This document shows, piece after piece, positions 1-64,000 of a stretch of 64,000 nucleotides of DNA. This DNA is from Myxococcota bacterium (lineage in GTDB: Bacteria > Myxococcota_A > Polyangia > HGW-17): contig DAIRVS010000001.1 in NCBI GenBank assembly GCA_036802685.1, positions 14,804 to 78,803 of the forward strand, in the 5' to 3' direction. Numbering within the stretch: position 1 is the first letter of the stretch; each line of letters opens with the position of its first letter. The position numbers were made by a program, and so were the translations under genes. The notes below the pieces were generated by a model. The model saw nothing but the letters and a program-made list of their open reading frames with translations. It did no database searches and was not told the origin of the DNA.

Positions 1-1824
1 ATAGGCCAGCTGCTGGGCCGTCTCGCGCAGCGCCGACGGCCGGCGGTGGGGATCCTGCTGCAGGCAGTTCTCGATCAACTCCACGAGGCCGCCGGGCAGG
101 TCCGGCCGCACGTCCGAGAGCCGGCGGCGCAGGCCCTTGATCTTGTTCTGGATGATCGTCTGCGTGTTCTCCGACTGGTACGGCGGCACCCCCGCGAAGA
201 ACTCGTACACCACGGCGCCGAACGAGTAGATGTCGGCCGCGCACGTGGCCTTCTCGCCCAAAAGCAGCTCGGGGGCGATGTACTCGGGCGTCCCCAGGGT
301 GATCCCCGGCCGCGTGAGGTCCTCGTCCATCCCCGAGAACGACTTGGCGATGCCGAAGTCGATCAGTTTCACCCGCTCGTCGCCGGAGGCGTCGCGCACC
401 AGGTGCAGGTTGTCGGGCTTGATGTCCCGGTGGATCAGCCCCGCCTCGTGGGCGGCCGCGATCCCGTAGGCCACCTGGGAGGCGTACTTGCACGCGCGGT
501 GCGGCGCCAGCGGTCCCTGGGTCAGGATCTCGCCCAGGTTGTGGCCCTCGAGCAGCTCCATGACCAGGAACGGCTTGACTCCCTCGATGAAGCCGTAGTC
601 CAGCACCTCCACCACCGACGGATGCGAGACCCGCGAGGCAGCCTTGGCCTCGCGTTCGAAGCGCACGCCGGCCTCCTCGGGGGACATGCTGCCCTTGGGC
701 TCGAGGACCTTCACGGCCACGCGGCGTCCCAGGGGCTGGTGGATGGCCTCGTAGACGCGCCCCATGCCGCCCTCGCCCAGGATGCGGGTGATCTGGTAGC
801 GCGAGGCGACGAGGTCGCCGGCGCGGATCTGGATCTCGCGCTTGCGGCTGCGGAACTCCTTGTAATCCTCGAGGAGGCGCTCGCGGTGCCCGACCTGCTG
901 CTTGCGCTCGGTGACGAACAGCGCGTGCATGAACGCCGCCGCGTCCCGGGAGTCGGTGCCCGGCGCGTTCTGCCCGAGCCAGGTGTTGGCCAGGGCGACC
1001 ACGTCCGAGGCCGAGGGGCGCTCGTCGGGGTCCGGGTCGAGCATGGACAGGATCAGGGTGTCCAGGCGCTCGTCCCCGCGGCCGCACACCGCCGTGGGAG
1101 GGCGCACCCCGGGCCCCTGGGCGCGGGCCTTGAGCTCGCGCATCATGTCCTCCTCCTTGCCGGGCTCGAACAGGCGGTGGCCGGTCACGAGCTCCCAGAA
1201 GAGGATGCCCAGGGAGTAGACGTCGGTGCGGTCGGTCATCTCGTCCCCGGCGGCCTGTTCGGGAGCCAGGTAGGGGAGCTTCCCGTAGATGATGCCGGGC
1301 TTGGTCAGGCGGCGGTTCTGGCCGGTGAGCGCCAGCCCGAAGTCCAGCACCTTGATCTCCCCCGAGAAGGTGAACATCACGTTGGGCGGGGACACGTCGC
1401 GGTGCACCAGGTTGAGCCCGTTGAAGCCATGGGCGTAGGAGAGCCCGCGGGCGGCCTCCTTCATCGCATAGACGATCACCGGCAGCGGGAACGGGACCCG
1501 CATCTGCGCGCACTGGTTCCAGATGGCGCGCAGGTTCTCGCCCTCGACGAGCTCCATGGCCATGTAGGCTTCCTGCCCCAGCACGCCGACGTCGAAGACC
1601 GACACCAGGTTGCCGTGCGCCATGCGCAGGGTGATCTCCACCTCGGACTGGAAGCGCAACAGCGCGTCCGGCGTCTGCGAGGAAGAGAGGATCTTCTTGA
1701 TCGCGCAGAACTTCTCCAGTCCGGGTTCCCCGTACACGGCCAGGTGGACCTGGCCCATTCCGCCGCGCGCCAAGGGTTCGAGCAACGTGTAACGACCGAA
1801 GGGGATGAATGATGATGCGCTCAT
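1..1824 (-). CDS. Tandem two-domain Hanks-type Ser/Thr protein kinase (partial; 3-prime end runs off window start)
   Basis: Minus-strand translation verified by hand. The N-terminal domain has ARGGMGQV, CAIKK, HRDVSPPN, DFGLA and YLAPE. The second domain has GEGGMGRV, VAVKVL, HRDIKPDN, DFGIAK and GTPEYIAPE. ATG is at 1824-1822. It is not in the ORF track because it is truncated at the window edge. Confidence 0.9.
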   Translation of the reverse strand, partial: MSASSFIPFGRYTLLEPLARGGMGQVHLAVYGEPGLEKFCAIKKILSSSQTPDALLRFQSEVEITLRMAHGNLVSVFDVGVLGQEAYMAMELVEGENLRAIWNQCAQMRVPFPLPVIVYAMKEAARGLSYAHGFNGLNLVHRDVSPPNVMFTFSGEIKVLDFGLALTGQNRRLTKPGIIYGKLPYLAPEQAAGDEMTDRTDVYSLGILFWELVTGHRLFEPGKEEDMMRELKARAQGPGVRPPTAVCGRGDERLDTLILSMLDPDPDERPSASDVVALANTWLGQNAPGTDSRDAAAFMHALFVTERKQQVGHRERLLEDYKEFRSRKREIQIRAGDLVASRYQITRILGEGGMGRVYEAIHQPLGRRVAVKVLEPKGSMSPEEAGVRFEREAKAASRVSHPSVVEVLDYGFIEGVKPFLVMELLEGHNLGEILTQGPLAPHRACKYASQVAYGIAAAHEAGLIHRDIKPDNLHLVRDASGDERVKLIDFGIAKSFSGMDEDLTRPGITLGTPEYIAPELLLGEKATCAADIYSFGAVVYEFFAGVPPYQSENTQTIIQNKIKGLRRRLSDVRPDLPGGLVELIENCLQQDPHRRPSALRETAQQLAY

Positions 1825-1969
1825 GGGTCCACATTATCCCACATTGTTGCCCCTCGCAATTTTTGTCGCGTTTCTCGGCCGCGTTTTCCCCGAACACCTG
1901 TTTTTCCGCCGTGGACATTCAATTTTTCTCTGGTAGATTATGGGAACGGCCCGCCGGAAAGGAGTCCCC

Positions 1970-3385
1970 ATGAACACGAGACACCGCCTGTTCCTGATCC
2001 CGTGGATCCTGCTGTCCCTCGTCGCCTGCGACGACGGCGGCACGAAGACGGGGTTCAACTCCAACAACGTCAACAACACGAACAACACGAACAACGTCAA
2101 CAACACCAACAACGTCAACAATATCAACAACGTCAACAACACGCAGATGGCGATCATCCGGGGCCGCGTGTGGAGCCCGGGCAGCGACGACCCGTTGGTG
2201 AACGACCACAACCGCATGCCGGTGCCCGGCGCGCTGGTGGCCATCTACACCAGCGGCATCGACGCCCCCCCGGACGGCAACTACTGCAACGAGTGCGTCG
2301 AGCTGCCCGAGGGCCTGCCCCACGTGTTCACCGACGCCGACGGCGCGTTCGAGATCCTCATCTATCCGAACCAGACCTACAACCTGCTGGTGCAGAAGGG
2401 CGAGTTCCGCCGCGTCACCCAGATCAACGTGGGCGGCCCCGGCGAGGTGATGGACCTGAACTCCCCGGCCGGCATGCCCACCAACACGATGACCACGCTG
2501 CCCAACTTCCATGACCCCGGCGCCGGCGCCTGGATGCCGCGGATCGCGGTGATCAAGGGCGGCTACGAGGACATGTCGCTGATGTTCGAGGCCCTGGGCT
2601 TCGACTACGACGGCGCCCGCGTGATCGAGGTCGATCCGGCCAGCGAAATCGGCTTCCCGATCCCGCCGTCCGAGGCCGACGAGCTCCTGGCGAACCCGAC
2701 CGAGCTCGCGAAGTACAACATCATCGTGATCACCTGCGGCGGCTCCACCACCGCGCTCACCAAGGGCACCGAGGCCAACAACCTGCGCGAGTGGGTGCGC
2801 GCCGGCGGCAAGCTCTACGTCGATGACTTCTCGTACGACTGGGCAGAGCAGAACTGGCCCGAGTTCCTCTCGTACTACCAGGAGCAGGGCTCCCAGGGCG
2901 CCGACGGCATGGGCGTGTGCGGCGACGACGATCCCTCCAGCCTGGGTGTCTGCAACAACTGGACCTCGTACTCCTGCACCGGCACGCCCCAGGACCAGAT
3001 GCTCACCGACTGGCTGGCCCTCAACGAGGTCAACCGCGGCTCGCCGATCCACCTCGAGGCGGCCTGGGACATCATCCACGAGCTGGGCAAGGGTCCCATC
3101 GGCGTGTGCGAGGACGACATGAACCCGGACTGCATCGACGGCGTCTACTACGCGCTGCCCAAGGTGTGGATGCGCGGCGACGCCCCCTCGAACCACCCGA
3201 ACAACCCGATGACCGTCTCCTGGAACTACTACTGCGGCAAGATCCTCTACACCGTCTACCACACCCACTCCGAGAGCGGCGGCTCCACCGATCCCAAGCA
3301 GTATGAACTCCTGATCCAGGAGAAGATCATGATGTTCCTGATCATGGAGATCCAGACCTGCACCAAGCCCAACATCATCGGCTAG
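1970..3385 (+). CDS. Secreted lipoprotein with Asn-rich tether and carboxypeptidase-regulatory-like beta-sandwich region; C-terminal ThuA/GATase1-like region (tentative)
   Basis: In-frame start inside ORF 1940..3385 with AAAGGAG RBS. Signal peptide with lipobox LVAC, then NNVNNTNN tract. The CarbopepD_reg-like segment reads AIIRGRVWSPGSDDPLVND...VPGALVAIY...DADGAFEILIYPNQ. Confidence 0.75.
   Translation: MNTRHRLFLIPWILLSLVACDDGGTKTGFNSNNVNNTNNTNNVNNTNNVNNINNVNNTQMAIIRGRVWSPGSDDPLVNDHNRMPVPGALVAIYTSGIDAPPDGNYCNECVELPEGLPHVFTDADGAFEILIYPNQTYNLLVQKGEFRRVTQINVGGPGEVMDLNSPAGMPTNTMTTLPNFHDPGAGAWMPRIAVIKGGYEDMSLMFEALGFDYDGARVIEVDPASEIGFPIPPSEADELLANPTELAKYNIIVITCGGSTTALTKGTEANNLREWVRAGGKLYVDDFSYDWAEQNWPEFLSYYQEQGSQGADGMGVCGDDDPSSLGVCNNWTSYSCTGTPQDQMLTDWLALNEVNRGSPIHLEAAWDIIHELGKGPIGVCEDDMNPDCIDGVYYALPKVWMRGDAPSNHPNNPMTVSWNYYCGKILYTVYHTHSESGGSTDPKQYELLIQEKIMMFLIMEIQTCTKPNIIG
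2063..2142 (+). repeat. In-frame tandem 6/9-bp repeat encoding (NNV/NNT)n linker
   Basis: aacaacgtcaacaacacgaacaac... periodicity seen directly. Confidence 0.8.
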
Positions 3386-3401
3386 CCCCCCGGAATCCCT
3401 T

Positions 3402-3428
3402 CCAAATCGAAATCGAAATCGAAATCGG
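3402..3428 (+). repeat. Intergenic element CCAAATCG(AAATCG)3G, copy A, plus-strand orientation, about 16 nt after the stop of the 1970..3385 lipoprotein gene
   Basis: Sequence read directly. Near-identical to the reverse complement of 12780..12824. Confidence 0.7.
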
Positions 3429-3438
3429 TCCCGATGGC

Positions 3439-4095
3439 CTACCGAAGGGCGAAGATGAGCACGGTGGTGAGCACCAGCGTCACCGCGATGATGCCCAGGA
3501 CGAGGACGAGATCGACGAGGAACGACGAGTTGCGGGCGGTGGGAGGAGGAGGAGGCACGTCCACGGCCTCCATGCGCAGGGTCTGCTCGGTCTCCCGGCG
3601 CCGGGGACCGCGGGGGCCGGACAGGCCGGGGATGCCGTCGTACGATGGCGGGGTCTGCAACGGGGGCGGCGGCGGCAACTGGCTCTGGGAGCGCTGCAGG
3701 CTGCGGGCCCGGCTGCGGGCGACGATCTCGCTCAGGTCGGGGTCCGCGGTGGCCACCGAGGGCACCGACGGCACCGGCGCGTCGTCGTGCATCGAGGACT
3801 CCACCTCGCCGGCGGAGAACTCGACCATGCCGTCCATGGCGTTCTTGCCCAGTTGCAGCGGCTTGCGGGACGGCGGCGGGATGGCCGGCTTCTTCTTGCC
3901 CGCGCCGGCCACGGCCGGGACCGGCGCCGGCGGCGGGGCGAGCATCCCGCCGGGGACGGGCATCTTCACCGTGTCGTTGTGCACCTTCTGCTGGCGGGAG
4001 CGACCCACGATGGGCAGCGCGTAATTGCACTGCAGGCAGCTCCCCGCCTTCAAGGCCTTGCGATTGAGCTCGACTCCGCAACCCGGACAGCGCAA
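3439..4095 (-). CDS. Tail-anchored membrane protein with N-terminal zinc ribbon (CPGCG...CLQC), Pro-rich linker and C-terminal TM helix
   Basis: ORF 3439..4095. The start codon is TTG (no ATG at the ORF head). It lies 13 nt downstream of the phosphoesterase stop with a GGGGGA SD-like run. GC3-rich. The internal ATG (MPVPGG) is an alternative start. Confidence 0.55.
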   Translation of the reverse strand: MRCPGCGVELNRKALKAGSCLQCNYALPIVGRSRQQKVHNDTVKMPVPGGMLAPPPAPVPAVAGAGKKKPAIPPPSRKPLQLGKNAMDGMVEFSAGEVESSMHDDAPVPSVPSVATADPDLSEIVARSRARSLQRSQSQLPPPPPLQTPPSYDGIPGLSGPRGPRRRETEQTLRMEAVDVPPPPPTARNSSFLVDLVLVLGIIAVTLVLTTVLIFALR

Positions 4096-4108
4096 GACGA
4101 TCCCCCGG

Positions 4109-4852
4109 CTAGACGCCCACGAACAGGCGGTTCCCGAAGTTGCGGTCGATCTTGGCCTGGAAGATCTTCATGGCCGAAGCTTCGATGTCGTACTCGACGC
4201 GCTTGTACTGGAAGGTGCGCTTCTGCGTGTCGAAGATGGTGTAGGCGGAGCGGTTGTCGTAGTCCCGCGGCTGGCCGACCGAGCCGACGCCGATGATGTA
4301 CTTCATGCCCGGCCGGATCGAGAACTCCTGGGCCACGATCTCGTGCACGTCGGCGCGCTCGAGGGCGAACGCCCGGCACAGGTGGGAGTGACCGATGAAG
4401 TTGACGTCCTGCAGGCCGTCGAAGTGGGGCAGCAGTCGGTAGGCCTGCTCGATGGAGAACACGTAGTCGAACTTCTCGGGCAGCACCGGCGAGCCGTGGG
4501 AGTACTGGATCTGCAGATCGTCGACTGTCTCGCGCAGGGTGTACGGCAGCGAGGCCAGCCACTTCGCGTTCTCCTCCGAGATCGACGAGGCGTGCAGGTC
4601 CAGCACGAACCGGCAGGCCTCGTAGTAGTAGTTGTAGTCCATGCGGCCGGCGACGGCGGCGTCGTGGTTGCCCAGCACGCAGGCGCGCACCAGGGGCCGC
4701 ACGAGGTTGCAGCAGGCGTCGGGGCTGGCGCCGTAGCCCACGACGTCCCCCAGGCACACGAACGCGTCGACGGACTCCGACTCGTAGGCCTCGAGCACCG
4801 AGGTCAGGGCTTCCATGTTCGCGTGAATGTCGCTGAATATCGCAATCCGCAT
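4109..4852 (-). CDS. Calcineurin-like metallophosphoesterase (YfcE/DR1281-like)
   Basis: ORF translation shows the phosphoesterase motifs IFSDIHAN, GDVVGYG, GNHD and GHSH. GAGGAAA RBS precedes ATG 4852. Confidence 0.85.
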   Translation of the reverse strand: MRIAIFSDIHANMEALTSVLEAYESESVDAFVCLGDVVGYGASPDACCNLVRPLVRACVLGNHDAAVAGRMDYNYYYEACRFVLDLHASSISEENAKWLASLPYTLRETVDDLQIQYSHGSPVLPEKFDYVFSIEQAYRLLPHFDGLQDVNFIGHSHLCRAFALERADVHEIVAQEFSIRPGMKYIIGVGSVGQPRDYDNRSAYTIFDTQKRTFQYKRVEYDIEASAMKIFQAKIDRNFGNRLFVGV

Positions 4853-4935
4853 GCTTTCCTCATCCGTCCGTGGCTGGCAGCGCGCGCTTCCTGCGCAGTT
4901 TCTTGCTTTCGCGCACGAAAATCAAGGCCCGATTC

Positions 4936-6198
4936 TCAGAACGAGAAGCCCACGGAGAGTCCGCCGGCCTGGCCGGTGAAGAACGGCAGGAAGGTCACCG
5001 CGCCGTCGTCGGCGCCGACCTGTCCCTGGACCTCCGGCTCGGACGAGAGATAACCCTTGTACAGGAAGAACGTGGAGACCAGGCCCACCGTCACGCCCGC
5101 GGCCACCAGGATGTTGGTGTACATCGCGAAGGACTGGCCCTTGTCGCAGGTGTCCTTCATGTCGGCGGTCGGGTTCTTGCAGACGTCGTTGACGCCGGCG
5201 TACGAGGCCGGATCCGCCTTCATGATCTTGTCCTTGTCGTCCTCGTAGGCCAGCACCTGCAGGCCCGTGTAGGTCCCAGCGCCGATGAGCACGACGGCCG
5301 TGGCGGCCGTGGACCAGAAGCCCACCTTCCACAGGTTCATGGGCTTTCCGGGCTCCTCGGGCTTGGGCGGCGTGACGCCGGGATCCTTGCCGTCCGGGTC
5401 CTTCACGTCGGGATCCTTCACGTCCGGGTCCTTCACGTCCGGGTCCTTGACCACGGGGTCCTTCGGCGTCGGGTCCTTGACCACGGGGTCCTTCGGTGTC
5501 GGATCCTTGGGCATCACGGCCGCGGGGAACTCGACCTTGACGATGGTGGTCTCACCGGCCTTGATGGTGACCGAAGTCTTCCACTCGGCACCGGACTTGC
5601 TCTTCACGACGATGTTATGCGGCCCGGGGGTGATCGAGGGGATCACGTTGGCGCCCGGGATCGTGGACATGACGAAGACGTTGTCGATGAAGACCTTGGC
5701 GTCGGCCTCGAGGCAGGAGATCTCGAGCTTGGCCACCTTGGGCTGGAACTGGTTGTTCCAGGCCTCGGTCAAGAGTTTGGGGAGCTCGGCCTTCTTGCTC
5801 TGGGGCACCGAGACGTTGGCGAACTGGAAGGTCTTGTTGACGTAGAAGAAAATGGTGACCTTGAACTGGCTCGCGTCCTTGGTCACGCGGCCGGTGACCA
5901 GCACGTCGACCTGGAGGTTGGTCGCGATCTTGGGGATGCACTTCTGCGGATCCTCTTCCTCGCAGTAGAGCAACTTGTTCTCTTCGAGCTCCGACGGCGG
6001 CCCCAGCTTCCAGTCGGCCTGCTTCTTGGCCAGATCCCGCAGCGTGTTGGTCGCGGTCTTGCCCAATTGGACGTCTAGGCCGGCGTCCACCTCGAACCCC
6101 AGCACCACCGCCTTCTTCGAGCTGGCCAGCGCGGGCGTGCAGAACGTGAAGATCAGGAGAAAAGCCGCTAGTTGTCGTGAGAACATCGTCGCCTCCAT
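4936..6198 (-). CDS. Secreted PEGA-domain protein with (KDPxV)n charged repeat tract and C-terminal two-TM anchor module
   Basis: Start moved to MEATMFSRQ... at 6198, giving a signal peptide ending ALASS. The PEGA-like segment reads VFIDNVFVMSTIPGANV...GPHNIVVKSKSGAEWKTSVTIKAGETTIV. KDP repeats follow. Hydrophobic segments occur near the C-terminus. Confidence 0.75.
   Translation of the reverse strand: MEATMFSRQLAAFLLIFTFCTPALASSKKAVVLGFEVDAGLDVQLGKTATNTLRDLAKKQADWKLGPPSELEENKLLYCEEEDPQKCIPKIATNLQVDVLVTGRVTKDASQFKVTIFFYVNKTFQFANVSVPQSKKAELPKLLTEAWNNQFQPKVAKLEISCLEADAKVFIDNVFVMSTIPGANVIPSITPGPHNIVVKSKSGAEWKTSVTIKAGETTIVKVEFPAAVMPKDPTPKDPVVKDPTPKDPVVKDPDVKDPDVKDPDVKDPDGKDPGVTPPKPEEPGKPMNLWKVGFWSTAATAVVLIGAGTYTGLQVLAYEDDKDKIMKADPASYAGVNDVCKNPTADMKDTCDKGQSFAMYTNILVAAGVTVGLVSTFFLYKGYLSSEPEVQGQVGADDGAVTFLPFFTGQAGGLSVGFSF
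5381..5510 (-). repeat. In-frame tandem 15-bp repeat encoding (P/V/D)KDP(T/V/D)V units
   Basis: gggtccttcacgtccgggtccttgaccacg... periodicity seen directly. Confidence 0.8.
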
Positions 6199-6273
6199 CC
6201 GTTCGTGACAAGTTACTATACATAAACTGAACCGAAAGACAACTTCCGACTGACAAGGGTGGTTCATGTGAAA

Positions 6274-6287
6274 GTTCACGTGTGAAC
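6274..6287. promoter_or_regulatory. Perfect 14-bp palindrome GTTCACGTGTGAAC in low-GC region upstream of the PEGA gene (candidate operator)
   Basis: Seen directly, about 76-89 nt upstream of start 6198. The flanks contain additional TGAA/TTCA half-sites. Confidence 0.3.
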
Positions 6288-6376
6288 GTGGCGTGAATGT
6301 TCGGTGAAGATTTTAGCCACTATGTAGGCCGTTTTTATGCCAAACGCCACCAGCCATGGGACATTTTTTCCACAGT

Positions 6377-8339
6377 TCATTTCCTTACAACGCGAAAGCC
6401 GGTGACGTAACTCAATCCCGTAGGAGAGTATCCTCCTCGATAGGACACTGAGCAGTAATTCGCCGTACTGGCCCAGTTTCCACCGCGACGAACGCGGTTG
6501 GTTCCTGTAGCCGACCCTCGATAATCCGTAACGGTTCCCGTTGGGTAGGTGCCGAAATAATCCCACATCCATTCCCATACGTTTCCGCTCATATCAAAAA
6601 TTCCGAGTTCGTTGGACAACTTGGTGCCCACGGAATTACTTCGTCCCGTTGTGGTTCGGCCAGTCTCACTTGTGTTGTACCCGAACACCGCATAATCCAT
6701 GATGGGGTTTGATCCTGTGCTTCCAGCGAATACCTTCATGAACCCGGTCGTGTTCGTGGCGCCCGGGGCAGCCGTGTCAGCGCCCATCGCCGCCCACATC
6801 CACTCCATTTCGGTTGGCAGCCGATACCCATCGGCTGTCCAGTTCGCCGTCGCTGCGTCCCAATCGGCGTTCGTGTCCATCGGAATCTGATCGTAAGTCA
6901 GACTGTTAAAATCGACACCGATGACTGAGTAAACTGGCGTCAACCCCCTCTAAAAGACTCAATTTGTTGCAGAAAGCAACCACCCTATACCATGACACAC
7001 TTTGCACAGGGTCGCTCATTCCCCCCGAAACCGATGGATCGCTCGGGTCCAGCCATCCCGTCACGGCCATCCATTGGGCTCGGGTAATTTCGTATTGGCT
7101 TATCCGAAAAGCCGACACAATGCTAAGGTTCGGTCCCATCGTGTCCCGCTGGAAAGTTCCGGCTGCAACATAGACCATCGTTCCGATGTTCTGGCTCTGG
7201 TAATTCATCGTGCAAGTTGATGTCACAAACCCGGTACAACCTGAATTGCAGGTGAGCAGTCCGCTGGCGAAACCCCGCGTGACACATGTCTGTCCATTCA
7301 GGTTCGATCCATCACACGTCTCACTTTCATCGATCATTCCGTTGCCGCACATCGTGCAAGTGGACGTGACAAACCCAGTACAGGCTGGGTTGCACGCGAG
7401 TGACCCGCTGACGAAGCCTTGTGTGACACAGGTGTGGCCATTTAAATTTGATCCATCACAAGTCTCACCATAGTTACCCTGGATGACTCCGTCACCGCAA
7501 CGCCCTGCCAAGACACAGGAAGTGTCGTCGAAGGCCTGGCAATCTGTGCTGCAAGAGAGCGTTCCTCCATACCAACCTTGAGAGACGCAACTCTGCCCGT
7601 TCATGTCTGCTCCGTCACAGGTTTCACCGCCATCGATTGCTCCGTTGCCACACATCGTGCACCCACCTGTAAAAAACTCCGAACATCCGGCATTACATAC
7701 CAGCGTACCGCTGACGAAACCCTGCGAGAAACAAGTCTGTCCATTCAAATCCAGTCCATCGCAAACTTCCTCATCATCCACAGAGTCATTGCCACAGTTC
7801 GTGCACCCCGACGTATCGAACGCTGTGCACTCCGAATTGCAACCAAGCACGCCGCCATAAAAGCCGAGCGAAGTACACGTCTCGTCATCCAGATCCGTGC
7901 CGTCGCAGGGTTCAAACGGACTCGCAGCCACGAGGTCCCCACATTCCGCCGTCAGTTCGCACAGAGAGACGTCCCAACGGCACACGTCCTTGCATCCGAG
8001 CACACCACCACCCAACCCCAACTCCGAGCAGGATGTATCTGCCAAATTGACACCATCACATTGCTCTCCATGGACTGTTTGGATGGCTCCGTCCCCGCAA
8101 CGCCCTCCTGTGCACACCGCGAGGTTGAACGTGCAATCGCTTCGACAGGTTAAAACACCTTCTTGCCCATAGTAGCCCAAGTCCGCGCACGTCGCGGCTG
8201 TCATCGCATCACCGTCGCACTCCTCGCCCGGATCCAAGAAATCGTCGCCACAGGAATCGACGTTCTTCGTCTTCGTATCGCAGCCCCACACCAGCAGACA
8301 GGTGCCCAACAGCATCGAGATCAAGGTCCTTATGGTCAT
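6377..8339 (-). pseudogene. Frameshifted paralog of the lipoprotein / Myxococcus Cys-rich repeat / FGE-sulfatase domain protein
   Basis: Two overlapping minus ORFs (6906..8423 and 6377..6943) together align with the intact paralog 29324..31327. The break is at a G5 run (forward c5 at 6943-6947): gagggggttgacgcc here versus gaggggttgacgcc in the paralog, a +1 frameshift. Start MTIRTLISMLLGTCLLVWGC at 8339 with GGAGGA RBS. The gene has markedly lower GC than its neighbours. Confidence 0.7.
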
Positions 8340-8490
8340 GGCGGTCCTCCAGAGGATGGAAAAAGCGTAGTCGGTTCCCGCATCACGGTCAAGCATCAGA
8401 ATTTCCTCCATTTCCTGGTACAAGATCCATGAAGCGGACCCTGACCCGCCGATACCCCAATTTTTTTTAACAAAAACAAGCAGTTAGACC

Positions 8491-8637
8491 ATGTCACATG
8501 AGTTTGAGTCAGGCTTTTTCCATGCCACGCCGCCGTGGCACGGGCTGGGAACCATCCTCGAGGACCCGCCCGAGACCGCTCCCCCCCGCAACGCGGGTGT
8601 TCAGTTACCAATAATTCCAGTCGACTTCACCAATTGA
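8491..8637 (+). pseudogene. Remnant (N-terminal ~48 codons) of a DUF932 / TIGR03299 phage-plasmid-like protein
   Basis: A short ORF in a low-GC intergenic patch translates to MSHEFESGFFHATPPWHGLGTILED... The HE.ESG...TPWHGLG pattern is, to my recollection, the N-terminal hallmark of 300-aa DUF932 proteins. The ORF stops after 48 codons. Confidence 0.35.
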
Positions 8638-8830
8638 AGATGTTTACCCTTGAACCCACTGGAGAAGAAAACATGCGCGTGAATACCCACCCTCTGGTTT
8701 GAATGGATGATCTTCACCGAGTGAGTTACTGCAGCAGCACCAAAAGGACCGGCACTCATCGTAGCGCACAAACAGCTTGCGTTCGGGCGGTGGGGGCGGC
8801 ACCCTCGGAGGCGGACGAAAGGAGGTCCCC

Positions 8831-9430
8831 ATGAAGAAGCTCGTCACCCTCTGCGCGGTTCTCGTCACGCTGACCGCGGCCGGCGCCGCGGCCGGACAGG
8901 CGCGGATGCGCACCCCGATGGACCTGGCCCAGTGGTCGAAGACCGGGGGCGGCGGCGTCACCCTGGACGGCATCTCGTACACCGACGAGGAGGACCACAA
9001 GGTCAGCGGCAAGATCCTGCGGGCCGACCCCTGGGCGGGCCTGTTCGTGCTGCCCAGCCTGGCCGTCGTGGGCAACCTGCACGTGCAGAGCCCGTTCGGC
9101 GACCACTTCGTGGACCGGCCCGACGTACTCGGCTTCACCGCCGGCGTGCGTTACTTCAAGCAGCTCTATCATTTCTACGGATACGTCGGGCTCCAGCTCG
9201 GCGGCCTGATCTTCTCGCGCACCGGCGACGAGAACCTGAAGATCCACGCCGAGGGTCTCAACGACGACACCAAGGGCTTCATGGCGACGCTGCCCCTGGG
9301 CCTTTTGTTCCCGCTGAGCCGCAACCTGGCCGTGGAGCTGGGCGTGCGCGTGCACTCCGTCTGGCTGTCCGGGGGCGCCCACTGGCTGGAGTATTCGGTG
9401 GGCTATCTGGGCATCTTTTTGTGTTTCTAA
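8831..9430 (+). CDS. Small outer-membrane beta-barrel-like protein (signal peptide, alternating amphipathic strands, C-terminal Phe)
   Basis: In-frame start MKKLVTLCAVLVTLTAAGAAAG with AAAGGAGG RBS. Ends ...GIFLCF. Confidence 0.65.
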   Translation: MKKLVTLCAVLVTLTAAGAAAGQARMRTPMDLAQWSKTGGGGVTLDGISYTDEEDHKVSGKILRADPWAGLFVLPSLAVVGNLHVQSPFGDHFVDRPDVLGFTAGVRYFKQLYHFYGYVGLQLGGLIFSRTGDENLKIHAEGLNDDTKGFMATLPLGLLFPLSRNLAVELGVRVHSVWLSGGAHWLEYSVGYLGIFLCF

Positions 9431-9434
9431 AGAA

Positions 9435-11282
9435 TCAGTTCGGCACGCAGCGGTAGTTGTCCGCGGGGGGTCCGGTGAAGGTGGTGCCGATGTCGCCGCC
9501 CAGGGTGCCGTCGGCGTTCTCGTAGCCGATGGTGGCCGAGAAGCCCGATCCCAGCCAGGTGGAGCGGTCGTAGATCACCTCGAAGGCGTTGGAGCCTTCG
9601 TACAGGCGGATCTGCATGGTCACCTTGGAATCGGTGCCGCCACCGATGATGCGACACTGGTGCCATTCGAGCACGAACACCCGGTTCGGCGAGGAACCTT
9701 GGGTCTGGTACAAGAGCCGGGCGTCGGGCCAGGTGGTCTGGGAGTAGACCAGATCGTCCCAAAAGATGTAGATCGCGGCGTTGGGCGTCGCCGAATTGGG
9801 GAGGGTGGTGTTGGTCCATTCGTTGGTGCCAGGGTCGGCACCGAAAGAGGCCCAGCCGTTGGTACAGAAATAGCCATCCGTGTAGTTCTGACCGAAGTAG
9901 CGGAAGGTGAAGGGGATCGTGAACGGGAAACGCCCGTCGATCACCCAGGTTTCCGTGGTGAGCGACGTGCCGGAGTACCGGATCGTCGAGTAGGTCGCGG
10001 CGAGGGCCGAGCAGGTGTAGGCACCGGCGGGGGCCTGGCAGATTCCGGCGTTGCAGGTCTGGCCCAGGGCGGCGCAGTCGGTGCCGTTGGCCCAGCTCCA
10101 GCAGCCGTAGCCGTCCTGGACGCAGGACTGGGTGACGCTGCCGTCACAGCGGGCCTGACCCGAGGAGCAGGCGTTGTTGCACACGCAGGTGTTGCCCGAG
10201 CAGGACCGTCCGGTGGCCGCGCAGTTGATGCCGTCGGCCCAGTCGTAGCAGCCGGTGCCGGCGAGCGAACACGACTGGATGACGTCGCCGAAGCAGCGCA
10301 CGGCACCCGAGGCACAGGTGTCGGTGCAGGTGTTCACGCACTGAGCCGAGCCCGAGGAGGTGTCGCACACCTGACCCAAGCCCGCGCAGTCCTGCACCGT
10401 GCTCCAGGCCCGGCAGCCGTTGCCGCCGGTGACGCAGCTCTGGCGGACGGTGCTCAGACAACGGGTGCTGCCGTCGGCGCACTCGTGCACGCAGGAGCAC
10501 GCGCCCCCGGAGCACACCTGGCCCGCGGCGGCGCAGTCGGCGCCGTTCACCCAGATGCGGCAGCCCGAGCCGTCGGTGCCGCAGGTCTGCACCACGTTTC
10601 CGCTGCACTGGGGCGGGGCGCCCGCCTCGCACTGGTGGACGCAGGGATCGGTGCAGGCGGCCGCGGCGCCGGTCCCGGTGCACACCCAGTTAGTCAGCGC
10701 GCAGTCCTGCACGTCCTTCCACTGGGCGCAGCCATTCTCGCCGGCCTGGCAGCGCTGCAGCACGTTTCCCGTGCAGAAGCCGTCGCCGAGGGTGCAGGCG
10801 TCGGTGCAGGAGTCCGCGCAGGCGGCGGAGCCCGAGGCGTCGTCGCACACCTGGTCGCCGGTCGCGCAGTCCACCGAGGTCTCCCACGCGCGGCAACCCT
10901 GGTCGTCGGCCGCGCAGAGCTCGAGGAGGTTGCCGTTGCAGCGCAGCGCGCCGGCCGGATCGCAGGTGTGGTTGCAGGCCGCGCGGCAGAACGTGGTGTT
11001 GTACGCGCACGACGAGGAGCAGCCCAGGCTGCCGCTGGCGAACCCTAGGCTCACGCAGGTGGCGCCGCCCAGATCGCCGCCGTCGCAGTCCTCGCCGTCC
11101 GAGAGGACGCCGTCCCCGCAGCCGGCTTCGGTGCAGTCCTGCGGACAGGAGTCCGCGTCCTCGGCGGGCTGGCAGGTGCCGTCGCCGCAGGTGGTCACGC
11201 CGCCGCCGCCCTTGGCGCAGGAGAAGAGGGCGCCGACGAGGGCGGTGGAGAGAAGAAGGATAAAATATTTTTTGATAAACAT
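9435..11282 (-). CDS. Secreted lipoprotein with Myxococcus cysteine-rich repeat, eight ~47-aa Cys-rich repeats, and a C-terminal beta-rich domain
   Basis: True start MFIKKYFILLLSTALVGALFSC at 11282, in frame with ORF 9435..12413 whose upstream part is an antisense artefact over ackA. Repeats C..G..RC.GN..Q.C...G.GC..W....DCA..GQVC occur 8 times. A CGDG...CD..DLGGATCVSLGF module is present. Confidence 0.75.
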   Translation of the reverse strand: MFIKKYFILLLSTALVGALFSCAKGGGGVTTCGDGTCQPAEDADSCPQDCTEAGCGDGVLSDGEDCDGGDLGGATCVSLGFASGSLGCSSSCAYNTTFCRAACNHTCDPAGALRCNGNLLELCAADDQGCRAWETSVDCATGDQVCDDASGSAACADSCTDACTLGDGFCTGNVLQRCQAGENGCAQWKDVQDCALTNWVCTGTGAAAACTDPCVHQCEAGAPPQCSGNVVQTCGTDGSGCRIWVNGADCAAAGQVCSGGACSCVHECADGSTRCLSTVRQSCVTGGNGCRAWSTVQDCAGLGQVCDTSSGSAQCVNTCTDTCASGAVRCFGDVIQSCSLAGTGCYDWADGINCAATGRSCSGNTCVCNNACSSGQARCDGSVTQSCVQDGYGCWSWANGTDCAALGQTCNAGICQAPAGAYTCSALAATYSTIRYSGTSLTTETWVIDGRFPFTIPFTFRYFGQNYTDGYFCTNGWASFGADPGTNEWTNTTLPNSATPNAAIYIFWDDLVYSQTTWPDARLLYQTQGSSPNRVFVLEWHQCRIIGGGTDSKVTMQIRLYEGSNAFEVIYDRSTWLGSGFSATIGYENADGTLGGDIGTTFTGPPADNYRCVPN

Positions 11283-11361
11283 CGCACGCGCTCCCTCTAG
11301 CGCGCCCAGTATAGCGTCAAAACGCGGATCTGCGAGGAAAAGATCCCCCGTGGTCGGGAGC

Positions 11362-11380
11362 ATTCTTTTCTGTGAAAAGA
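11362..11380. promoter_or_regulatory. Palindrome TTCTTTTC-TGT-GAAAAGAA in the divergent promoter region between ackA and the Cys-rich lipoprotein gene
   Basis: Perfect 8-bp arms with 3-nt spacer, seen directly. Confidence 0.3.
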
Positions 11381-11492
11381 AAAACAGATCATCCTTGCCA
11401 CCGGGATCCGGTTCCAGTACCGTGGGCCCGGTGCCCGAGCCCCGGGCCGGGGGCAGGCCGGACGGCGGTCCTGCCTCCCAGGAGGTCATTCC

Positions 11493-12692
11493 ATGCTCGT
11501 GTTCGTGATCAACTGCGGTTCTTCGTCGATCAAGTACCAGCTCTTCGAGATGCCCGAGAAGCGCCAGCTCGCCCGCGGCCTGCTCGAGCGCATCGGGGAG
11601 ACTGGTTCGGCGGTGCTCACCCACCGCGCCGGCGAGGGCAAGTGGATCCTCGAGGTGCACGCGCCGGATCACCGGGCCGGCCTCGACCACATCCTGCGGA
11701 CGCTGGTCTCCGGGGAGACCGCCGTCATCGACGACCTGTCCAGCATCCGGGCGGTGGGCCACCGCGTGGTGCACGGCGGAGAGCAGGTCCGTGAGGCCGT
11801 GGTCATCGACGCCGCGGTGGAGGACGTGATCGCCGGGTGCGCCGAGCTCGCCCCCGTGCACAACCCGCCCAACCTCATGGGCATCCGCACCGCGCGGGCC
11901 GTGCTGCCGGACTGCGTCCAGGTGGCCGTGTTCGACACCGCCTTCCATCACACGCTGCCGAAGAAGGCCTACCTGTACGCCCTGCCGCTGGAGCTCTACG
12001 AGCAGCACCGCATCCGCAAGTACGGCTTCCACGGCACCTCCCACGAGTACGTCGCCCAGGAGACCGCCCGCCGGCTCGGGAAGCCGCTTTCGGCGTGCAA
12101 CCTCATCACCTGCCACCTGGGGAACGGCTGCTCGATGACCGCCATCGAGGCCGGTCGCTCGGTGGACACCTCCATGGGGATGACGCCGCTGCAGGGGCTC
12201 ATGATGGGCACGCGCAGCGGCGATCTGGACCCGGCCGTGCTGATCCACCTGCTGCGCAACGGGTGGGTCGCCGACGTCGCCGAGCTCGACCGCCTGCTCA
12301 ACCGCAAGTCCGGCCTGGCCGGCATCTCGGGGCTCGGCAACGACATGCGCACCCTCGAGGAGCACATGGAGACGAACGAGCGGGCCAAGCTGGCCGTGGA
12401 AATGTTCGCCCACCGGGTGCGCTTCTACCTGGGCGGCTACCTGGCGCTCCTGGGTTCCTGCGACGCCGTGGTCTTCACCGGCGGCATCGGCGAGAACGAC
12501 TCCCTGCTGCGCCGGCTCGTGCTCGAGGGTCTCGCCCCGCTGGGCCTGGAGCTGGACCCGGCGGCCAACACCGCCACCGTGCGCGGGAAAGAAGGCGCGA
12601 TCACCACCGCGGCGAGTCGCATCCCGGCGCTGGTGATCCCCACCGACGAGGAGGGCATGATCGCCGCGAGCACCTACGCCCTGGCCCGCTAG
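11493..12692 (+). CDS. ackA: Acetate kinase
   Basis: N-terminal VINCGSSSIKYQLF hallmark. Full-length 399 aa. GGAGG RBS. Confidence 0.95.
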   Translation: MLVFVINCGSSSIKYQLFEMPEKRQLARGLLERIGETGSAVLTHRAGEGKWILEVHAPDHRAGLDHILRTLVSGETAVIDDLSSIRAVGHRVVHGGEQVREAVVIDAAVEDVIAGCAELAPVHNPPNLMGIRTARAVLPDCVQVAVFDTAFHHTLPKKAYLYALPLELYEQHRIRKYGFHGTSHEYVAQETARRLGKPLSACNLITCHLGNGCSMTAIEAGRSVDTSMGMTPLQGLMMGTRSGDLDPAVLIHLLRNGWVADVAELDRLLNRKSGLAGISGLGNDMRTLEEHMETNERAKLAVEMFAHRVRFYLGGYLALLGSCDAVVFTGGIGENDSLLRRLVLEGLAPLGLELDPAANTATVRGKEGAITTAASRIPALVIPTDEEGMIAASTYALAR

Positions 12693-12779
12693 CCACCCAG
12701 GGACCCCCGCAAAAGGGCGGCCCGTTTGAGGTCCGCGACCCGAAGACGGGTCACGAAGTGACCGGAATCATCTTCTTCT

Positions 12780-12824
12780 CCGATCCCGATTTCGATCCCG
12801 ATTTCGATTTCGATTTCGACTTGG
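12780..12824 (-). repeat. Intergenic element CCAAGTCG(AAATCG)3 GGATCGAAATCGGGATCGG, copy B, minus orientation, about 20 nt after the stop of the minus-strand RCC1 lipoprotein gene
   Basis: The reverse complement of the forward sequence matches copy A over CCAARTCGAAATCGAAATCGAAATCGG. Confidence 0.7.
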
Positions 12825-12842
12825 AACCGGAGTCGGACCCGG

Positions 12843-14870
12843 TCACAGGGAATAATCGTCCACGGGGAGGATCACGCGGCGGGGCACCAAGGCGGCGGTG
12901 GTGGTCAGGTTCCCCAGCTGGCCTTCGGAGTTGTGGCCCCAGCAGTACAGTTCGCGGTCCGCAGTGAGCCCGCAGGTGTGGGTGACGCCGGGAGAGACGG
13001 CGTTGAACCGCAGATCGGTGACGACCGTGGTGGCCGTACTGCGATTCGTAGTGGTGCCGTCGCCGAGCTGGCCGTACTGGTTCCACCCGAAGCACAGGGT
13101 GGTCCCCAGCACGCCGTGGAGCAGACAGGTGTGGGAGCCGAAGGTCCACGTCGCCGCGGCGTCGATGTGGCCGTCGATCTGCACCGGCGTGAGACGGTTG
13201 GTGAAGGTGGCGTCGCCGAGTTGGCCGTAGTTGTTCAGGCCCCAGCAGTATACGATCCCGCCGGTGGTCCGGGCGCAGGTGTGGCCCGTGCCGCAGGTGA
13301 CGGTGGCGATGTTGGTGAGGGAGGAGATGGCCACCGGCACCCGGGAGTCCGTGGTGTTGCCGGTGCCGAGCTGGCCATTGTCGTTACGACCCCAGCACAC
13401 CCCGTTTCCAGTCTGATTACGCAAACAATTGTGTTCGTAGGAGCTTGAGATTTGAGTAGCCAAAGACACCCCCGAGACCTGCACCGGCACCGCGCTCGAG
13501 GTCGTCGAGTTGTTGCCCAGTTGGCCCCGGGCGTTGTCCCCGAAGCACCACGCGGTCCCGAGGAGGGTCAGGACGCAGGTGTGCCGAAAGCCCAGGCCCA
13601 GCTGGATCGCGTTGGTGAAGATCCCCGCCCGCACCGGCAGGGACGAGTGGGCGGCGATCCCGTGGCCCAACTGGCCCGAGTCCCCCCGGCCCCAGCACCA
13701 CACCTCGCCGCCGGCGCGCAGGGCGCAGGTGTGGAAGTAGCCGGCCTGCACCGCGGTGACGTCCTCGAGGCCCTGGACCAGCACCGGTCCGGTCCGGTCC
13801 GCGGTGGTGCCGTCGCCGAGCTGGCCCATGGAGTTGTCCCCCCAGCACAGCACCCGTCCGGTGTTCAGCAGGGCGCAGGTGTGCAGGTAGCCCGCGGACA
13901 CGGCCACCGGATACCGGAGGCGGTTGCACAGGTACTCCTCGCGGGTGACCTCGGGATCGCCCAAAACGCCGTCCCCGTCGAGGTCCAGCCCCGTCTCGAC
14001 GAGCACGCCGCCATAGGGGCAGGCGCCGCCCCACTCCACCGTCGTCAGCCGGGTGAGGGCGTTGTGGCCGTGGCACACGGCCTGTTCGTCCTGGACCTCG
14101 CCGTCGCCGAGGGCGCCGTCCCCGTCGGTGTCCAGCCCCGTCTTCACGAGGAGACCGCCCTGGGGACAGGGCGCGCCCGGCGCCAGCGGATCCACCCGCA
14201 CCAGGGAGTTGGTCCCGACCGTTCCGTCCTCGCCGGGGGCCCCATGGCAGACATAGGAGACGTCGTCCACCTCCAGCGGTCCGAGGACGCCGTCGCCGTC
14301 GTCGTCGAGGCCGGTGGAGACGGCCAGGCCGCCGTGCAGGCAGTTCGCGCCGGCGGGCTCGTCCAGAATGCTCACCAGGGAGGCGGGACCGCCGCCGGTG
14401 CCCGACGCGCTCTGGCAGACAAGGTTTGAACTCGTTCGTTCGTCTTCATCCAGAACCGCATTCCCGTTCTGGTCCAGACCCCAGTAGTAACGCTGGCCGC
14501 CGTTGGGACACTCGACGCCGGGGGCGAGCTCCTCCACGTGGAGGAGCGTGGACAGCCCGTCCCGCCCGTCCTGGCCGTCCTGGCCGTTTTCACCGTTTTC
14601 ACCGTTTTCACCGTCCTCGCCGTCGTCGCCGGGGAGCCCGTTGCAGACCGTCTGGATGCTCTCGATCTCGCCGGTCTCCAGGGCCCCGTTGCCGTTGGTG
14701 TCCTTTCCGGCCATGACCACCATACCCCCATACGGGCACTGGATGGACGAGGCCGACTCGATGAGCACCAGGGTGCCCTGGCCGTCCTGGCCGTCCTGGC
14801 CGGTGCAGGCCAGGAGCGCCCAGAGCAGCGACGACGTGAGCAGCAGACGGCGATGGAACAACTTGCGCAT
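12843..14870 (-). CDS. Lipoprotein with collagen-like G-x-y tracts, five ~45-aa CPxGG / D-x-D-G-D-G (Ca-binding-like) repeats and a C-terminal RCC1-repeat beta-propeller
   Basis: Start [22 protein letters not shown] at 14870 (codon 132 of ORF 12843..15263). Eight or more CWGxNxxGQLGxG RCC1-type repeats. GQDGQDGQG and [19 protein letters not shown] tracts are present. Confidence 0.8.
14563..14640 (-). repeat. In-frame 9-bp tandem repeat encoding [16 protein letters not shown]
   Basis: ggccgttttcaccgttttcaccgttttcacc seen directly. Confidence 0.8.
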
Positions 14871-15025
14871 GGAGACCTCCGAAGCGGCGGGAGCCGTGGA
14901 AAAATGGGGTGGACGCTGCTTATCCAATAGGCTGGAAAAGTCAAGCTGAATCCGTGCGCCCATTGTCGTCCCCCCGCGACCGCGGTTGCGGAAAAATGTG
15001 AAAAAGTGAAAACGGAAAGCACCCG

Positions 15026-15646
15026 TCAGCGGTGATACAGGACGAGCCAGCCGGCCAGAGCCCCCAGGGCCAGCGCCAGGGCGGCGACCTGCCACCGGGG
15101 GAGCGCCAGGGCGGCGGCGAGCCAGGCCGTCGGCCCCAGCCGCGGCGGGCGCAGGCGGAACGCCGGGAAGCCGGCCCCATCGTCGTCGGGCCAGAGCGGC
15201 TTCAGGGTGGCCCTCAGGGCGTCGAGGTCCGCCGGACGCCGCGCGCGGGTCCTGGCACAGCACGCCCCCAACAGGTCCCGCGTCGGGGCGTCCAGGTCGG
15301 CGACGGCCCGCCAGGCCCGGGCGGCCCCGTCGTCCAGCGCCCAGTGGGCGTATTCCATGGACGCCGGCGGGGGCACCGCGGCGGCCGGATCGTCACGCAA
15401 GGCCAGCAGGACGACGCCCAGCACGTACAGGTCCGACCGCACGTCGGGGCGCCCGTGGGAGAACAGGAGCTCGGGCGGCGGGAACTGCCAGTCGGCGCGG
15501 CACGGCGGACCGGTGAAGCGCGTCCCGGGGCGGTGCGACAACTCGGCGCCGACGTGGGCGGCCAGGGCCACGAGGGTGGCGCCTTCGGCCGGCCGCTCGA
15601 GATACGTGAAGCACCCCGGCAGGGTCCGGGCGGGGTCGGCGGGCAT
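15026..15646 (-). CDS. Kinase C-lobe-like fragment protein with C-terminal TM helix (truncated Ser/Thr-kinase-derived; possibly a pseudogene)
   Basis: ORF begins 7 nt after the rex stop. GC3-rich. [26 protein letters not shown] resembles kinase subdomains VIII-IX. There is no N-lobe, HRD or DFG. The C-terminus is hydrophobic, [29 protein letters not shown]. Confidence 0.4.
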
Positions 15647-15652
15647 GGGGTC

Positions 15653-16264
15653 CTACCGCTTGCGGGGCCAGTGACCGGCGATCCGGTGGGCGAGCTTGTA
15701 CATGCCGTAGGCGATCTGGGCGTTCTCGATGAACACGTCGCGGTAGCGGTGGAGCTCGGCGGCGGTGAAGTTGTAGATGGCGCGCACGCCGGCCTGGACC
15801 AGGCGATCGGCGACCTCGACGGCCACCTCCTCGGGCACCGTGAGGACGGCGATGTCCACGGGCTGTTCGGCGATCCGCCGCTCGAGTTGGTCCATGGACT
15901 CGACCCGCACGGCCCCCACCGCCTCGCCGATGACGGCGGGATCGGTGTCGAAGATCAACTGCACGCAGAAATTGTGGCAGTCCGAGCCGTGGTAGTGCGC
16001 CAGCGCGCGACCGATGCGCCCGAAGCCGACGATGGCCACGCGGTACTTGTGGTTGAGCCCCAGGATCTTCTCGACGGCGTCGATGAGAAAATCGATGTTG
16101 TAGCCGTAGCGGGCCTTGCCGAACACGCCGAAGTACGACAGGTCCTTGCGGATCTGCGTGTCCTTCACGCGCAGGCTGTCGCCGAGCATCTGGCTGGAGA
16201 CCTGGTCGATGCCGGCGGTCTTGAACCGGTACAACTGCATGAGGTACCGGGGCATGCGCTCCAT
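15653..16264 (-). CDS. rex: Redox-sensing transcriptional repressor Rex
   Basis: RVSSQMLGDSLRVKDTQIRKDLSYFGVFGKARYGYNIDFL matches Rex winged-helix and NADH-sensing Rossmann regions. Start MERMPRY at 16264. Confidence 0.85.
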   Translation of the reverse strand: MERMPRYLMQLYRFKTAGIDQVSSQMLGDSLRVKDTQIRKDLSYFGVFGKARYGYNIDFLIDAVEKILGLNHKYRVAIVGFGRIGRALAHYHGSDCHNFCVQLIFDTDPAVIGEAVGAVRVESMDQLERRIAEQPVDIAVLTVPEEVAVEVADRLVQAGVRAIYNFTAAELHRYRDVFIENAQIAYGMYKLAHRIAGHWPRKR

Positions 16265-16346
16265 GGTCGCGGCGGGGATTGGGATCTGGTCTTTTCCTGC
16301 GGGGCCGGTCGGACTCAAGGTTCCACCTCGGGGCACCCGCAGCGGA

Positions 16347-17192
16347 CTACGGGTGCAGATAGGGATACAGTTGGTGCATCGCCTGAAGCGACCACGCCAG
16401 CATACTGCAATCGCCGGCCATTGCAAAGTGAATCGTGTTTTTTTTCACTCCTAAAGTGGCGCCGGGCAGGGCGTCGAAGAACTTTCCCCCCACCGACGGT
16501 GCCTGCAGGAAGGCGGCGCGCTCGTTGATGGCCAGCATGAGCCAGTAGTGGACGGCGTCCGTCAGCGTGGGGTTGAGCTTCTTCGCCAGCGGCTTCGCCT
16601 CCAGTTCGATGCGGCCGGCCGCGACGCGTCCGGTGAGCTCGCCGAGCTCCAGCGACTTCAACAGCGGGCGGGCCTCCACGAAGGCGGCGGCGCGGGGGTG
16701 CGCCAGGGAGACGGTGAAGAAGGAACCCGACGCGGTGTAACTGCGCTCGCGGAGCTCGGCGCCGACGGCGTGGCCGGGGCGGCTCCACCAGCAGGCGTCC
16801 CCCGCCGGGTGGCAGCGCGTGTGGGCGCCCCCCACGGGGGAGCCCTTGGGCGCGAGGAAGGCGACCTCGAGGCCGCCGGCGTCCGTCACGAAGACGGCCA
16901 GGCCCACCGGCTGCGCGGGCATGGGCACCTTCGGGTCACCGGTCCAGGTCGAGGCGGCGACGGCGAAGTCCGCGGGCGAAAGCTGGCCCCAGCCCACGGC
17001 CTCGACGGGCACGGCCAGCTTCCACGCCCGGGGGGGCGGCGCGGTCACGACCTCGGGGGCGGCGGCCTTCACGGGCGCCGGACCGGTGGCGGGCGCCGGA
17101 GGATCCTTCGAGCCGCCGCAGGCCGCGAGGCCCGCGCCCCAGAGCCAGACGAGGAGGAACAGGATGGGTTGAAACGTCATTCGCACAGGCAT
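16347..17192 (-). CDS. Hypothetical lipoprotein
   Basis: Start MPVRMTFQPILFLLVWLWGAGLAAC gives a signal peptide with lipobox. GC3-rich. Confidence 0.65.
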   Translation of the reverse strand: MPVRMTFQPILFLLVWLWGAGLAACGGSKDPPAPATGPAPVKAAAPEVVTAPPPRAWKLAVPVEAVGWGQLSPADFAVAASTWTGDPKVPMPAQPVGLAVFVTDAGGLEVAFLAPKGSPVGGAHTRCHPAGDACWWSRPGHAVGAELRERSYTASGSFFTVSLAHPRAAAFVEARPLLKSLELGELTGRVAAGRIELEAKPLAKKLNPTLTDAVHYWLMLAINERAAFLQAPSVGGKFFDALPGATLGVKKNTIHFAMAGDCSMLAWSLQAMHQLYPYLHP

Positions 17193-17253
17193 GGATTCAC
17201 GCTCCCACGCGAATGTAGCGGAAAGGGCGCAGGGGCGCAAAAAACCGACGCGC

Positions 17254-17655
17254 TCAGGAGCGGCGGGCCGGGCGGGCGGGACCGGGGGTCTCGACGTGGT
17301 GCTCGTCGACGATGCGGTTCGCGCCGTCCACGAGGACCACCGTGGGGCGGTGGCCGACGGCCTCTGACACCTCGTACTGGGCGAAGGTGGCGATGATGAT
17401 CACGTCGCCGGGGTGGACCAGGTGGGCGGCGGCGCCGTTCACGCAGATGACGCCGCTGTGCTCGGGTCCCTCGATGGCGTAGGTGGTGAGGCGGGCGCCG
17501 GTGGTCACGTCCCAGACGTGGACCTCCTCGTAGGGCAGGATGTCCGCGGCGCGCATGAGGACGGCGTCGATGGTGAGCGACCCCTCGTACTCCAGGTCCG
17601 CCTGCGTCACGGTGGCGCGATGGATTTTGGATTTGAACAAGGTCCGCGTGCTCAT
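17254..17655 (-). CDS. panD: Aspartate 1-decarboxylase with ~15-aa Pro/Arg-rich C-terminal extension
   Basis: [30 protein letters not shown]...VNGAAAH closely parallels E. coli PanD, including the Gly-Ser self-cleavage site region. Confidence 0.9.
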
Positions 17656-17745
17656 GGCCGTTCCTGTCGCCCAGGGCATTCTAGGGACTTCGAACGCAAA
17701 GTCAATGCGCACCCGCGTCGTGGACGCCGAAAACGTCGCAAACTT

Positions 17746-17880
17746 CTACCATCCGAACACGCCCGCGGTGACCGAGGCGAAGATCCACATCAGCAGCAGG
17801 GCGAACAGACCCCACACGCTCCAGCTCACCAGCCGCTGCCAGAACACGGTGTTGGAGGACAGGCCGCGCGGTTCGGACAT
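17746..17880 (-). CDS. Small (44-aa) hydrophobic membrane protein, translationally coupled to the upstream gene
   Basis: ATG 2 nt after the upstream stop with GGGAGG SD 10 nt upstream. Sequence MSEPRGLSSNTVFWQRLVSWSVWGLFALLLMWIFASVTAGVFGW. It appears in the ORF track only as the tail of an artefactual longer ORF. Confidence 0.4.
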   Translation of the reverse strand: MSEPRGLSSNTVFWQRLVSWSVWGLFALLLMWIFASVTAGVFGW

Positions 17881-17882
17881 GG

Positions 17883-18986
17883 TCACTTGACCTCCCGGTA
17901 TTTGAGATAACCGTCCAGCACGTCGTCGAGGCGGGAGACGATGCTCATCTGGTCGTAGAACAGGCTGTCCTGAATCCGGAAGATCAGGTTCCGGTCCAGG
18001 TTGAGCTTGCGGGAGACGTTGGCCAACTGGGCGGCCCGGGCGGCGTGGGTGCGGGCCTTCATGGCCTTCTGGAACTTCTTGACGTCGCAGTCCATGATCT
18101 CGCACAGGGCGGTGTAGTTCCCCCGCACGAACACGTTCTGCCCCTCCTGGGAGAACCGCTCGTGGAGCTCCTCGAAGGCCCCGTCGCCCTTCTGCGCCAG
18201 AATCTCGAGCATGGCCTCCATCGTCTGCGTGTGGCGACCCCGCTGCGCGGGCAGGGGGATGACGTTGACCTTGACCTTCTGGTCGTACTTGCGCAGGGCG
18301 GCCTTGAGGGCGGCGAACACCCGCTGCTCGTAGGTGCTGACGTAGGCGGCGTACCAGGTGATGGTGATCGGGGCCGACGAGGCGCCCTTGGTCAGGGTGG
18401 GCCAGCCCTCGGGCAGGCTCTCGGCCAGGAGCGCGTCGAGCCCGGCGGGCAGCGAGTTGCGGTTCTCCTCGACGAGGCTGGTCCACTGCTCGCGCTCGCG
18501 CTGCTCCTTCTGGCGCTCACGTTCTGCCTCGGCCTTCTTTCGCTCGCGCTCGGCCTCGTCCTGGCGCTGCTTCACCTCGTTCTGGATGCGCTGCTGGTGC
18601 TCCTGGGCGCCGCGGGTGGCGAAAAAGGCGACGGTCCCGCCGATGATCAGGGTGGTGAAGATGATGATCGCGGGCAGCACGGCCGCCACCTTGGTCGCCT
18701 GCTGGGCCCGGCCCATGGCCTGCTGCACCTGCCGCTGGACCTTGGGGTCCAGGGCGTTGGGCACGATGATCACCTGCTGCGGCGGCGCGGGCGCCCGGGG
18801 TCCGCGGGCGGGCGGATCGTCGTCCGCGAACAGGTCCTCGACCTCCTCGTCCGAGGGGCCGTCGTCCTCGTCGAACACCAGCGTGTTGCCGCAATATTGA
18901 CACTTCACGGAGCTGGCCCCCGGATCGTTGGAGATCGAGGCACCGCAGGCGGGGCAGTTCAGGGAGGCGAGCTGGGGCTTTTTCAT
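17883..18986 (-). CDS. Membrane protein: N-terminal zinc ribbon (CPACG...CQYCG), TM helix, Glu/Arg coiled coil, C-terminal DsbA-like thioredoxin-fold domain lacking CxxC
   Basis: Start MKKPQLASLNCPACG at 18986. Architecture read from the ORF translation. Paralogous N-terminal logic to 3439..4095. Confidence 0.65.
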   Translation of the reverse strand: MKKPQLASLNCPACGASISNDPGASSVKCQYCGNTLVFDEDDGPSDEEVEDLFADDDPPARGPRAPAPPQQVIIVPNALDPKVQRQVQQAMGRAQQATKVAAVLPAIIIFTTLIIGGTVAFFATRGAQEHQQRIQNEVKQRQDEAERERKKAEAERERQKEQREREQWTSLVEENRNSLPAGLDALLAESLPEGWPTLTKGASSAPITITWYAAYVSTYEQRVFAALKAALRKYDQKVKVNVIPLPAQRGRHTQTMEAMLEILAQKGDGAFEELHERFSQEGQNVFVRGNYTALCEIMDCDVKKFQKAMKARTHAARAAQLANVSRKLNLDRNLIFRIQDSLFYDQMSIVSRLDDVLDGYLKYREVK

Positions 18987-19056
18987 GACGTTTCCTATAA
19001 CCGCCTTGACATTTTTTGTCAACCGGGGAACCCTGATCGGACCAAGGAGGAGGGCC

Positions 19057-19560
19057 ATGAATCCCGAAACCGAGACGCGAAGAGCCTACCTGGCCGGCGG
19101 CTGCTTCTGGGGCGTGGAGTACCACCTGCGGCGCCTGCCGGGCGTGCGGTCGGTGATCTCCGGCTTCATGGGCGGCGCCCTCGAACGCCCCACCTACCGG
19201 CAGGTATGCGCCGGCGGCACCGGACACCTCGAGACTGTCGAGGTGACCTACGATCCGGCGGTCACCTCGTTCGAGGCCATCGCGCGGCGGTTCTTCGAGA
19301 TCCATGATCCCACCCAACGGGACCGCCAGGGCCCCGACGTGGGGGTGCAGTACCGCAGCGCGGTGTTCTACGCGAACGAGCAGGAGCGGCAGGTCGCCCA
19401 GGGATTGATCGCACAATTGATTCACAATGGCTATGACGTGGTTACCGAGCTCTTGCCCGCAGGAATCTTCTGGCCCGCCGAGGACTATCATCAAGAATAC
19501 TACGATCGCCACGGGAAGGAGCCGGCCTGCCACTGGCCGGTGGCCCGCTTCGATCGATAA
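19057..19560 (+). CDS. msrA: Peptide methionine sulfoxide reductase MsrA
   Basis: AYLAGGCFWGVE catalytic motif. AAGGAGG RBS. Start at ATG 19057. Confidence 0.9.
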   Translation: MNPETETRRAYLAGGCFWGVEYHLRRLPGVRSVISGFMGGALERPTYRQVCAGGTGHLETVEVTYDPAVTSFEAIARRFFEIHDPTQRDRQGPDVGVQYRSAVFYANEQERQVAQGLIAQLIHNGYDVVTELLPAGIFWPAEDYHQEYYDRHGKEPACHWPVARFDR

Positions 19561-19635
19561 CACATACAGCTTGCCAAGGAGGCCGGTTTTTGTCAGGATA
19601 CGGGCCGGTCGAACACCGAAGGGACGCCGGAATAC

Positions 19636-20217
19636 ATGTCTAACGAACACCCTGCCACTTGCTCCGAGCCGGGAGCCTGCCACGTGGTGACCCGCGACGA
19701 GGCCTTCTTCGAGGTCGAGCGGGCCGTGCGGTTCTCGTGGTGGCAGAAGCTGGGTTATTTCGTCAGTTACAACCGGTACGCCCTGCTGATCCTGATCCTG
19801 AGCATGGCCATCCCCGGGCTGCTGTTCCGCTACGCCCGCTGGTACCTCTGGGTGCCCGCCGCCCTCGTCGCCCTGCGCGCCCTGTACTGGGCCTGGCACA
19901 TCGCCCGCCAGTACCCCAAGAAGCTGCACATCACCAAGAAACTGCTGCTGGCCCAGCGGCAGGGCACCTTTCAGAGCCCCGACGTCGTGAAGTACTGCGG
20001 GGATCCGTGCTACCGCGTGGTCGCCCACCACGCCCTCGCGCAGGCCGGCACTCCCGCCGCCGAGCGCCGCCGCCTGGTGCGCGGCTACGTCGATCAAGCG
20101 CACGATCTGGCCCACTCCCTGGTCTTCGTCGACCGAGAGAAGGGCCGCATTGTGACCATCATCAACGGTGTGACCACAGAAAAACCCCTCACCCCACAGG
20201 AGATGACGAATGGTTAA
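19636..20217 (+). CDS. Hypothetical membrane protein
   Basis: ORF with two hydrophobic segments (LLILILSMAIPGLLF, LWVPAALVALRALYWAW). Overlaps the next gene start by 8 nt. Confidence 0.55.
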   Translation: MSNEHPATCSEPGACHVVTRDEAFFEVERAVRFSWWQKLGYFVSYNRYALLILILSMAIPGLLFRYARWYLWVPAALVALRALYWAWHIARQYPKKLHITKKLLLAQRQGTFQSPDVVKYCGDPCYRVVAHHALAQAGTPAAERRRLVRGYVDQAHDLAHSLVFVDREKGRIVTIINGVTTEKPLTPQEMTNG

Positions 20218-20668
20218 CATGACCCCGAAGACCCAGGAAGCCCTCAACAACGTCCAGATGCTGCAGGGCGAGGAGATCCAGTACGCCGTGCAGGCCGACG
20301 GCTTCTTCGTCGGCACCAGCCCCATCGAGAAGTTGATGGCCAAGATCCAGGCGTTCTTCACGAAGATCACGGGCGGCCACATCCGCATGTTCCTCGTGCT
20401 CACCAACCAGCGCGTGCTGCTCATCGAGTCCACGGCCAAATGCTGCGGCTTCCAGGCCTCCCGCGTCGTTCACACGATCGCCACGAAGTCCATCGTCGAG
20501 GCCGGCACCACGCGCGAGACCACCTGGTGCTGCTTCCACACCCGCATGATCCAGGTCGAGAGCCTGACCCAGAAGTACGTGCTGGTGGCCAAGACCATGA
20601 CCGACCCGGAGATGATGGAGTTCATCACCCGCATGTCGCTGCTGATCGTGCAGAACCCGGTCCGCTAG
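20210..20668 (+). CDS. Bacterial PH (bPH_2/YokE-like) domain protein (tentative)
   Basis: The HIRMFLVLTNQRVLLIE segment resembles the bPH_2 core. Likely coupled to the upstream membrane protein. Confidence 0.5.
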   Translation: MVNMTPKTQEALNNVQMLQGEEIQYAVQADGFFVGTSPIEKLMAKIQAFFTKITGGHIRMFLVLTNQRVLLIESTAKCCGFQASRVVHTIATKSIVEAGTTRETTWCCFHTRMIQVESLTQKYVLVAKTMTDPEMMEFITRMSLLIVQNPVR

Positions 20669-20768
20669 CCGGCGCCGGTCCTGCCCAGAAAAGCCGGAGC
20701 CTTCCGGCCCGGAAGCCGGTTCGTCCGGCGCGACCTCTTCGCAATCCCTTGAAAGGAGGACCCCGCCC

Positions 20769-22730
20769 ATGGCCGAGCCTTCCCTGACAGCCCCTGAAGC
20801 CTGGTCCGAGATCGTCATGGGGAACACCGCCATCGTGCGCGCCATGGCCGTCTCGGGCACCCGCGTGGTGACCGCCTACCCCGGGTCGCCCACCCCCGAG
20901 ATCGCCGAGGCCATCGGCCGGATCCCCGCCGGGGAGCGGCCGTTCTTCTTCGAGTTCTCGACCAACGAGAAGGTCGCCACCGAGGTGGCCTTCGGCGCGT
21001 CGATCAACGGCCACCTGGCCTGCGTCTTTTTCAAGAGCGTGGGGCTCAACGTGGCCGCGGACACCTTCGTGCAGTTGTCCATGATGGAGCTCGTCGGCGG
21101 GATGGTGATCGTCCTGGGCGACGATCCCGGCTGCAACTCGAGCCAGAACGAGCAGGACAACCGGCACCTCGCCCGGCTCTGCTACACGCCGGTCTGGGAG
21201 CCCATGGACCCGCAGGAGGTGCACGACATGTACCTCGAGGCCGCCGCCTGGTCGCAAGAGCAGCACATGCCCGTGATCCTGCGGCTCTCCACCCACGTGT
21301 GCCACGCCAAGATGCGCGTGCGCTCGGCGGCCTTCACGCCGGCGCCGCACAACGACGCGCCCCGGTTCGACCCCGCCGCCGGCCCCTATCTGCCGATCAC
21401 CAAACTGGTGGCCCCCCTCAAGCGCCGGGCGCTGGAGAAGCTCGAGCGCACCCGGGAGAAAGCCGAGACCACGCCGTTTTTGAAGGTCCTACCGGGCGTT
21501 CCAGGCACCCGCCGCGGCGTGATCACCGCCGGGCTACCCACGGCCAGCCTGCTCGAGGTCCTCGAGGGCAGCGCCCTGGGACAGGGCGTCGAAGGTCCCC
21601 CAAACGTGCTGCGCCTGGGCCTGGTGCATCCCCTGCCCGTGCGCGCCGTCACCGACTTTCTGCGGTCCCACGACGAGGTCAAGATCCTCGAGGAGCTCGA
21701 CGACTTCCTCGAGCAGGGCGTCGTCGCCGCCGCCTACCGGGCCGGCCTCTCGTGCCGGATCCGGGGCAAGGAGGACCGCGAGGAGTGGATCGGCGAGTAC
21801 ACGCCACCCAAGGTCCGCGAAATCCTGCACGCCACCTGGCCCGAACTCATCCCGGCCGCCGCACCCGCGACGCCGGGTCCGTCGCCCGACGCTCCGTCGG
21901 TCGACGCTCCGTCGGCCGACGCTCCGTCCGCCCGGGCCCCCCAGATGTGCCCGGGCTGCGGCCACCGCAGCGCTTTTTACGCCATCTCCCAGGCGCTCGC
22001 GGCCGAGGACATCACGGTGGCCGACATCGGCTGCCACACCCTGGGCTTCCTGCCGCCCTACCACATGGGTCAGGTTCTCCTGTGCATGGGCGCCTCCTGC
22101 GGCATCGCGGCGGGCCTCTCCCTGTTCCAGCGGTCCCGGCGGGTGGTCGCCTTCCTCGGCGACAGCACGTTCTTCCACGCCGGCCTCCCGGGGGTGATCA
22201 ACGCGCTGTTCAACCGCCACGACTTCACGCTCATCGTCATGGAGAACGGCACCACCGCCATGACCGGACACCAGGCCCACGCCGGCTCCGGCGAGAACTT
22301 CAACGGCCCGACGACGGCGATTTCGATCCGCGACCTGCTCGTGTCCCTGGGCGCCACCGTGCGCGAGGTCGACACCTATCAACAGGCGAAACTGACCCAG
22401 CTCGTACGCGAAGCCAACGAGGCCGGCGGATTCCAGGTGGTCATCGCGCGCCACCCGTGCATGCTCGCCCACCAGCGCCGCGAGACGAGGAAGCCCGGCT
22501 TCGTGAAGCGCCAGGTGCGGATCCTGGCGGAGAAGTGCGACCAGCGGCACGTGTGCGTGAAGCAGTTCGGCTGCCCGTCGTTCTTCCTCGAGCCCTCGGG
22601 CGCCGTCCACGTCAACGCGGACCTGTGCATCGGGGACGGCTCCTGCCTGCAGACCTGCCCCACGAAGGCCATCGCCCCGCCGGCGCCCGTGAAACAGGAG
22701 ACCGCGCCCACGAAACAGGAGGCGCCATGA
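20769..22730 (+). CDS. iorA: Indolepyruvate:ferredoxin oxidoreductase alpha subunit (TPP-binding plus 2x[4Fe-4S] ferredoxin domain)
   Basis: N-terminal TPP-enzyme regions are present. C-terminal CDQRHVCVKQFGCPSFF...CIGDGSCLQTCP is ferredoxin-like. Contains a PDAPSxDAPS low-complexity insert. Confidence 0.85.
   Translation: MAEPSLTAPEAWSEIVMGNTAIVRAMAVSGTRVVTAYPGSPTPEIAEAIGRIPAGERPFFFEFSTNEKVATEVAFGASINGHLACVFFKSVGLNVAADTFVQLSMMELVGGMVIVLGDDPGCNSSQNEQDNRHLARLCYTPVWEPMDPQEVHDMYLEAAAWSQEQHMPVILRLSTHVCHAKMRVRSAAFTPAPHNDAPRFDPAAGPYLPITKLVAPLKRRALEKLERTREKAETTPFLKVLPGVPGTRRGVITAGLPTASLLEVLEGSALGQGVEGPPNVLRLGLVHPLPVRAVTDFLRSHDEVKILEELDDFLEQGVVAAAYRAGLSCRIRGKEDREEWIGEYTPPKVREILHATWPELIPAAAPATPGPSPDAPSVDAPSADAPSARAPQMCPGCGHRSAFYAISQALAAEDITVADIGCHTLGFLPPYHMGQVLLCMGASCGIAAGLSLFQRSRRVVAFLGDSTFFHAGLPGVINALFNRHDFTLIVMENGTTAMTGHQAHAGSGENFNGPTTAISIRDLLVSLGATVREVDTYQQAKLTQLVREANEAGGFQVVIARHPCMLAHQRRETRKPGFVKRQVRILAEKCDQRHVCVKQFGCPSFFLEPSGAVHVNADLCIGDGSCLQTCPTKAIAPPAPVKQETAPTKQEAP
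21881..21930 (+). repeat. In-frame 15-bp x3 tandem repeat (PDAPSVDAPSADAPS) inside iorA
   Basis: gacgctccgtcggtcgacgctccgtcggccgacgctccgtcc seen directly. Confidence 0.75.
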
Positions 22731-23323
22731 CCACCACGCAGATTTACATGATCGGAGTCGGCGGCCAAGGCATCGGCCTGCTCGCCGAGGTGCTCGCCCA
22801 CGCGGGCGATCGGGCCGGGCTCGCCATCCGGGCCGTGGACACCCACGGGCTCGCCCAGCGGGGCGGCTCGGTGGAGAGCTTTTTGCGCGTGGGGACATGC
22901 GTCTTCTCGCCGCTGGTGGCCCCCGGCGAGGCGGATCTGGTGGTCGCCCTGGAGCGCACCGAGGCCCTGCGCGGGCTGTGCACGTACGCCCGCCCCGGGG
23001 GCCGCCTGGTGTGGTACGAGACCGCTTGGCAGCCGCTGGCCGTGCGCCTGGGCCGCGAGGCCCCCGTCGAGCACGCGGCCATCCTCGCCCGCGCGGCGGC
23101 CCTGGGCGTCACCGCGCGCCCGGTGCACGTGCCCGATCTGCCCGACACCCGCATGCAGAACGTGGCCGTGCTGGCCACCGTCGCCGGGCTGGGGTGGATC
23201 CCCGGCATCGCCCCCGCCCACTACCGGGAGGCCCTGACCGCGCTGGTTCCCCCCCGCGCCGCGGCCGCCAACCTCGCCCTGTTCGACGCGGTCCTCGCCG
23301 CGAGCGGAGCCGATCCCGCATGA
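22727..23323 (+). CDS. iorB: Indolepyruvate:ferredoxin oxidoreductase beta subunit
   Basis: MTTTQIYMIGVGGQGIGL.. (IGGQG pyruvate/ketoisovalerate oxidoreductase gamma-type fold). ATGA overlap with the iorA stop. Confidence 0.8.
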   Translation: MTTTQIYMIGVGGQGIGLLAEVLAHAGDRAGLAIRAVDTHGLAQRGGSVESFLRVGTCVFSPLVAPGEADLVVALERTEALRGLCTYARPGGRLVWYETAWQPLAVRLGREAPVEHAAILARAAALGVTARPVHVPDLPDTRMQNVAVLATVAGLGWIPGIAPAHYREALTALVPPRAAAANLALFDAVLAASGADPA

Positions 23324-24276
23324 TCCCGCCCGCGCTCTTCGCCCGGCTGCCCCGGATCGCCCCACAGGATCCGGCCGCCCGGCGTCACCGCGCCCTGCTC
23401 GCCCGCTACCTCGCGGGCCCGCTCCCGGCCGTGGGCGAGGTCCTCGGCGAGCCCTGCGCCCTCGAACCCGCGCCCGATCGCTCCGGCGCCCCGGACGCCT
23501 GGTGGCGCCTCGCGTCGGGCGCCCACGTGGGCCTCGCCGGCGCCGCCCTGGACGCCCTGCGGTTGTTCCACGGACGCGCCGCGCTCCCCTCGGGGCCCGA
23601 CGACCTCTTCGCCCGCCTCGCCGTGGACCGCCCGGCGGCGTTCTCCCGCGCCGTCCCCGCGCCCGCGCCCGCGGTGGACCCGACCCGACGCCTCGCGCTC
23701 TGGCTGCGTGCCCCCCGGGGCGACCTGGAATTAGTTTACCAGTTCCTTGATGATTCCCCACCGGACTACCCCGTGCGCTCCCGCGCCCTGGACTTCGAGT
23801 TCCCCTGCAGCCTGGTCTTTGGTTTTTTATCCTTAGCTCATCTCACGGGCGCCCGACGCCAGGAGATGATCTTTCCTGGGTGGCCGACTAAAGATTCGGC
23901 CTATCTTGGCCGACATGACCTGTGGCTCCCGGTCCGCTTCGAGCGCGGTCGGTGGGTCGCAGGCGGAGGATGGTTCATGAAACCTTCGGCGCCCGATCAT
24001 TTTCCACTTGAAATTTCGGTGGAAGTCGGAAGAATCCGCCTGCGGGGCAGCGACCTCGCCGCCCTGACCCGGGGCGCCGTGCTCCCCCTGGGCGGCGCCT
24101 TCGGCGGCCAGGTGGACCTGGTCTGCGACAACCGGCTGCTGGCCCGGGCCGAGCTGGTCGTCGCCGGGGGTGAGCTGGCGCTCCGGCTCCTGACCGACGT
24201 GCCCATGTTTCCAGATTTTCCCCACCCCGGCGCAGCCCCGCCGGCACCGGGCGAGACGCCCACAGGTGACGCATGA
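23320..24276 (+). CDS. Hypothetical protein with C-terminal SpoA (FliN / SctQ C-ring) -like domain
   Basis: ATGA overlap with the iorB stop. The C-terminal segment LTRGAVLPLGGAFGGQVDLVCDNRLLARAELVVAGGELALRLLTD resembles the FliN/YscQ SpoA consensus (..[26 protein letters not shown]). The N-terminal 220 aa have no recognised domain. Confidence 0.6.
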   Translation: MIPPALFARLPRIAPQDPAARRHRALLARYLAGPLPAVGEVLGEPCALEPAPDRSGAPDAWWRLASGAHVGLAGAALDALRLFHGRAALPSGPDDLFARLAVDRPAAFSRAVPAPAPAVDPTRRLALWLRAPRGDLELVYQFLDDSPPDYPVRSRALDFEFPCSLVFGFLSLAHLTGARRQEMIFPGWPTKDSAYLGRHDLWLPVRFERGRWVAGGGWFMKPSAPDHFPLEISVEVGRIRLRGSDLAALTRGAVLPLGGAFGGQVDLVCDNRLLARAELVVAGGELALRLLTDVPMFPDFPHPGAAPPAPGETPTGDA

Positions 24277-24617
24277 CGATGAATCCCTCGACCCGACGCG
24301 TGAACCAACGCCACGACGTGCAGCTGCCCCTGGAGGTGATCTCCGGAGACACCAGCCGGCCGGCGGTCATCCAGAACATGTCCGTTGGTGGCCTCTATTT
24401 CCACTGCGATTTTCCCGTGGAACGCCAGCAGTTGTTCACCGTGGTGTTCAGCATCCCCACGCTGGACGTGCCGGTGCGCGTCGATACCGTGGTGCGCTGG
24501 ACGGAGAAACTCGGTGAGGCGACCACGGGCGTGGGCGTGCAGTTCCTCGGCCTCAAGGCCCGCGAGGTCTGGGCCATCACCAAGTTCTTCACCTCCCTCT
24601 CGGTCTCGAACCTGTAG
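24273..24617 (+). CDS. PilZ-domain protein (single-domain c-di-GMP receptor candidate)
   Basis: RRVNQRH (RxxxR) and NMSVGG ([DN]xSxxG) motifs. ATGA overlap with the upstream gene. Confidence 0.75.
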   Translation: MTMNPSTRRVNQRHDVQLPLEVISGDTSRPAVIQNMSVGGLYFHCDFPVERQQLFTVVFSIPTLDVPVRVDTVVRWTEKLGEATTGVGVQFLGLKAREVWAITKFFTSLSVSNL

Positions 24618-25542
24618 TCCCTCCGTTCACCCCCTGCACCGGCGCGATGCCGTCGGCGTACTCCTCCAGGGACAATCTCTTCAGCGCGTCGGCCAGCCGG
24701 CGGTTCTTGTCGCGGCCGGCCCAGGCCTTTTTCTGATAGACGCAGAAGCGGTCCTCAGCGAGGGGCAGCCCGGGAAACAACTCCACCAAGCACCCCGTGG
24801 CCAACTCCCGCGTGACGCTGTAGCGCGGGACCAACGCCGCGCCGAGCCCCTCGCAGGCCGCGCCGATCATCCCGCGCAGGTGGGTGAGCTCCTGCACGCG
24901 GGAGAACACCGGACGGCGCGCCGCCGGGAGGGCCTCCATCAGGCGGTCCCACCAGGCCCCGCCCCGGTCCAGGGACAGCACCGTCAACCGCCCCAGCGCG
25001 GCGGGATCGGGCACGGGGTTCGTCCGCAGGAACGCCGGCGCGGCGACCACGACGTACCGCTCGCGGAACAACTCGATGATCTCCAGCCGGGGATCGAGGT
25101 GCACCCGGCAGTCCACCACCAGGTCGACCTCGCCGGAGGCGAGCGGCGCCGCGAGCTCGTTGGAGAAGTGGAAATGCAGGCACAGGTCGGCGTGCTCCCG
25201 CATGAACGGGGCGAGCTTGGGCACCAGCACCTGGGTGCCGAACTCCACCGTGCACCCCAGCACCAGGGGCTCGGCCAAAGTGCCGGCGGCCAGCTGGACC
25301 TCGACCTCCCCGATGGCGTCGAACGCGCGGTCGCACACCTCGTACAGGCGCCGGCCCGCCTCGGTGAGCTGGGCGCGCCGGGCCACGTGGCGGACCAGCT
25401 CGCGGCCCACCTCGGCCTCGAGGCGGCGCAGGGCGTGACTCACGGCCGAGGGCGTCAGGTGCAGGGCGGCCGCCGCGGCCGAATTGCTGCCGCGCCGGGC
25501 GACCTCGGTGAAGACCCTCAGGCGGTTGGGATCGGCGCTCAT
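24589..25542 (-). CDS. LysR-family transcriptional regulator
   Basis: N-terminal HTH LRVFTEVARRGSNSAAAAALHLTPSAVSHALRRLE plus a substrate-binding domain. Divergent from the P5C dehydrogenase gene. Confidence 0.85.
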   Translation of the reverse strand: MSADPNRLRVFTEVARRGSNSAAAAALHLTPSAVSHALRRLEAEVGRELVRHVARRAQLTEAGRRLYEVCDRAFDAIGEVEVQLAAGTLAEPLVLGCTVEFGTQVLVPKLAPFMREHADLCLHFHFSNELAAPLASGEVDLVVDCRVHLDPRLEIIELFRERYVVVAAPAFLRTNPVPDPAALGRLTVLSLDRGGAWWDRLMEALPAARRPVFSRVQELTHLRGMIGAACEGLGAALVPRYSVTRELATGCLVELFPGLPLAEDRFCVYQKKAWAGRDKNRRLADALKRLSLEEYADGIAPVQGVNGGTTGSRPRGR

Positions 25543-25582
25543 CGTCGCGCTCCTTCCGGGGCCTTCCGTGTCCCCGAGTTCG

Positions 25583-25597
25583 ATGAACAGAATTCAT
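25583..25597. promoter_or_regulatory. LTTR-box-like dyad ATGAA-N5-TTCAT containing T-N11-A, between the LysR gene and the P5C dehydrogenase gene
   Basis: Seen directly in the divergent intergenic region. Confidence 0.4.
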
Positions 25598-25700
25598 TCA
25601 TCACATGAAAAACTATCACTTCATTTCACCTGGATCCAGCGGTATCTTTCCCCTGACGGCCCCGCCCGGCGGGCGCCACACCCCAACCAGGAGTGATCCC

Positions 25701-27329
25701 ATGAACAACGCCGCCTTCTCCTTCCAGCCCCCCGTCAACGAGCCCGTGAGGAGCTACGCGCCGGGCACCCCCGAGCGCGAACGCCTCACGGCCGAGCTCA
25801 CCCGCCAGGCCTCGGAGGTGGTCGAGATCCCGGCCATCATCGACGGCGGCGACGTGTACTCCGGTGACGTGGTGGAGGTGGTCATGCCCACCGAACACGG
25901 CCACGTCCTCGCCCGCTGCCACCTCGCCGGCGAGGCCGAGCTCGAAGCCGCCTGCGACGCCGCCGTTCGCGCCCAGGCGCAGTGGTCTGCCCTCTCGTGG
26001 ATCGAGCGGGCCTCGATCCAACTCAAGGCCGCCGAGCTCCTCGCCGGCCGGCACCGCGACCGGATCAACGCCGCCACCATGCTCGGCCAGGGCAAGAACG
26101 CCCACCAGAGCGAGATCGACGCCGCGGCCGAGACCATCGACTTCCTGCGCTACAACGCCATGTTCGCGTCGCAGATCTACGCCCAGCAGCCGCGCTCGGC
26201 CCTGGACCAGCTCAACCGCCTGGAGTACCGCCCCCTCGAGGGCTTCGTGCTGGCGATCTCGCCGTTCAACTTCACCTCCATCGCCAGCAACCTGACCAAC
26301 TCCCCGGTCCTCATGGGGAACACCGTCGTGTGGAAGCCGGCCACCACCGCCGTGCTGAGCAACTATCACCTCATGCGCGTCCTGCAGGAGGCGGGGATGC
26401 CCCCGGGGGTGGTCAACTTCGTGCCCTCGGCCGGCGCCCGCCTGGGCCGCGTCGCCCTGGCCCGCCCGGAGCTCGCCGGCATTCATTTCACCGGCTCCAA
26501 CGGCACGTTCAACACGCTGTGGCGGCAGGTGGCCGCCAACCTCGACCGCTACCGCTCCTATCCGCGCCTGGTGGGCGAGACCGGCGGCAAGGACTTCGTG
26601 TTCGTCCACGCCTCGGCCGACCCCGTCGAGGTCGCCACCGCCCTGGTGCGCGGCGCCTTCGAGTACCAGGGGCAGAAGTGCTCTGCCGCCTCCCGGGCCT
26701 ACGTGCCGCGCAGCCTGTGGCCGGACGTGCGCGAGTCCCTGGTCGCCCAGCTCTCCCGGGTCTCCGTGGGGGACGTGCGCGACCTCTCCCACTTCATGAA
26801 CGCGGTGATCGACGCGACCTCGTACAGGAACCTCACGGCCGTGATCGCCAAAGCCAGGGCCGACGCCGGCAACCGCCTGATCTTCGGCGGCGGCGCCAGC
26901 GACGCGGTGGGCTGGTTCGTGGAGCCCACCGTCCTCGAGGTCTCGGACCCGCGCTCGTTCCTGATGCAGGAGGAGTTCTTCGGGCCGATCCTGTCCGTGT
27001 TCGTCTACGAGGACGCCGCTTACGAGGAGACCCTCCAGATCTGCGACCGGACCAGCCCGTACGGGCTCACCGGCGCCGTGTTCTCCCGGGATCGCTACGC
27101 CTTCGTGCGGGCCTGCCAGATCCTGCGCTACGCCGCGGGCAACTTCTACCTCAACGACAAGCCCACCGGCGCGATGGTGGGCCTGCAGCCCTTCGGCGGC
27201 GCGCGGGGCTCGGGCACCAACGACAAGGCCGGCGGGCCCTTCAACCTGATGCGCTGGATCTCCCCGCGCACGATCAAGGAGACCTTCGTCCCGGCCACCT
27301 CCTTCGAGTATCCTTTCATGGGCCGCTAA
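25701..27329 (+). CDS. L-glutamate-gamma-semialdehyde (1-pyrroline-5-carboxylate) dehydrogenase, aldehyde dehydrogenase superfamily
   Basis: Start MNNAAFSFQPP at 25701 with CAGGAG RBS. ALDH motifs (GETGGKD, catalytic Cys in GQKCSAASR). Domain organisation resembles RocA/PruA. Confidence 0.85.
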   Translation: MNNAAFSFQPPVNEPVRSYAPGTPERERLTAELTRQASEVVEIPAIIDGGDVYSGDVVEVVMPTEHGHVLARCHLAGEAELEAACDAAVRAQAQWSALSWIERASIQLKAAELLAGRHRDRINAATMLGQGKNAHQSEIDAAAETIDFLRYNAMFASQIYAQQPRSALDQLNRLEYRPLEGFVLAISPFNFTSIASNLTNSPVLMGNTVVWKPATTAVLSNYHLMRVLQEAGMPPGVVNFVPSAGARLGRVALARPELAGIHFTGSNGTFNTLWRQVAANLDRYRSYPRLVGETGGKDFVFVHASADPVEVATALVRGAFEYQGQKCSAASRAYVPRSLWPDVRESLVAQLSRVSVGDVRDLSHFMNAVIDATSYRNLTAVIAKARADAGNRLIFGGGASDAVGWFVEPTVLEVSDPRSFLMQEEFFGPILSVFVYEDAAYEETLQICDRTSPYGLTGAVFSRDRYAFVRACQILRYAAGNFYLNDKPTGAMVGLQPFGGARGSGTNDKAGGPFNLMRWISPRTIKETFVPATSFEYPFMGR

Positions 27330-27390
27330 AAAACCATTGCACGGACTCGGGTTCGGTGCTTTCCTGTTCCTGTCGGAAGGAGACACCATC

Positions 27391-28236
27391 ATGCCGGGAC
27401 CCATCGCCCTCTGCCTCGAGAACTGCTACCCCGCCCACGAGAGCCTGCGCTACCTGCGCTGCGTCGCCCTCTCCGGCGCCGAGCCGGCCCTGTCGATCCT
27501 GCCCGGCGGCGAGATCGAATGGCACCAGGAGACCCCCGGACACGGCCAGTTGTGGGTCAGCGCCGACGAGCGGCTGATCTTTCATCGCCCCTCCGGCAGC
27601 GTCGGCTGGGCCCAGGTGCACCGCGGCGGCCGCCGGGTGGAGGTCCCCGAGGGAAAGCCGGTGGTGCTCCTCGACGGCGACTACCTCGTGGTTCCCGGCT
27701 TCTGCTACCGAATCCACGTCCACGGCCCGGCCGGCCAGATCCACGAGCCCACCTATTTGGATGGGCAGGATCCCGCGCGCCAGGAGCCCGCCCGGCACAC
27801 CCGCCACCGGCTGGCCGCCGCCGGTCTGGTGGCCGTCGCCACGCTCTTCGGCGCCCAGGGGGCGTGCACCACGGAAAAACCGGTGAACGAGAAGCCCGAG
27901 CCCCGGGAGGCCGGCGACCCCGGCCCCGACCAGCCCATGCCACCGGTGGACGAGCCGGACATGAAGCAACCGGTCCAGCCCGACATCGACGTGCGCGATC
28001 ATCCGCCCGCGCCGCTGCCCCCGGACGGCTACCGGAACATCCGCCCCGCGAACGAGTCCCTGGGCACGGTGGCGCCGCCGGCCGCGCCGCCGCCCATCGA
28101 GGTGCGCGTCGCGCCGCCCAAGCCGGCCCCGCCCATGAACCCGCCGCCCATGAAGGGCGACATGAAGGGCGACATGAAGGGCGACATGGACGAGGACGGG
28201 GAGGAAGACGGGGATCCGGTCCCGCCCATGAAATGA
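27391..28236 (+). CDS. Hypothetical membrane protein with Pro-rich tail and KGDM x3 repeat
   Basis: Start MPGPIAL at 27391 with GGAAGGAGA RBS. One TM segment (LAAAGLVAVATLFGA). Low-complexity C-terminus. Confidence 0.55.
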   Translation: MPGPIALCLENCYPAHESLRYLRCVALSGAEPALSILPGGEIEWHQETPGHGQLWVSADERLIFHRPSGSVGWAQVHRGGRRVEVPEGKPVVLLDGDYLVVPGFCYRIHVHGPAGQIHEPTYLDGQDPARQEPARHTRHRLAAAGLVAVATLFGAQGACTTEKPVNEKPEPREAGDPGPDQPMPPVDEPDMKQPVQPDIDVRDHPPAPLPPDGYRNIRPANESLGTVAPPAAPPPIEVRVAPPKPAPPMNPPPMKGDMKGDMKGDMDEDGEEDGDPVPPMK

Positions 28237-28345
28237 ACTGTCCTGGCGCTGGTCCCCACCCGCCCGGTTAAAACACAAGAAAGTCCTTGTTTTTCAGGGT
28301 ATTTTCTGCCACATTACAGGCAGTTCGACCACCCGAGGAAGGAAC

Positions 28346-29308
28346 ATGAAACTCACCGTCTCGCTTCTGATCCCGTTGCTCCTGATCGCCGCCTCCCCCG
28401 CCCGCGCCCAGGAGATCGTCTGCCCCAAGCCCACCGCCAGCCTCGAGGACAACAAGAACGAGGCCCGCCGCTACTTCAACATGGGCAACACGTACTTCAA
28501 CATGAAACAGTACGACAAGGCCGCCGCCTCGTTCCGCTGCGTCATCGGGCTCGTCCCCTACTCCGTCATGGCCCGCTACCGCCTCGCCATCTCCTACGAG
28601 CAGCTCGGCAAGGTCGCCCTCGCGCTGGAGCAGTTCCAGTGGGTGGTCGCCGACGCCTCGGACGAGGCCAAGCCGCTCCACGCCGACGCCCAGAAGCGCA
28701 TCGAGGCCGCCGAGAAGGCCGCCGCGGACGCCAAGGCCAGGGCCGACGCCGAAGCCAAGGCCAAGGCCGACGCCGTCGCCAAGGCCAAAGCCGACGCCAA
28801 GGCCAAAGCCGACGCCGACGCCAAGGCCAAAGCCGACGCCAAGGCCAAAGCCGACGCCGACGCCAAGGCCAAAGCCGACGCCAAGGCCAAAGCCGACGCC
28901 GACGCCAAGGCCAAGGCCGACGCCGACGCCAAGTCCCGACGCGAGACCCCGGGGACCACCCCCTCCCCCGCCGGCGGCCTCACCTCCCGCTGGTGGTTCT
29001 GGACCGGCGTGGGCGCCACCGTCCTGTTCACCGGCGCCACGGTGGTGCTCGGCCTCACCACGCTGGACCTCCAGAAGCAGTGGGAGGCTGACTGGGACCC
29101 CGAGGACCGCTCAAAGCTCGAGGACTTCCGGCTCTACACCGATCTCGCTTTGGGCGCCACGATCGTGTCGGCCGCCGCCCTGGGCGTGACCCTCTTCCTC
29201 ACCCGCGGCGACCGCGCCCCGAAGGGCCCCGCGGACACCACCGGCTGGCACGTCTTCCCCTCCTGCGGCCCCGACGGTTGCCAGTTGACCCTTTCCCTGG
29301 GATTCTAA
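28346..29308 (+). CDS. Secreted TPR-like protein with (AKADAK)n repeat tract and C-terminal two-TM anchor module (WWFWTGVGA...)
   Basis: Signal peptide [24 protein letters not shown]-like [21 protein letters not shown]. Repeat tract and TM segments read from the ORF. Confidence 0.75.
28730..28935 (+). repeat. In-frame 18/30-bp tandem repeats encoding ([10 protein letters not shown])n
   Basis: gccaaggccaaagccgacgccgacgcc... seen directly. Confidence 0.85.
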
Positions 29309-29323
29309 GGGCGGAGGTCCCCC

Positions 29324-31327
29324 ATGCGCACCCTTTCTAATTTATTCATTGTCTCCATTTTCAGCGTCCTCTCCGCCTGCACGCTCCTGGTCGAGGTCAA
29401 GGACAAACCGACCAACAACGGAAATGGCACCTGCGGTGACGGCGTGAAGAACGGCACCGAGGCGTGCGACGAGGAAGACCTCGGTGATCAGACCTGTGGG
29501 TCCCTGGGCTTCGACCCCACCGATGGCGGCGTCCTCACCTGCAACGCCAATTGCACCTTCGACACCTCCGGCTGCGGCGGAAGCGTCTGCGGCAACGGGA
29601 TCCTCGAGGAGGGCGAGGCGTGCGACGACGAACAACTCGGCGGCGCCACCTGTGTGACCCTCGGGTACACGGGAGGCCTCCTGGCGTGCAACGGAGAGTG
29701 CCAGTTCGACGTCTCCGAATGTGCCGGCGGCTTCTGCGGCAACGGCTACATCGACGCCGGCGAAGCCTGCGACGGCGAAAACCTCAACGGCTTCACCTGC
29801 GAAAGCCTGGGCCTGGGATTCGTCGAGGGCGACCTGCGCTGCGCCGATGACTGCACCTTCAACACCTCGCAGTGTGAAGGGGCCGAGACCGAGACCATCT
29901 GCGACGACGGCGCCGACAACGACAACGACGGCAAGACCGACTGCGCAGACCCGGACTGCCTGAACGAAGATCATTGTGGAGCCGAAGAATTCGATTGCCA
30001 CGACGACAACGACAACGACGGCGACGGCATGATCGACTGCGAAGATCCCGAATGCGCCAACGAGCCCATGTGCATGATCGATAACGAGATCTGCAACAAT
30101 GGCGTTGATGACGACGGCGACGGCAGCATCGATTGCTGGGACTCCGGCTGCATGGGCCATCCGGGCTGCTCGATGGGGACCTGCGGTGATGGGACCGTCA
30201 ACTACCCCAGCGGCGAGCAGTGCGACGGCGCCAACTTCGACGGCGAGGATTGCATCTCCCTTGGATACATGGGCGGCACCCTGAATTGCTTCCAGTTCAC
30301 CTGCCAGTTCGATGTCTCCGGCTGCATCGGCAACGGAGTCTGCGGCAACGGGATCATCGAAACGCCCGAGGAGAGCTGCGAAGGCGCCAACCTCAACGGG
30401 AAAGACTGTTTCACCATGGGCTTTGCCGGAGGCGGTACCCTGACCTGCGGAACGGACTGCCAATACATCGTCAGCGGGTGCACGCACAACCTCTCCTCCA
30501 CGTTCATCGGAAACCTGGTGTACGTCCCCGGGGGGACCTTCCTGCGGGACACGGATCCTTCGAACCTGAGCACGGTCTCGTCGTTTTACATGAGCCAGTA
30601 CGAGATCACGCGGACCCACTGGACCTCGGTGACGGGGTGGCCCGACCCCAGCGATGTGAGCCGCTCGAGCGGTCCGGGAGACCCGGTGCAGATGGTGAGC
30701 TGGTACGACGCGATCGCTTTTTGCAACAAACTGAGCCTGCAGGAGGGGTTGACGCCGGTGTACTCGATCTCCGGCGTGAACTTCCAGACCCTGACCTACG
30801 CGCAGATCCCGACCGCGGACGACGTCAACTGGAACGCGGTGACGGCGGACTGGGGGGCGAACGGGTACCGGCTGCCCACGGAGATGGAGTGGCTGTGGGC
30901 GGCGATGGGCGGAGACACGGCGGACCCGGGCAACGTGAACACGGACGGTTTCATGAAACTGTTCGCGGGGCACTCCGGCACCAACACCATCGGGGACTGT
31001 GCGGTGTTCGGCTTCTATTCCAGCGAGCCGGGCCGCACGATGACCGAGCGGACCAACCCGGTGGGTTCGAGGTGCGCCAACGAGCTGGGCATCTACGACC
31101 TCTCCGGGAACGTGTGGGAGTGGATCTGGGACTGGAAGCAGGATTCTTTCCCGACCGGAGACCTGACGAATTACCGGGGCCCGGGCGTCCCTGGCCCGGG
31201 CGGCGGCCGCGTGGGGCGTGGCGGCAGCTGGGAGAATTCCTCTCCCTCCTGCGCCCTGAACGACCGTGGCGTGGGCATGCCGAACATCCGGTACTTCAAC
31301 TTCGGGTTTCACGTGGTCCGTAAATGA
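29324..31327 (+). CDS. Lipoprotein: Asn-rich tether, ~9 Myxococcus cysteine-rich repeats, C-terminal FGE-sulfatase (formylglycine-generating-enzyme-like) domain
   Basis: Lipobox VLSAC. Repeats CGNG..E.GE.CD...LGG.TC.TLGY.GG.L.CN..C.FD.S.C (TIGR02232-type). The C-terminal part aligns with the frameshifted paralog at 6377..8339. Confidence 0.85.
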   Translation: MRTLSNLFIVSIFSVLSACTLLVEVKDKPTNNGNGTCGDGVKNGTEACDEEDLGDQTCGSLGFDPTDGGVLTCNANCTFDTSGCGGSVCGNGILEEGEACDDEQLGGATCVTLGYTGGLLACNGECQFDVSECAGGFCGNGYIDAGEACDGENLNGFTCESLGLGFVEGDLRCADDCTFNTSQCEGAETETICDDGADNDNDGKTDCADPDCLNEDHCGAEEFDCHDDNDNDGDGMIDCEDPECANEPMCMIDNEICNNGVDDDGDGSIDCWDSGCMGHPGCSMGTCGDGTVNYPSGEQCDGANFDGEDCISLGYMGGTLNCFQFTCQFDVSGCIGNGVCGNGIIETPEESCEGANLNGKDCFTMGFAGGGTLTCGTDCQYIVSGCTHNLSSTFIGNLVYVPGGTFLRDTDPSNLSTVSSFYMSQYEITRTHWTSVTGWPDPSDVSRSSGPGDPVQMVSWYDAIAFCNKLSLQEGLTPVYSISGVNFQTLTYAQIPTADDVNWNAVTADWGANGYRLPTEMEWLWAAMGGDTADPGNVNTDGFMKLFAGHSGTNTIGDCAVFGFYSSEPGRTMTERTNPVGSRCANELGIYDLSGNVWEWIWDWKQDSFPTGDLTNYRGPGVPGPGGGRVGRGGSWENSSPSCALNDRGVGMPNIRYFNFGFHVVRK

Positions 31328-31342
31328 TTTCGGAGGCTCTCC

Positions 31343-33139
31343 ATGCGTACCGTTAATAATTTGCTTATCATCTCCTGTCTCGGCGTCCTCTCCGCCTGCT
31401 CCCTCCTCGTCGAGGTCAAGGACCGACCGGCCAACAACGTCAACAACGTCAACAACGCGAACAACACCAACAACGCCGTCTGCGGCGACGGCGTGGTGAC
31501 CGGCGGCGAGTCCTGCGACGAGGAAAACCTCAACGGCCTCACCTGTCTGGACCTGGATTTCGCGGGAGGTTGGCTGCAGTGCACCGCCGATTGCAGTTTC
31601 GACACTTCCGAATGCTCCGACGCACCCGTCTGCGGGGACGGGCTCCGGTCCGAGACCGAGCTCTGCGACGGCGAGGATCTCGGCGGCCAAACCTGCGAGA
31701 GCCTGGGCCGGGGCTTTATTGAGGGCCAATTGTATTGTAAAGAGGATTGCGCCGATTTCGACACCACCCAGTGCGTCGGCGGGGGAGAGATCTGCGACAA
31801 CCTGATGGACGACGACGGGGACGGTGATACCGACTGCGCCGACGCCGACTGCGCCTCGCTCCCGATCTGTACGGGAGGCTCCTGCGGAAACGGGCTGATC
31901 GAAGGCGAGGAAGAGTGCGACGGGGACAACCTCAACAACCTGCTGTGCGAGGACTTCGGCTTCACGCCCGGCGGCGCGCTCGATTGTGACGGCCCGTCCT
32001 GCAAATTCATCTTTTCGGGATGTACCTACACCTCCGGCATGTCGCCGCCGAACGTGATCGTCGCCGGCGAATCCCACACCTGCGCCGGCTCGTCCGAAGG
32101 CGTCTACTGCTGGGGGTACAACGATCATGGACAACTCGGCACCAACACCTCTTTCATGTACCGCCCCACCCCGGGCCAAAAAATCGATTTCAATGGTATA
32201 GAGCTTGGAACCTCTGCTCTGGCCGCCGGGGGTGCCCACACCTGCATGGTCTCCGATAACGCGGGTATGTACGGTCACCTCGTGTGTTGGGGCGCCAACT
32301 CCCACGGCCAGCTCGGCACCGGCTCGGCCGGCAACGACTCGGCGCCCGTGAATGTCGGCGGGACGAACACCTACTCGGACGTGGTCGCGGGCCGGGAACA
32401 CACCTGCGCCCTGCGCACCGACGGCAAGGTGTTCTGCTGGGGCAGCAACCTGCGCGGCCAGCTCGGGTTGCCCGGCGCGGGGACCCTCGTCCCCAGCCCG
32501 ACCGAAGTCACCAGCATTTACAATGTCACCTCGCTCTCGGCGGGCTACCACCACACCTGCGCGATCCAGGAGGAGACGGCCGGGCAGGGGGAACTGTTCT
32601 GCTGGGGCGACAACACCGAGGGCCAGATCGGAAACGCGGATTGGACGGACGTGATCGAACAACCCACGGCCATCACGGATCTGACCTTCGTTCAGAAGGT
32701 CGCCTGCGGGGAACGACACACCTGCGCCATCGCGGAGGGGAGCAGCGTGTGGTGCTGGGGCGCCAACACCGAAAGCCAGCTCGGCATGGGAGGATCCGGC
32801 TCCAACTTCCCCCAGCAGGTCGGGGATCTCCAGGCGTTCCAGATCTGGGCCGGCGCCAATCACACCTGCGTGATCACGGACGCCATCGGATCGGTGTCCT
32901 GCTGGGGCCGCAACGTCCACGGCCAGATCGGCGTCGACCACACCCAGCCGGTGGGCAGCCCCGTGCCATTGACGATCGGAGATTTCATGATGCTGGGGGG
33001 CGGGGGGGACCACACCTGCGGCATCATCAATGTTGGTGGCACCTTCAAGGCCTACTGCTGGGGCGCCAACTGGTTCGGCCAGTTGGGCCAAGGCAACACC
33101 GCCACCAACCCCTCCCCCTGGCCGGTGCTCGGGCAATGA
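31343..33139 (+). CDS. Lipoprotein: same leader and Asn-rich tether, ~5 Myxococcus cysteine-rich repeats, C-terminal RCC1-repeat beta-propeller
   Basis: The first ~30 codons are near-identical to the 29324 gene ([27 protein letters not shown] vs MRTLSNLFIVSIFSVLSACTLLVEVKD). CWG.N..GQLG repeats occur 7-8 times. Confidence 0.85.
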
Positions 33140-33166
33140 CCGAACGGCACGCCTGAACCATCCCCA

Positions 33167-34060
33167 TCATCTCACCGACAGGCGCAGCACCTGGTAGAGC
33201 TCCCCGCGGGAGCGGCCGTCCTCGGCGTCGCGCTCGGTGGCGTGGATCCACGCCAGGCGGTGGGTCGCGCTGAAGTACACCTCCACCTCGGCCGAGAGCG
33301 CGCAGGAGGTCTCGGGCAGACCCTCGCAGGCCAGCGTCGTCTCGGCGAGGGTCCGTCGGTCGGCCACGCGTAGGATCCGGACGCGGGTTCGGTGGTCCAC
33401 GTCCTTTGCCTCGTAGACCACCTCGTGGTCCTTCGCGTCCTCGCCGGCCTCGAACATCCGATCCAGGCGTGCCGCCCCCAGCGCGCGGGCCTGCGACCCC
33501 ACCTCGTCCAGGCGTTTCTGCAGCAACGGGCGCAGACGCCCCAACGCGGCCTCGACGCGCTCCGGGATCCGCTCGCACGAGTCCGGATCCTGGCTCCCGT
33601 AGGGTTCCTCCGGATCCACGGCCTGGTCCTGCAGGCACTCCGGGTCCTTCGCATCCCGGTGGGCCTGTCGCACCTCCTCCTCGGTGAGGATGTGGAAGCG
33701 GCTGATCTCCTTGCGATCGGGCAGCGCGCGCACCACGACGTGCAGCTCGGTGAACGGCTCCTCCTCCTCGGCGGCGTCCGTGAAACGGGCGTAGCAGAAG
33801 CGGCGCTCCAACTCCAGGATCCTGGCGCCGTCGGCCGAGATCGCGGGGAACCCCGAGAGGGACGGGGCGTCGACCCCGAGCGTGTCCATAGTGAGCTCGC
33901 CCAACTCGAGGACCGGCGCCGCCAGCGGGTCCACCGGACCCGCGGCAGGACCCGCGGCGGCTTTGGGCAGACCTGGTTTCGAGCTCCCGGACCCCGCGCA
34001 CGCCGGGATCACCAGGGCCGCAAACAGAATGGTCACTCCAGTTTTCAGGTAGGTTTTCAT
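33167..34060 (-). CDS. Hypothetical lipoprotein
   Basis: Start MKTYLKTGVTILFAALVIPACAGS at 34060. The upstream part of ORF 33167..34957 is artefact. Confidence 0.65.
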   Translation of the reverse strand: MKTYLKTGVTILFAALVIPACAGSGSSKPGLPKAAAGPAAGPVDPLAAPVLELGELTMDTLGVDAPSLSGFPAISADGARILELERRFCYARFTDAAEEEEPFTELHVVVRALPDRKEISRFHILTEEEVRQAHRDAKDPECLQDQAVDPEEPYGSQDPDSCERIPERVEAALGRLRPLLQKRLDEVGSQARALGAARLDRMFEAGEDAKDHEVVYEAKDVDHRTRVRILRVADRRTLAETTLACEGLPETSCALSAEVEVYFSATHRLAWIHATERDAEDGRSRGELYQVLRLSVR

Positions 34061-34100
34061 GACAATTCTCCCCTCAGGTTCAGATTTCGACCGGGTCCCC

Positions 34101-36011
34101 CTAATCCAGCGTCCTTCGCAGCACCGTGCCCGCCTCGCCGACGACCAGGACCTCGGTGTCCGAGAGCCACAGCGCGTCGCCCAAAAAGGCATCGAGGCCG
34201 GTCCGGACGTCCTGCCAGGTGAGACCGCCGTCCAGAGTGAGCCACGCGGCCCCGTGCTGCCCCACCGCCAGCCCGCGATCACCGGCGAAGGCCACGGCGT
34301 ACAGGTTCTCGCCGATGCCGTCGCAGACCACGCAGGCCCAGGTGGCGCCGTCGTCATCCGACGCGAGGATGGTGCCGAAGTCGCCCACCGCGATCCAGCG
34401 GCCCTCGCGGACCCAGGCCACGTCGTAGTACCACTCGGCGGGCGCCCCGACGGGCACCGCGGACGGGGTGAAGACGACGCCGTCCGTCGAGCGCCCCAGG
34501 TACTGCCAGTACCCGCCCGCGAGCCAGGTGCCCCAGGGCGCGGCCGCCACCACCGCACCCTGCGCCCGCTGCCCGTATTCCGCGTCGAAGGCCACGTCGC
34601 CAAAAGTGAGACCGCCGTCGACGCTGCGGGCACCCTGCCAGTAGCCGGTGGCCACCGCGGCCGGCCCGGCGCAGGCGGCGCCGTTGAGGAACTGGTAGCC
34701 GAAGAACGGGCCGTCCACCTCGCCGATCTTCGGCCGGTGCTCCCAGGTCTCGCCGGCGTCGGGGCTGCGGACGAACTGACCCTCCCCGAAGCCCAGGCCG
34801 GTGCCGTCCGCGGTGAAGCACAGATCGGCGAGCGCGCGACCGGGGAAGGCCGAGGTCCCGGCGACGGGCACGGCCTCCCAGGTGTCCGGGGCCAGGCGCA
34901 GGAACAGGCCGTTTTCGGTCCCTCCGGTGAAGAGAACGCCGTCGGGCGCCTCGACAAGGGCGGTCAACGAATAGGCAGCCGGGAACGTCTCGCGGGTCCA
35001 GCCCTCGGCCGTCTCTCCGGCCCCGGGCCGCTTCCCCGCGTCGAACCACTCGAACATCTCGGGATAGAAGAAGCCGTAGAGCTCGTGGCCGGCGTCGAGT
35101 TGACGGTCGAAGATGCGCTCGGACGGGAAGCCGGCGGCGGCGAGGCGGCTCACCAACTGGTAGTGATAGGTCCGCATGTAGTCGCGAAAGCCCGTGGCCA
35201 GATACACGCGACCCCGGTCCTGCATCCGGTTCGTGATCCACGTCCCGCCGCCCACGAAGCCGAAGCCGGTAAAAGGCGTCGCTGCATCCGCCAGCGCCCG
35301 CGAGGTCTGGTTGGTGCCCGACGAGAAGCCCATCAGGTACAGGCGCTCCGGATCCAGGCGCACCCGGCCCGACACCTCGATCACGAGGGCGGCGAGGAAC
35401 TCGTGGTTGCGCTCCGTGTCCCCCTGGTTCTGGTCCCAGCGATAGACCACCCAGCCGTCCTCGGAGGCGCTCCGGGAGCGGGGCCGCACCAGCACGAAGC
35501 CGTGAGCTTCTGCCGCGTCCTTCGCCGCGTCGAGCCCGTAGGCCAATTCCGGGTTGTCCCCCGCGGTGCCGTGCAGATCCATGAGCAGGGCCGCGGGGGC
35601 GTCGTGGGCGTACCCGGAGGGGACGTACATGTAATAATATCGCGTCTCGAGCTCGACCGGGAGCTCCTGGGCGAAGAACTCCCGCTGCGTCAACGGATCT
35701 CCTAGCGTGCAGGCCCCCGCGAGGTCGGTGAACGCCCCCGCCACGCACACGCACTCGTGGCCCCCGGGCTCAAAGGGCGAAGGCCGGCACTGCGCGGCGG
35801 GACCGCAGTCCACGTCCGCACAGGGATCGACCACCGCCGTGCAGACGTCCTCGAGGCAGACCAGATCCTCCCGGTTGCAGGTGCCGTCCGGGTGACAGGA
35901 CCCGCCCTCGTCACCCACGACGGGAAGGTTACTGTTTTCCTTGACTTTTGGGTCGTCGCAGGCCCAGAGCGCCAGGCCCAGCGCAACCCACAGGAGCCAG
36001 CCACAGCGCAT
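34101..36011 (-). CDS. Lipoprotein: EGF-like Cys-rich module, alpha/beta-hydrolase esterase (PHB-depolymerase-like, GFSSG), and BNR/Asp-box (Ycf48-like) beta-propeller
   Basis: Lipobox ALWAC. Esterase motifs LHGTAGDNPE and LMGFSSGT. Four S-x-D-x-G-x-T-W-like Asp-box motifs (SPDAGETW, SVDGGLTF, SDDDGATW, TLDGGLTW). Confidence 0.75.
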   Translation of the reverse strand: MRCGWLLWVALGLALWACDDPKVKENSNLPVVGDEGGSCHPDGTCNREDLVCLEDVCTAVVDPCADVDCGPAAQCRPSPFEPGGHECVCVAGAFTDLAGACTLGDPLTQREFFAQELPVELETRYYYMYVPSGYAHDAPAALLMDLHGTAGDNPELAYGLDAAKDAAEAHGFVLVRPRSRSASEDGWVVYRWDQNQGDTERNHEFLAALVIEVSGRVRLDPERLYLMGFSSGTNQTSRALADAATPFTGFGFVGGGTWITNRMQDRGRVYLATGFRDYMRTYHYQLVSRLAAAGFPSERIFDRQLDAGHELYGFFYPEMFEWFDAGKRPGAGETAEGWTRETFPAAYSLTALVEAPDGVLFTGGTENGLFLRLAPDTWEAVPVAGTSAFPGRALADLCFTADGTGLGFGEGQFVRSPDAGETWEHRPKIGEVDGPFFGYQFLNGAACAGPAAVATGYWQGARSVDGGLTFGDVAFDAEYGQRAQGAVVAAAPWGTWLAGGYWQYLGRSTDGVVFTPSAVPVGAPAEWYYDVAWVREGRWIAVGDFGTILASDDDGATWACVVCDGIGENLYAVAFAGDRGLAVGQHGAAWLTLDGGLTWQDVRTGLDAFLGDALWLSDTEVLVVGEAGTVLRRTLD

Positions 36012-36032
36012 CCGACACCTCCGGTTGGGAGC

Positions 36033-36554
36033 TCAATGGATCGTCGGGCAGCCGGCGAAGTCCGCGCACAGCCCGGTCTCGACGGCGTCCTCCCAGCACA
36101 GCCGGCCGGCGCCGCGGAAGCATCCGGCCGCGCCGGAGCCGTACATCTCGCAGTCGATGGAGCACTGGGACAGATCCTCGCCGCCGCAGTCGGTGACCAG
36201 CAGGTCGCAGGCGCCGTCGCAGAACCCGACGTCGTCGAAGGTCTGGCAACGCATGCATTCTTCGTAGCCGGTACAGTCGGTGGCCGCCAGCAGGCAGGTC
36301 TTGACATACGGCTCCAGGGTCCCGTCGCACTTCGTCACGCAGGAATCCACGGTCGCGCCGAAGACCGTCTCCTTGTCGGTGATCGTCTCGCAGGCCATCA
36401 GCGCCGCGCACATCGTCTGGCAGGCCGTCTGGTTGTTCGCGTTGTTGACGTTGTTGACGTTGTTGATGTTGTTCGCGTTGTTGGACGATTCGTCGTCGTC
36501 ACAGGCGACGAGCGCGGCGAGGGTCAAAAGGGAACAAATGAGAAGTTTTTTCAT
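36033..36554 (-). CDS. Small Cys-rich lipoprotein (20 Cys) with Asn-rich tether
   Basis: Start MKKLLICSLLTLAALVAC at 36554. [17 protein letters not shown] tract. Lies 21 nt upstream of the 34101..36011 gene. Confidence 0.7.
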   Translation of the reverse strand: MKKLLICSLLTLAALVACDDDESSNNANNINNVNNVNNANNQTACQTMCAALMACETITDKETVFGATVDSCVTKCDGTLEPYVKTCLLAATDCTGYEECMRCQTFDDVGFCDGACDLLVTDCGGEDLSQCSIDCEMYGSGAAGCFRGAGRLCWEDAVETGLCADFAGCPTIH

Positions 36555-36616
36555 GGTTTTTTCCTTTCCCGGACGCAGTATGGACCGGGTCAAACAGATG
36601 TGCAAGCCGCCCATGG

Positions 36617-36949
36617 TCAAACCTTTTTCCAGGCTACGCTCGCGGCCACTGCCGAGAACACGACCTCGGAGCCCAGGGGTTCCTTCATGAGATAGACCGA
36701 CGGGAAGTTGCGGATCTCCGTGCTCTGCAGGCGCACGGCCAGGCTCACGGCGTAGGCGCCGGGCGGATCGTCAACGTCACTGACCTGAACGGCCACCACG
36801 CCCTCCACGTGCCGCTGATAGGAAAAACCCACGACGCCGGTGAGCTCAATCATCCACCGATCGTCCTTCTCGTCGGCCAGCTCCATGATCATCTCGTCGC
36901 GGATGCCGAAGACCTGGATGATGCGAGCCTTGCGAAGTTTGTAAGCCAT
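36617..36949 (-). CDS. Hypothetical 110-aa protein
   Basis: Start MAYKLRKARI at 36949. GC3-rich. The rest of ORF 36617..37732 is artefact. Confidence 0.5.
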   Translation of the reverse strand: MAYKLRKARIIQVFGIRDEMIMELADEKDDRWMIELTGVVGFSYQRHVEGVVAVQVSDVDDPPGAYAVSLAVRLQSTEIRNFPSVYLMKEPLGSEVVFSAVAASVAWKKV

Positions 36950-37069
36950 GTTCGCCTCCTGCCGCCGGGAACGATCGGGGTCCGCCGTCGCCGTGATCCC
37001 GTGAGCATACACGGGCGTCCCTGCGTTGTCATCCGCATTTTCGCTGGACAGGACCGGTTGCATTCTGGT

Positions 37070-37801
37070 ATGACCGGGACCGGCCGGCGCCGCGCGACGC
37101 TGGCAGAAAGGCGCCTCTTGTCCCGCACCGCCTGGATCATCGGCAACACCGACGGCATCGGCCTGGGCCTCACCCGCCGGCTCCTGAAGAACGGCTGGAC
37201 GGTCACCGGCCTCTCCCGCTCCCCGGCCTCCCTCGCCCATGAGGCCTACGAACATCACGTGGCGGACGTGGCCGCGCCCGACTATCCGCAGATCCTGTCC
37301 GGGCTGGCCGCGCGCGGGATCCCCGACCTGGTGGTCTACTGCGCCGGCACCGGGCAGGAGCTGGATCTCGCCGATCTCTCCGCGGAGCCCCACACCTTCG
37401 AGGTCAACCTGCTCGGGATGGTGCGCACCGCCGCGACCGTGATCCCGCCCATGGTCGCCCGCGGGGCCGGCCACTTCGTCGGCCTCTCCAGCCTGGCCGA
37501 CGAACTGCGGCTCCCCGACGCCATCGGCTACTACGCCTCCAAGGCGGGGTTCTCGGCGTACCTCGCCGGGCTGGGGCGCGCGGCCAGGAAGCGCGGCGTC
37601 GCGGTCACCAACGTGCGCTTCGGTTTCGTGGACACCAAGATGGCGAAGGGACCGTCGAAGCCCCTGATGATGACCGTGGAGCGGGCGGTCAATCATATAG
37701 AATATTGCATACGATGCCGACCGGCGCGCCACACGGCCCCGAAACTCATGATCCCGGTGGTGAAACTGATCCGCTTCGCCGCCTGGCTGGGCCTCGCGTA
37801 G
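37070..37801 (+). CDS. Short-chain dehydrogenase/reductase (SDR)
   Basis: Rossmann motif TGNTDGIGLGL. Catalytic YxxxK (YYASKAG). Start ATG 37070. An upstream GTG is possible. Confidence 0.8.
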   Translation: MTGTGRRRATLAERRLLSRTAWIIGNTDGIGLGLTRRLLKNGWTVTGLSRSPASLAHEAYEHHVADVAAPDYPQILSGLAARGIPDLVVYCAGTGQELDLADLSAEPHTFEVNLLGMVRTAATVIPPMVARGAGHFVGLSSLADELRLPDAIGYYASKAGFSAYLAGLGRAARKRGVAVTNVRFGFVDTKMAKGPSKPLMMTVERAVNHIEYCIRCRPARHTAPKLMIPVVKLIRFAAWLGLA

Positions 37802-37804
37802 ACG

Positions 37805-38221
37805 CTACAGATCCCCGGCGGCCGCCGCGCCGCCGCGCATGGGGGCGGGGGGCGGCTCGACGCTGCCCGACTCTCCGGAGTCGGCGGGATCGTCGGCCGG
37901 GGGCGGTTCGGGGACGGACGTCGCGGGCGGAGCCGCGGGGTGCTGCGGCAGCCAGGTGAGGTACCGGGCGGCGGCGGGGAAACCCGCCAGCCGCTCGCAG
38001 GGCAGCGGCGCCGGCGCCTCCCCCATGTGGAACCAGCAGCTTTGGGCCTGCGGATCGATGATGTACGAGGCGATCACCCACCCGCTGGGGATGAGCACCT
38101 TGCCGGCCGTGATCGTCACGATGGACGTGTCGGACGCGGAGCGGACGCTCCCAGGACGGGTGTTCCAGCAGGCGGTGAGCCCCAGGGCGGCGAAAAGGAA
38201 GAGCGTAAAGAATCTCATCAT
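37805..38221 (-). CDS. Small hypothetical lipoprotein with Pro-rich C-terminus
   Basis: GAGGGA RBS then ATGATG. MMRFFTLFLFAALGLTAC lipobox. Confidence 0.65.
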   Translation of the reverse strand: MMRFFTLFLFAALGLTACWNTRPGSVRSASDTSIVTITAGKVLIPSGWVIASYIIDPQAQSCWFHMGEAPAPLPCERLAGFPAAARYLTWLPQHPAAPPATSVPEPPPADDPADSGESGSVEPPPAPMRGGAAAAGDL

Positions 38222-38354
38222 TCAATCCCTCTACGGGTACGGGAACTGCCAAATACGTTTCGGCCTCAGGAGGGCACTATCCCCGAGGGTCAGACAGTTG
38301 TCAAGAAGACCGTGATTGCGAAGGCAGCCTGGCCAAGGTATCTGAGAACCACGC

Positions 38355-40301
38355 TCATTGGATCTGGCCATACATCGAGAACCATTGCTTGAGACCCAGC
38401 AACAGGTTCTGCGCGGCGTCGGGTTCGAAGGCATCGAACTCCGCCAGCGTGACGAACTGACCATCGTTCAGAATCAGGCGAAGCTCATAGGTGTTCCGAC
38501 CCGGTCCCGCGTGCCGGCCGCCCCTGAACGAACTTCTGGATTCGAGCATTTCCAGATTCAAGGGATTGAGTTCCTGGCGTGGAATCCGCGACGCTCCTTT
38601 ACAAACCGGGACCAACCCTTTGCGCGTCAGTCTCCATCGGCTGACCAGTATCACGGTCGGGACGATGGCCGGCGTGACGATCCAATAGAGCACCATCGGA
38701 AAAACGAGCCCCACCACCCCCATCGCACTCCCCCGGACCCCGAAATGGACCGCCGGAACGACGAACAGCAGCAGCATCCAGGTAACATTCCACCCCGTGA
38801 AGGCCCACTCACTCCAGGACGCGATGGGCAGCAGCAGGACCGGTCGACGGCGAACCACCGAACTGCGCTGGTGGGTCGTCGCCGGCAGAAGGATCCGGAA
38901 GCAGAGAACCACCACCAGATAGCCATAGGAAAACAGCCCGAAAACCCAATCCGCTCGTGTCAATTCCCTTGGATTTTCCAGATTCAATGGAGAATGAAAC
39001 AGTTCCATCAACCCGAGGGTGACGACCAGACATAACAATACGAAGAGCGTCGCGCGACGTTGCCAGGAGGGAAGCAGGCCCGCAACAGCCAGACGCCAGG
39101 CGGTCACAGGTGGCTCCAGTTGGTTTCTGGCCGACTCGAGCGCCAGGCGCAGCGGATCACCCTGGGGCAGCGAATCGATTCTGTCCGTGAGTCGAAGCAG
39201 CGTCGGGATCGGCTTCTCGTCCCGCTTCATGCGCTTCAACCGGACGAGTTCCTGGGTAATCTCTCCGATCTGCGCGGGATCCTCACCACAAATGATCAGG
39301 TCCACGAAGTAATCCCAAGGAGAATTTTGCTCTGTGACCCTTCTGCGCCAGTCGCCGGGTTTTTCCCGTTCGAGACCAGCGGTCTTGCCTTCAGGGATGG
39401 GATCGGGGCTTCCCGAGAGGCGAGGCATAGCGGCTGCGATGCTGCCCAGTTCGTCCAACTCGCGTTCCAGACCGTCGGCATCCATCCACAGCCCACGCTG
39501 CAGGCTGTGGAGACTTCCCCCGATCAGCATGGCGTCCCTGCGCTCGAGACCGGAAAAAATCGACTCCGCTCCAGACGACGCCAGCCTGGCCACCTCGTCG
39601 GACTCCCCATCGAAGAAAAAACTCCCCGAGGTTCCGGGCGCCTTTTCCCAGGCTTGGGCACGCTCGAGCGCGTTCAGGAAAAGGCTTTCCCGTTCGCGCA
39701 TGTCGCTCTCTTCCCGGACGTCCAGGATCCCGTGCTCGACGAGCACCACATAATTCAACCTGCGGTCATCGTCGTACTGGTTGAGCCCGCTCCAGAGCTT
39801 CTTCAGTCGAGAGATCCGAAGCAACGGAATCACCGTCAAGGAATCGGAGAATTTCCTCGTCGGCGTGACCTTCAACCAGGAGAAATGGACGGAGTCATTG
39901 CGTTGGTTGGGAAAAAGGTGCCAGAGTTCGAGGCTCACCTTGGCGTCGTCGAGCTCTCTCGACAGGGTGACGCGATTGATCTCGTTCCCCGTTTGGACCG
40001 TCAGGTTCCATCCCCTCTGCTTTTCCAAAAACTCGAGCGCCTCCGCCGCGGCTCGCCGTCGCCGAATGAGCGACAGCACGTGCAGCAGAAGTCCCGCGGC
40101 CAGAATCCCGACCGTGATCGACGCCGTGTACAACGGGCTCTTCAGTATCCTCAGCAAAGGGGGGATAACGGTTGCCGGAGCGGCTGCCAGAACCAGGTTT
40201 GCCAGCAGGCCCAGCCAGGTAAATACGGTCACGGCGCCAAAGGGAAACCGGTAAATCACCAGTGCCCGCGCGCCCTTCAGGGTGGCGAGCGGATCTTTCA
40301 T
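38355..40301 (-). CDS. Large polytopic membrane protein, hypothetical
   Basis: Start MKDPLATLKG at 40301. Multiple hydrophobic segments at both ends with a charged central region. Confidence 0.6.
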   Translation of the reverse strand: MKDPLATLKGARALVIYRFPFGAVTVFTWLGLLANLVLAAAPATVIPPLLRILKSPLYTASITVGILAAGLLLHVLSLIRRRRAAAEALEFLEKQRGWNLTVQTGNEINRVTLSRELDDAKVSLELWHLFPNQRNDSVHFSWLKVTPTRKFSDSLTVIPLLRISRLKKLWSGLNQYDDDRRLNYVVLVEHGILDVREESDMRERESLFLNALERAQAWEKAPGTSGSFFFDGESDEVARLASSGAESIFSGLERRDAMLIGGSLHSLQRGLWMDADGLERELDELGSIAAAMPRLSGSPDPIPEGKTAGLEREKPGDWRRRVTEQNSPWDYFVDLIICGEDPAQIGEITQELVRLKRMKRDEKPIPTLLRLTDRIDSLPQGDPLRLALESARNQLEPPVTAWRLAVAGLLPSWQRRATLFVLLCLVVTLGLMELFHSPLNLENPRELTRADWVFGLFSYGYLVVVLCFRILLPATTHQRSSVVRRRPVLLLPIASWSEWAFTGWNVTWMLLLFVVPAVHFGVRGSAMGVVGLVFPMVLYWIVTPAIVPTVILVSRWRLTRKGLVPVCKGASRIPRQELNPLNLEMLESRSSFRGGRHAGPGRNTYELRLILNDGQFVTLAEFDAFEPDAAQNLLLGLKQWFSMYGQIQ

Positions 40302-40333
40302 GCACGTTGTGGCCTCTGGAGGTGCCGGCGACG

Positions 40334-40921
40334 TCAATTGAAATCCACCAACGGGAAGTGATACCCCGCGAAGCCGCCGATCTGCCAGGTGCCGGGGAAC
40401 CGGGGCCGGCGGCTGTTCCCCGGAGCGGCGTCGGCCCGGTCGTTGGCCTTCGTTGGAATGAAGCGCACCTCCAACCCGACGGTGACCGGGTGATCCCCGT
40501 CCAGACGCAGCACGCCCACCTGGAATCCGAGGGCGAGGGCCGAGGGCGTGGCGGGGAACCCGCCCGAGTCCGGGGCGGCGCCGGCGTGGTGTTCCCCGGA
40601 GTCCGGCGCGAAGTCCATGGGAAACAGCATCAGGTGGATTCCATAGTTTTTGAACAAATATTCCAGGGAGAGCCCCAGGGGCATCCGCAAAGGGACCACC
40701 TTCGGCGGTCCCGGGAGCGTGATCCCCGTGAGGGAACTGAAGCCCAGGGACGCCACCCACTGCCGGTGCCGACCCTGGCGCCGCGAACGGGGCACCGCCG
40801 GTGTGTCGGGGTTTTCGGGATCGGCGAGCAACCCGGAGAGCGCCTGGAGGGTGGACGCCGGATCCCGCCGGGAGAGCCCGGCGAGCAGGTCCTGGAAGCA
40901 GCGAAGTTTCTGGGGGTCCAT
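40334..40921 (-). CDS. Hypothetical protein (possible small beta-rich envelope protein)
   Basis: GC3-rich ORF from MDPQKL at 40921. The 5-prime extension to 41104 lies in the low-GC promoter region and was not adopted. Confidence 0.45.
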   Translation of the reverse strand: MDPQKLRCFQDLLAGLSRRDPASTLQALSGLLADPENPDTPAVPRSRRQGRHRQWVASLGFSSLTGITLPGPPKVVPLRMPLGLSLEYLFKNYGIHLMLFPMDFAPDSGEHHAGAAPDSGGFPATPSALALGFQVGVLRLDGDHPVTVGLEVRFIPTKANDRADAAPGNSRRPRFPGTWQIGGFAGYHFPLVDFN

Positions 40922-41121
40922 GAAATGCTCCCGCGGCGGGATGGCGGACCGAGGGCTCCCCTCACACGCGCGCCCCCCGATGTTACCGGTGAAATCTCCC
41001 GGGTCAAGGAGGAAATCCCGGGAACCCCGGGCCAATCCCCACAAAATCAGTAGATTATTCAACCGACCCGTGAATAGAAACGATATTCGCCGGTTCAACG
41101 GCATATGATCCTTGGAGAACC

Positions 41122-42636
41122 ATGACCGACTCCCCTCCGACCCGCCCGAAATTCTTCACCCGAGCATTGAACCTCATTGAACGCGTGGGCAACGCCCTGC
41201 CGCACCCGGCGACCCTGTTCGCCATCCTCGGTCTGGTGGTCCTGGTCGCCTCGGCCCTCGCCGCCGCGCTGGGGGCGAACGCGGTCCACCCTTCCACCGG
41301 CGAGCTCATCGTGCCCCGGAACCTGCTGGGCTTCGAGGGACTGCGCTATCTCTATGTCAGTCTCGAGGACAACTTCATCGCCTTCCCACCCTTCGGGATC
41401 GTGTTGGTGTCGGTCATCGGCCTGGGCATCGCCGAGGGCACCGGGCTCATCGAGGCCCTGATCAAACAGACCATCCTCAAGGCCCCGCGGCGGCTGGTCA
41501 CCTCGTTCATCATCGCGGCCGGGATCCTCAGCCACCTCGCCTCCTCGGTGGGCTACGTCGTGCTGATCCCGCTGGGCGCGCTGGTGTTCATGGCCTTTCG
41601 CCGCCACCCCGTGGCGGGCATCGCGGCGGCCTTCGCCGGGGTCTCCGGGGGCTTCGGTGCCAATTTCCTGATCGGCTCGATCGACCCGATCCTGTCCGGG
41701 CTCTCGGAGTCGGCGGCACAGATCGTGCAGCCGGATCTCTCCGTCGGCCCGGCCGCCAATTATTATTTCATGGTGGCCAGCGCCTTCATGATCGTCCTCG
41801 TGGGGACCTGGGTCACCGAGCGCATCGTGGAGCCGAGGCTGGGTGCCTATCAGGAGGAGCACGAGGCTCCCACGGCGCTCACGGCCATGGAGCGCCGCGG
41901 GTTGCGTGCAGCCCTGATCACCCTGGCGCTGCTCGTGGCCGCCTTCGTCGGGCTCACGGTACCCGAGGGCGCGGTCCTGCGTGGCTCCGGGAGCGTGCTC
42001 GACGGCCCCTTCTTCGAAGGACTGATCACCGGGATCTTTCTGTTCTTCAGTCTTCCCGGCCTGGTATACGGCCTGACCACCGGAAAGATCCGTTCGGACA
42101 AGGACGTGGTGACCCTGATCACCCAGGCCATCCGGGACATCGCCCCCTACGTGGTGCTGGTGTTCTTCGCCGCCCAGTTCATCGCCTGGTTCCAGGAGTC
42201 GCGCCTCGGTCTGCTGCTGGCGATCCACGGCGCCGCCGGGATCCAGGCCTCGGGCATCTCCGGACCCGCCCTGCTGGTGCTGTTCATCGTGTTTTCCGCG
42301 GTCATGAACTTCTTCATGGGGTCCGCGTCGGCCAAGTGGGCCATCATGGCTCCCGTGTTCGTGCCCATGTTCATGCTCTCGGGCTACCACCCCGCCCTGA
42401 CCCAGGCGGCGTTTCGCATCGGCGACTCGGTCACCAACATCATCACGCCCATGATGAGTTATTACGCCCTGATCCTGACCTTCGTGAACAAGTTCGACCG
42501 CAAGGCCGGCGTGGGCACCACCATTGCGATGATGCTGCCCTACTCGGTGTTCTTTTTCCTGGCGTGGACGGTCCTGCTGCTCGTCTGGTACTACCTGGGC
42601 ATTCCCCTGGGACCGGGCGGCCCCGTGCATATGTGA
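41122..42636 (+). CDS. AbgT-family transporter (p-aminobenzoyl-glutamate transporter family)
   Basis: Full-length 504-aa polytopic protein with AbgT-like segment organisation. GGAG RBS. Confidence 0.8.
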   Translation: MTDSPPTRPKFFTRALNLIERVGNALPHPATLFAILGLVVLVASALAAALGANAVHPSTGELIVPRNLLGFEGLRYLYVSLEDNFIAFPPFGIVLVSVIGLGIAEGTGLIEALIKQTILKAPRRLVTSFIIAAGILSHLASSVGYVVLIPLGALVFMAFRRHPVAGIAAAFAGVSGGFGANFLIGSIDPILSGLSESAAQIVQPDLSVGPAANYYFMVASAFMIVLVGTWVTERIVEPRLGAYQEEHEAPTALTAMERRGLRAALITLALLVAAFVGLTVPEGAVLRGSGSVLDGPFFEGLITGIFLFFSLPGLVYGLTTGKIRSDKDVVTLITQAIRDIAPYVVLVFFAAQFIAWFQESRLGLLLAIHGAAGIQASGISGPALLVLFIVFSAVMNFFMGSASAKWAIMAPVFVPMFMLSGYHPALTQAAFRIGDSVTNIITPMMSYYALILTFVNKFDRKAGVGTTIAMMLPYSVFFFLAWTVLLLVWYYLGIPLGPGGPVHM

Positions 42637-42645
42637 CGAAACCGG

Positions 42646-45198
42646 TCAGCCCCAGCGGACCAGGCCGGTCTCGTGGAGGAAGGACAGGGCGCCGTGGCAG
42701 GGCAGCACGCGCACGGCGAAGCCCTGCAGTCCCGAGGCGCGGCACTCGAGGTTCCCGGTGTACACCACCCGGCCGTCGGCGCCGATGGCGTGGTCCTTCA
42801 GATCCAGGATCTCGGGCTGCTCCAGGTCGCCGTCGGGGTTGACCTTGCCGAAGAGCACCTGGACCCGCACGTCGTCGGGGGTGAGCGGCCCCAGGTGCAC
42901 GGGCACCGTGATGCGCACGCTCTGACCCACCTTCACCTCCTCGGTGACGTCGGTGTCGGCGGCCAGCACGTGGACCTCCTTCCAGGCGGTCTCCACGCGC
43001 TTCTTCCACTCGGTGAGCTCCCGGGCGCCCGTGAAGCCGCCCTGGCTCATGCGGTGCCACCGCTCGGTGGCCGGGATGTAGAACTTGTGGGCGTACTCGT
43101 CGACCATGCGGTTGGTGTTGTACACCGGCGCGAGTTTTTTAAACGTGGCCTTCATCTTGGCCAGCCACCCGCGGGGGAGACCGTCGCGGCCGCGCTGATA
43201 GAACAGCGGGACCAGATCCTTCTCGAGGATGTCGTAGATCGTGCGGGACTCGACCTCGTCCTGGTACTTCAGGTCGGTGTACTCCTCGCCGCGGCCGATG
43301 GCCCAGCCGGTGTCCGGGGAGTAGCCCTCCACCCACCAGCCGTCCAGGATCGACAGGTTCTGTGCGCCGTTGGCCGCCGCCTTCATGCCCGACGTGCCCG
43401 AGGCCTCGAGGGGACGCCGGGGGTTGTTCAGCCACACGTCCACGCCCTGGAGCATGTAGCGGGCGACGTTCATGTCGTAGTCCTCGAGGAAGACCACGCG
43501 CCGCATGAACTCGTCGCGCCGCACGTGGTGAACGATGCGCCGGATGAACTCCTTGCCCTCGTTGTCACGGGGGTGAGCCTTGCCCGCGAAGATGAACTGC
43601 ACGGGGCGGTCGGTACTGGAGACCAGGCGGATCAGGCGGTCCACGTCGTGGAAGATCAGCGTCGCGCGCTTGTAGGTGGCGAACCGGCGCGCGAAGCCGA
43701 TGGTCAGGATATCCGGATCCAGCGTCTCGTCGGCGGCCAGGAGCTCGTGCTCCTGCGCCCCGCGCTTGATCAACTGGGCCCGCATGCGCCGGCGCACGAA
43801 GGCCACAAGGCGCTCGCGGCGCCTTTCGTGGGTGCGCCACAACTCGGAGTCCGGGATCTGGTCGATGTAGCGCCACACCTCGGGATCCTCGGAGAACTCG
43901 GCCCAGCGCGGTCCCAGATACCGCTCGAAGAGGCTGGCCAGCTCGTGGGAGGTCCAGGTCTTGTTGTGGATGCCGTTGGTCACGTGGGCGATGGGGATCT
44001 CCTTCTCGGGCAGCTCCGGCCACACGGTCTTCCACATGCGCCGCGACACCTCGCCGTGGAGCATGGACACGCCGTTGTAGCGGTCCGACAGGCGCAGGGC
44101 GAGCACGGCCACCGAGAACGGCTCCTCGACGTTCCCCGGGTGCTCGCGGCCCAGGCCCAGGAACTCCTCGCGCGAGATCCCCACGGCGTCGCGGTACTTC
44201 CAGAAATATTTGTCCATCAGCGCCGGCGGGAACTTGTCGATGCCGGCGGGGACGGGGGTGTGGGTGGTGAACACGGAGCCAGCCGAGCAGGCCTCCATGG
44301 CCTCGTTGAACGTGAGCTTCTGACGCTCGATGAGGGTCTGGATGCGCTTGAGGCCCAGAAAGGCGCTGTGGCCCTCGTTCATGTGGAACACGGTCGGGAA
44401 ATAGCCCAGGCGCTCGAGCGCGGTGACGCCGCCGATGCCCAGGACCAGCTCCTGCTTCAGGCGCATCTCCAGGTCGCCGCCGTAGAGCTGGGCGGTGATC
44501 TCGCGATCCTCGATGCTGTTGGAGTCCACGTTGGTGTCCAGCAGGATCAGCGGCGTGCGGCCGACCTGCACCTTCCACAGGCGCGCCTGCACCATGCGCG
44601 CGGGCATTTCCACCTCGATCATCAGCGGCTGGTGCTTCTCGTCGTAGAGGGGGATCAGCGGCATGTTGAGGAAGTCGTTGTCGGGGTAGGTCTCCTGCTG
44701 CCAGCCGTCGGGGTTCAGGTACTGGCGGAAGTAGCCCTCGCGGTACAAAAGCGACACGCCCACCAGGGGCAGGCCGACGTCGGAGGCGGACTTCAGGTGG
44801 TCACCGGCGAGCACGCCCAGGCCGCCGGAGTAGATCGGAATGGACTCGTGCAGACCGAACTCGAGGGAGAAGTACGCCACCAGCAGGTCCTGGGACTCGG
44901 GGGGCAGCTTGAACGGGCGCCCGGACTGCATGGCGCCGTCGAAGCGGCCCAGCACGCGCTTGAGGCTGTGCAGGTAGGCGTCGTCGCGGGAGAGCTTCTC
45001 CAGGCGGGCCTGGGACACGCGCCCGAGCATGGCCACGGGGTTGTGCCCGCACTCCTCCCACAGGTCGCGGTCCAGACGGATGAACAACTCGATGGCGTCG
45101 AAGTTCCAGCACCACCACATGTTGTAGGCCAGCTCCTGGAGGCGGGCCAGTTGCGGCGGCAGGGAGGGAACGACGGAGAACTTGTAGACGGTCTTCAT
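42646..45198 (-). CDS. glgP: Alpha-glucan phosphorylase (GT35, DUF3417-type GlgP)
   Basis: 850 aa. Glycogen phosphorylase motifs (SLEFGLHESIP, GGLGVLAGDH, PLP-Lys region TSGMKAAANG). EASGTSGMK is seen. Confidence 0.9.
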   Translation of the reverse strand: MKTVYKFSVVPSLPPQLARLQELAYNMWWCWNFDAIELFIRLDRDLWEECGHNPVAMLGRVSQARLEKLSRDDAYLHSLKRVLGRFDGAMQSGRPFKLPPESQDLLVAYFSLEFGLHESIPIYSGGLGVLAGDHLKSASDVGLPLVGVSLLYREGYFRQYLNPDGWQQETYPDNDFLNMPLIPLYDEKHQPLMIEVEMPARMVQARLWKVQVGRTPLILLDTNVDSNSIEDREITAQLYGGDLEMRLKQELVLGIGGVTALERLGYFPTVFHMNEGHSAFLGLKRIQTLIERQKLTFNEAMEACSAGSVFTTHTPVPAGIDKFPPALMDKYFWKYRDAVGISREEFLGLGREHPGNVEEPFSVAVLALRLSDRYNGVSMLHGEVSRRMWKTVWPELPEKEIPIAHVTNGIHNKTWTSHELASLFERYLGPRWAEFSEDPEVWRYIDQIPDSELWRTHERRRERLVAFVRRRMRAQLIKRGAQEHELLAADETLDPDILTIGFARRFATYKRATLIFHDVDRLIRLVSSTDRPVQFIFAGKAHPRDNEGKEFIRRIVHHVRRDEFMRRVVFLEDYDMNVARYMLQGVDVWLNNPRRPLEASGTSGMKAAANGAQNLSILDGWWVEGYSPDTGWAIGRGEEYTDLKYQDEVESRTIYDILEKDLVPLFYQRGRDGLPRGWLAKMKATFKKLAPVYNTNRMVDEYAHKFYIPATERWHRMSQGGFTGARELTEWKKRVETAWKEVHVLAADTDVTEEVKVGQSVRITVPVHLGPLTPDDVRVQVLFGKVNPDGDLEQPEILDLKDHAIGADGRVVYTGNLECRASGLQGFAVRVLPCHGALSFLHETGLVRWG

Positions 45199-45248
45199 GC
45201 AGGCTCCTTGGGATTCCGAAGTTCGGAAACGGAGATTGTGGGTTCGGT

Positions 45249-46082
45249 TCAGTCCGGCAGCGACACGACGATCTCACGGACCAGCGCCTTGAACGTGGCC
45301 GAGATCGCGTCGGCGGTCTCCTGCACCTCGCGGTGCGACAGCGGCTGCGGGGAGATCCCGGCAGCGAAGTTCGAGACGCACGAGATCCCGAGCACGCGGG
45401 CGCCCATGTGATGGGCGGCGATGGCCTCGGGCACCGTGGACATGCCCACCATCGAGGCGCCCAGCACCCCCATCATGCGGATCTCGGCGGGCGTCTCGTA
45501 GCTCGGGCCCAGCATGGCTGCGTAGACGCCCTCCTTGAGGGGCACGCCCAGCCGGGCGGCGGCGGCCTTCGCGTGCTCGCGCAGCCGGGAATCGTACAGA
45601 TCGGACATGTCCGGGAACCGCGGCCCCAGGTCCTCGAAGTTGGGTCCGCGCAGGGGGTTGGTCCCCAGCATGTTGAGATGATCCGTGATCAGGGCCAGAT
45701 CTCCGGGCGCGAGGCCGGGGGCCAGGCCGCCGGCGGCGTTGGTGATCACGAGGCGGGCGCAGCCCAGTTTCACGAGCACCCGGGCGGGGAAGACCACCGT
45801 CTCCATCGGGTGGCCTTCATAAAAATGAACGCGCCCCTGCATCACGGCCACCGTGTGGGGTCCCAGGCGGCCGACCACCAGGTTGCCGGCGTGACCGGCC
45901 ACGTGGGAGACGGGGAAATGAGGGATTTCTCCGTAGGGTAAAATCACGCGGTCCTCGAGGGTCTCGGCGAAGGCGCCCAGGCCCGAACCAAGGATCAGGC
46001 CGACGGTCGGCCGCGCGGGAATTTTATTGGCAATGAATTCAACGCTTTCCTGGATGTGGTGAGGCAGTGTCATGGGCGGCAC
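45249..46082 (-). CDS. Purine nucleoside phosphorylase (PNP-I / XapA family)
   Basis: PNP/UDP fold motifs (GLILGSGLG, HFYEGH, SMVGMSTVPE). Alternative start at M4 (46073). Confidence 0.85.
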   Translation of the reverse strand: MPPMTLPHHIQESVEFIANKIPARPTVGLILGSGLGAFAETLEDRVILPYGEIPHFPVSHVAGHAGNLVVGRLGPHTVAVMQGRVHFYEGHPMETVVFPARVLVKLGCARLVITNAAGGLAPGLAPGDLALITDHLNMLGTNPLRGPNFEDLGPRFPDMSDLYDSRLREHAKAAAARLGVPLKEGVYAAMLGPSYETPAEIRMMGVLGASMVGMSTVPEAIAAHHMGARVLGISCVSNFAAGISPQPLSHREVQETADAISATFKALVREIVVSLPD

Positions 46083-46119
46083 TTTACACCACCCGCGGCC
46101 GGATTGACAACTGCATTTG

Positions 46120-47073
46120 TCAGATGGAGGCCGGAGGTTCGTGGGCCGGCTGGGCGTCGGGCAGGGGCGGGGGGGCGTCGTGGGGATGGACCGGCCGCGT
46201 CTGGGGCGGCGCGGCGCTCATGTCCCAGGCAAAGCCAAGACCAAACATGGGGAAGTACTTTACCGGGGAGGTGGTCACCGGCTGGAAGGCCATGACCAGC
46301 AGCCGCAGCACCGGGTTAAGTTTAAACTCGGCCCCCAGTGTAATGATGGTATAGACCGGACCGGCTTCCACGTTGTCGTCGGCCAGGACGCTGATCTCGT
46401 TGGCGTACATCTCCAACTTGGGCGCGGTCGGGTGGTTGCGGAAGGTCACGCCGCCGAACACGGTGGCGTTCCCCATGTCCATGCGGGGAAGGATGGAGAA
46501 GGAATACACGCCGATGGTCTCGGTGTCGTACTCCACCTCGCCGATCGGAGTGATCAGATCGGTGTCGACGAACTGCCTCGCGTAGGGGATCGTGAAGGAG
46601 AGGTACTCGCCGGCGATGGCGATGGCCCACTCCGGGTTGATCTGGAAGTTGTACCCGAACGAGAGCCCCACCCCGATGACGTTGCCCTTGGGCGTGAGAT
46701 CCAGGTCGTCCTTGTAGGTCTTCTGCTTGCCGGCGGCCAGGCCCCACTCGCCGCCGATGCCCATGTCGAAGTTCTTGGTGAAGCGATAGCGCCAGTTGAG
46801 GTTCATCTGCGTGCGGGGCACCCAGTTGGCGGACCCCGTGGAGAGGCTCACGGTCTCCGTGTTCACCGTGATGTCGGTCACGTCCTCCACCGGTTGCTGG
46901 CCGGCGAGCAACATGCCGCCGGCGGTGAGCATGCTGCGACCCTGGGAGGGGGCGCCCGAGCGCATGGAGGGCTGTGGCAGCGGCACGTAGGCGGAGCGAT
47001 GGACCTGGGCCGTGCTGCAGGCCAGCGCCAGCAGCGCGAGAGAACATATCAAGGAAATACGAACGATCTTCAT
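46120..47073 (-). CDS. Hypothetical lipoprotein / outer-membrane beta-rich protein
   Basis: Start MKIVRISLICSLALLALACS at 47073 (codon 80 of the ORF). Alternating beta-strand pattern. Confidence 0.6.
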   Translation of the reverse strand: MKIVRISLICSLALLALACSTAQVHRSAYVPLPQPSMRSGAPSQGRSMLTAGGMLLAGQQPVEDVTDITVNTETVSLSTGSANWVPRTQMNLNWRYRFTKNFDMGIGGEWGLAAGKQKTYKDDLDLTPKGNVIGVGLSFGYNFQINPEWAIAIAGEYLSFTIPYARQFVDTDLITPIGEVEYDTETIGVYSFSILPRMDMGNATVFGGVTFRNHPTAPKLEMYANEISVLADDNVEAGPVYTIITLGAEFKLNPVLRLLVMAFQPVTTSPVKYFPMFGLGFAWDMSAAPPQTRPVHPHDAPPPLPDAQPAHEPPASI

Positions 47074-47259
47074 GACGGGCTCCTTGAGGCGGTGTTTCGT
47101 CGTGTCGGACACGGCGAGATTGAATACCATGAATCGGGGCCGAAGGCCAGCTGAGTCATGAATGTTCTTGACGAACCCGGGCCGGCCCGCGACCTGGTAC
47201 CCACAACCCCCTTGCGAAAAACCGTGGCCGATGGTTTCATCCGGCGCCGGAGGTGCCGC

Positions 47260-48405
47260 ATGCTGCGCACGGACTGCGTCTCGGAGTACCTGTTCGCCCG
47301 GATCGACCAAAAACTCAAGGGCCTGCGCGCCGCGGGCGTGGACGTGATCTCGTTCGGGGTGGGGGATCCGGTGTCGCCGCCGCCCGCCCCGCTACTGGGA
47401 AGGCTGGCCGAGCTCGTGGCGCGGCCGGATCTGCACAACTACAGCCCCTACGAAGGCACGGCCGAGTTCCGGGCCGCCGGTTGTGACTATCTGCGTCGTC
47501 GCACCGGTGCCACGGTGGACCCCGAGACCCAGTCGGTGGGGTTGATCGGCTCCAAGGAGGGCATCGCCAACCTCTTCATGGCCTACACCCGGGCGGGCAC
47601 CGTGAATCTGGTGCCCTCCCTGGCCTATCCCATCCCGGCCACCATGACGCGCCTGGCCGAGGGGGAGGTCCACTCCCTGCCCGTGGACGCGGCGCACGGC
47701 TTTCTCCCCGACCTGGACCGGATTCCCTTGGACGTGCTGGACAGAGCGCGTCTGTTGTATCTGAATTATCCCAACAATCCCACGGGAGTCGGCGCCCCGA
47801 AGGAATATTTGGAGAAGGCTTTGAATCTCGCCCGCCGGCATGGGCTCCTGATCGTCCACGACTGCGCCTATGAAGAAATCTGGTTCACCGAGCGGCCCCA
47901 CTCCTTTTTGGAGTTCCCCGGGGCGCTGGATCACGTGGTCGAGTTCCACAGCCTCTCGAAGATGTTCAACATCACCGGCTGGCGCCTGGCCTTCGTCGCG
48001 GGCTCCGAGCAGAACCTGGCCCCGCTGAAGGTCATGAAGACCAACTCCGACTCCGGCCAGTTCAAGCCGCTCCAGCTCGCCGCCTCCTGGGCGCTTTCCA
48101 ACCTCGTGGACGAGTTCGGCGCCCACCAACGCGAGACCTACCGCCGGCGCATGACCGACCTGGCCGCCGCCCTGGGCCGCACGGGCGCCAACGCCAGGCT
48201 CTCGGACGGGACGTTCTTCCTGTGGGGCCGCGTGCCCGAAGGGTTCGACAGCGCGTCCTTCACCGAGCACCTCCTGGACCGCGCGGGGATCTTCGTGACC
48301 CCGGGCGTGCTCTTCGGCGCCGACGGCGAGGGGTACTTCCGCGCGTCCCTCACCGTGTCCGATGAGCGGCTGGCCCAGGCCGTCGAGCGGCTGGGAAAAC
48401 TGTAG
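47260..48405 (+). CDS. dapL: LL-diaminopimelate aminotransferase (DapL-type, class I aminotransferase)
   Basis: SEYLFARIDQK, NYPNNPTG, SLSKMFNITGWRLAF. An upstream non-ATG start is possible. Confidence 0.75.
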   Translation: MLRTDCVSEYLFARIDQKLKGLRAAGVDVISFGVGDPVSPPPAPLLGRLAELVARPDLHNYSPYEGTAEFRAAGCDYLRRRTGATVDPETQSVGLIGSKEGIANLFMAYTRAGTVNLVPSLAYPIPATMTRLAEGEVHSLPVDAAHGFLPDLDRIPLDVLDRARLLYLNYPNNPTGVGAPKEYLEKALNLARRHGLLIVHDCAYEEIWFTERPHSFLEFPGALDHVVEFHSLSKMFNITGWRLAFVAGSEQNLAPLKVMKTNSDSGQFKPLQLAASWALSNLVDEFGAHQRETYRRRMTDLAAALGRTGANARLSDGTFFLWGRVPEGFDSASFTEHLLDRAGIFVTPGVLFGADGEGYFRASLTVSDERLAQAVERLGKL

Positions 48406-49764
48406 ATGATCGACCTGCACGAACTGTTGCTGCGCGAACTGGGCCCCGAGGTCGTCTCCCGGGACCCGGAGCTGGTGCGGGCCTGCTCCCGGGACGAGAG
48501 CGAACAGGCGCCGTCGGTCCCGGACGCGGTGGTCGCGCCGGTGGACCCACTGCAGATCGAGCTGCTCCTGCGGCTGGCCGCCGAGCGTCGCTTCTTCGTG
48601 ACCCCCCGGGGCGCCGGCACCGGCAAGAGCGGCGGCTCGGTCCCCGTGCAGGGCGGGGTGGTCCTCACGCTCCACCGCATGGACCACGTCCTCGAGCTCG
48701 ACGCCGAGAACCTGCTGGCCGTGGTCGAGCCCGGCGCGACCTGCGAGCGCCTGCAGGCGGCCGCCCTGGAGGCGGGCGTCTTCTACCCGCCCGACCCCGC
48801 GAGCCTCGCCACCTGCAGCCTCGGCGGCAACGTGGCCGAGAACGCCGGCGGACCTCGGGCGTTCCGCTATGGGGTCACGCGGGAGTACGTGCTCGGGATG
48901 GAGGTCGTGCGCATGGGCGGGGAACGCTTCGACGTGGGGCACCGCCCGGTCAAGGGCGTGTCCGGGTACGACCTGACCGCGCTGCTCACGGGCTCCGAGG
49001 GCACGCTGGCGGTCTTCACAAAGTTGATCTTCAAGCTGGTCCCGCAGCCCGACGATCCGGGCCTGCTCGTGCTGTACTTCCCCTCCGTGCACGACGCCGT
49101 GCGCGCGGTCACCGTGCTCGTGCAGAAGCGCTTTTTTCCCATGACGCTGGAGCTGCTGGACCGGCCCAGTCTCGACGCCGCCCGCACCGATGACTTCACG
49201 CCCCCCGGGACCGCCGGTGGGGCGCTCTTGTGCGAGCTCGAGGGGCTCGCCGGAGACGAGGCGATCGGACAGTCGGTGCTCGACTGCCTGGCCGCCGCCA
49301 ACTGCTCACCGGAGGGCTTCGAACTGCGCACGCGGGAGCGGGACGCCGCCGTCGCCTGGGAGGCTCGCCGCGAGGTGAGCCGCCGCCTGAAGGAGCGCTG
49401 GGCGCACAAGATCAGCGAGGACGTGGCCGTTCCGCGAGCGCTGCTGCCGGAGCTGGTGCTCGGCGTGCAGGAGATCGCGGCGGACCTGGGCCTGGGCTCG
49501 GCCTGCTACGGCCACGCCGGGGACGGCAACCTGCACGTGAACTTCCTCACCGACGGCGCACCGACGGCGTTCCCCTTGGCCGTCGAGCGGCTCTTCCGCA
49601 TCACCCTGCTCCTGGGCGGCACCCTCTCGGGTGAGCACGGCATCGGCACGCTCAAGCGGCGCTTTCTGCCCGCCGAACACGCCCCGGCCGCCCTCGGGAT
49701 GTTCCGGGCCATCAAACAGGCCTGGGATCCCCTGGGGCTCCTCAACCCCGGAAAGGTGTTGTGA
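48406..49764 (+). CDS. FAD-linked oxidase (GlcD / D-lactate dehydrogenase family)
   Basis: The FAD-binding PCMH N-domain and C-terminal FAD-oxidase_C region are recognisable. ATG immediately follows the dapL TAG. Confidence 0.8.
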   Translation: MIDLHELLLRELGPEVVSRDPELVRACSRDESEQAPSVPDAVVAPVDPLQIELLLRLAAERRFFVTPRGAGTGKSGGSVPVQGGVVLTLHRMDHVLELDAENLLAVVEPGATCERLQAAALEAGVFYPPDPASLATCSLGGNVAENAGGPRAFRYGVTREYVLGMEVVRMGGERFDVGHRPVKGVSGYDLTALLTGSEGTLAVFTKLIFKLVPQPDDPGLLVLYFPSVHDAVRAVTVLVQKRFFPMTLELLDRPSLDAARTDDFTPPGTAGGALLCELEGLAGDEAIGQSVLDCLAAANCSPEGFELRTRERDAAVAWEARREVSRRLKERWAHKISEDVAVPRALLPELVLGVQEIAADLGLGSACYGHAGDGNLHVNFLTDGAPTAFPLAVERLFRITLLLGGTLSGEHGIGTLKRRFLPAEHAPAALGMFRAIKQAWDPLGLLNPGKVL

Positions 49765-49836
49765 ACCCGGACCGACGGCATTTCCGCGTGGCCACCGGAC
49801 AGGGTCGGTGCTACAACGGAAGAAGTCCGCGGGAGA

Positions 49837-51501
49837 GTGATCATGCGTCTTGTGGCCGGCCCCCTTTTGTCCCTCTGCCTGTTGCTCACCCTGGTCACGG
49901 GGTGTGAGAACGCGCGGTTCCAACCCGCCGGGAACAACGAAAACAACCAGACCGGCAACCTCACCCTGCGCTTCGACTCGCCCGCCTCCGGGGAGATCTC
50001 CCTGCTTGCCTCCACCCGCGTCGTGGTGGACTTGAGCGTGACCAACGCCCAGGGCGCGCCGGCACCAGGTGTGCGGCTAGCCTTTCGGTTGGTGGGCGCG
50101 GCCGGCGGCGCCACCCTGACCGCCACCGGCGCGACCTCCGACGGCACCGGGCGCGCCGCCTTGCAGATCGTCGCGGGAGCCAGCGCCGCCCACTTCGAGG
50201 TCCGCGTCGAACACGAGCGGGCCGTCCCGCTGGTGCTGGACGTGACCGTCTCCGCCTCGGGTCTCGTGCGGTTCCGGGTGGCCTTCCTCTATGAAGGCAC
50301 CTGGCTCCCGGAAGACCTCGCCGGACTGCAGACGGGGATCGTCTTCGGCAGCAGCTGCGACGAGCTTATGCCCTACACCGCGACCCTGGACCGCGCCCGG
50401 AGCCTGCCGTCCTGGTACACGCTGGTGGAGTACCCCGAGCTGCCCGTCGATCTCCCATTCGCCATCGTCGCCCGCGTCTTCGACGAGATCGGCCAGCCCC
50501 GCCTCGGCGGCTGCTTCGATCCCGCGCCTGACACCCTGATCCCGGACGCCACCGTCGATGTCGATCTGGTCCTCGAGGACTACTCCCGCCGGCTCGCGGG
50601 ACCCTGGAGCTTTCACGCGGTGCCAGAGGCCGAGAGCCTCCCCGACCGCGCCCGCGAGTTGTTCTCCGGCTGGCGTGACCTGGGCCGCTGCGGCTTCGGG
50701 CTGGCCCAGCGCACGCTGGACTGCCTGATCTCCCACCTCGAGGGGGGAGATCTGGCCACCTGCGGCGCCGGGATCCCGACGGACGACTCGACCTGGATCC
50801 GGGAGCGCCTCGGCGTCCCCGACGCCCAGGGTTGCCGCAACGGCCTGGATACCCTGGGCCGCACGAGCCTGGAGTCCCGCCTCCAGGACGCCCTCGCGTG
50901 GAGCGGACTGCAGGACCGGCTCGAGGGGTTCGAGGCCGCGCTGGCCTCCGAGTCCGCGGCCGACCTGCGCCTGTCGTGCCGGCTGGTGCCCGGGGAGAGC
51001 GCCCCGCGCCTGGAACTGGACTCCCTGCAGTGGCGGGTGGACGGACAATGGCTGGCCCGGACGGTGACGTCCGGCGCCGGACACGATCTCACCTGTCCCT
51101 GGACCGGCGAGCGCTGTGAGCTCGAGCCGTTCACTCTGACGCTGGAGTGGCAGAACCTCCTGATCGCCCACCTGCGGGATCTTTTCCTGGAGCCCGCCAA
51201 CCTCCCCCTCGACGGCGCGGAATTCTCCGCCCGCCTCCTCGAAGATGCTGCCGCGCTGGCTTGGCCCGGGACCGTGGCCCAGCGGCTCGCCGAGACCCTC
51301 GGGATCGTCCTGCCCGAGGAGACCTGGTCCCGCGCCCTCGAGCTCGTCGGACGGAGGCTGGTCAATCCTTCACAGCCCACCGGAGTTTCCGACTGTCGCA
51401 TCTCGGGTTCCCTGTGGATCCCGGACCGGGACCTGGACTCCTGGATCGACACGGTGGTGCCCGACCTGATCTTCACGCCGTGCGTACCCCCCTGCGATTG
51501 A
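49837..51501 (+). CDS. Hypothetical lipoprotein (554 aa)
   Basis: Signal peptide with lipobox LVTGC. GC3-rich. No recognised domain. Confidence 0.65.
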   Translation: MIMRLVAGPLLSLCLLLTLVTGCENARFQPAGNNENNQTGNLTLRFDSPASGEISLLASTRVVVDLSVTNAQGAPAPGVRLAFRLVGAAGGATLTATGATSDGTGRAALQIVAGASAAHFEVRVEHERAVPLVLDVTVSASGLVRFRVAFLYEGTWLPEDLAGLQTGIVFGSSCDELMPYTATLDRARSLPSWYTLVEYPELPVDLPFAIVARVFDEIGQPRLGGCFDPAPDTLIPDATVDVDLVLEDYSRRLAGPWSFHAVPEAESLPDRARELFSGWRDLGRCGFGLAQRTLDCLISHLEGGDLATCGAGIPTDDSTWIRERLGVPDAQGCRNGLDTLGRTSLESRLQDALAWSGLQDRLEGFEAALASESAADLRLSCRLVPGESAPRLELDSLQWRVDGQWLARTVTSGAGHDLTCPWTGERCELEPFTLTLEWQNLLIAHLRDLFLEPANLPLDGAEFSARLLEDAAALAWPGTVAQRLAETLGIVLPEETWSRALELVGRRLVNPSQPTGVSDCRISGSLWIPDRDLDSWIDTVVPDLIFTPCVPPCD

Positions 51502-51545
51502 CCCCGTCCCCACCCTTTTTTCAGCTTTCCGGGGTCGTTTTGGTC

Positions 51546-51574
51546 TTGACACCCAGAAAAAATCCAATAGTAAT
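51546..51574 (+). promoter_or_regulatory. Candidate sigma-70-like promoter for rpsD (TTGACA-N17-AGTAAT)
   Basis: Perfect -35 hexamer. Weak -10. Confidence 0.3.
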
Positions 51575-51584
51575 AGTTCAGCTT

Positions 51585-51614
51585 GCGGAGGCTGGCGTTT
51601 TTCCCTCCGCTTTT
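51585..51614 (+). promoter_or_regulatory. GC hairpin GCGGAGG-N12-CCTCCGC followed by TTTT in the rpsD leader (attenuator/terminator-like)
   Basis: Perfect 7-bp stem plus U-run. It sits 17 nt upstream of the rpsD ATG and ~84 nt downstream of the preceding gene stop. Confidence 0.45.
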
Positions 51615-51630
51615 CGAAAAGGTTGTATCC

Positions 51631-52245
51631 ATGAGTCGTTATATCGGTCCCCGTGTGAAAAAGATGCGTGCCCTGGGCCTGGATCTCCCCGGCCTCTCCC
51701 GTAAAACCATGCAGAAGCGTCCGTTCCCGCCCGGCCAGCACGGCCAGCGCCGCCGCGGCCGCCGTTCCGACTACGGCACCCAGTTGATCGAGAAGCAGAA
51801 GCTTCGCTACAACTACGGCCTCGGTGAGCGGCAGCTGCGCCGCCTCATGAAGGAAGCACGTCGCTCCAAGGCCGCCACCGGCGACAAACTGGCCGAACTG
51901 GTCGAGCGCCGCTTGGACAACGTGCTGTTCCGCGCCGGCTTCGCCCCCACGATCCCGGCCGCCCGCCAGCTCGTCAACCACTCCCACTTCCTGGTCAACG
52001 GGAAAAAGGTCAACATCCCGTCCTTCCGCGTGAAGGTCGGCGACGAGATCTCCTTGCGCCAGCGTTCCCGCGAACTGAAGGTCGTCGAAGCCTCCGTCGG
52101 TCAGCCTTCCCTGGCGATCCCCGACTGGATGGAGATCGACGCGGCCCGCCGGGTGGCCCGCATCCGCGCCCTGCCCACCCCCGAGAGCATCCCGTTCCAG
52201 GTGGATCTGCAGGCGGTCGTCGAGTACTACTCCAAGCGCATGTAA
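51631..52245 (+). CDS. rpsD: 30S ribosomal protein S4
   Basis: MSRYIGPRVKKMRALG...PGQHG...RLDNVLFRAGFA matches S4 throughout. Not flanked by alpha-operon genes. Confidence 0.9.
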   Translation: MSRYIGPRVKKMRALGLDLPGLSRKTMQKRPFPPGQHGQRRRGRRSDYGTQLIEKQKLRYNYGLGERQLRRLMKEARRSKAATGDKLAELVERRLDNVLFRAGFAPTIPAARQLVNHSHFLVNGKKVNIPSFRVKVGDEISLRQRSRELKVVEASVGQPSLAIPDWMEIDAARRVARIRALPTPESIPFQVDLQAVVEYYSKRM

Positions 52246-52324
52246 CCCCGAAGCCGCCCGGCTGCCGGAAGACAATCAAAAAAACGGAAACCAAAAAAGG
52301 TGAAGTGTGCCCGAGTGAATAGCC

Positions 52325-52360
52325 TGGACAGAGTGGACACAGTGGATACAGTGGAAAATC
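52325..52360. repeat. Four tandem 9-bp units TGGAYANAG in the intergenic region between rpsD and the STAND kinase gene
   Basis: tggacagag tggacacag tggatacag tggaaaatc. Confidence 0.5.
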
Positions 52361-52458
52361 TTTGGGTATTTAGCCGTAGTTCTAGCGACTGATCAGGGCA
52401 AGTCCACCAAGTCCACGGAAGACCGCGTCAGCGGTCTTCATGTCCACGCTCTCCGCTG

Positions 52459-55400
52459 TTACCCAGGACCGGCAGAGAGGAGCGCGCCGGCCTGCTCCAT
52501 GCCCCTGAAAAACCCGATGCGCGACGAGAGGGACAACGCGTTCTCCGCCCACTCTGTGCGCATGGGCAGGTCGAGCTCCCCAAGATGGAGGGTGTTCTCG
52601 ACCAGGCTGACCCGGTCGCCCGTGTGCAGCATGAAGTGCACCGTCTTCTTCAGGTGCTCCACGGCCTCCGGGCTCCGTTTCATCTGGATGTACATCCGGG
52701 CGAGCTGCTCGTGGAGGCGGCTGCACGCCAGGTGGGAGCGGGACACGAACGGCTTTTCGAGGGCGCTCATGCAGGTGTCGATCGCCTGCTCATGTTGACC
52801 GCGCAAGAACTCGAATTTCGCACATTGTAAATACAATCGCCAGGTCGAGAGCGGCATCCGCGGGATCCCCTCGAGCATGGCCAGCCCCATGCGCAGCTGG
52901 GTGATGCCCAGGTCGAAGCGACCCTTCTGCAACTCGATCTCACCGAAGTCGTGGAACACCCGGTACAGCACCTGGGGATCGCGGGCCTTCTGCGCCATCC
53001 TCGCTGCGCGGGAGATCAGATCTTCGGCGCGATCGTCCTGGGATGCAACCGCACAGCGGGCCAGGGAGGCCAGGATCACGGCCTCGCAGGACGCGCAGTC
53101 CACGCAGAACGTCAGGGCCTCACGCAGCACGGTCTCGGCAGCGTGGAGCTGGCCCGACCAGCGCAACAGATCCCCGTAGCGGGCGCTGATCTGCGCGTAT
53201 CGAAGCTCGTTCTTCCCGGACAGTGCGTCCATCTTGGCCAGCTCATGGGCCTTGCGGTAATAGAAGACCGCGCCCTGATCGTCGAGGCGGAACTCGCAAT
53301 GGGCGGCAGCGTGTTCGAAGTGCTTCGAGGCATCCTCGAGCCGGTGCGCATACAGGGCGTGGAACGCCAGCACGTGGGGATCGAGGCCGCCGGCGTGCTC
53401 GGACTCGAGGAGGGCCTCGTGGATCTCGGCGCGCAGCGTGGCAGGCATCTCCTCGAGGATCAGGCGGGCCAGGAGCGGGTGGGCCAACTGGAGGCTGACC
53501 TCTCCGGGGCCGATGATCCGGTTCAGGAAGCCGCGGCGCTCGCAGACGTCGATGGCGGCGGCGGCGTGGGAACCGGGACCCAGCGCGAACTCGGCCACCG
53601 AAATTGGGACAACGTTCCCGTAGATGGCGATCCACTGCAACAGGTGCTGGGCCTTCTTCGGCAGGCGCCGCACCCGCGTCTGCACCAGATCCGCCAGCCG
53701 CAGCCCCACCTCTGAGCCGCCCTCGGCCAGCAGCCTCATGCCCTCGACCAGGTGCAGCGGCAGCCCGCCGGCGGCGGAGACGAGAGAAGGGATCTGACCC
53801 TGCCACGAGCCGCCGTTGGCGGCCATGACCACGAACCCGAGATCCCGGGCGACGTCGTCATCGAGCCGCCCCAGCGGCAGGTGCTCGTAGAGCTCGGGGG
53901 GCATGTCGTCGGACACGAACAGGGGATGCTCGCCGGTGGTGATCACCTTGATGGGCAATCCCTGAATCATGAAATAAAGCTGCTCCAGCACGCGGCAGGA
54001 GGGCAGGTCGTACACGTCCACGTCGTGAAACACCAGCAGGGTCGGCCGACCGTGGGTGGCGGCGCAGAGGAACCGCGCCACCGAGGTGATCATCTCGCGC
54101 AGGCGCACCTGGAACTCCAGGGTCGGGGTGTCGGCGTCGAGCTCGAACAGGTGCAGGATGTGCGGCACGTCCTCGGGATCGAGCTCGAGGGCCATGCACA
54201 CGCCCAGCAGGTCGTCGAGGCCCGGCTGGTCGGGGAGCCCGGCCAACTGGCGGGCCAGCTCGCGCGCCGGCCACCAGGACCGCTGGCAGCCCATGGGATC
54301 GGGATCGACGTGATACACGGCCACGGGGATGGTGCCCAAATCGGCCAGCGCCGATCGCACCAGGGCGGTCTTGCCGATGCCCAGTTCCCCGGAGAGCTCG
54401 AGGTAGAGCCGATGGCTGCGCAGGAAGTCGGTGATCCGGATCTTCTCCCGGTCACGGCCGAAAATTGGCGCCTCGAAGGGCTTCTCCCGCAGGAGGATCC
54501 GCTCGAGGGTGTCGGCGGCGGCGGCGGGATCCTCGCCCCGGCCCGGCTGCGCCAGGGCGCGGTTGGTCGCGCCGCAGTGGGGGCAGAACTTGTGATCCGC
54601 CCGCATCTCCAGGCCACAGGCGGGACAGGGGACGTTCGCAGGCCCGGTCGAGAACTGCAGGAGCTTCTTGAACTCGGCGGCGCTCTGCAGACGCTCGGCC
54701 GGGTTCTTGGCCAGCGCGCGCTCGAGCACCAGGTCGATCTCCTTTGGCAGTTCGGGCGCCAACTGGGTGGGAGGCACGTGCCGCTTCTCGATGTGGGCCA
54801 GCAGCACGTCGAAGATCGCCGGCCCCGTGAACGGGAGCTGGCCGGTGATCATTTCATAGAGGATGATGCCGGCCGAGTAGAGATCCGAGGCCGCCGTGGC
54901 CGCCCCGCCCTTGATCGTCTCGGGAGACATGTACTCGGGGGTGCCGAAGATCTCGCCGTGCTGGGTGAGCCGCTGCTCGTTGGGGACCTGGTGGAGCGCG
55001 ATGCCGAAGTCGACGATCTTGCAGAAGTCCTCGCCCGAGCGCATGGACATGACCATGATGTTGTCGGGCTTGAGATCGCGGTGGACCACCTCGCGGCTGT
55101 GCGCCTCGTCGAGGGCCGAGAGGATCTGCCCGAAGATGTGCTGCGCCCGCTTCCAGGGCAGGCGGCCTTCCTTCTGGAGCACGCCCCCGAGGGAGGCACC
55201 CTTGATGAACTCGCAGACCATGTACGGAATGCCCGTGCGGGTGTCGCCGGAGGTGATCACCGACAGGATGTTCGGGTGTGAGAGCGCCCCAATGGCGGTG
55301 GCCTCCTTCTTGAAGCGGGCGAGAAAGCGGGCGTCTTGGGCGAATGCCGGCTTGAGCAGCTTGACGGCCACCGAGGAGCCCAGATCGATGTGCGCGCCGC

Positions 55401-55584
55401 GGTACACCCAGGCCATGGCGCCCTCCCCCACGAATTCCTCCATGCGATAGCGCTTTTCGATGACGGCGCCCACCAGGCTCGCACCGTCGCGCTGCGGAAG
55501 GTGGGTCAACGGACTGCGGCACTCCGGACACTCATGGAACGAGAGTCCGTTGGGCAGACGGCAGTTTTCGCAGACCCGGAACAT
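52459..55584 (-). CDS. STAND-type Ser/Thr protein kinase: zinc ribbon, Hanks kinase, second zinc ribbon, P-loop NTPase (AAA/NACHT-like), TPR-like C-terminal region
   Basis: CENC..CPEC; GEGAMAWVY; VAVKLL; HRDLKPDN; DFGIA; CPACG..CPHCG; Walker A GELGIGKT. A long helical C-terminus follows. Confidence 0.85.
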   Translation of the reverse strand: MFRVCENCRLPNGLSFHECPECRSPLTHLPQRDGASLVGAVIEKRYRMEEFVGEGAMAWVYRGAHIDLGSSVAVKLLKPAFAQDARFLARFKKEATAIGALSHPNILSVITSGDTRTGIPYMVCEFIKGASLGGVLQKEGRLPWKRAQHIFGQILSALDEAHSREVVHRDLKPDNIMVMSMRSGEDFCKIVDFGIALHQVPNEQRLTQHGEIFGTPEYMSPETIKGGAATAASDLYSAGIILYEMITGQLPFTGPAIFDVLLAHIEKRHVPPTQLAPELPKEIDLVLERALAKNPAERLQSAAEFKKLLQFSTGPANVPCPACGLEMRADHKFCPHCGATNRALAQPGRGEDPAAAADTLERILLREKPFEAPIFGRDREKIRITDFLRSHRLYLELSGELGIGKTALVRSALADLGTIPVAVYHVDPDPMGCQRSWWPARELARQLAGLPDQPGLDDLLGVCMALELDPEDVPHILHLFELDADTPTLEFQVRLREMITSVARFLCAATHGRPTLLVFHDVDVYDLPSCRVLEQLYFMIQGLPIKVITTGEHPLFVSDDMPPELYEHLPLGRLDDDVARDLGFVVMAANGGSWQGQIPSLVSAAGGLPLHLVEGMRLLAEGGSEVGLRLADLVQTRVRRLPKKAQHLLQWIAIYGNVVPISVAEFALGPGSHAAAAIDVCERRGFLNRIIGPGEVSLQLAHPLLARLILEEMPATLRAEIHEALLESEHAGGLDPHVLAFHALYAHRLEDASKHFEHAAAHCEFRLDDQGAVFYYRKAHELAKMDALSGKNELRYAQISARYGDLLRWSGQLHAAETVLREALTFCVDCASCEAVILASLARCAVASQDDRAEDLISRAARMAQKARDPQVLYRVFHDFGEIELQKGRFDLGITQLRMGLAMLEGIPRMPLSTWRLYLQCAKFEFLRGQHEQAIDTCMSALEKPFVSRSHLACSRLHEQLARMYIQMKRSPEAVEHLKKTVHFMLHTGDRVSLVENTLHLGELDLPMRTEWAENALSLSSRIGFFRGMEQAGALLSAGPG

Positions 55585-55728
55585 GTGGCCGGCACTCCTT
55601 GCAGCCTTCAACGCCATCCTGGCGAGGCCGAGCCTTCGAATCGTCGGGGGAAAGTCGAAGGTGAATCGAATATACCTAATAATTGGGTATAAACAAGACC
55701 CATTATGGACCTCCCTCGGAATGATTTT

Positions 55729-56301
55729 TTAGCGATGGAGGACGTGGACCTCGACGTCGGTGGGATCCCGGGACAGCAGGCTCATGGCGGTCAGCCCTCC
55801 CACGATCACGCCGACACCGGTCCAGAAAAGCCAGTTCCGATAAAAGGGCGGCGGTGCCGCGCCAACGCCGGGGCGGGTGCGGACGGAATCCGGCCGCTGG
55901 AGTAGGAGGACCAGCTCTTCGGCCAGTTGGCCCCGGGGACCGGGCACAGGGAACGGACCGGCGAAGACGTCCCGGGGTCCCTGAACGAACAGGCCGCGGG
56001 CAGTCAGGACCACCCAGCGGTCGAGGCGAAGTTGGAACCGATGTTTTTCCAACACGGCCCTAACCAACGGATCGGGATACTCTCCGACGGCCTGCAGCGT
56101 CGAGCGCAGCGCGGTCAGCCGGCCCTCGGGCAGCTCCCCCGGGGAGACGAGGCGCAGGCCCGGATGGAGCTGGAGCATCGTCCGGATCCGCTCGAGGGCG
56201 CCGGCGTCCCCAACCTCGAGGGGCAGGAGCGCCACCGACGGCCGCGGCTCCGCCGAGGGCTGGGAGACGAACATCAGACACAGGAACAGCCAGCTCGTCA
56301 T
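55729..56301 (-). CDS. Hypothetical secreted/membrane protein with C-terminal WLFWTGVGV TM segment
   Basis: Signal-like N-terminus. Shares the W.FWTGVG motif with the 28346 TPR protein. Confidence 0.55.
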   Translation of the reverse strand: MTSWLFLCLMFVSQPSAEPRPSVALLPLEVGDAGALERIRTMLQLHPGLRLVSPGELPEGRLTALRSTLQAVGEYPDPLVRAVLEKHRFQLRLDRWVVLTARGLFVQGPRDVFAGPFPVPGPRGQLAEELVLLLQRPDSVRTRPGVGAAPPPFYRNWLFWTGVGVIVGGLTAMSLLSRDPTDVEVHVLHR

Positions 56302-56334
56302 GATCGATCACCTGTACCGGGTGGGGGGAGCGCT

Positions 56335-57603
56335 TCAGCGGGGGTCGGCGTCCCCCGGGTAGCCCGTGAGGAAAAACAGATAGGAGGCGTTGGAGCCACC
56401 CACCACCAGCTCGGTCCCCGCGCCGGTCTTCAGCGGGAGGAGCGAGCTGCCGAAGTGCTTCTCGTTCTCCGGGGCCGACAGGACCGTCACGGGCTCGAGG
56501 GCGCCGGGGGAGGCCCCGTCCAGCTCGAAGATCTGCACCAGGCCGTTGCGGCCGGAGCCCGCCGGACGATCCGGCTCGCCGATGCACAGTTCGGGCCGTC
56601 CATCCGAGTCCAGGTCGATCAGGCCGGCGACGTGGCCGAGGTCCTGGGGCTCGTCGCTCAGGGTCCAGGTAGGAGTGGCGGGGTAGAGCTGCGTGCCCCC
56701 GTTCGAGGCCAGAAACACATAGGTGGCCTCGCAGACGCCCACGACCAGGTCCGTCTCGGCGTCCGCGTCGATCAGGCCCGTCGCCAGGGTACACACGAGC
56801 GGGCCCGGCGCACCGTCACCGCCCACCAACCGCTCGGGGGTGACCGCGGGGAAGTCGACCGTGAACGGCACCAGCAGCACGGTCCAGACCTCCTCCTGGC
56901 TTTCATCTGTGGTGTGCCCGCCCACGGCGATCACCGGATCACCGCCGAGCCTGAGCACGGACAGGAACGACTGGTTCCCGTGCTCGGTGAGCTCCTGGAG
57001 GCTGGGAACCTCGAAACCATCCGGATAACGGAAAAACCGAGAGGAGGCACTGTCGAGGGTCTCGTTGAAGACGGTCAGCCCCTGGGCAGAGGCGACGACG
57101 ATCTCCATGCCGCCCTCCCCGTCCAGATCCGCGACCGCCAGCGCGCTGCCGAACTCGGCGCCTCCGCTCACGGTGGCCTCGCGCTCGAGCTCACCGGAGC
57201 CGTCGGCGGGGTTGAACGAGAAGACGGTCACGCTCTGGTAACGGCCATCTGCGAGCACCGCCCGCCAGCGTCCGTCCGAGGCCGGCAGCGCGGCGATGGC
57301 GCTCACGGAGACGCCCTCGTCGAAGGTGTACGCCTGGCGCGACACGGTGCCTCCGGGCTCGAGGGTGAGCACGGCCAGGGGCGAGGTGCCGTTGCCCCCG
57401 GCGACCCAGACGTCGGAGACCACCTGACCCTGCTCGTTGAGCACGGGACTGACGACCTGCCCGAAGTTGGTACCGGAGAAGTTCTTGGGGGGCTCCACCG
57501 CCTGCACCGTGGCCCGCTCGGCCAGGTCATCGAAGACCCGCCAGTCGCAGCCGGCGCCCGCCAACACCAGGATCAGCACGAAGGAAGCAGCAAACGTCTT
57601 CAT
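56335..57603 (-). CDS. Lipoprotein with FG-GAP / integrin-alpha-like repeats
   Basis: Lipobox LAGAGC. FGSALAVADLDGEGGMEIVV and GLIDLDSDGRPELCIG match FG-GAP repeats. Confidence 0.7.
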   Translation of the reverse strand: MKTFAASFVLILVLAGAGCDWRVFDDLAERATVQAVEPPKNFSGTNFGQVVSPVLNEQGQVVSDVWVAGGNGTSPLAVLTLEPGGTVSRQAYTFDEGVSVSAIAALPASDGRWRAVLADGRYQSVTVFSFNPADGSGELEREATVSGGAEFGSALAVADLDGEGGMEIVVASAQGLTVFNETLDSASSRFFRYPDGFEVPSLQELTEHGNQSFLSVLRLGGDPVIAVGGHTTDESQEEVWTVLLVPFTVDFPAVTPERLVGGDGAPGPLVCTLATGLIDADAETDLVVGVCEATYVFLASNGGTQLYPATPTWTLSDEPQDLGHVAGLIDLDSDGRPELCIGEPDRPAGSGRNGLVQIFELDGASPGALEPVTVLSAPENEKHFGSSLLPLKTGAGTELVVGGSNASYLFFLTGYPGDADPR

Positions 57604-57610
57604 GGTCGCC

Positions 57611-59329
57611 TCAGTAGTGGAGAGTCATGCCCAGACCGGCCCCGCCTTGCAGCATCAGGGGTTCCCAGGTCACCTGCCCCCCCTCGGGGACAGTCTGCAG
57701 ACGGATCCGGGAGTCCGGGCTCGTGTCGATGAACGTGCGGTAGAGCGCCACGGCGAAGGACAACGCGGAGACGCCGTAGAGCACGTTCGCTGCGATGGCG
57801 TAGATCTTGCCGTCCTGCAGGCGCGCGTCGTTGCTGTACACCGGGATCCCCGCATCCAGGTCGGCCTGGTAGTCGTCCTTCAAGGAGACAGACTTGCCCC
57901 CGGCCCAGATGCCCGCTCCCAGGGCAGCCAGCCCCAGCACGTACCCCGAGATGGCGCCCGTGCGGTCCGGCGCCCGGTTGAGCGTGACCTCGTAGGACTT
58001 CTGCTCGCCCGGGGCCACCTCGACGCGGGTGGACACCGCCTTGCGATCCTTCTTGACGATGCGCAGGCGGTGGGCGCCGGCGGGGATCTTCACCCTGGAA
58101 CAGGGCGCCACGCAGACGGTCTTCCCGTCCACCTTCACCCGGGCGTCGCGCACGTTGCGCCCGAGGACGGTGAGGTAGCCGATGGGCTGCCGCTCCAGCG
58201 GGACGTGCACCGTGTTGCTCTCGCCGGCGGACACGTCGATCTCGCGCTTCTCGCCCCGGTATCCGTCCTGCTCCACGTACACCGTGTGCTTGCCGGGCGG
58301 GAGCACGCCGTTGTAAGGCGTGTGGCCCACGGGACCGATGTCCTTCTTGTCCACGAACACCTGGGCGCCGGGCACGTTGCTCGTGATCTGCACCCACGCC
58401 ATGTTCACGTCCTTCTTCAGGCTGACCATGATGTCGAGCATCCGGTTCTCCTGGACGTGGATCTCGCGCCGGATGTCCGAGAACCCCTTCATCTCGACGA
58501 TCAGGACGTGCTTGCCCAGGGGGATCTCGCCCTCGAACGGGGAGGTGCCGAGCTTCTCCTTTTTATCGTTCAGGTAGAGCGCGGCGCCCGGAGGATCCGT
58601 GGAGACCGCGGTCAGCGTGCGGGTGGCGATGGGCGGCAACTCGGGCTTCTCCAGAGGCGGCGCGGGCTTGTCCGCAGGCTTGTCCGCAGGCTTGTCGCCC
58701 GGCTTGTCCACGGGCTTGTCGCCAGGCTTGTCCACGGGCTTGTCGCCAGGCTTGTCGCCAGGCTTGTCCACGGGCTTGTCGCCAGGCTTGTCGCCCGGCT
58801 TGTCTGCAGGCTTGTCGCCCGGCTTGTCCGCAGGCTTGTCGCCCGGCTTGTCCGCAGGCTTGTCGCCAGGCTTGTCGCCAGGCTTGTCCACAGGCTTGTC
58901 CCCAGGCTTGTCCCCCGGCTTGTCCACGGGCTTTTTCAGGCTCTCCTTGTACTCGATGAGCCGATCGAGCAGCCGGATGCGCGCCTGAATGGACGCGAGC
59001 TCCTTGGTCTGGGGATCCTTGGCGAGGAAGTCGACGAAGTACTGCTTGGCCTGCTCGTACTTCTCCACTTTTTCATAGCAGACCGCGATGTTGAACAGGA
59101 ACGCCGGCAGGGGCTTGGCCTCGTAGGCCTTGAGGAAGGACTCGGCCGCCTTCTCGAACTGGCCCGCCCCGAAGAGGGCCTGACCGGCCTTGAAGTGCTC
59201 CTTGGCCTTCTCGGTGGCCTCGTCCTTTCTCGACTTGCTGTCGCCGCCTTTCTGGGCCATGGCGCCCGACGGACAGGCGGCGATCAGGATCAGGGAGAAC
59301 CAAAAAGACAGGAAATGTCTGGTTTTCAT
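57611..59329 (-). CDS. Secreted TPR protein with (DKPG/A/V)n repeat tract, three PEGA domains and C-terminal two-TM anchor module
   Basis: Start MKTRHFLSFWFSLILIAACPSGAMA at 59329. PEGA-like units around PGAALYLNDKKEKLGTSPF, PGAQVFVDKKDIGPVGHTPY and ARVKVDGKTVCVAPC. Confidence 0.8.
   Translation of the reverse strand: MKTRHFLSFWFSLILIAACPSGAMAQKGGDSKSRKDEATEKAKEHFKAGQALFGAGQFEKAAESFLKAYEAKPLPAFLFNIAVCYEKVEKYEQAKQYFVDFLAKDPQTKELASIQARIRLLDRLIEYKESLKKPVDKPGDKPGDKPVDKPGDKPGDKPADKPGDKPADKPGDKPADKPGDKPGDKPVDKPGDKPGDKPVDKPGDKPVDKPGDKPADKPADKPAPPLEKPELPPIATRTLTAVSTDPPGAALYLNDKKEKLGTSPFEGEIPLGKHVLIVEMKGFSDIRREIHVQENRMLDIMVSLKKDVNMAWVQITSNVPGAQVFVDKKDIGPVGHTPYNGVLPPGKHTVYVEQDGYRGEKREIDVSAGESNTVHVPLERQPIGYLTVLGRNVRDARVKVDGKTVCVAPCSRVKIPAGAHRLRIVKKDRKAVSTRVEVAPGEQKSYEVTLNRAPDRTGAISGYVLGLAALGAGIWAGGKSVSLKDDYQADLDAGIPVYSNDARLQDGKIYAIAANVLYGVSALSFAVALYRTFIDTSPDSRIRLQTVPEGGQVTWEPLMLQGGAGLGMTLHY
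58668..58930 (-). repeat. In-frame 15-bp tandem repeat (~17 units) encoding DKPGDKPADKPV...
   Basis: ggcttgtcgccaggcttgtccacgggcttgtc... seen directly. Confidence 0.9.
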
Positions 59330-59495
59330 GGCTGTCTCGTTCACGGTTTCCGGCCGGGAGCGGCCATACACCCCACAGAAATAGCACAAGTCGACGGGAT
59401 GTGCATGTGTTAAGTCCCGGCGGGTTCGGCGGAAATTGCACCTACATTTGACTCCATTGGAGTACTGTGGTACACAAACACCTAGGGAGGTGCAC

Positions 59496-59840
59496 ATGGA
59501 GCCTGGAATCGCCGAACACCGCAAGACACCGAGGTGGCGCGTCTTCTGCCCTGTCGTGGTGCGATCCGCCGAGTACGGCGAGGTCCGGGCGCTGGGCATC
59601 AACATCTCGTCGGGGGGCATCTTCATCCAGACCTTCGACCCGCTCCCGCTGGGCACCGCGGTCGAGATCCAACTGGGGGAGCACGAAGGCGTCATCGCCC
59701 GCGGCATCGTCCGCAGCCACTACTACATGACCTACCGTGAGCGCGAGAACCCGGCCTCCTGCACGGGCATGGGCGTGCGCTTCGTCGGCTTCGACGACGT
59801 CGTGACCGCCGACCGGGACGACGCGCACCCGCTGCATTGA
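59496..59840 (+). CDS. PilZ-domain protein (second single-domain copy)
   Basis: RKTPRWR (RxxxR) and NISSGG ([DN]xSxxG). GGGAGG RBS before ATG 59496. Confidence 0.75.
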   Translation: MEPGIAEHRKTPRWRVFCPVVVRSAEYGEVRALGINISSGGIFIQTFDPLPLGTAVEIQLGEHEGVIARGIVRSHYYMTYRERENPASCTGMGVRFVGFDDVVTADRDDAHPLH

Positions 59841-59908
59841 TCATCATTTCCATGCTCGGAACGAATAGGGGAGATCGGCGGGTTCCGGCCTTCGGCCGGC
59901 GGTGAACA

Positions 59909-61540
59909 CTAGCCCAGGATGGCCTTCAGGTCGGCCTCGGGCGTGGTGATCGGCATGATGTTGAACTTCTCCTGAAGGAAGGCCACCACCTCGGGCTTGA
60001 GGAACGCCGGCAGCGTCGGTCCCAGGCGCATGTTGCGGATGCCCAGGTGCAGGAGCGTCAGCAGGATGCAGACGGCCTTCTGCTCGTACCAGGAGAGCAC
60101 CAAGGAAAGCGGCAGGCCGTTCACGTCGGTGCCGAAGGCGTTGGCCAGCGCCACCGCGATCTGGATCGCGGAGTAGGCGTCGTTGCACTGGCCGACGTCG
60201 AGCAGCCGCGGGATGCCGCCGATGTCGCCAAAGTCGAGCTTGTTGAAGCGGTACTTGCCGCAGGCCAGCGTGAGGATCACGGTGTCCTTCGGGGCCTGCG
60301 TGGTGAAGTCGGTGTAGTAGTTGCGGCCGGGCTTCGCGCCGTCGCAGCCGCCCACCAGGAAGAAGTGGCGGATCTGGCCCGCCTTCACGGCGTCGATCAC
60401 GGGACCGGCGACCTTCATCACCGCGTCATGGCCGAAGCCCACCAGGATCTCGTGGGCCGGCTCGTCCGCGGTGAAGCCCGGCAGCGCCAGCGCCTTCTCG
60501 ATGACGGGACCGAAGTCCTCGCGGTCGGCCACGTGCACCACGCCCGGGAACGCCACCAGGCCCGTGGTGAAGATGCGGTCGCGATAGGAGTCCGCGGGCT
60601 TCTGGATGCAGTTGGTGGTCATCAGGATCGCGCCCGGGAACGCGTCGAACTCCTTCTTCTGGTTCTGCCAGGCGGAGCCGTAGTTGCCCACCAGGTGCGG
60701 GAACGCCTTCAGTTTCGGATAGCCGTGGGCGGGCAGCATCTCGCCGTGGGTGTAGATGTTGATCCCCTTGCCCGCGGTCTGGCGCAACAACGCCTCGAGA
60801 TCGCGCAGGTCGTGGCCGCTGACCAGGATGCACTTGCCCTTCACCGGGTTCACGTTGACCTTGGTGGGGGTGGGGTGGCCGTAGCTGCCGGTGTTGCCGG
60901 CGTCGAGCAGGCCCATGACCGTGAGGTTGAGCTCGCCCACCGCCAGCGCCTGGCCCACCAGCTGCTCGGTGGTCGGCTTCGTCTCGAGGAACGCCAGGAT
61001 CTCGTGCATCTTCGCGTACACGGCCGGGTCCTCCTGACCGACGATCATCGCGTGGTCGGCGTAGGCGGCCACACCCTTGAGCCCGTAGAGGATCAACTCC
61101 TCGAGGCCGACGTTGATCGGGTTCTCGTCGTCCTCGCGCTTCTTGAAGGAGGCGTCCAACGCCTGCACCAGGCGGCCGTCCTTGTCCTGGTGGAGGACGA
61201 ACGTGGCCGAGGCCGGCAGCCCCGCCAGGGAGACGCCCTTCGCCTTCAGCGCGCCCGCCAGACGGTCCCGCAGGGCCACCGCGTGAGCCACCAGCGCGTC
61301 GATCCTGTCCACGTCGAAGTTGACGTTGGTGATGGTGGTGAAGAGCGCCTCGAGGGTGAAGCGGTTCACCTCGACGTCGACGATGCCGTGTTCGCGGGCG
61401 ACCTTGGCGACCTGGGCCAGGCCCTTGGTGGACAGGATCAGCAGATCCTGCATGATCGCGGTCTCGTGCGTCTTGCCGCAGACGCCCTGCACGGTGCAGC
61501 CGGTTCCCTGAGCGGTTTGTTCACATTGAAAACAGAACAT
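59909..61540 (-). CDS. hcp: Hydroxylamine reductase / hybrid-cluster protein
   Basis: MFCFQCEQTAQGTGCT N-terminal Cys cluster. Full-length 543 aa. Confidence 0.95.
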   Translation of the reverse strand: MFCFQCEQTAQGTGCTVQGVCGKTHETAIMQDLLILSTKGLAQVAKVAREHGIVDVEVNRFTLEALFTTITNVNFDVDRIDALVAHAVALRDRLAGALKAKGVSLAGLPASATFVLHQDKDGRLVQALDASFKKREDDENPINVGLEELILYGLKGVAAYADHAMIVGQEDPAVYAKMHEILAFLETKPTTEQLVGQALAVGELNLTVMGLLDAGNTGSYGHPTPTKVNVNPVKGKCILVSGHDLRDLEALLRQTAGKGINIYTHGEMLPAHGYPKLKAFPHLVGNYGSAWQNQKKEFDAFPGAILMTTNCIQKPADSYRDRIFTTGLVAFPGVVHVADREDFGPVIEKALALPGFTADEPAHEILVGFGHDAVMKVAGPVIDAVKAGQIRHFFLVGGCDGAKPGRNYYTDFTTQAPKDTVILTLACGKYRFNKLDFGDIGGIPRLLDVGQCNDAYSAIQIAVALANAFGTDVNGLPLSLVLSWYEQKAVCILLTLLHLGIRNMRLGPTLPAFLKPEVVAFLQEKFNIMPITTPEADLKAILG

Positions 61541-61624
61541 GATGTTGCCTCCATCGGTAAGGGGTTGTGAAACGACTCTGCCGTTCCTCGGAAGTCGGTA
61601 TAACCGGAATTCGGATTCCGAATC

Positions 61625-61638
61625 TTGATCCGGATCAA
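61625..61638. promoter_or_regulatory. Perfect FNR/CRP-family box TTGAT-CCGG-ATCAA about 85 nt upstream of hcp (HcpR/FNR-type site candidate)
   Basis: Seen directly. It is embedded in a perfect 16-bp palindrome CTTGATCCGGATCAAG. A second 15-bp palindrome ATTCGGATTCCGAAT lies at 61609..61623. Confidence 0.55.
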
Positions 61639-61700
61639 GCGACCGCGAGAAACGCAGATGGCCTGATGCGAATGCATCGTGTCAATTCAGACTGGAGACT

Positions 61701-62102
61701 CTACTCGACCCTGACGAGGGTTTCAATGACGGCGTTGAGGGTGGCCGCGACGGAGCAGTACTTCTCGTGGCTCAGGTGCACGGCCCGTTCCAGCGCGGCG
61801 AGGGTGACGCCGGGCCCCGAGCCCACGTGGGTCAGCACGATCCGGGTGTAGCGCATGGGGTGATCGTCGGCGCGGTCCCCGGTGATCTCGATGCGGTAGG
61901 ACGCCAGCGGCTGTTTCTTCTTCTCCATGATGGAGACCACGTCGTAGCCCGTGCAGCCTCCCAGGGCGCCCAACAGCGCCTCCATGGGCGAGAAGAAAAG
62001 GTCCGGCTGCCCGGGATCGAGGACGAGGGTGCCGCCGCCGGCGTTGGTCCCGACGAAGCGGCGGGCGCCGTCGAGCTTCAGGGTGATGGTCTTCTGAGTC
62101 AT
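61701..62102 (-). CDS. OsmC/Ohr-family peroxiredoxin
   Basis: OsmC fold with the two conserved Cys (LGGCTGYD ... KYCSVAATL). Confidence 0.8.
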   Translation of the reverse strand: MTQKTITLKLDGARRFVGTNAGGGTLVLDPGQPDLFFSPMEALLGALGGCTGYDVVSIMEKKKQPLASYRIEITGDRADDHPMRYTRIVLTHVGSGPGVTLAALERAVHLSHEKYCSVAATLNAVIETLVRVE

Positions 62103-62129
62103 GCGTGCTCCTATCGTTGAGTGCCGGCT

Positions 62130-62924
62130 TCACCACACGGCGAGGCTGATCCCCCCCGAGAGGGTGATCACCTGACCGGAGACGTCCGGATCGATCGCAC
62201 AGTGCCGGGTCGCCGCGGTCTCCTCGCATAACCCGGTCCACTGCGGGAAGGCCACCTCGAAGCGGCCGTAGACGCGCAGGGTGTCGGACAACCAATAGTA
62301 GAGTGTGAGACCGGCCGAGAGATACACGCCCTCGGCGCGCTGCTTGAGACCGTCGGTGTACAGGGCCTGGCTAATATAGCCAACCCGGAACGACGGTGCG
62401 AGCTCGTAGGAGCCCGCCGGCCCGAGGGCGTCGGCGCGCCGGGCCAGCGGGATCGGCACCTGAAAATCGAGGGTCGGGGCGAACCCCGAGTGGACCAGGC
62501 TCTGGTGCAGGAGCAACGATCCGAGGAACGAGGCCCCGAGGGCGAAGTGCCGCCACGGCCGGTACAGACCGGTGATCTGCACCTGCGGACCCGCATGGGA
62601 GGCGAGGTCGCCCGCGCCGATCCCCACCCCGAGCTGGCCCTCGACCTGAAAACGCGGCACGTCGAGGCGAAGGCGCGTCAGGTGGCTGTCGGCTTCATAC
62701 CGGTCCACGCTGGTCAGCAACCCCTGGCCGTCGGAGAGCTGCTCCACGCGCTGGGGCACCGGGGCGGCCTCGGTGGGGGTCGCGTCCCCGGTGGGGGTCG
62801 TTTCCGGGTCGTCGTCCATGATGATCTCTTCGTCATTGTCCGGACGCGGCGCCGCGGCGGCCGGGGCCGAAGCGAGGACGCCCGCGAGGGACCAGAGCAT
62901 GCAGAGGATGAATGAAAGCCTCAT
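62130..62924 (-). CDS. Hypothetical outer-membrane beta-barrel-like protein
   Basis: Signal peptide MRLSFILCMLWSLAGVLASA. Alternating-hydrophobicity strands. C-terminal aromatic (…SLAVW). Confidence 0.55.
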   Translation of the reverse strand: MRLSFILCMLWSLAGVLASAPAAAAPRPDNDEEIIMDDDPETTPTGDATPTEAAPVPQRVEQLSDGQGLLTSVDRYEADSHLTRLRLDVPRFQVEGQLGVGIGAGDLASHAGPQVQITGLYRPWRHFALGASFLGSLLLHQSLVHSGFAPTLDFQVPIPLARRADALGPAGSYELAPSFRVGYISQALYTDGLKQRAEGVYLSAGLTLYYWLSDTLRVYGRFEVAFPQWTGLCEETAATRHCAIDPDVSGQVITLSGGISLAVW

Positions 62925-62958
62925 GTTTTATCTTTCCATGATTCTCCGGACGCGCAAG

Positions 62959-63708
62959 TTACGCGCCGGGCGCCAGCAGCGCGTCGGCCAACCGGGCGCA
63001 CACCTCGCCGGCCGGACCCTGGAGGAACACGTCGGTGATCGCGTCCGTGAAGTGGCTTGGCCGCAGGTTCACCTCCACGATGCGGGCGCCGTTCTCCTTG
63101 GCCGCCCAGGGCAGGGCGCACGCCGGCATGACCTCGCCGGTGGTGCCCACGACGAGGAAGACGTCGGCCTCCATGGTCTGGAAAGAGGCCGCCAGGGATG
63201 CCTCCCGGGGGATGCCCTCCCCGAAGAAGATGAAGTCCGGCTTCAGCAGGCCGCCGCAGCGCACGCAGAACGGCGGCGGATCCGAGAGGTCCACCTCGGA
63301 CTCCTTCCAGGTCTTGCCGCACTGCACGCAGACCAGGCGTCGCGTGGTGCCGTGGTATTCGATCACGTGGGTCGACCCCGCCTCCTGATGGAGGTTGTCG
63401 ATGTTCTGGGTGATCACCGCCTTCACGAGGCCGGCCTTCTCCAGCCGGGCGACGGCCTCGTGGGCGGGGTTGGGACGGGCGCCGCCGATGAAATCGTAAA
63501 ATATTTCCTTGATCAACTTCCAGGACCCCACCGGGTCCCGGAAAAAGACTTCGAGTTCCAGAAAGGCCGGGTCGACCTTGTTCCAAAGGCCGTCGGGTCC
63601 GCGAAACGGGGGGATCCCGCTCTCCACCGAGATCCCCGCCCCGGTGAAAACGACCAGGTGGCGCGACTCCCGCAGGATCCGGCAGGCCTCGTCAAAAGAA
63701 GTCGACAT
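62959..63708 (-). CDS. cobB: NAD-dependent protein deacylase, Sir2 family (CobB-like)
   Basis: GAGISVESGIPPFRG, QNIDNLHQ, Zn-binding CVQCG...CVRCGG. Start MSTSFDEACRIL at 63708. Confidence 0.85.
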   Translation of the reverse strand: MSTSFDEACRILRESRHLVVFTGAGISVESGIPPFRGPDGLWNKVDPAFLELEVFFRDPVGSWKLIKEIFYDFIGGARPNPAHEAVARLEKAGLVKAVITQNIDNLHQEAGSTHVIEYHGTTRRLVCVQCGKTWKESEVDLSDPPPFCVRCGGLLKPDFIFFGEGIPREASLAASFQTMEADVFLVVGTTGEVMPACALPWAAKENGARIVEVNLRPSHFTDAITDVFLQGPAGEVCARLADALLAPGA

Positions 63709-63927
63709 GGAATACTCTCCCCGGAGGTCGCGTTGAAGAGGCGTCTTCCGCGACCCGGAAGACCACACTACCACCGGAGAGCGGTCCCGGACAAGAGATG
63801 ATTCCCCGAAGAGTACATATTGACGAATAGGCCGATCTCTGTTAGTGAATGCGCACCTCACCGGCTTGGCACGTCCCCGGCGCCGTGTTTGATGCACGGG
63901 ATTGTGACGTGGAAAGGAACCGTCTTC

Positions 63928-64000
63928 ATGAAAACATTCGTCACCCTTCTCTTGAGTCTCTCTTTCGTCGCGAGCATCGCCTGCGAGCGCATGCCCAAGG
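63928..64000 (+). CDS. Partial lipoprotein-like ORF running off the window end
   Basis: GGAAAGGAA RBS then ATG. MKTFVTLLLSLSFVASIAC signal/lipobox. Confidence 0.4.
   Translation, partial: MKTFVTLLLSLSFVASIACERMPK

Follow-up and report, generated by a model that had tools for sequence, protein, structure and literature searches.

Among the Hanks-type kinases of Myxococcus xanthus, the membrane-associated MasK (MXAN_1929) has been reported to be a tyrosine kinase and to interact with MglA. Recombinant MasK from E. coli is reported, at second hand, to have reacted with an anti-phosphotyrosine antibody (PMC3546991), and the protein is also described elsewhere as a tyrosine kinase (PMC2877116). 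The standard definition of a pseudokinase is the loss of the β3 Lys, the HRD Asp or the DFG Asp, and the WNK kinases, in which an apparently missing catalytic lysine is supplied elsewhere, are active despite looking like pseudokinases (PMC12599244). A 2025 review of bacterial pseudokinase families recognises seven families, none of which has the combination of a catalytic-loop Ser and a P+1-loop Lys (Ser...Lys) that is described here. Our literature searches returned nothing relevant on catalytic-loop motif variants of the HRDVSP type and, for myxobacterial tandem or Hanks kinases, nothing on the tandem family, with Perez et al. 2008 and O'Boyle et al. 2025 lying outside scope.

The window analysed here is a stretch of 64,000 nucleotides from a Myxococcota bacterium. 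Minus-strand translation of its positions 1-1824 gives an uninterrupted frame of 608 amino acids, with an in-frame stop three codons 5' of the ATG at 1824-1822. The open reading frame continues past the start of the window, as the earlier note had observed, and the full-length protein was retrieved: it has 802 amino acids (P0001, 100% identical to the window ORF, with 4 member sequences on 2 independent contigs), of which the 194 outside the window comprise a juxtamembrane linker, a transmembrane helix, a disordered stretch and a TPR-like end. The features of the visible part are as follows.

1-1824, minus strand: tandem-kinase gene, visible part (residues 1-608 of 802), ATG at 1824-1822.
955-1800, minus strand: N-terminal kinase domain of the Ser...Lys class (residues 9-290), from Pfam Pkinase, a custom HMM, AF2 and Foldseek.
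1747-1770, minus strand: Gly-rich loop A19-R-G-G-M-G-Q-V26, with M23 and G24 invariant and G21 and G22 at least 90% conserved.
1696-1698, minus strand: β3 Lys K43 (CAIK), the ATP-binding lysine, kept without exception in alignments of 68 and 50 family members.
1642-1644, minus strand: αC Glu E61, kept and invariant in the family alignments.
1381-1404, minus strand: catalytic loop HRDVSPPN (residues 141-148), with the S145 codon at 1390-1392 and Ser in 120/120 homologues.
1336-1344, minus strand: DFG motif (residues 161-163), kept and invariant.
1303-1305, minus strand: activation-loop Thr T174 in L-T-K-P-G, invariant and aligned to PknA Thr172.
1258-1284, minus strand: P+1 loop G-K182-L-P-Y-L-A-P-E, with K182 encoded by AAG at 1279-1281 and with G181 and K182 invariant.
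841-951, minus strand: long inter-domain α-helix (residues 292-328), from AF2 secondary structure at pLDDT >90.
10-798, minus strand: C-terminal canonical PknB-like kinase domain (residues 343-605), from Pfam, the custom HMM and Foldseek.

The two kinase regions are recovered by independent models. Pfam Pkinase (PF00069) scores 291 bits against a cutoff of 31.7 over two stretches, the best at residues 343-599 and the other in the N-terminal half, and the custom kinase HMM finds two domains at residues 11-279 and 339-605, with i-E values of 1e-96 and 1e-100. Both domains carry the Gly-rich loop, β3 Lys, αC Glu, HRD Asp, Asn, DFG Asp and APE Glu of the Hanks set (in the N-domain the APE lies at residues 187-189), and the earlier note was right in placing two complete Hanks kinase domains in one chain. 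It was also right in calling the C-terminal domain canonical, with the motifs GEGGMG, VAVK, HRDIKPDN (nt 409-432), DFG and GTPEYIAPE. The catalytic-loop Lys of HRDxKxxN, retained in the HRDIKPDN of the C-domain, is missing from the N-domain, where S145 stands at the canonical Lys site (PKA K168) when aligned with HRDVKPGN of PknA and with HRDIKPDN of the protein's own second domain. The replacement had been described as Lys to Ser-Pro; the Lys to Ser change and the retention of the other motifs are correct, but the Pro is the normal Pro of HRDxKPxN. A second substitution accompanies it, as K182 stands where canonical kinases have the conserved 'GT' Thr (PKA T201). The L-T-x-P-G motif is common to both kinase domains, and from the sequence T174 is likely the regulatory phospho-site of the N-domain.

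The assembly is of metagenome type and the gene continues beyond the window edge, and the S145 codon could in principle be a sequencing or assembly error, or two genes could have been joined by a frameshift or a misassembly; we regard such an artefact as next to impossible. The S145 codon is TCC, all three bases of which differ from AAA/AAG, so a single base error cannot yield it, and neither a stop nor a frameshift lies between the two kinase domains. The identical 802-residue protein is recorded in the 4 member sequences on 2 contigs, and Ser together with the same fusion is found in 120/120 homologues, including that of the finished Haliangium ochraceum genome. Sequencing error and false fusion are ruled out on these grounds: HRDVSPPN is real, and both domains belong to one polypeptide.

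Structure prediction of the N-domain returned a confident standard kinase fold (AF2 pLDDT 87, pTM 0.88), with low confidence for the activation loop at residues 167-180. Foldseek with this model gives PknB, PknA and active CDK2 as the best matches, and the C-terminal domain reaches a TM of 0.9 to PknB and PknA. The full-length model (pTM 0.50) is too low in confidence for domain packing to be read, and Foldseek with it matches single-domain kinases only. By sequence and profile the best PDB matches are PknB, PknA, Stk1, StkP and PknE; for PknA the motif was read in the alignment, and PknB, Stk1, StkP and PknE are taken to be canonical Lys/Thr-type kinases. No solved structure closer to the Ser...Lys class occurs among the PDB sequence and profile matches. 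The C-terminal region consists of a disordered linker and three TPR-like helices, and PASTA is absent. Assignment to the PknB/PASTA family (NCBIfam NF033483) was rejected, with 419.9 bits summed over two domains against a cutoff of 450 and no PASTA repeats. The predicted layout is a cytoplasmic N-kinase, the long helix, the second kinase, the transmembrane helix and a short extracytoplasmic TPR-like end, and the protein is best read as a single-pass membrane TM/TPR receptor kinase of a large Myxococcota family.

When examining the family, we observe that all 120 of the closest homologues (down to ~36% identity) have the same two-domain layout and are Myxococcota wherever named, with HRD[VI]SP[PA]N in domain 1 and HRD[LI]KPxN in domain 2 in every case. 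Among the 146 best cluster representatives at 50% identity, at least 64 have the tandem architecture, as do 8 of 80 genome loci. The earlier note had considered this arrangement rare in bacteria, which these counts contradict, and the window gene is a normal, conserved family member, neither an error nor a unique oddity. Across 50-68 members, the N-domain residues K43, E61, H141, R142, D143, N148, D161-F-G, E189, D201 and R269 are invariant, and S145 and K182 likewise. The neighbours of the window gene are lipoproteins, a phosphoesterase and a hydrolase, and no shared gene neighbours are found across four loci (the window, L001; L002; the Haliangium locus, L003; and L004), for which reason gene neighbourhood was dropped as a functional clue. 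An RNase II-family gene lies near two of these loci and a second kinase gene near the two others. There are no defence genes among the neighbours of the window gene, and an anti-phage kinase was rejected both for this lack of context and for its scores (PglW of BREX, 132 bits against a cutoff of 990; MADS6, 275 against 460).

Next, we investigated how widely the two substitutions occur together. The Ser...Lys class was defined operationally as HRD-x-[S/T/A/C/N]-P-x-N plus G-[K/R] at the P+1 'GT' site, with the other catalytic residues intact, and 532 HMM-aligned kinase domains were scored at three candidate basic sites: K168, the Arg site of tyrosine kinases (+2) and T201. Exactly one basic residue is present over these three sites in 512 of the 532. 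Among the 236 domains with a loop Lys, none has K/R at the P+1 site and 233 have T/S there, whereas 263 of the 296 domains lacking the loop Lys have K/R. All five catalytic residues are intact in 256 of these 263 (97%), against 227 of the 236 canonical domains (96%). The identity of the loop residue also matters: domains with Ala or Cys in the loop pair with Arg only (21/21 of such domains having K or R), and those with Ser, Thr or Asn mostly with Lys (212 vs 14). Nineteen domains have no basic residue at any site, and 14 of them are degenerate elsewhere; the remaining five are intact and are exceptions to the rule. In one domain nested within the class, the motifs have switched to HRDLSPRN with GT.

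The pairing of loop-Lys loss with a basic P+1 residue is a conserved, class-wide trait. The Fisher p-values for this covariation are not corrected for phylogeny, and since 222 of the ~260 Ser...Lys domains fall in one large clade of an approximate UPGMA tree, the covariation may reflect few evolutionary events; the tree implies a minimum of ~5 switches from Lys/Thr to x/Lys, with a deep topology that is unreliable.

The class comprises 263 MasK-like domains, to which the tandem N-domain belongs (HRDVSPPN with GKLPYLAPE). The same signature is found in single-domain kinases of Myxococcus, Corallococcus, Archangium, Bacteriovoracia (Bdellovibrionota) and Thermoanaerobaculia (Acidobacteriota). 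A kinase adjacent to mglBA and flanked by recR fits the description of masABK (PMC3546991), and MasK orthologues defined by this synteny (Corallococcus-type) carry the motifs HRDISPSN...GKYMYMAPE and keep the β3 Lys, HRD Asp, Asn and DFG. The MasK orthologue is a member of the Ser...Lys class. The M. fulvus protein P0328, annotated as a 'tyrosine-protein kinase', was considered as the orthologue and ruled out by context, the orthologue being located through mglA synteny. The tandem protein is a class relative of MasK (in the range of about 35% identity) and not its orthologue.

The earlier note had likened the protein to JAK-type pseudokinase-kinase tandems. This likeness is not supported: K43, D143 and D161, the three residues of which a pseudokinase has by definition lost at least one (PMC12599244), are present and invariant, as are the αC Glu, the Asn and the APE Glu, and P+1 Lys/Arg covaries with the loss of the loop Lys. 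On sequence grounds, the N-domain does not qualify as a pseudokinase. It could nevertheless be a dead or very weak nucleotide-binding module that serves the canonical C-terminal kinase as a regulator, scaffold or dimerisation unit and phosphorylates no substrates itself, which we consider fairly unlikely. Mutating the catalytic-loop Lys of canonical kinases strongly lowers activity, and the N-domain lacks this Lys; the order of atypical then canonical domain is fixed in 120/120 family members; a long helix connects the two; and in the related multi-kinase proteins P0159, P0183 and P0191 true pseudokinase domains precede canonical ones. Against such a regulatory role, the five catalytic residues are conserved in the class no less well than in canonical kinases, the loss of the loop Lys is matched by a compensating basic residue, and the class also occurs as stand-alone single-domain kinases, in which there is no second domain for it to control. 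In JAK JH2 the HRD Asp is gone and the Gly loop and DFG/APE are degraded, losses of a kind that are absent from the tandem N-domain. Furthermore, the MasK orthologue belongs to the class, and MasK is reported to be tyrosine-phosphorylated when expressed in E. coli. Given the intact catalytic residues, the covarying basic P+1 residue and this report, the tandem resembles a pair of active kinases in one chain more than a live kinase preceded by a dead regulatory domain, and the sequence points away from an impaired N-domain that autoinhibits the C-terminal kinase.

S145 is invariant in the family and paired with a lysine in the neighbouring loop; the N-domain is therefore probably catalytically active, as a kinase of a type that has received little study, rather than dead. 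The reading that we slightly favour, as a little better than an even bet, is that both domains are catalytically competent and that the catalytic lysine of the N-domain has been relocated to the P+1 loop. In PKA, the side chains of K168, T201 and D166 are in mutual contact, so that a lysine at the T201 position would be well placed to reach the γ-phosphate. With a small residue (S145) replacing K168 and a Lys or Arg at the P+1 'GT' Thr position (K182), K182 could take over the γ-phosphate or transition-state role. Since K182 lies on the activation segment, the activity of the N-domain would hinge on how that segment is ordered, most likely by phosphorylation of T174, with the retained HRD arginine reading the phosphate. 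T174 could be phosphorylated by the neighbouring canonical domain or by autophosphorylation, and the outcome would be a two-step, RSK-like relay inside one polypeptide. The catalytic role of K182, the activity of the N-domain, the direction of any intramolecular phosphorylation, the membrane topology and the biological input and output are inferred.

Relocation of the lysine could also have changed the reaction, with an N-domain that is active on tyrosine, with dual specificity, or on a non-protein substrate; this we judge quite improbable. The K168 and T201 positions differ between eukaryotic Ser/Thr kinases (HRDLKPxN, GT) and tyrosine kinases (HRDLAARN, P-x-x-W), and both altered positions line the phospho-acceptor pocket. 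MasK belongs to the same class; it has been called a tyrosine kinase, and the recombinant protein is reported to react with anti-phosphotyrosine antibody (PMC3546991, PMC2877116). The M. fulvus paralogue P0328 (HRDVSPEN with GKYLFF) carries the annotation mentioned above. That annotation, however, derives from similarity alone and stands on a protein other than the MasK orthologue. The MasK antibody result is old and indirect, and no site mapping followed it in the papers examined. The loop also keeps the Pro of Ser/Thr kinases (S-P-x-N), the P+1 loop has Ser/Thr-type length and the pattern G-x-x-x-Y-x-[AS]-P-E, and the N-domain (HRDVSPPN, GKLPYLAPE) contains no eukaryotic-type tyrosine-kinase motifs (HRDLAARN/HRDLRAAN, P-x-x-W). 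It is equally doubtful, in our estimate, that the Ser...Lys lineage, across several phyla, became tyrosine or dual-specific kinases as the Lys migrated to P+1 and the acceptor pocket was remodelled. If true, the class would be a long-unexplained source of Hanks-type tyrosine phosphorylation in myxobacteria, and the tandem family would place a Ser/Thr kinase and a tyrosine or dual-specificity kinase in series in one receptor.

Under the favoured reading, in which the catalytic lysine is relocated and both domains are competent, the consequences concern kinase annotation at large. Annotation and pseudokinase censuses rest on few motif positions, and the class shows that the loop-Lys position can be vacated, with the data pointing to the P+1-loop 'GT' position as the new place of the charge. 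If confirmed, WNK would be joined by a second natural example in which the catalytic lysine comes from another part of the structure, and the placement of this lysine on the activation segment would tie the chemistry directly to how the activation loop is ordered. Additionally, an uncharacterised and widespread family of Myxococcota tandem-kinase receptors is now linked to MasK, the one Hanks kinase of myxobacteria for which phosphotyrosine has been reported.

Comparison with known systems shows both shared and distinct features. MasK orthologues share the catalytic signature of the N-domain, and MasK likewise has an N-terminal, cytoplasmic kinase followed by a hydrophobic segment; however, it has a single kinase domain, a masABK operon beside mglBA and a different C-terminal region, whereas the tandem protein carries a further, canonical kinase domain, ends in a TPR-like region and is not linked to mgl genes. 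The PknB/PknA/StkP-type receptor kinases match both tandem domains best in sequence and in structure and share the order of kinase, juxtamembrane linker, single transmembrane helix and extracytoplasmic sensor, but they have one kinase domain, with HRDxKPxN and GT, and PASTA or other sensors. The JH2-JH1 pair of JAK resembles the tandem in having two kinase-fold domains in one chain with the atypical one N-terminal; the motifs degraded in JH2 are intact in the tandem N-domain, homology is limited to the kinase fold, and FERM and SH2 are absent, only kinase families appearing in the Pfam matches (608 visible residues and the precomputed list for P0001).

RSK and MSK offer a parallel for the proposed logic, in which both domains would be active and one would control the other in one chain; they are eukaryotic AGC and CAMK fusions, and the likeness is by analogy only. 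Eukaryotic tyrosine kinases (HRDLAARN) also have a small residue in place of the loop Lys and a basic residue elsewhere (Arg at +2), a solution that a few class relatives use (HRDLSPRN with GT, HRDVTPRN with GS); they compensate within the catalytic loop, whereas the tandem N-domain does so in a P+1 loop of Ser/Thr-type length and pattern. Finally, WNK shares with the N-domain the principle of a lysine coming from another structural element and is not closely homologous to it. In WNK the lysine concerned is the ATP-binding β3 Lys, the donor is the β2 (Gly-loop) strand and the relocation is structurally proven, whereas in the tandem N-domain it is the catalytic-loop Lys that would be replaced, with the P+1 loop as the putative donor.

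We found by translation, Pfam (two Pkinase matches in the 608-aa visible part, 291 bits) and our own kinase HMM (domain borders at aa 11-279 and aa 339-605) that one minus-strand ORF encodes two kinase domains, the first (N-domain) with the catalytic loop HRDVSPPN, which confirms this claim of an earlier note. The remaining two frames across the gene are stop-rich, and the second domain (C-domain) is canonical. A 588-aa ORF antisense to the kinase gene (window 46-1812, plus strand) was rejected as a gene, its translation being low-complexity and Arg/Gly/Ala/Leu-rich; since such composition is expected in 67% GC DNA, we attribute it to chance.

Features of the tandem-kinase gene, motifs by translation
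1-1824, minus: tandem-kinase ORF; ATG at 1824-1822, stop three codons upstream; leaves the window start after 608 codons
Minus: N-domain Gly loop, ARGGMGQV
Minus: N-domain β3 lysine K43 (CAIK) and αC glutamate E61
1404-1381, minus: N-domain catalytic loop HRDVSPPN; Ser codon TCC at 1392-1390
Minus: N-domain DFG and APE, both present
1281-1279, minus: N-domain K182, codon AAG; invariant in the family (alignments of 68 and 50 members)
Minus: C-domain GEGGMGRV, VAVK, HRDIKPDN (432-409), DFG and GTPEYIAPE

The loop change, which had been described as Lys to Ser-Pro, is unusual in its Ser, but the Pro is the normal one of HRDxKPxN. A single base error as the source of the Ser codon was rejected, TCC differing from AAA/AAG at all three of its three bases. 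Furthermore, the full-length protein (P0001, 802 aa) was found 100% identical on independent contigs, and every one of the best 120 database clusters (identity 94% to about 36%) has two kinase domains, with HRD[VI]SP[PA]N in the first (120/120) and HRD[LI]KPxN in the second (120/120), so that neither a sequencing error nor two separate genes, the failures the earlier note had envisaged, applies. Named sources of these clusters are Myxococcota, Polyangia, Haliangiales and Kofleriaceae, the finished Haliangium ochraceum genome included. With the N-domain alone as query, the best 146 representatives of 50%-identity clusters comprised 64 'atypical then canonical' tandems, 18 proteins with two atypical domains, 22 with an atypical domain on its own, and a few very large proteins that carry four to six kinase-like domains. 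Additionally, the tandem occurs at 8 of 80 loci on one-genome-per-species contigs, all eight from MAGs whose titles give Myxococcota, Myxococcales, Kofleriaceae, Haliangiales, Polyangia or Deltaproteobacteria. These counts do not support the description of the layout as rare in bacteria, and the gene is ordinary for its family.

The standard definition of a pseudokinase is the loss of the β3 Lys, HRD Asp or DFG Asp (PMC12599244). Across two alignments, with 68 and 50 members of the family, K43, E61, H141, R142, D143, N148, D161-F-G, E189, D201 and R269 are invariant, as is S145; with all three defining residues kept, the N-domain is not a pseudokinase by this definition, and decay would not spare the catalytic base and the two metal ligands. 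The JAK-like reading built on the HRDVSPPN loop, in which the N-domain would be non-catalytic and regulatory, is unlikely given these retained residues. A Foldseek search with the full-length AlphaFold2 model gave only single-domain matches and no JAK-type tandem. Elsewhere among the cluster representatives, P0159 (2573 aa), P0183 (2592 aa) and P0191 (2510 aa) carry five or six kinase-like domains in series, the N-terminal ones having lost the HRD Asp, Asn and/or DFG Asp and being true pseudokinases, and the final two being canonical Lys/Thr kinases; judged by sequence, a 'pseudokinase then kinase' idea would fit such arrays far better than the window's gene. Another protein, P0121 (719 aa), is a tandem of two nearly identical domains with Ser in the loop and Lys at P+1, the first with Asp to Asn at both catalytic positions (HRNISPPN and TNFG); it may stem from a very recent duplication in which one copy was inactivated, or from an assembly artefact.

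When the N-domain was aligned with M. tuberculosis PknA and with the C-domain, the P+1 'GT' (GTAQY in PknA, GTPEY in the C-domain) was seen to be GK in the N-domain (G181-K182-LPYLAPE). We tabulated the loop and P+1 residues in 532 HMM-aligned kinase domains from 266 proteins.

Catalytic-loop and P+1 residues in 532 kinase domains
Lys and Thr: 223
Lys and Ser: 9
Ser and Lys: 220
Ala and Arg: 16
Ser and Arg: 11
Thr and Lys: 8
Asn and Lys: 4
Cys and Arg: 3
Other combinations: 38

Lys or Arg occupies the P+1 site in 0/236 Lys-loop domains, whereas it does so in 263/296 non-Lys domains; we term these 263 the Ser...Lys (MasK-like) class. These statistics are not phylogenetically independent, as most class members fall in one large clade of an approximate tree. 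Exactly one basic residue was present across the loop, +2 and P+1 sites in 512/532 domains, the +2 site being where tyrosine kinases place Arg. All five catalytic residues are intact in 256/263 (97%) Ser...Lys-type domains, compared with 227/236 (96%) canonical ones. Nineteen domains lack a basic residue at all three sites, and 14 of them are true pseudokinases, since Asp, Asn or Lys residues are lost too. Inside the class, loop Ala or Cys pairs with Arg only and loop Ser, Thr or Asn mostly with Lys; one domain nested among its members has HRDLSPRN with GT, the tyrosine-kinase-style solution. In PKA the side chains of K168 and T201 touch each other and D166, so a Lys at the T201 position would be sterically placed to stand in for K168. 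No description of the exchange was found in the searchable literature, and the motif pair is provisionally novel.

The Ser...Lys signature also appears in single-domain kinases of several groups.

Signatures in single-domain kinases
Myxococcus, Corallococcus: HRDISPDN and GKYLFFSPE
Archangium: HRDVSPQN and GKYAYFAPE
Bacteriovoracia, Bdellovibrionales: HRDISPQN and GKPSYLSPE
Thermoanaerobaculia, Holophagaceae: HRDVSPQN and GKLQYMSPE

A M. fulvus paralogue annotated "tyrosine-protein kinase" has the signature and was rejected as the orthologue of the Myxococcus kinase MasK, as it does not adjoin mglBA. With MglA as query we reached the mgl locus, where a three-gene operon runs divergent from mglBA and ends just before recR, exactly the layout described for masABK (PMC3546991). 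In two genomes the kinase of this operon has HRDISPSN...GKYMYMAPE. The same paper reports a reaction of recombinant MasK from E. coli with an anti-phosphotyrosine antibody, an indirect precedent for kinases of the class being phosphorylated, and presumably active, without the loop lysine. This precedent also raises the question of tyrosine specificity in the class, and a changed acceptor specificity of the N-domain, tyrosine or dual, is an attractive sub-hypothesis that we hold to be quite improbable. Within 8 kb of M. fulvus 124B02 (L085, 4629-12968) lie four kinase genes, two with a kinase-TPR layout, and P0328, the one read, belongs to the Ser...Lys class; the cluster suggests local tandem duplication of the class in Myxococcus.

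The AlphaFold2 model of the N-domain has a standard bilobal kinase fold (pLDDT 87, pTM 0.88), uncertain only at the activation loop (aa 167-180); Foldseek ranks active CDK2, S. aureus PknB and M. tuberculosis PknA as its best matches. No solved structure closer than PknB, PknA, Stk1, StkP and PknE was found, so the class appears to be without a solved member. In the full-length model each kinase domain is confident and a 37-residue helix (aa 292-328) links them; the overall pTM of 0.50 is too low to place one against the other. The second domain leads through a linker into a hydrophobic helix (aa 647-666); a disordered stretch of about 80 residues rich in Ala and Pro follows, and then three helices (aa 750-800, pLDDT > 90) that align with TPR repeats. 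These repeats are longer in more distant members of the family, where Pfam detects them.

We lean towards a receptor kinase in which, to judge by its residues, both kinase domains would be competent. With R142 invariant, the N-domain counts as an 'RD' kinase, and its activation-loop T174, aligned with PknA Thr172, is likewise invariant, within an L-T-x-P-G motif that recurs in the C-domain. Beyond these sequence facts we infer every step: a phosphate on T174 would order the activation segment, bringing K182 into the active site, and the adjoining canonical domain, the obvious candidate for phosphorylating T174, would make this an RSK-like relay.

Gene neighbourhoods gave no pathway clue, the neighbours differing among four family loci. 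Lipoprotein-like products are encoded on either side of the kinase gene (window 1940-3385, plus, without significant Pfam match; contig coordinates L001 12480-14240, plus, no Pfam on record), both with long Asn-rich NNxNN low-complexity N-terminal linkers, e.g. NNVNNTNNTNNVNNTNN. No tie to the kinase could be demonstrated for the three genes upstream of it (window 3439-6279, minus).

Genes upstream of the kinase gene
3439-4095, minus: 218-aa Zn-ribbon, Pro-rich, TM protein, no Pfam match
4109-4852, minus: 247-aa calcineurin-like phosphoesterase (Metallophos_2)
4936-6279, minus: 447-aa protein with tandem KDP-x-VKDP repeats, no Pfam match

An RNase II/R-family (RNB) gene lies directly upstream of the tandem kinase in H. 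ochraceum (L003, 2794-5910) and another about 9 kb from the window's kinase gene (L001 21727-22409); seen at 2/4 loci only, this could be chance. A second kinase gene (window 52459-55617, minus, 1052 aa) encodes a Zn-ribbon, a canonical kinase (HRDLKPDN, GTPEYMSPE), a Zn-ribbon, an AAA_16/STAND-type ATPase and TPR, a common myxobacterial architecture with no relation to the tandem family.

The N- and C-domains share 31% identity and fall in different deep clades of the approximate tree, so the protein seems to have arisen by fusing a MasK-class kinase to a PknB-class receptor kinase and not by a recent internal duplication. On its motifs and profile scores it does not fit the pseudokinases, JAK-type tandems, PASTA kinases, eukaryotic tyrosine kinases or the anti-phage kinases PglW and MADS6. 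By its sequence it belongs to the Hanks kinase superfamily, with the first domain in the MasK-like class under our operational definition (non-Lys loop, Lys/Arg at P+1). We infer a topology with cytoplasmic kinases and the TPR-like end outside, an arrangement of cytoplasmic kinase and outside end that it would have in common with PknB-type receptor kinases.

Follow-up and report, generated by a model that had tools for sequence, protein, structure and literature searches.

Several types of short extragenic repeat have been described for bacteria and can serve as a reference for the element analysed here. MITEs are short, non-coding and multi-copy, and they are present in some genomes and absent from close relatives. 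REP sequences of enterobacteria and pseudomonads are imperfect palindromes of 20-40 nt that are tied to RAYT transposases. They are extragenic, are often found at gene 3′ ends or in convergent gaps, and occur singly or as inverted pairs which form hairpins; in BIMEs, units of alternating orientation and variable motifs are combined into mosaics. BOX elements of Streptococcus pneumoniae are modular: between conserved end modules that can pair, an internal unit (boxB, ~45 nt) is repeated in tandem, with a copy number that varies. Simple sequence repeats (SSRs, VNTRs) consist of perfect short units in head-to-tail arrangement, the number of which differs among close relatives at one and the same locus.

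We analysed a hexanucleotide repeat, (GAAATC)n, in a 64 kb stretch of a MAG contig (ENA ERZ724098 NODE_169), which is referred to as the window. The repeat occurs at two positions (site 1 and site 2). An earlier note had described it as a dispersed element which follows lipoprotein genes in gene-matching orientation and which might be a 3′-UTR RNA motif. Comparison with related sequences leads us to consider it fairly likely that both copies belong, as solo or decayed cassettes, to a MITE/REP-like family of extragenic repeats of the HGW-22 group, and that they are lineage-specific and not a gene-specific signal. The features at the two sites are the following (window coordinates, strand, description).

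1970-3385, +, lipoprotein gene with lipobox LVAC; its stop is 16 nt before copy 1
3400-3437, +, cassette copy 1, consisting of TTCCAAATC, (GAAATC)3 and GGTCCCGATGG (GGTCCCGATGG)
3439-4095, -, gene for a proline-rich, C-terminally membrane-anchored protein, convergent; its stop is 1 nt past the cassette including the GGTCCCGATGG flank
11493-12692, +, acetate kinase gene, in convergent orientation to the RCC1 lipoprotein gene
~12700-12723 and 12734-12755, two short GC-rich hairpins between the acetate kinase stop and the palindrome
12758-12845, imperfect palindrome around copy 2, with outer stem GTGACCGG/CCGGTCAC and inner stem CTCCGGTTCC/GGGATCGGAG
12780-12826, -, cassette copy 2, consisting of TTCCAAGTC, (GAAATC)3 and GGGATC GAAATC GGGATC GG
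12843-14870, -, RCC1-repeat lipoprotein gene with lipobox LLAC; its stop is 18 nt before copy 2

The sequences of the two copies read exactly as had been given in the earlier note, with CCAAATCGAAATCGAAATCGAAATCGG at 3402-3428 (+) and, as the reverse complement of 12780-12824, CCAAGTCGAAATCGAAATCGAAATCGG followed by GATCGAAATCGGGATCGG. In copy 2, the (GAAATC)3 array passes into a degenerate continuation with a periodicity of 12 nt. TRF reports (AAATCG)4.0 with 100% identity at 3404-3427 for site 1; for site 2 it reports a 6/12-nt array at 12781-12819, with 5.5 copies at 85% at 12787-12819. When up to 2 mismatches are allowed, the core TCGAAATCGAAATCG has 9 overlapping matches in the 64 kb window, where 0.07 are expected, and all of these are at the two sites. 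Five consecutive phased xxATCG hexamers are also confined to sites 1 and 2 in the window, and none were found in 20 shuffles. Besides GAAATC, CCCGCG is the only hexamer that forms perfect arrays of at least 3 units in the window. Since the window has a GC content of ~67%, the occurrence of an AT-rich hexamer array at two positions is not due to chance. In addition, the two copies have the 5′ flank TTCCAA-N-TC in common.

The search was extended to related genomes. A scan for TCGAAATCGAAATCGAAATCG, with one genome per species, returned >103 stretches and, among the matches listed, many copies are from the Myxococcota MAGs JAHITJ01, PHAZ01 (HGW-22), PHBF01, and DYGK01. A clade-specific pattern retrieved 38 more loci from metagenomes. 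The arrays of this clade have 3-9 units and a 5′ consensus of TTCCAR-N-TC, with which both 5′ flanks in the window agree, while the 3′ flank starts with G. Copies of the cassette are thus numerous within this Myxococcota clade, and its designation as a dispersed element proved to be appropriate. On the Ga0180007 contigs, solo arrays are found beside ordinary host genes every 2-3 kb, a setting that is usual for extragenic repeats. Many of the array matches are located at contig ends, as such arrays break assemblies.

The clade arrays are part of repeated elements of 100-260 nt. Frequently, two arrays form an opposed pair that folds into a long hairpin (z = -5.4 for locus L051, -3.1 for L024, and -5.4 for L129). 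The 3′ flank of site 1, GGTCCCGATGG, corresponds to the beginning of an outer module that is common in these elements. With at most 1 mismatch, it is found in 12 of 106 clade arrays, compared to none of 128 arrays that stem from viruses or other phyla. The same AT-rich unit at two sites, the shared 5′ flank and the clade-specific 3′ flank of site 1 together argue for common descent. The modules of the elements have been reshuffled extensively: for one inner arm, at least 5 different outer partners were counted, for the other inner arm at least 6, and the positions where sequences switch partners fall exactly at the arrays. A half-element that is orthologous between L030 and L094 has 3 units in one and 4 units in the other, and the module beside the TIR differs as well.

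In the HGW-22 clade, two MITE families (T1 and T2) could be delimited, which have TIRs beginning with CAGGGC and 10-bp TSDs and which contain (GAAATC)n arrays as inverted repeats in their interior. Elements of family T1 have the TIR CAGGGCRRTCGAGTTCT and a length of 292-318 bp. Three independent insertions (L048, L118, L135) are flanked by exact 10-bp TSDs, which are GGTGTCAATC, GGCCCCCGAA, and ACTGTCATGG, respectively. Family T2 has the TIR CAGGGCRRTCGCAAGAAG and a length of 248-627 bp; the 10-bp TSDs are exact in L031 and L152 and match at 8 of 10 positions in L132, L136, and L147. Every T1 and T2 element contains two or three arrays, which are sub-terminal and of opposed orientation, and the orientation of the array toward the TIR is opposite in T1 versus T2. 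The CAGGGC ends and the size of the duplication recall the ISAs1 family, with CAGGG ends and duplications of 8-10 bp, which is a candidate source of the parent transposase. T1 and T2 are hitherto undescribed, and an autonomous parent did not come to light; copies are at L048:3471-3777, L118:3707-4024, L135:7467-7758, L031:6473-7099, and L152:1782-2087.

The repeat of the window resembles MITEs in being short and non-coding, in its copy number (twice in the 64 kb window, many times in sister genomes), and in its presence or absence among relatives. What counts against an origin from such elements is that the window copies have no recognisable MITE terminus or TSD, and that homology extends past the array by only 9-11 nt on each side. 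Neither the TIRs of T1 and T2 nor the GCTTAAGYGRTCACGCAT motif were found near either copy. The best TIR-like match, at 12698, was dismissed, as it requires 5 edits, a level at which chance alone gives 66 matches in the window. The window copies are best regarded as solo and probably truncated cassettes, and they are probably neutral. No transposase gene is present among the window ORFs and regions examined. We also considered a mobile island enclosed by the two inverted copies and rejected it: the ORFs between them are ordinary (a metallophosphatase, an FGE-sulfatase-like protein, and unknowns), and the gap at site 2 is not a synteny breakpoint.

Several other repeats were noticed in the window. 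The region 6279-8777 has a low GC content (~54%) and carries a 144-nt tandem repeat at 7206-7468, located inside or beside ORF 6906-8339, for which a weak match to FGE-sulfatase was obtained. Homology between the window and L111 begins only at 8764, and upstream of this position L111 has a phage integrase gene instead. CAACAAC-type 9-nt repeats are found at 2056-2142, 31430-31477, and 36432-36483. The first of these encodes an Asn-rich linker directly after the lipobox of the lipoprotein encoded at 1970-3385, and the other two are near the starts of candidate lipobox ORFs identified by a crude screen. The 12-nt unit GGCTTGTCCCCA has 22 copies at 58665-58933, within range of ORF 57611-59719 (-); if the reverse complement of this unit is translated, it would give a putative (WGQA)n. 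An 18/42-nt tandem repeat rich in AAGGCCGACGCC at 28715-28942 is within range of ORF 28232-29308 (+) and would give putative Lys-Ala-Asp-Ala repeats if translated.

Among the alternatives to a decayed mobile cassette, an origin as independent microsatellites has to be weighed first. The two arrays would then result from local slipped-strand expansion, with the TCGA palindrome contained in the GAAATC array stabilising slippage by fold-back, and would have no link to a mobile element. The arrays do consist of perfect short units arranged head-to-tail, and the unit number differs among close relatives at a single locus. Furthermore, (GAAATC) arrays of at least 3.5 units are found in many phyla and in viral contigs. 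However, in a genome with 67% GC, the same AT-rich unit would have to arise at two positions within 64 kb, on both occasions next to a TTCCAA-N-TC flank, and the 3′ flank of site 1 would have to match the clade arms by coincidence. We therefore regard independent microsatellites as an unlikely origin of the window copies.

The occurrence of (GAAATC) outside the clade deserves a closer look. In viral contigs, (GAAATC)3.5 was found in 42 stretches, while the control hexamers were found in 62 (GATAAC), 62 (GAAGTC), and at least 120 (GAAACT). As the controls are as frequent or more so, the cross-phylum occurrence of (GAAATC) is background, and we rejected the idea that this hexamer has a special role across phyla. 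Many of the out-of-clade matches resemble putative coding dipeptide repeats or unrelated arrays, as judged by their hexamer-periodic flanks. A full-text literature search with the repeat sequence led to nothing but primers and sequences from plants or animals, with no bacterial literature on the repeat, and a literature search on myxobacterial MITEs gave no relevant result.

Dispersed elements of their own kind were encountered in MAGs from two other phyla. The Planctomycetota MAG JAZDLC01 has multi-copy hairpin elements (L013:7100-7235; L075:1372-1449) with z = -10, in which ~30-bp stems of (GAAATC)n/(GATTTC)n surround a conserved loop of ~48 nt. In the Verrucomicrobia MAG CALLYA01, the dispersed element consists of GGTTGCCGATCAGTCCGATC, a mixed hexamer array, and GATCCCTGTTCTGGTTGGC, and is found on contigs L012, L052, L054, L065, L079, L081, L091, and L092. 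The array forms the end of many CALLYA01 contigs, so that the assembly seems to have been broken there.

A functional 3′-end RNA element, as had been suggested in the earlier note, is an improbable alternative. It would require that (GAAAUC)n in the 3′ UTR of a lipoprotein mRNA binds a factor or shapes termination or stability, with (GAUUUC)n in the opposite direction providing U-rich RNase E-like sites. The orthologous sites of relatives speak against such a function. The lipoprotein encoded at 1970-3385 has 88% protein identity to its counterpart in HGW-Deltaproteobacteria-22, and the window region 12-3381 has 87% nucleotide identity to contig PHAZ01000201 from HGW-22. To judge by these identities, the source organism is close to HGW-Deltaproteobacteria-22. 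The orthologous sites are as follows (site, relative, identity of the neighbouring protein, state of the array).

Site 1, L439, TM protein with 90% aa identity, array absent and gap sequence unrelated
Site 1, L440, TM protein with 79% aa identity, array absent and gap sequence unrelated
Site 1, HGW-22 (L106), lipoprotein with 88% aa identity, array absent and downstream genes different
Site 2, L111, acetate kinase with 95% aa identity, gap of 54 nt with only (GATTTC)2
Site 2, L112, acetate kinase with 85% aa identity, array absent
Site 2, L113, acetate kinase with 83% aa identity, array absent and gap of 0 nt

The arrays are thus missing or shortened in the orthologous gaps, which points to recent, lineage-specific arrays of variable length and not to a conserved 3′-UTR motif. 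At site 1, the gaps of relatives hold other sequence, small hairpins included, and it may be noted in favour of an RNA element that the cassette fills a gap where relatives have such sequence. Some details of the comparison are worth recording. The nucleotide identity to HGW-22 stops exactly at the lipoprotein stop codon (window 3381-3386 versus L106:4992), and downstream of the lipoprotein gene HGW-22 has DUF932 and Gp49/HTH (toxin-antitoxin-like) genes. L439 and L440 keep the gene order of the window around site 1. At site 2, the region 12693-12757 of the window (~65 nt), which comprises both GC-rich hairpins, is missing from L111, the closest relative.

The structural evidence for an RNA element differs between the two sites. 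The earlier note had considered the repeat not to be self-complementary. This holds only in part. Site 1 shows no significant structure when compared with shuffles (z = -0.4 and -0.9), but the unit contains the palindrome TCGA, and site 2 is part of an imperfect palindrome which folds with z = -2.8 on either strand. This fold, which would favour an RNA element, is not conserved, as the orthologue of site 2 in L111 has z = -1.1. Rfam 15 has 0 matches across the whole window at the gathering score, and a search of four related loci at relaxed thresholds returned nothing relevant, only a spurious sub-threshold match to a miRNA hairpin; a known RNA family was thus discarded. An intrinsic terminator was discarded as well, since no hairpin with a U-tract is present within 3386-3438 or 12693-12842, the hairpins in the gap at site 2 lacking U-tracts.

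It remains that both copies are in sense orientation close to a lipoprotein stop. The spacing of 15-20 nt claimed earlier was confirmed, with a distance of 16 nt from the TAG at 3383-3385 at site 1 and of 18 nt from the TGA (reverse complement of 12843-12845) at site 2, and so was the assignment of both upstream genes as secreted lipoproteins, each having a lipobox. A rule cannot be derived from this. Copy 1 fills most of a 53-nt gap between convergent stops, and copy 2 is within a 150-nt gap between convergent genes. Each copy is thus 3′ of two genes, and a match in polarity with one of the two neighbours is automatic. For solo arrays of relatives with both neighbours callable, we counted 9 convergent, 15 tandem, and 2 divergent contexts, based on gene calls that are crude GC3-based estimates. 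In the tandem contexts, 10 arrays are sense and 3 antisense (9 and 3 for independent loci) according to the same estimates; this sense excess is not significant, and an orientation bias relative to genes was not accepted.

A specificity for lipoprotein genes was also rejected. In relatives, the arrays are beside signalling genes (EAL, GGDEF, PAS response-regulator) and EGF-domain genes and not beside lipoprotein genes, and inside the MITEs they occur in both orientations. Within the window, at least 6 further lipobox ORFs have no array according to a crude screen, which itself missed both known lipoprotein genes. The generalisation to a gene-matching signal behind lipoprotein genes therefore does not hold. 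Nevertheless, the spacing of 16-18 nt and the non-significant sense excess leave some room for selection on the transcript.

About as improbable is that the arrays are protein-binding sites on the DNA, which the earlier note had also proposed, the hexamers being putative sites for the MITE transposase or for a host protein, e.g. as recombination hot spots or in nucleoid organisation. Being sub-terminal and inverted in two MITE families, the arrays resemble transposase-binding repeats, which are often so arranged, and both the partner switches at arrays and the break of HGW-22 synteny exactly at site 1 would fit. On the other hand, the orientation toward the TIR is opposite in the two families, the unit number is highly variable, and the site 2 gap shows no break in synteny; no candidate protein emerged, and the window regions examined lack a transposase gene.

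A coding function, either as a small ORF on the reverse strand of the arrays, which reads (Asp-Phe)n, or as a readthrough extension of a neighbouring gene, is largely refuted and deserves next to no credence: the DF frame is open at both sites and at site 1 in frame with the stop of 3439-4095, and the stretch 'IGTDFDFDF' recurs in L031 and L051, but the frame at site 1 has only 18 codons from stop to stop and lacks a start codon, that at site 2 runs antisense through the well-supported RCC1 gene, the arrays are in different frames after the two lipoprotein stops (KS versus NR), and no gene is called at the arrays on the source contig.

We thus return to the decayed cassettes of a mobile family as the preferred explanation. 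In sister genomes, the cassette 5′-TTCCAR-N-TC-(GAAATC)n-G...-3′ is the internal, inverted sub-terminal repeat of non-autonomous MITEs of 250-630 bp, and the window copies would be solo cassettes of this lineage-specific family. In relatives, the elements have been transposed in trans, and the differences in unit number are the result of slippage. The window cassettes would have arrived recently, either because an element was transposed and later truncated or because arrays recombined or underwent gene conversion with each other, and it would be such array-mediated recombination or truncation that gave rise to solo copies. Their array length may have changed by slipped-strand mispairing as well. 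The cassettes may persist in gaps between convergent genes because insertions there spare promoters, and an effect on mRNA 3′ ends, e.g. by the hairpin at site 2, would be incidental. For the source genome, of which 64 kb were compared, the existence of the family is extrapolated from relatives.

A more far-reaching version has a small chance of being correct. The cassette TTCCAR-N-TC-(GAAATC)n might itself be the active unit, a microsatellite arm that is recognised by a transposase or recombinase or is exchanged from array to array, and it would then drive the reshuffling of MITEs and seed solo copies at gene 3′ ends. If so, mosaic extragenic elements with microsatellite arms would form a class of their own that has not been described before, and the elements of the Planctomycetota and Verrucomicrobia MAGs would be independent look-alikes. 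Should the arrays turn out to be bound by a transposase or to be sites of recombination, the family would be a useful model for the formation of mosaic MITEs. Our results remove the false lead of a lipoprotein-specific 3′-UTR signal, and they document an abundant extragenic repeat family with hexanucleotide-array arms in an uncultured Myxococcota clade. The arrays mark rapid intergenic turnover and could serve for strain typing or as natural cases of microsatellite recombination.

Of the systems described at the outset, bacterial MITEs may be considered first. Like these, the elements of sister genomes are non-coding and multi-copy, have a length of 250-630 bp, and show 17-18 bp TIRs and 10-bp TSDs. 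An unusual trait among bacterial MITEs is that their arms consist of perfect hexanucleotide arrays whose length varies, and the window copies differ in having no recognisable TIR or TSD. The extragenic location, often at gene 3′ ends or in convergent gaps, and the occurrence as single units or as inverted pairs that form hairpins are shared with REP sequences, and the shuffled modules resemble the mosaics of BIMEs. Unlike the palindromic, RAYT-associated REPs, however, the cassette consists of tandem hexamers, and transposition in relatives is of the TIR/TSD type. With BOX, the family shares its modular construction and the variable number of a tandem unit between pairable modules, but the unit is 6 nt and not ~45 nt in length and both sequence and host are unrelated, so that this is an analogy only. 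As in SSRs and VNTRs, the hexamers are in perfect tandem and their copy number differs among close relatives. In contrast to these, the copies have flanks in common that are specific to the family, relatives carry them within mobile elements, and the window arrays are outside of promoter and coding regions, where a change in length would switch a gene.

Follow-up and report, generated by a model that had tools for sequence, protein, structure and literature searches.

Three proteins encoded in the window (the whole 64,000-nucleotide stretch of DNA analyzed here), designated A, B, and C, belong to a large, undescribed family in which one conserved C-terminal membrane module carries various binding domains, linked to it by repeat spacers that change rapidly. 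The family itself, the predicted fold of the module, the export signals, and repeat turnover are established in this analysis. The fuller account, in which A, B, and C are Sec-exported, non-lipoprotein envelope proteins whose defining C-terminal module of approximately 130–140 residues is membrane-embedded and carries swappable periplasmic domains on spacers undergoing repeat turnover, we consider on balance probable. Modular proteins that hold binding domains off a membrane, such as TonB, TolA, LpoA, and LpoB, are central to coordination of the envelope layers in diderm bacteria. The present finding defines a large, uncharacterized Myxococcota family of that design, with at least 404 clusters at 50% identity and an anchor module not covered by any Pfam or NCBIfam model.

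The family and its C-terminal module

Protein A is composed of a signal peptide, an LpoB/TolB-N-like domain, a PEGA-like sandwich, a KDPxV spacer, and the C-terminal module. Protein B consists of a signal peptide (28346–28408), a TPR domain with a Cys pair, an Ala/Lys/Asp repeat, and the module, while in protein C a signal peptide (59255–59329) and TPR are followed by a DKPx repeat, three PEGA domains, and the module. These orders bear out the common plan proposed for the three ORFs in the preliminary description: behind a signal peptide come domains of the TPR and/or PEGA type and a tandem repeat in frame (KDPxV, AKADAK, or DKPx), together with a shared C-terminal module, here found to be homologous over approximately 130 residues. 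The three ORFs are coding, and they and a fourth, designated D, are present at the coordinates below in the reading frame that has high third-position GC (0.83–0.94).

4936–6198, minus strand: protein A, 420 residues (ORF and GC3; AlphaFold2 model with mean pLDDT 85)
6124–6198, minus strand: A signal peptide, residues 1–25, ...PALA/SS (read from sequence)
5746–6117, minus strand: A α/β N-domain, residues 28–151, with a conserved Cys pair (predicted fold resembles TolB-N, FlgT, PelC, CsgG, and LpoB)
5533–5733, minus strand: A predicted PEGA-type β-sandwich, residues 156–222
5335–5517, minus strand: A disordered Pro/Lys/Asp spacer, residues 228–288, nine K-D-P-x-x units (TRF; pLDDT <50; orthologue comparison)
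4939–5334, minus strand: A C-terminal module, residues 289–420 (AlphaFold2, family profile)
5215–5334, minus strand: helix 1 of the A module, followed by the cap with Cys340 and Cys351
5047–5166, minus strand: helix 2 of the A module, followed by the linker
4939–5001, minus strand: Phe-ending β-hairpin of the A module
28346–29308, plus strand: protein B, 320 residues
28706–28933, plus strand: B Ala/Lys/Asp repeat spacer, residues 121–196, three identical 42-nt units (TRF period 42, 92% matches)
28955–29305, plus strand: B C-terminal module, residues 204–320 (external A-type profile, E 7.5e-7, two collinear matched pieces)
55729–56301, minus strand: protein D, 190 residues, with a single hydrophobic segment (55771–55833) starting NWLFWTGVG
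57611–59329, minus strand: protein C, 572 residues; orthologues P0013, P0106, and P0136
58661–58927, minus strand: C (D-K-P-G/A/V) x22 spacer between the TPR and PEGA domains (TRF 12 nt x 22.4)
57989–58612, minus strand: C three PEGA domains, residues about 240–447 (Pfam PEGA 117.2 bits over three stretches, cut-off 20.8)
57614–57973, minus strand: C C-terminal module, residues 453–572, without Cys, ending ...GLGMTLHY (profiles)

The likelier start of A is Met5 (6186, giving 4936–6186), and the protein is identical to the 416-residue database protein P0001. The A and B signal peptides have Ala-x-Ala cleavage sites, and that of C is also lipobox-like (LIAAC). Among 121 full-length members, 111 have a signal-like N-terminus and five a lipobox-like motif; members seemingly lacking a signal peptide were rejected as topological variants, since their gene calls are truncated or carry frameshifts. 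TPR (PF00515, PF07719) matches were found in B (TPR_1, 38.6 bits, cut-off 27.8) and C (TPR_2, 36.1 bits, cut-off 27), with no TPR match to A in Pfam. B contains no PEGA domain. The PEGA (PF08308) match to A scores 14.1 bits, below the gathering score of 20.8; the predicted AlphaFold2 β-sandwich and the presence of PEGA in 82 of 115 homologues support a PEGA-type domain at this position. PF11684 occurs in 31 of the same 115 members and TPR in about 21, and mixed domain architectures exist. A lead concerning 'DUF2380' was discarded, as it relates to PF09533 (SitA6 toxins), a different family from the PF11684 seen here.

Homology of the three modules was assessed with a profile of 103 external modules, all of them A-type, containing no window sequence and no B- or C-type sequence. 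Searched against the 637 ORFs of the window, it found only A, B, and C, with E-values of 2e-43, 7.5e-7, and 6e-6, respectively. The matches to B and C are collinear and include the non-hydrophobic tail; that to C spans helix 2 and the tail, and an A-family profile matches the same module at E 4.8e-5. Smith-Waterman z scores against shuffles are 7.7 (A–C), 5.3 (B–C), and 4.6 (A–B), confirming the expectation that the C-terminal modules align above background, and the external profile ranks all three first. Pairwise module identities of just 18–25%, BLASTP E-values of about 1e-4 to 1, and the inflation of alignment scores by hydrophobic segments would fit a chance resemblance of unrelated hydrophobic C-termini. 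This reading is hardly credible: the external profile picks exactly A, B, and C out of the 637 ORFs, collinear and with the tail included, and the modules share the motifs [RK]xxFW[TS], TG.Q, TN.L, and P....G.G, and a terminal aromatic residue. It was tested, and rejected for A, B, and C on the external-profile result.

The proposal of a paralogous family with a common C-terminal two-helix module is likewise upheld by the external-module profile and by a mixed profile, A3, which matches 404 representative proteins at E<=1e-3 (a lower bound, the representatives being clusters at 50% identity) and 136 at E<=1e-10. The A3 match almost always extends to the last residue. Every traceable source of the module is a member of the Myxococcota, as are the six loci, all from MAGs, retrieved with a narrower alignment (A5), so that the taxonomic range given here is a sampled one. 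Nearly all family members derive from metagenomes, and the single named member is labeled 'PEGA domain-containing protein'. An exhaustive profile search was needed before the family became visible, since word-indexed protein searches with the C or B module alone each returned one close relative. A profile search of solved structures gave chance matches to transmembrane helices and nothing else, and nothing relevant was found in the literature on the PEGA domain, searched alone or together with Myxococcus and periplasm. Close orthologues of A retain the gene order FGE-sulfatase, A, metallophosphatase, 206/218-residue protein, and distant homologues adjoin a HAMP histidine kinase and a class I (Trp/Tyr-type) tRNA synthetase gene; no partner gene is shared across the family in the neighborhoods compared.

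Protein D, encoded in the same gene string as C, had been put forward as a fourth member. Its membership is not established: the 103-module profile matches at E 1.1, a single hydrophobic segment is present with no second helix and no tail, and hhalign gives only a weak match (33% probability) to the start of the A-type N-domain. D and B match only locally, through a shared helix 1-like motif. The proposed signature W.FWTGVG does occur literally in B and D but in no others, the family consensus being [RK]xxFW[TS].

AlphaFold2, run with 92 sequences, predicts the module to be two long helices with a cap between them and a terminal β-hairpin (in A, helices 285–324 and 341–380 and strands 396–403 and 408–415, in 416-residue numbering). 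The pLDDT is 87–96 for the helices and 67–79 for the hairpin, and falls below 50 for linker residues 384–392. Helix 1 is hydrophobic, rich in Ala, Gly, and Thr, and begins with [RK]xxFW[TS]. Helix 2, also hydrophobic, begins with TN[VI]L, ends in an aromatic belt ([YF]F[YW][YW][KR]G[YF]), and leads through an often-basic linker into the amphipathic hairpin. Small-xxx-small periodicity (Gly, Ala, Thr, Ser) is evident at positions 15/19/23/27–28 of helix 1 and 78/82 and 84/88/92 of helix 2. Over about 22 residues, each helix is apolar on every face, with aromatic belts at its flanks, and the summed hydrophobicity is about +2.2 kcal/mol on the Hessa scale. Over the 92 sequences, mean pairwise identity is higher in the helices (0.37 and 0.39) than in the N-domain (0.28) or PEGA (0.24); the module, being better conserved than its attached domains, is the probable functional core of the family.

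The cap is acidic (net charge −2.9), with conserved motifs ND.C and D.CD.G. The stretch between the hydrophobic segments, originally described as a loop of about 25 residues, is in fact 26–44 residues long in A, B, and C and 5–90 residues across the family (median 56). A conserved E-D-D directly follows helix 1, and conserved basic residues lie on the N-flank and tail-side flanks of the two helices. Module cysteines occur only as pairs, in the cap and the tail, and no column of the 92-sequence alignment is invariant other than those of the two cap cysteines. Among 141 modules, 133 have two Cys, four have none, and four have four, and an odd number is never found, although few independent evolutionary events lie behind these counts. 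In the four 4-Cys modules, the additional two cysteines lie close together, and the surrounding sequence differs from one module to the next. In the B module, helix 1 (WWFWTGVG...) and helix 2 are separated by a 26-residue acidic loop that contains no Cys; here the cysteines are in the tail, with Cys307 and Cys312 on either side of the hairpin turn. This tail pair is present in 15/15 B-type sequences and aligns to residues 403 and 408, flanking the predicted β-turn. A metal site of Cys and Asp in the cytoplasm, which would weigh against an extracytoplasmic cap, is conceivable.

Some 20 residues of the tail are conserved and make up the hairpin, which has a Gly-rich turn and an invariant Pro. 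Of 148 proteins, 141 end in Phe; hydrophobic residues occupy positions −2, −4, and −6, and −5 is commonly Gly.

Spacer repeats

TRF identified three arrays: 5374–5509 in A (15/30-nt unit, score 146), translating to nine copies of KDPxV; 28715–28942 in B (6/18/42-nt unit, 92% matches at period 42, score 335), encoding AKADAK-type sequence over about 76 residues; and 58665–58933 in C (12 nt x 22.4 copies, score 328), encoding 22 copies of DKP[GAV]. Repeat units within a tract are nearly identical at the DNA level, B having three identical 42-nt units and the 22 DKPx units of C being built from only nine nucleotide variants, and orthologues differ in repeat unit and copy number. In the C orthologue P0136, the DKPx site is occupied by a linker rich in Lys, Asp, and Asn and free of repeats. 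Together, the near-identical DNA units and the differences between orthologues support the slippage-driven diversification suggested in the preliminary description, and from their sequences the tracts look like products of recent slippage or recombination. The spacers are also a clear natural case of periplasmic linkers whose tandem repeats turn over. Their location outside the cytoplasm, also part of that description, follows from the presence of signal peptides.

Other aspects of the original picture of the spacers were unsupported or overstated. A strict 'ruler' role is at odds with the B orthologues, whose linkers vary from about 10 to 90 residues and may be of an Ala/Lys helical, a Glu/Arg/Lys helical, or a Pro-rich type, although A orthologues do keep a linker of 49–63 residues. 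Nor are repeats a trait of the family, since only 8/108 members have at least three tandem units before the first helix. A repeat placed directly before the membrane segment fails for C, where it sits between the TPR and PEGA domains, away from the first helix.

Placement of the module

The module would embed the protein in a membrane, and swappable periplasmic binding domains (LpoB/TolB-N-like plus PEGA, or TPR with or without PEGA) would attach to it through low-complexity spacers that turn over by tandem-repeat expansion and contraction. As the helices are the most conserved part of the protein, specific helix-helix contacts are probably made, either with further copies of the module or with a partner. 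Projection of the domains from the inner membrane, as first described, was an assumption, and several sequence features suggest that the module may not sit there: the paired cysteines of cap and tail, the acidic cap, and the amphipathic strand with its near-invariant C-terminal Phe all speak against a loop in the cytoplasm. We infer that the N-terminal domains, cap, and tail all lie outside the cytoplasm; if so, the module is not an ordinary inner-membrane hairpin with a cytoplasmic loop, and the simplest consistent placement would have the helices cross the outer membrane, the cap being exposed on the cell surface and the C-terminus periplasmic. We regard a location across the outer membrane as quite possible, if short of probable, and arrangements in neither membrane position as unlikely. 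The paired cysteines, acidic cap, and β-signal-like C-terminus suggest an outer-membrane helical hairpin as a serious alternative. In its most specific form, which we put forward tentatively and consider somewhat unlikely, the module would be a new outer-membrane anchor: a hydrophobic α-helical hairpin in a non-lipidated, Sec-exported protein, with a disulfide-stapled, acidic, possibly calcium-binding cap at the surface and the Phe-ending hairpin as a β-signal-like element serving in targeting or assembly, perhaps via BAM or through formation of an oligomeric barrel.

An ordinary inner-membrane helical hairpin, with the N-domains and tail periplasmic, the loop cytoplasmic, and the spacer projecting PEGA/TPR outward, is possible but on the doubtful side. 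The default fate of a Sec substrate with two hydrophobic helices would be arrest in the inner membrane, and a signal peptide followed by two hydrophobic segments of at least 20 residues is the standard signature of such a protein. To our knowledge, no export route exists for hydrophobic helical hairpins in non-lipoproteins, which also counts for this placement. Helix hydrophobicity was initially taken as an argument against inner-membrane retention, which was dropped because transporter helices of the same genomes (AbgT and MFS) span the same range. Counts of Lys and Arg (6.5 in the loop, 7.2 for N-flank plus tail) are not decisive. Under this placement, however, the cytoplasm would contain the invariant Cys pair as well as four extra pairs gained independently, the E-D-D after helix 1 and the basic periplasmic flanks would contradict the positive-inside rule, many members would need to translocate a basic tail, and the near-invariant terminal Phe would be left unexplained.

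The cysteine evidence would be accommodated in full if the helices spanned no membrane and their apolar faces were instead buried in a periplasmic homo-oligomer or partner, such as a helical bundle or lipid-conducting tube closed by the β-hairpins. Conservation of the helices beyond the need of a passive anchor, the i, i+4, i+8 periodicity of small residues in both, and the ring formers among relatives of the N-domain fold (PelC, CsgG, FlgT, TraT) are consistent with such an assembly. It is nevertheless decidedly unlikely, as apolarity on all faces over about 22 residues, with aromatic belts, is typical of lipid-exposed segments. Alternatively, the hairpin, ending hydrophobic-x-Phe, might serve mainly for recognition by a PDZ-type protease or stress sensor of the periplasm (similar to DegS, Prc, or CtpA), and be neither a structural nor a targeting element. 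DegS-type PDZ domains read C-termini in which a terminal Phe follows alternating hydrophobic residues, and the tail is joined by the low-confidence linker. A conserved hairpin with an invariant Pro, a Gly-rich turn, and a Cys staple in B-type proteins is more than a PDZ ligand needs, however, and no PDZ protein is found among the conserved neighbors, making this explanation very improbable. Given the cysteine pattern, charge pattern, and terminal Phe, location of the module is a sharp and testable question; an outer-membrane helical hairpin in a non-lipoprotein would, if true, imply an undescribed route of outer-membrane insertion.

Comparison with known systems

The family resembles TonB and TolA in general design: all have a membrane anchor and a distal interaction domain together with a low-complexity spacer, which in TonB is rich in Pro, Lys, and Glu and in TolA is an Ala/Lys/Glu helix. 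Its polarity is reversed, with the anchor C-terminal, behind a signal peptide, and composed of two helices and a β-hairpin; the N-terminus is a signal peptide of the cleavable type, not a TolA/TonB-type membrane anchor. The B repeat scores 37.9 and 31.8 bits against the TolA models TIGR02794 and NF007065, below their cut-offs of 59.45 and 213, and the match is confined to the repeat (residues 106–198). No TonB_C or TolA C-terminal domain was found in Pfam scans of the window proteins and 115 members, and no ExbBD or TolQR genes are adjacent.

The N-domain shows similarity to the α/β fold of LpoB, TolB-N, and PelC, although Pfam models for LpoB and TolB_N each match only 2/115 members. Compared with LpoB (the outer-membrane lipoprotein activator of PBP1B) and other envelope proteins of the TolB-N/PelC/FlgT fold, this family is anchored by a C-terminal protein module in place of an N-terminal lipid, and a PEGA sandwich follows the N-domain. 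Database labels of PEGA and TPR cover only the variable N-terminal parts and leave the defining C-terminal module unannotated.

The known outer-membrane helical anchors, TraT, SlyB, and YfgH, are all lipoproteins (PMC11733297; bioRxiv 10.64898/2025.12.22.696046), which counts against an outer-membrane placement of the present module. Unlike SlyB, YfgH, OsmB, and TraT, the family is not lipidated, given the rarity of lipobox-like motifs (5/121). The small-xxx-small periodicity of both helices is shared with glycine-zipper 2TM domains, which lack the long Cys-pair cap and additional C-terminal β-hairpin; Gly-zipper Pfam models do not match A–D at E<=1, and are not among the 25 most frequent families in the 115 members. 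Helices of the family are also much more hydrophobic than those of SlyB.

MYXO-CTERM and PEP-CTERM sorting tags comprise a short motif, one hydrophobic helix, and a basic cluster at the very C-terminus, whereas the module is approximately 130–140 residues long, with two helices and a Phe-ending hairpin; NCBIfam sorting-tag models gave no match. The tail itself, with a terminal aromatic residue after alternating hydrophobic residues and Gly five residues upstream, is similar to the β-signal of outer-membrane β-barrel proteins. In contrast to these proteins, which form barrels of eight or more strands, the family is predicted to contain one hairpin of two 8-residue strands.

The four ORFs and their C-terminal module

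The ORFs of the preliminary description, here A to D, exist and lie in coding frame, with a third-position GC of 0.83–0.94 against 66.7% GC for the window. Tandem Repeats Finder recovered all three described arrays, KDPxV (A), AKADAK (B) and DKPG/A/V (C), with scores of 146–335.

ORFs A to D and their tandem arrays
4936–6198, minus strand: A, 420 aa
5374–5509: A array, translating to nine K-D-P-x-x units
28346–29308, plus strand: B, 320 aa
28715–28942: B array, ~76 residues, AKADAK-type
57611–59329, minus strand: C, 572 aa
58665–58933: C array, 22 D-K-P-[GAV] units
55729–56301, minus strand: D, 190 aa

According to Pfam, both B and C contain TPR repeats, and C has three PEGA domains as well; the PEGA match in A is sub-threshold. 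Two details of the proposed shared plan need correction. The repeat does not directly precede the transmembrane (TM) segment in every protein, as in C it sits between the TPR and PEGA domains, and the W.FWTGVG motif occurs literally in B and D but not in A or C.

No model in Pfam or NCBIfam covers the C-terminal regions of A to D. Pairwise identities between the A, B and C C-termini are low (18–25%), and Smith–Waterman alignment against shuffles gives z = 7.7 (A–C), 5.3 (B–C) and 4.6 (A–B). An exhaustive search of 1.84 billion representative proteins, using a mixed profile (A3) of the window modules and a few close relatives, matched 404 proteins with E ≤ 1e-3, 136 of them with E ≤ 1e-10, and almost all matches extend to the last residue of the protein. 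In a less circular test, a profile of 103 external modules, excluding window, B-type and C-type sequences (A-type and B-type modules resemble those of A or B), was used to screen every stop-to-stop ORF of the window (637 in all). It ranks A first (E = 2e-43), then B (7.5e-7), matched in two collinear pieces over helix 1 and over helix 2 with the tail, and then C (6e-6), matched over helix 2 and the tail. C-terminal alignment above background, on which the proposed family hinged, is therefore established for A, B and C but not for D, which ranks next with a non-significant E of 1.1 among the 637 ORFs. What D has in common with B is limited to a TM1-like start, and a further weak similarity links it to the beginning of the A-type N-domain (hhalign probability 33%); its membership in the family is not demonstrated by these comparisons.

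The module, of ~130 aa, is an undescribed domain family. Helix 1 begins W-[RK]-x-x-F-W-[TS], continues rich in Ala/Gly/Thr/Val and ends T-G-[LM]-Q-V. It is followed by S-x-E-D-D-K and a variable cap, usually containing G-x-N-D-[AV]-C ... L-x-D-x-C-D-x-G. Helix 2 runs from A-x-x-T-N-[VI]-L-I-G through a hydrophobic stretch to [YF]-F-[YW]-[YW]-[KR]-G-[YF], and leads via an often Arg/Lys-rich linker to the C-terminus, V-x-V-x-P-x-x-x-P-x-G-x-G-L-G-x-L-x-F, Phe being the last residue in 141 of 148 proteins. An AlphaFold2 model of A from a 92-sequence alignment has a mean pLDDT of 85; an earlier model from only 10 sequences was much weaker.

AlphaFold2 model of A (residues numbered on the 416-aa form, likely start Met5)
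24–147: alpha/beta domain
152–218: beta-sandwich
224–284: disordered linker
285–324 and 341–380: two long antiparallel helices, pLDDT 87–96
396–403 and 408–415: beta-hairpin, pLDDT 67–79

Small residues recur in both helices with the period i, i+4, i+8, and no other part of the protein is as well conserved. Averaged over all pairs of the 92 sequences, identity reaches 0.37 and 0.39 in the two helices, compared with 0.28 in the N-domain and 0.24 in PEGA; the corresponding values among close orthologues are 0.89, 0.83, 0.72 and 0.82. A passive anchor would not normally be so conserved, which suggests specific contacts within the membrane.

Spacers, attached domains and export

Within each tract the repeat units are almost identical at nucleotide level: the B tract has three identical 42-nt units, nine nucleotide variants make up the 22 units of C, and A contains runs of AAGGACCCGGAC. 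This near-identity points to recent expansion of the spacer tracts, probably by slippage or unequal recombination. Orthologues differ in unit and copy number, in keeping with the slippage-driven diversification first proposed. In A orthologues (62–85% identity) the linker measures 49–63 residues with 2–9 K-[DE]-P units, the dominant unit being KDPDV, KDPVV, KEPTV or TDPDT depending on lineage. The TPR domain and the module are retained in B orthologues, whose linkers (~10 to ~90 residues) consist of Ala/Lys/Asp repeats, are Glu/Arg/Lys-rich and helical or Pro-rich, or are almost absent. A C orthologue carries a Lys/Asp/Asn-rich non-repetitive linker in place of the DKPx array. The "spacer or ruler" proposal thus stands as regards a spacer, but the B-orthologue lengths do not support a fixed-length ruler, except perhaps inside the A orthologue group. 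At least three tandem units precede helix 1 in only 8 of 108 members, and the repeats thus characterize particular lineages, not the family as a whole. Further short-period (6–27 nt) tandem repeats occur inside coding regions of the window (2056–2142, 14557–14631, 31430–31477 and 36432–36483), so in-frame expansion may be a general habit of the genome, with nothing peculiar to this family.

A Pfam scan of 115 full-length members gives PEGA in 82, CarboxypepD_reg in 68, PF11684 in 31 and TPR families in ~21; both module subtypes are found with TPR + PEGA, with TPR alone and in other mixed architectures. The Pfam description line of PF11684 (DUF3280) reads "DUF2380", a name used in the literature for PF09533, the SitA6 lipoprotein toxins, and the mismatch can mislead look-ups. 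The N-domain of A resembles FlgT, the TolB N-domain, PelC, CsgG, HpaA, LpoB and TraT, all envelope proteins. Of 121 full-length members, 111 begin with a signal-peptide-like segment that has an Ala-x-Ala-type site, and only five carry a lipobox; members seemingly without a signal peptide are truncated or frameshifted gene calls. Traceable sources are Myxococcota metagenome-assembled genomes (MAGs) of Haliangiales, Polyangia and Kofleriaceae, together with records labeled "Deltaproteobacteria" or "Myxococcota bacterium". The database protein P0009 (NCBI, 439 aa) matches A patchily, the remainder being Arg-rich and out-of-frame, and appears to be an A orthologue with a frameshift in its gene call.

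Membrane placement of the module

The preliminary description assumed the inner membrane, an arrangement with periplasmic N-terminal domains and tail, a cytoplasmic cap and a cleaved signal peptide, which we consider conceivable but doubtful. Four observations speak against a cytoplasmic cap, the first being the pairing of Cys residues in the module. Modules contain two Cys (133 of 141 sequences), none (four) or four (four), never an odd number. The A-type pair, in the cap, forms the only invariant columns of the 92-sequence alignment; all 15 B-type modules carry theirs in the tail instead, where it aligns to A-model residues 403 and 408, which flank a predicted four-residue turn. Each four-Cys module has a second close pair in a different context (CGNDAFC, CTPTHPC, CPEGSSEAIC, CAAGSGTC). 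This is the pattern expected of disulfides; that it rests on few independent evolutionary events weighs on the other side. The cap is also acidic (net charge −2.9), conserved Asp/Asn adjoining the Cys, a combination typical of extracellular calcium-binding modules. Conserved Arg/Lys residues mark the outer helix flanks (88% at the N-side of helix 1, 77% at the C-side of helix 2) and E-D-D comes right after helix 1, a reversal of the positive-inside pattern. Finally, the C-terminal strand, with alternating hydrophobic residues, a Phe end and Gly five residues upstream, resembles the beta-signal of outer-membrane barrel proteins.

Were the N-terminal domains, cap and tail all outside the cytoplasm, a membrane-spanning hairpin would fit only the outer membrane, where we tentatively place the module. 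A more specific form of this reading, a helical anchor of the outer membrane in a non-lipoprotein whose end acts like a beta-signal, is conceivable but less likely than not. Alpha-helical anchors of the outer membrane are known, namely TraT and the glycine-zipper proteins SlyB and YfgH (PMC11733297; bioRxiv 10.64898/2025.12.22.696046), but all are lipoproteins, unlike the present family, which counts against the outer membrane. Authentic inner-membrane transporter helices encoded by the same genomes span a range of hydrophobicity that includes the value for the module helices (~+2.2 kcal/mol, summed, Hessa scale), which therefore does not discriminate between the membranes. Non-spanning or other arrangements of the module are somewhat less likely than a place in either membrane.

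Gene neighborhoods and comparison with known systems

Neighbors of A, B and C
6377–6943, minus strand: 188-aa ORF matching only the C-terminal part of FGE-sulfatase
6909–8483, minus strand: 525-aa ORF, no Pfam match, 144-nt repeat at 7206–7468
27337–28236, plus strand: 299-aa ORF just upstream of B, Pro-rich, no Pfam match
56335–57603, minus strand: FG-GAP repeat protein in the C string
C string, minus strand: 1052-aa Ser/Thr kinase with zinc-ribbon, AAA and TPR domains
59436–59840, plus strand: PilZ-domain gene, divergent, upstream of C

Upstream of A lies an FGE-sulfatase-type gene; downstream come a metallophosphatase and a 218-aa uncharacterized protein, an order kept in close orthologues. 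The upstream gene (6377–8483, minus strand) seems to be broken into two ORFs that overlap but are read in different frames; at the orthologous locus L010 there is a single 650-aa Cadherin-like + FGE-sulfatase gene, which suggests a frameshift, pseudogene or assembly error. The ORF upstream of B carries an exact 12-nt × 3.3 repeat (MKGD units, 28149–28188). A Cys-rich FGE-sulfatase protein starts 16 bp past B, followed by an RCC1-repeat protein; in a B orthologue (L009) the RCC1 protein comes directly after. Large secreted-looking proteins with Cys-rich repeats joined to FGE-sulfatase or RCC1 domains lie at 29324–31327, 31343–33139 and 12843–15263, two of them directly downstream of B and one with five DUF7151 repeats. 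C heads a same-strand string (52459–59329, minus) with the FG-GAP protein, D and the kinase, at gaps of 7, 33 and 111 bp.

Distant A-type homologues in six Polyangia/Haliangiales MAGs (L003–L008) are divergent to a HAMP-HisKA-HATPase histidine kinase, and in four a class I (Trp/Tyr-type) tRNA synthetase gene follows; these adjacencies may reflect a functional link or simply synteny. Among the loci compared, no neighbor conserved across the whole family was found. Elsewhere in the window, a hybrid-cluster (prismane) protein (59909–61540), a pyruvate:ferredoxin-oxidoreductase-like enzyme (20769–22730) and acetate kinase (11493–12692) hint at a possible anaerobic or microaerobic lifestyle of this myxobacterial lineage.

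In membership tests A, B and C fall outside the LpoB, TonB and TolA families and outside the Gly-zipper families. Their likeness to LpoB, TonB and TolA is one of design, in which an interaction domain is joined to an anchor through a flexible or extended spacer.
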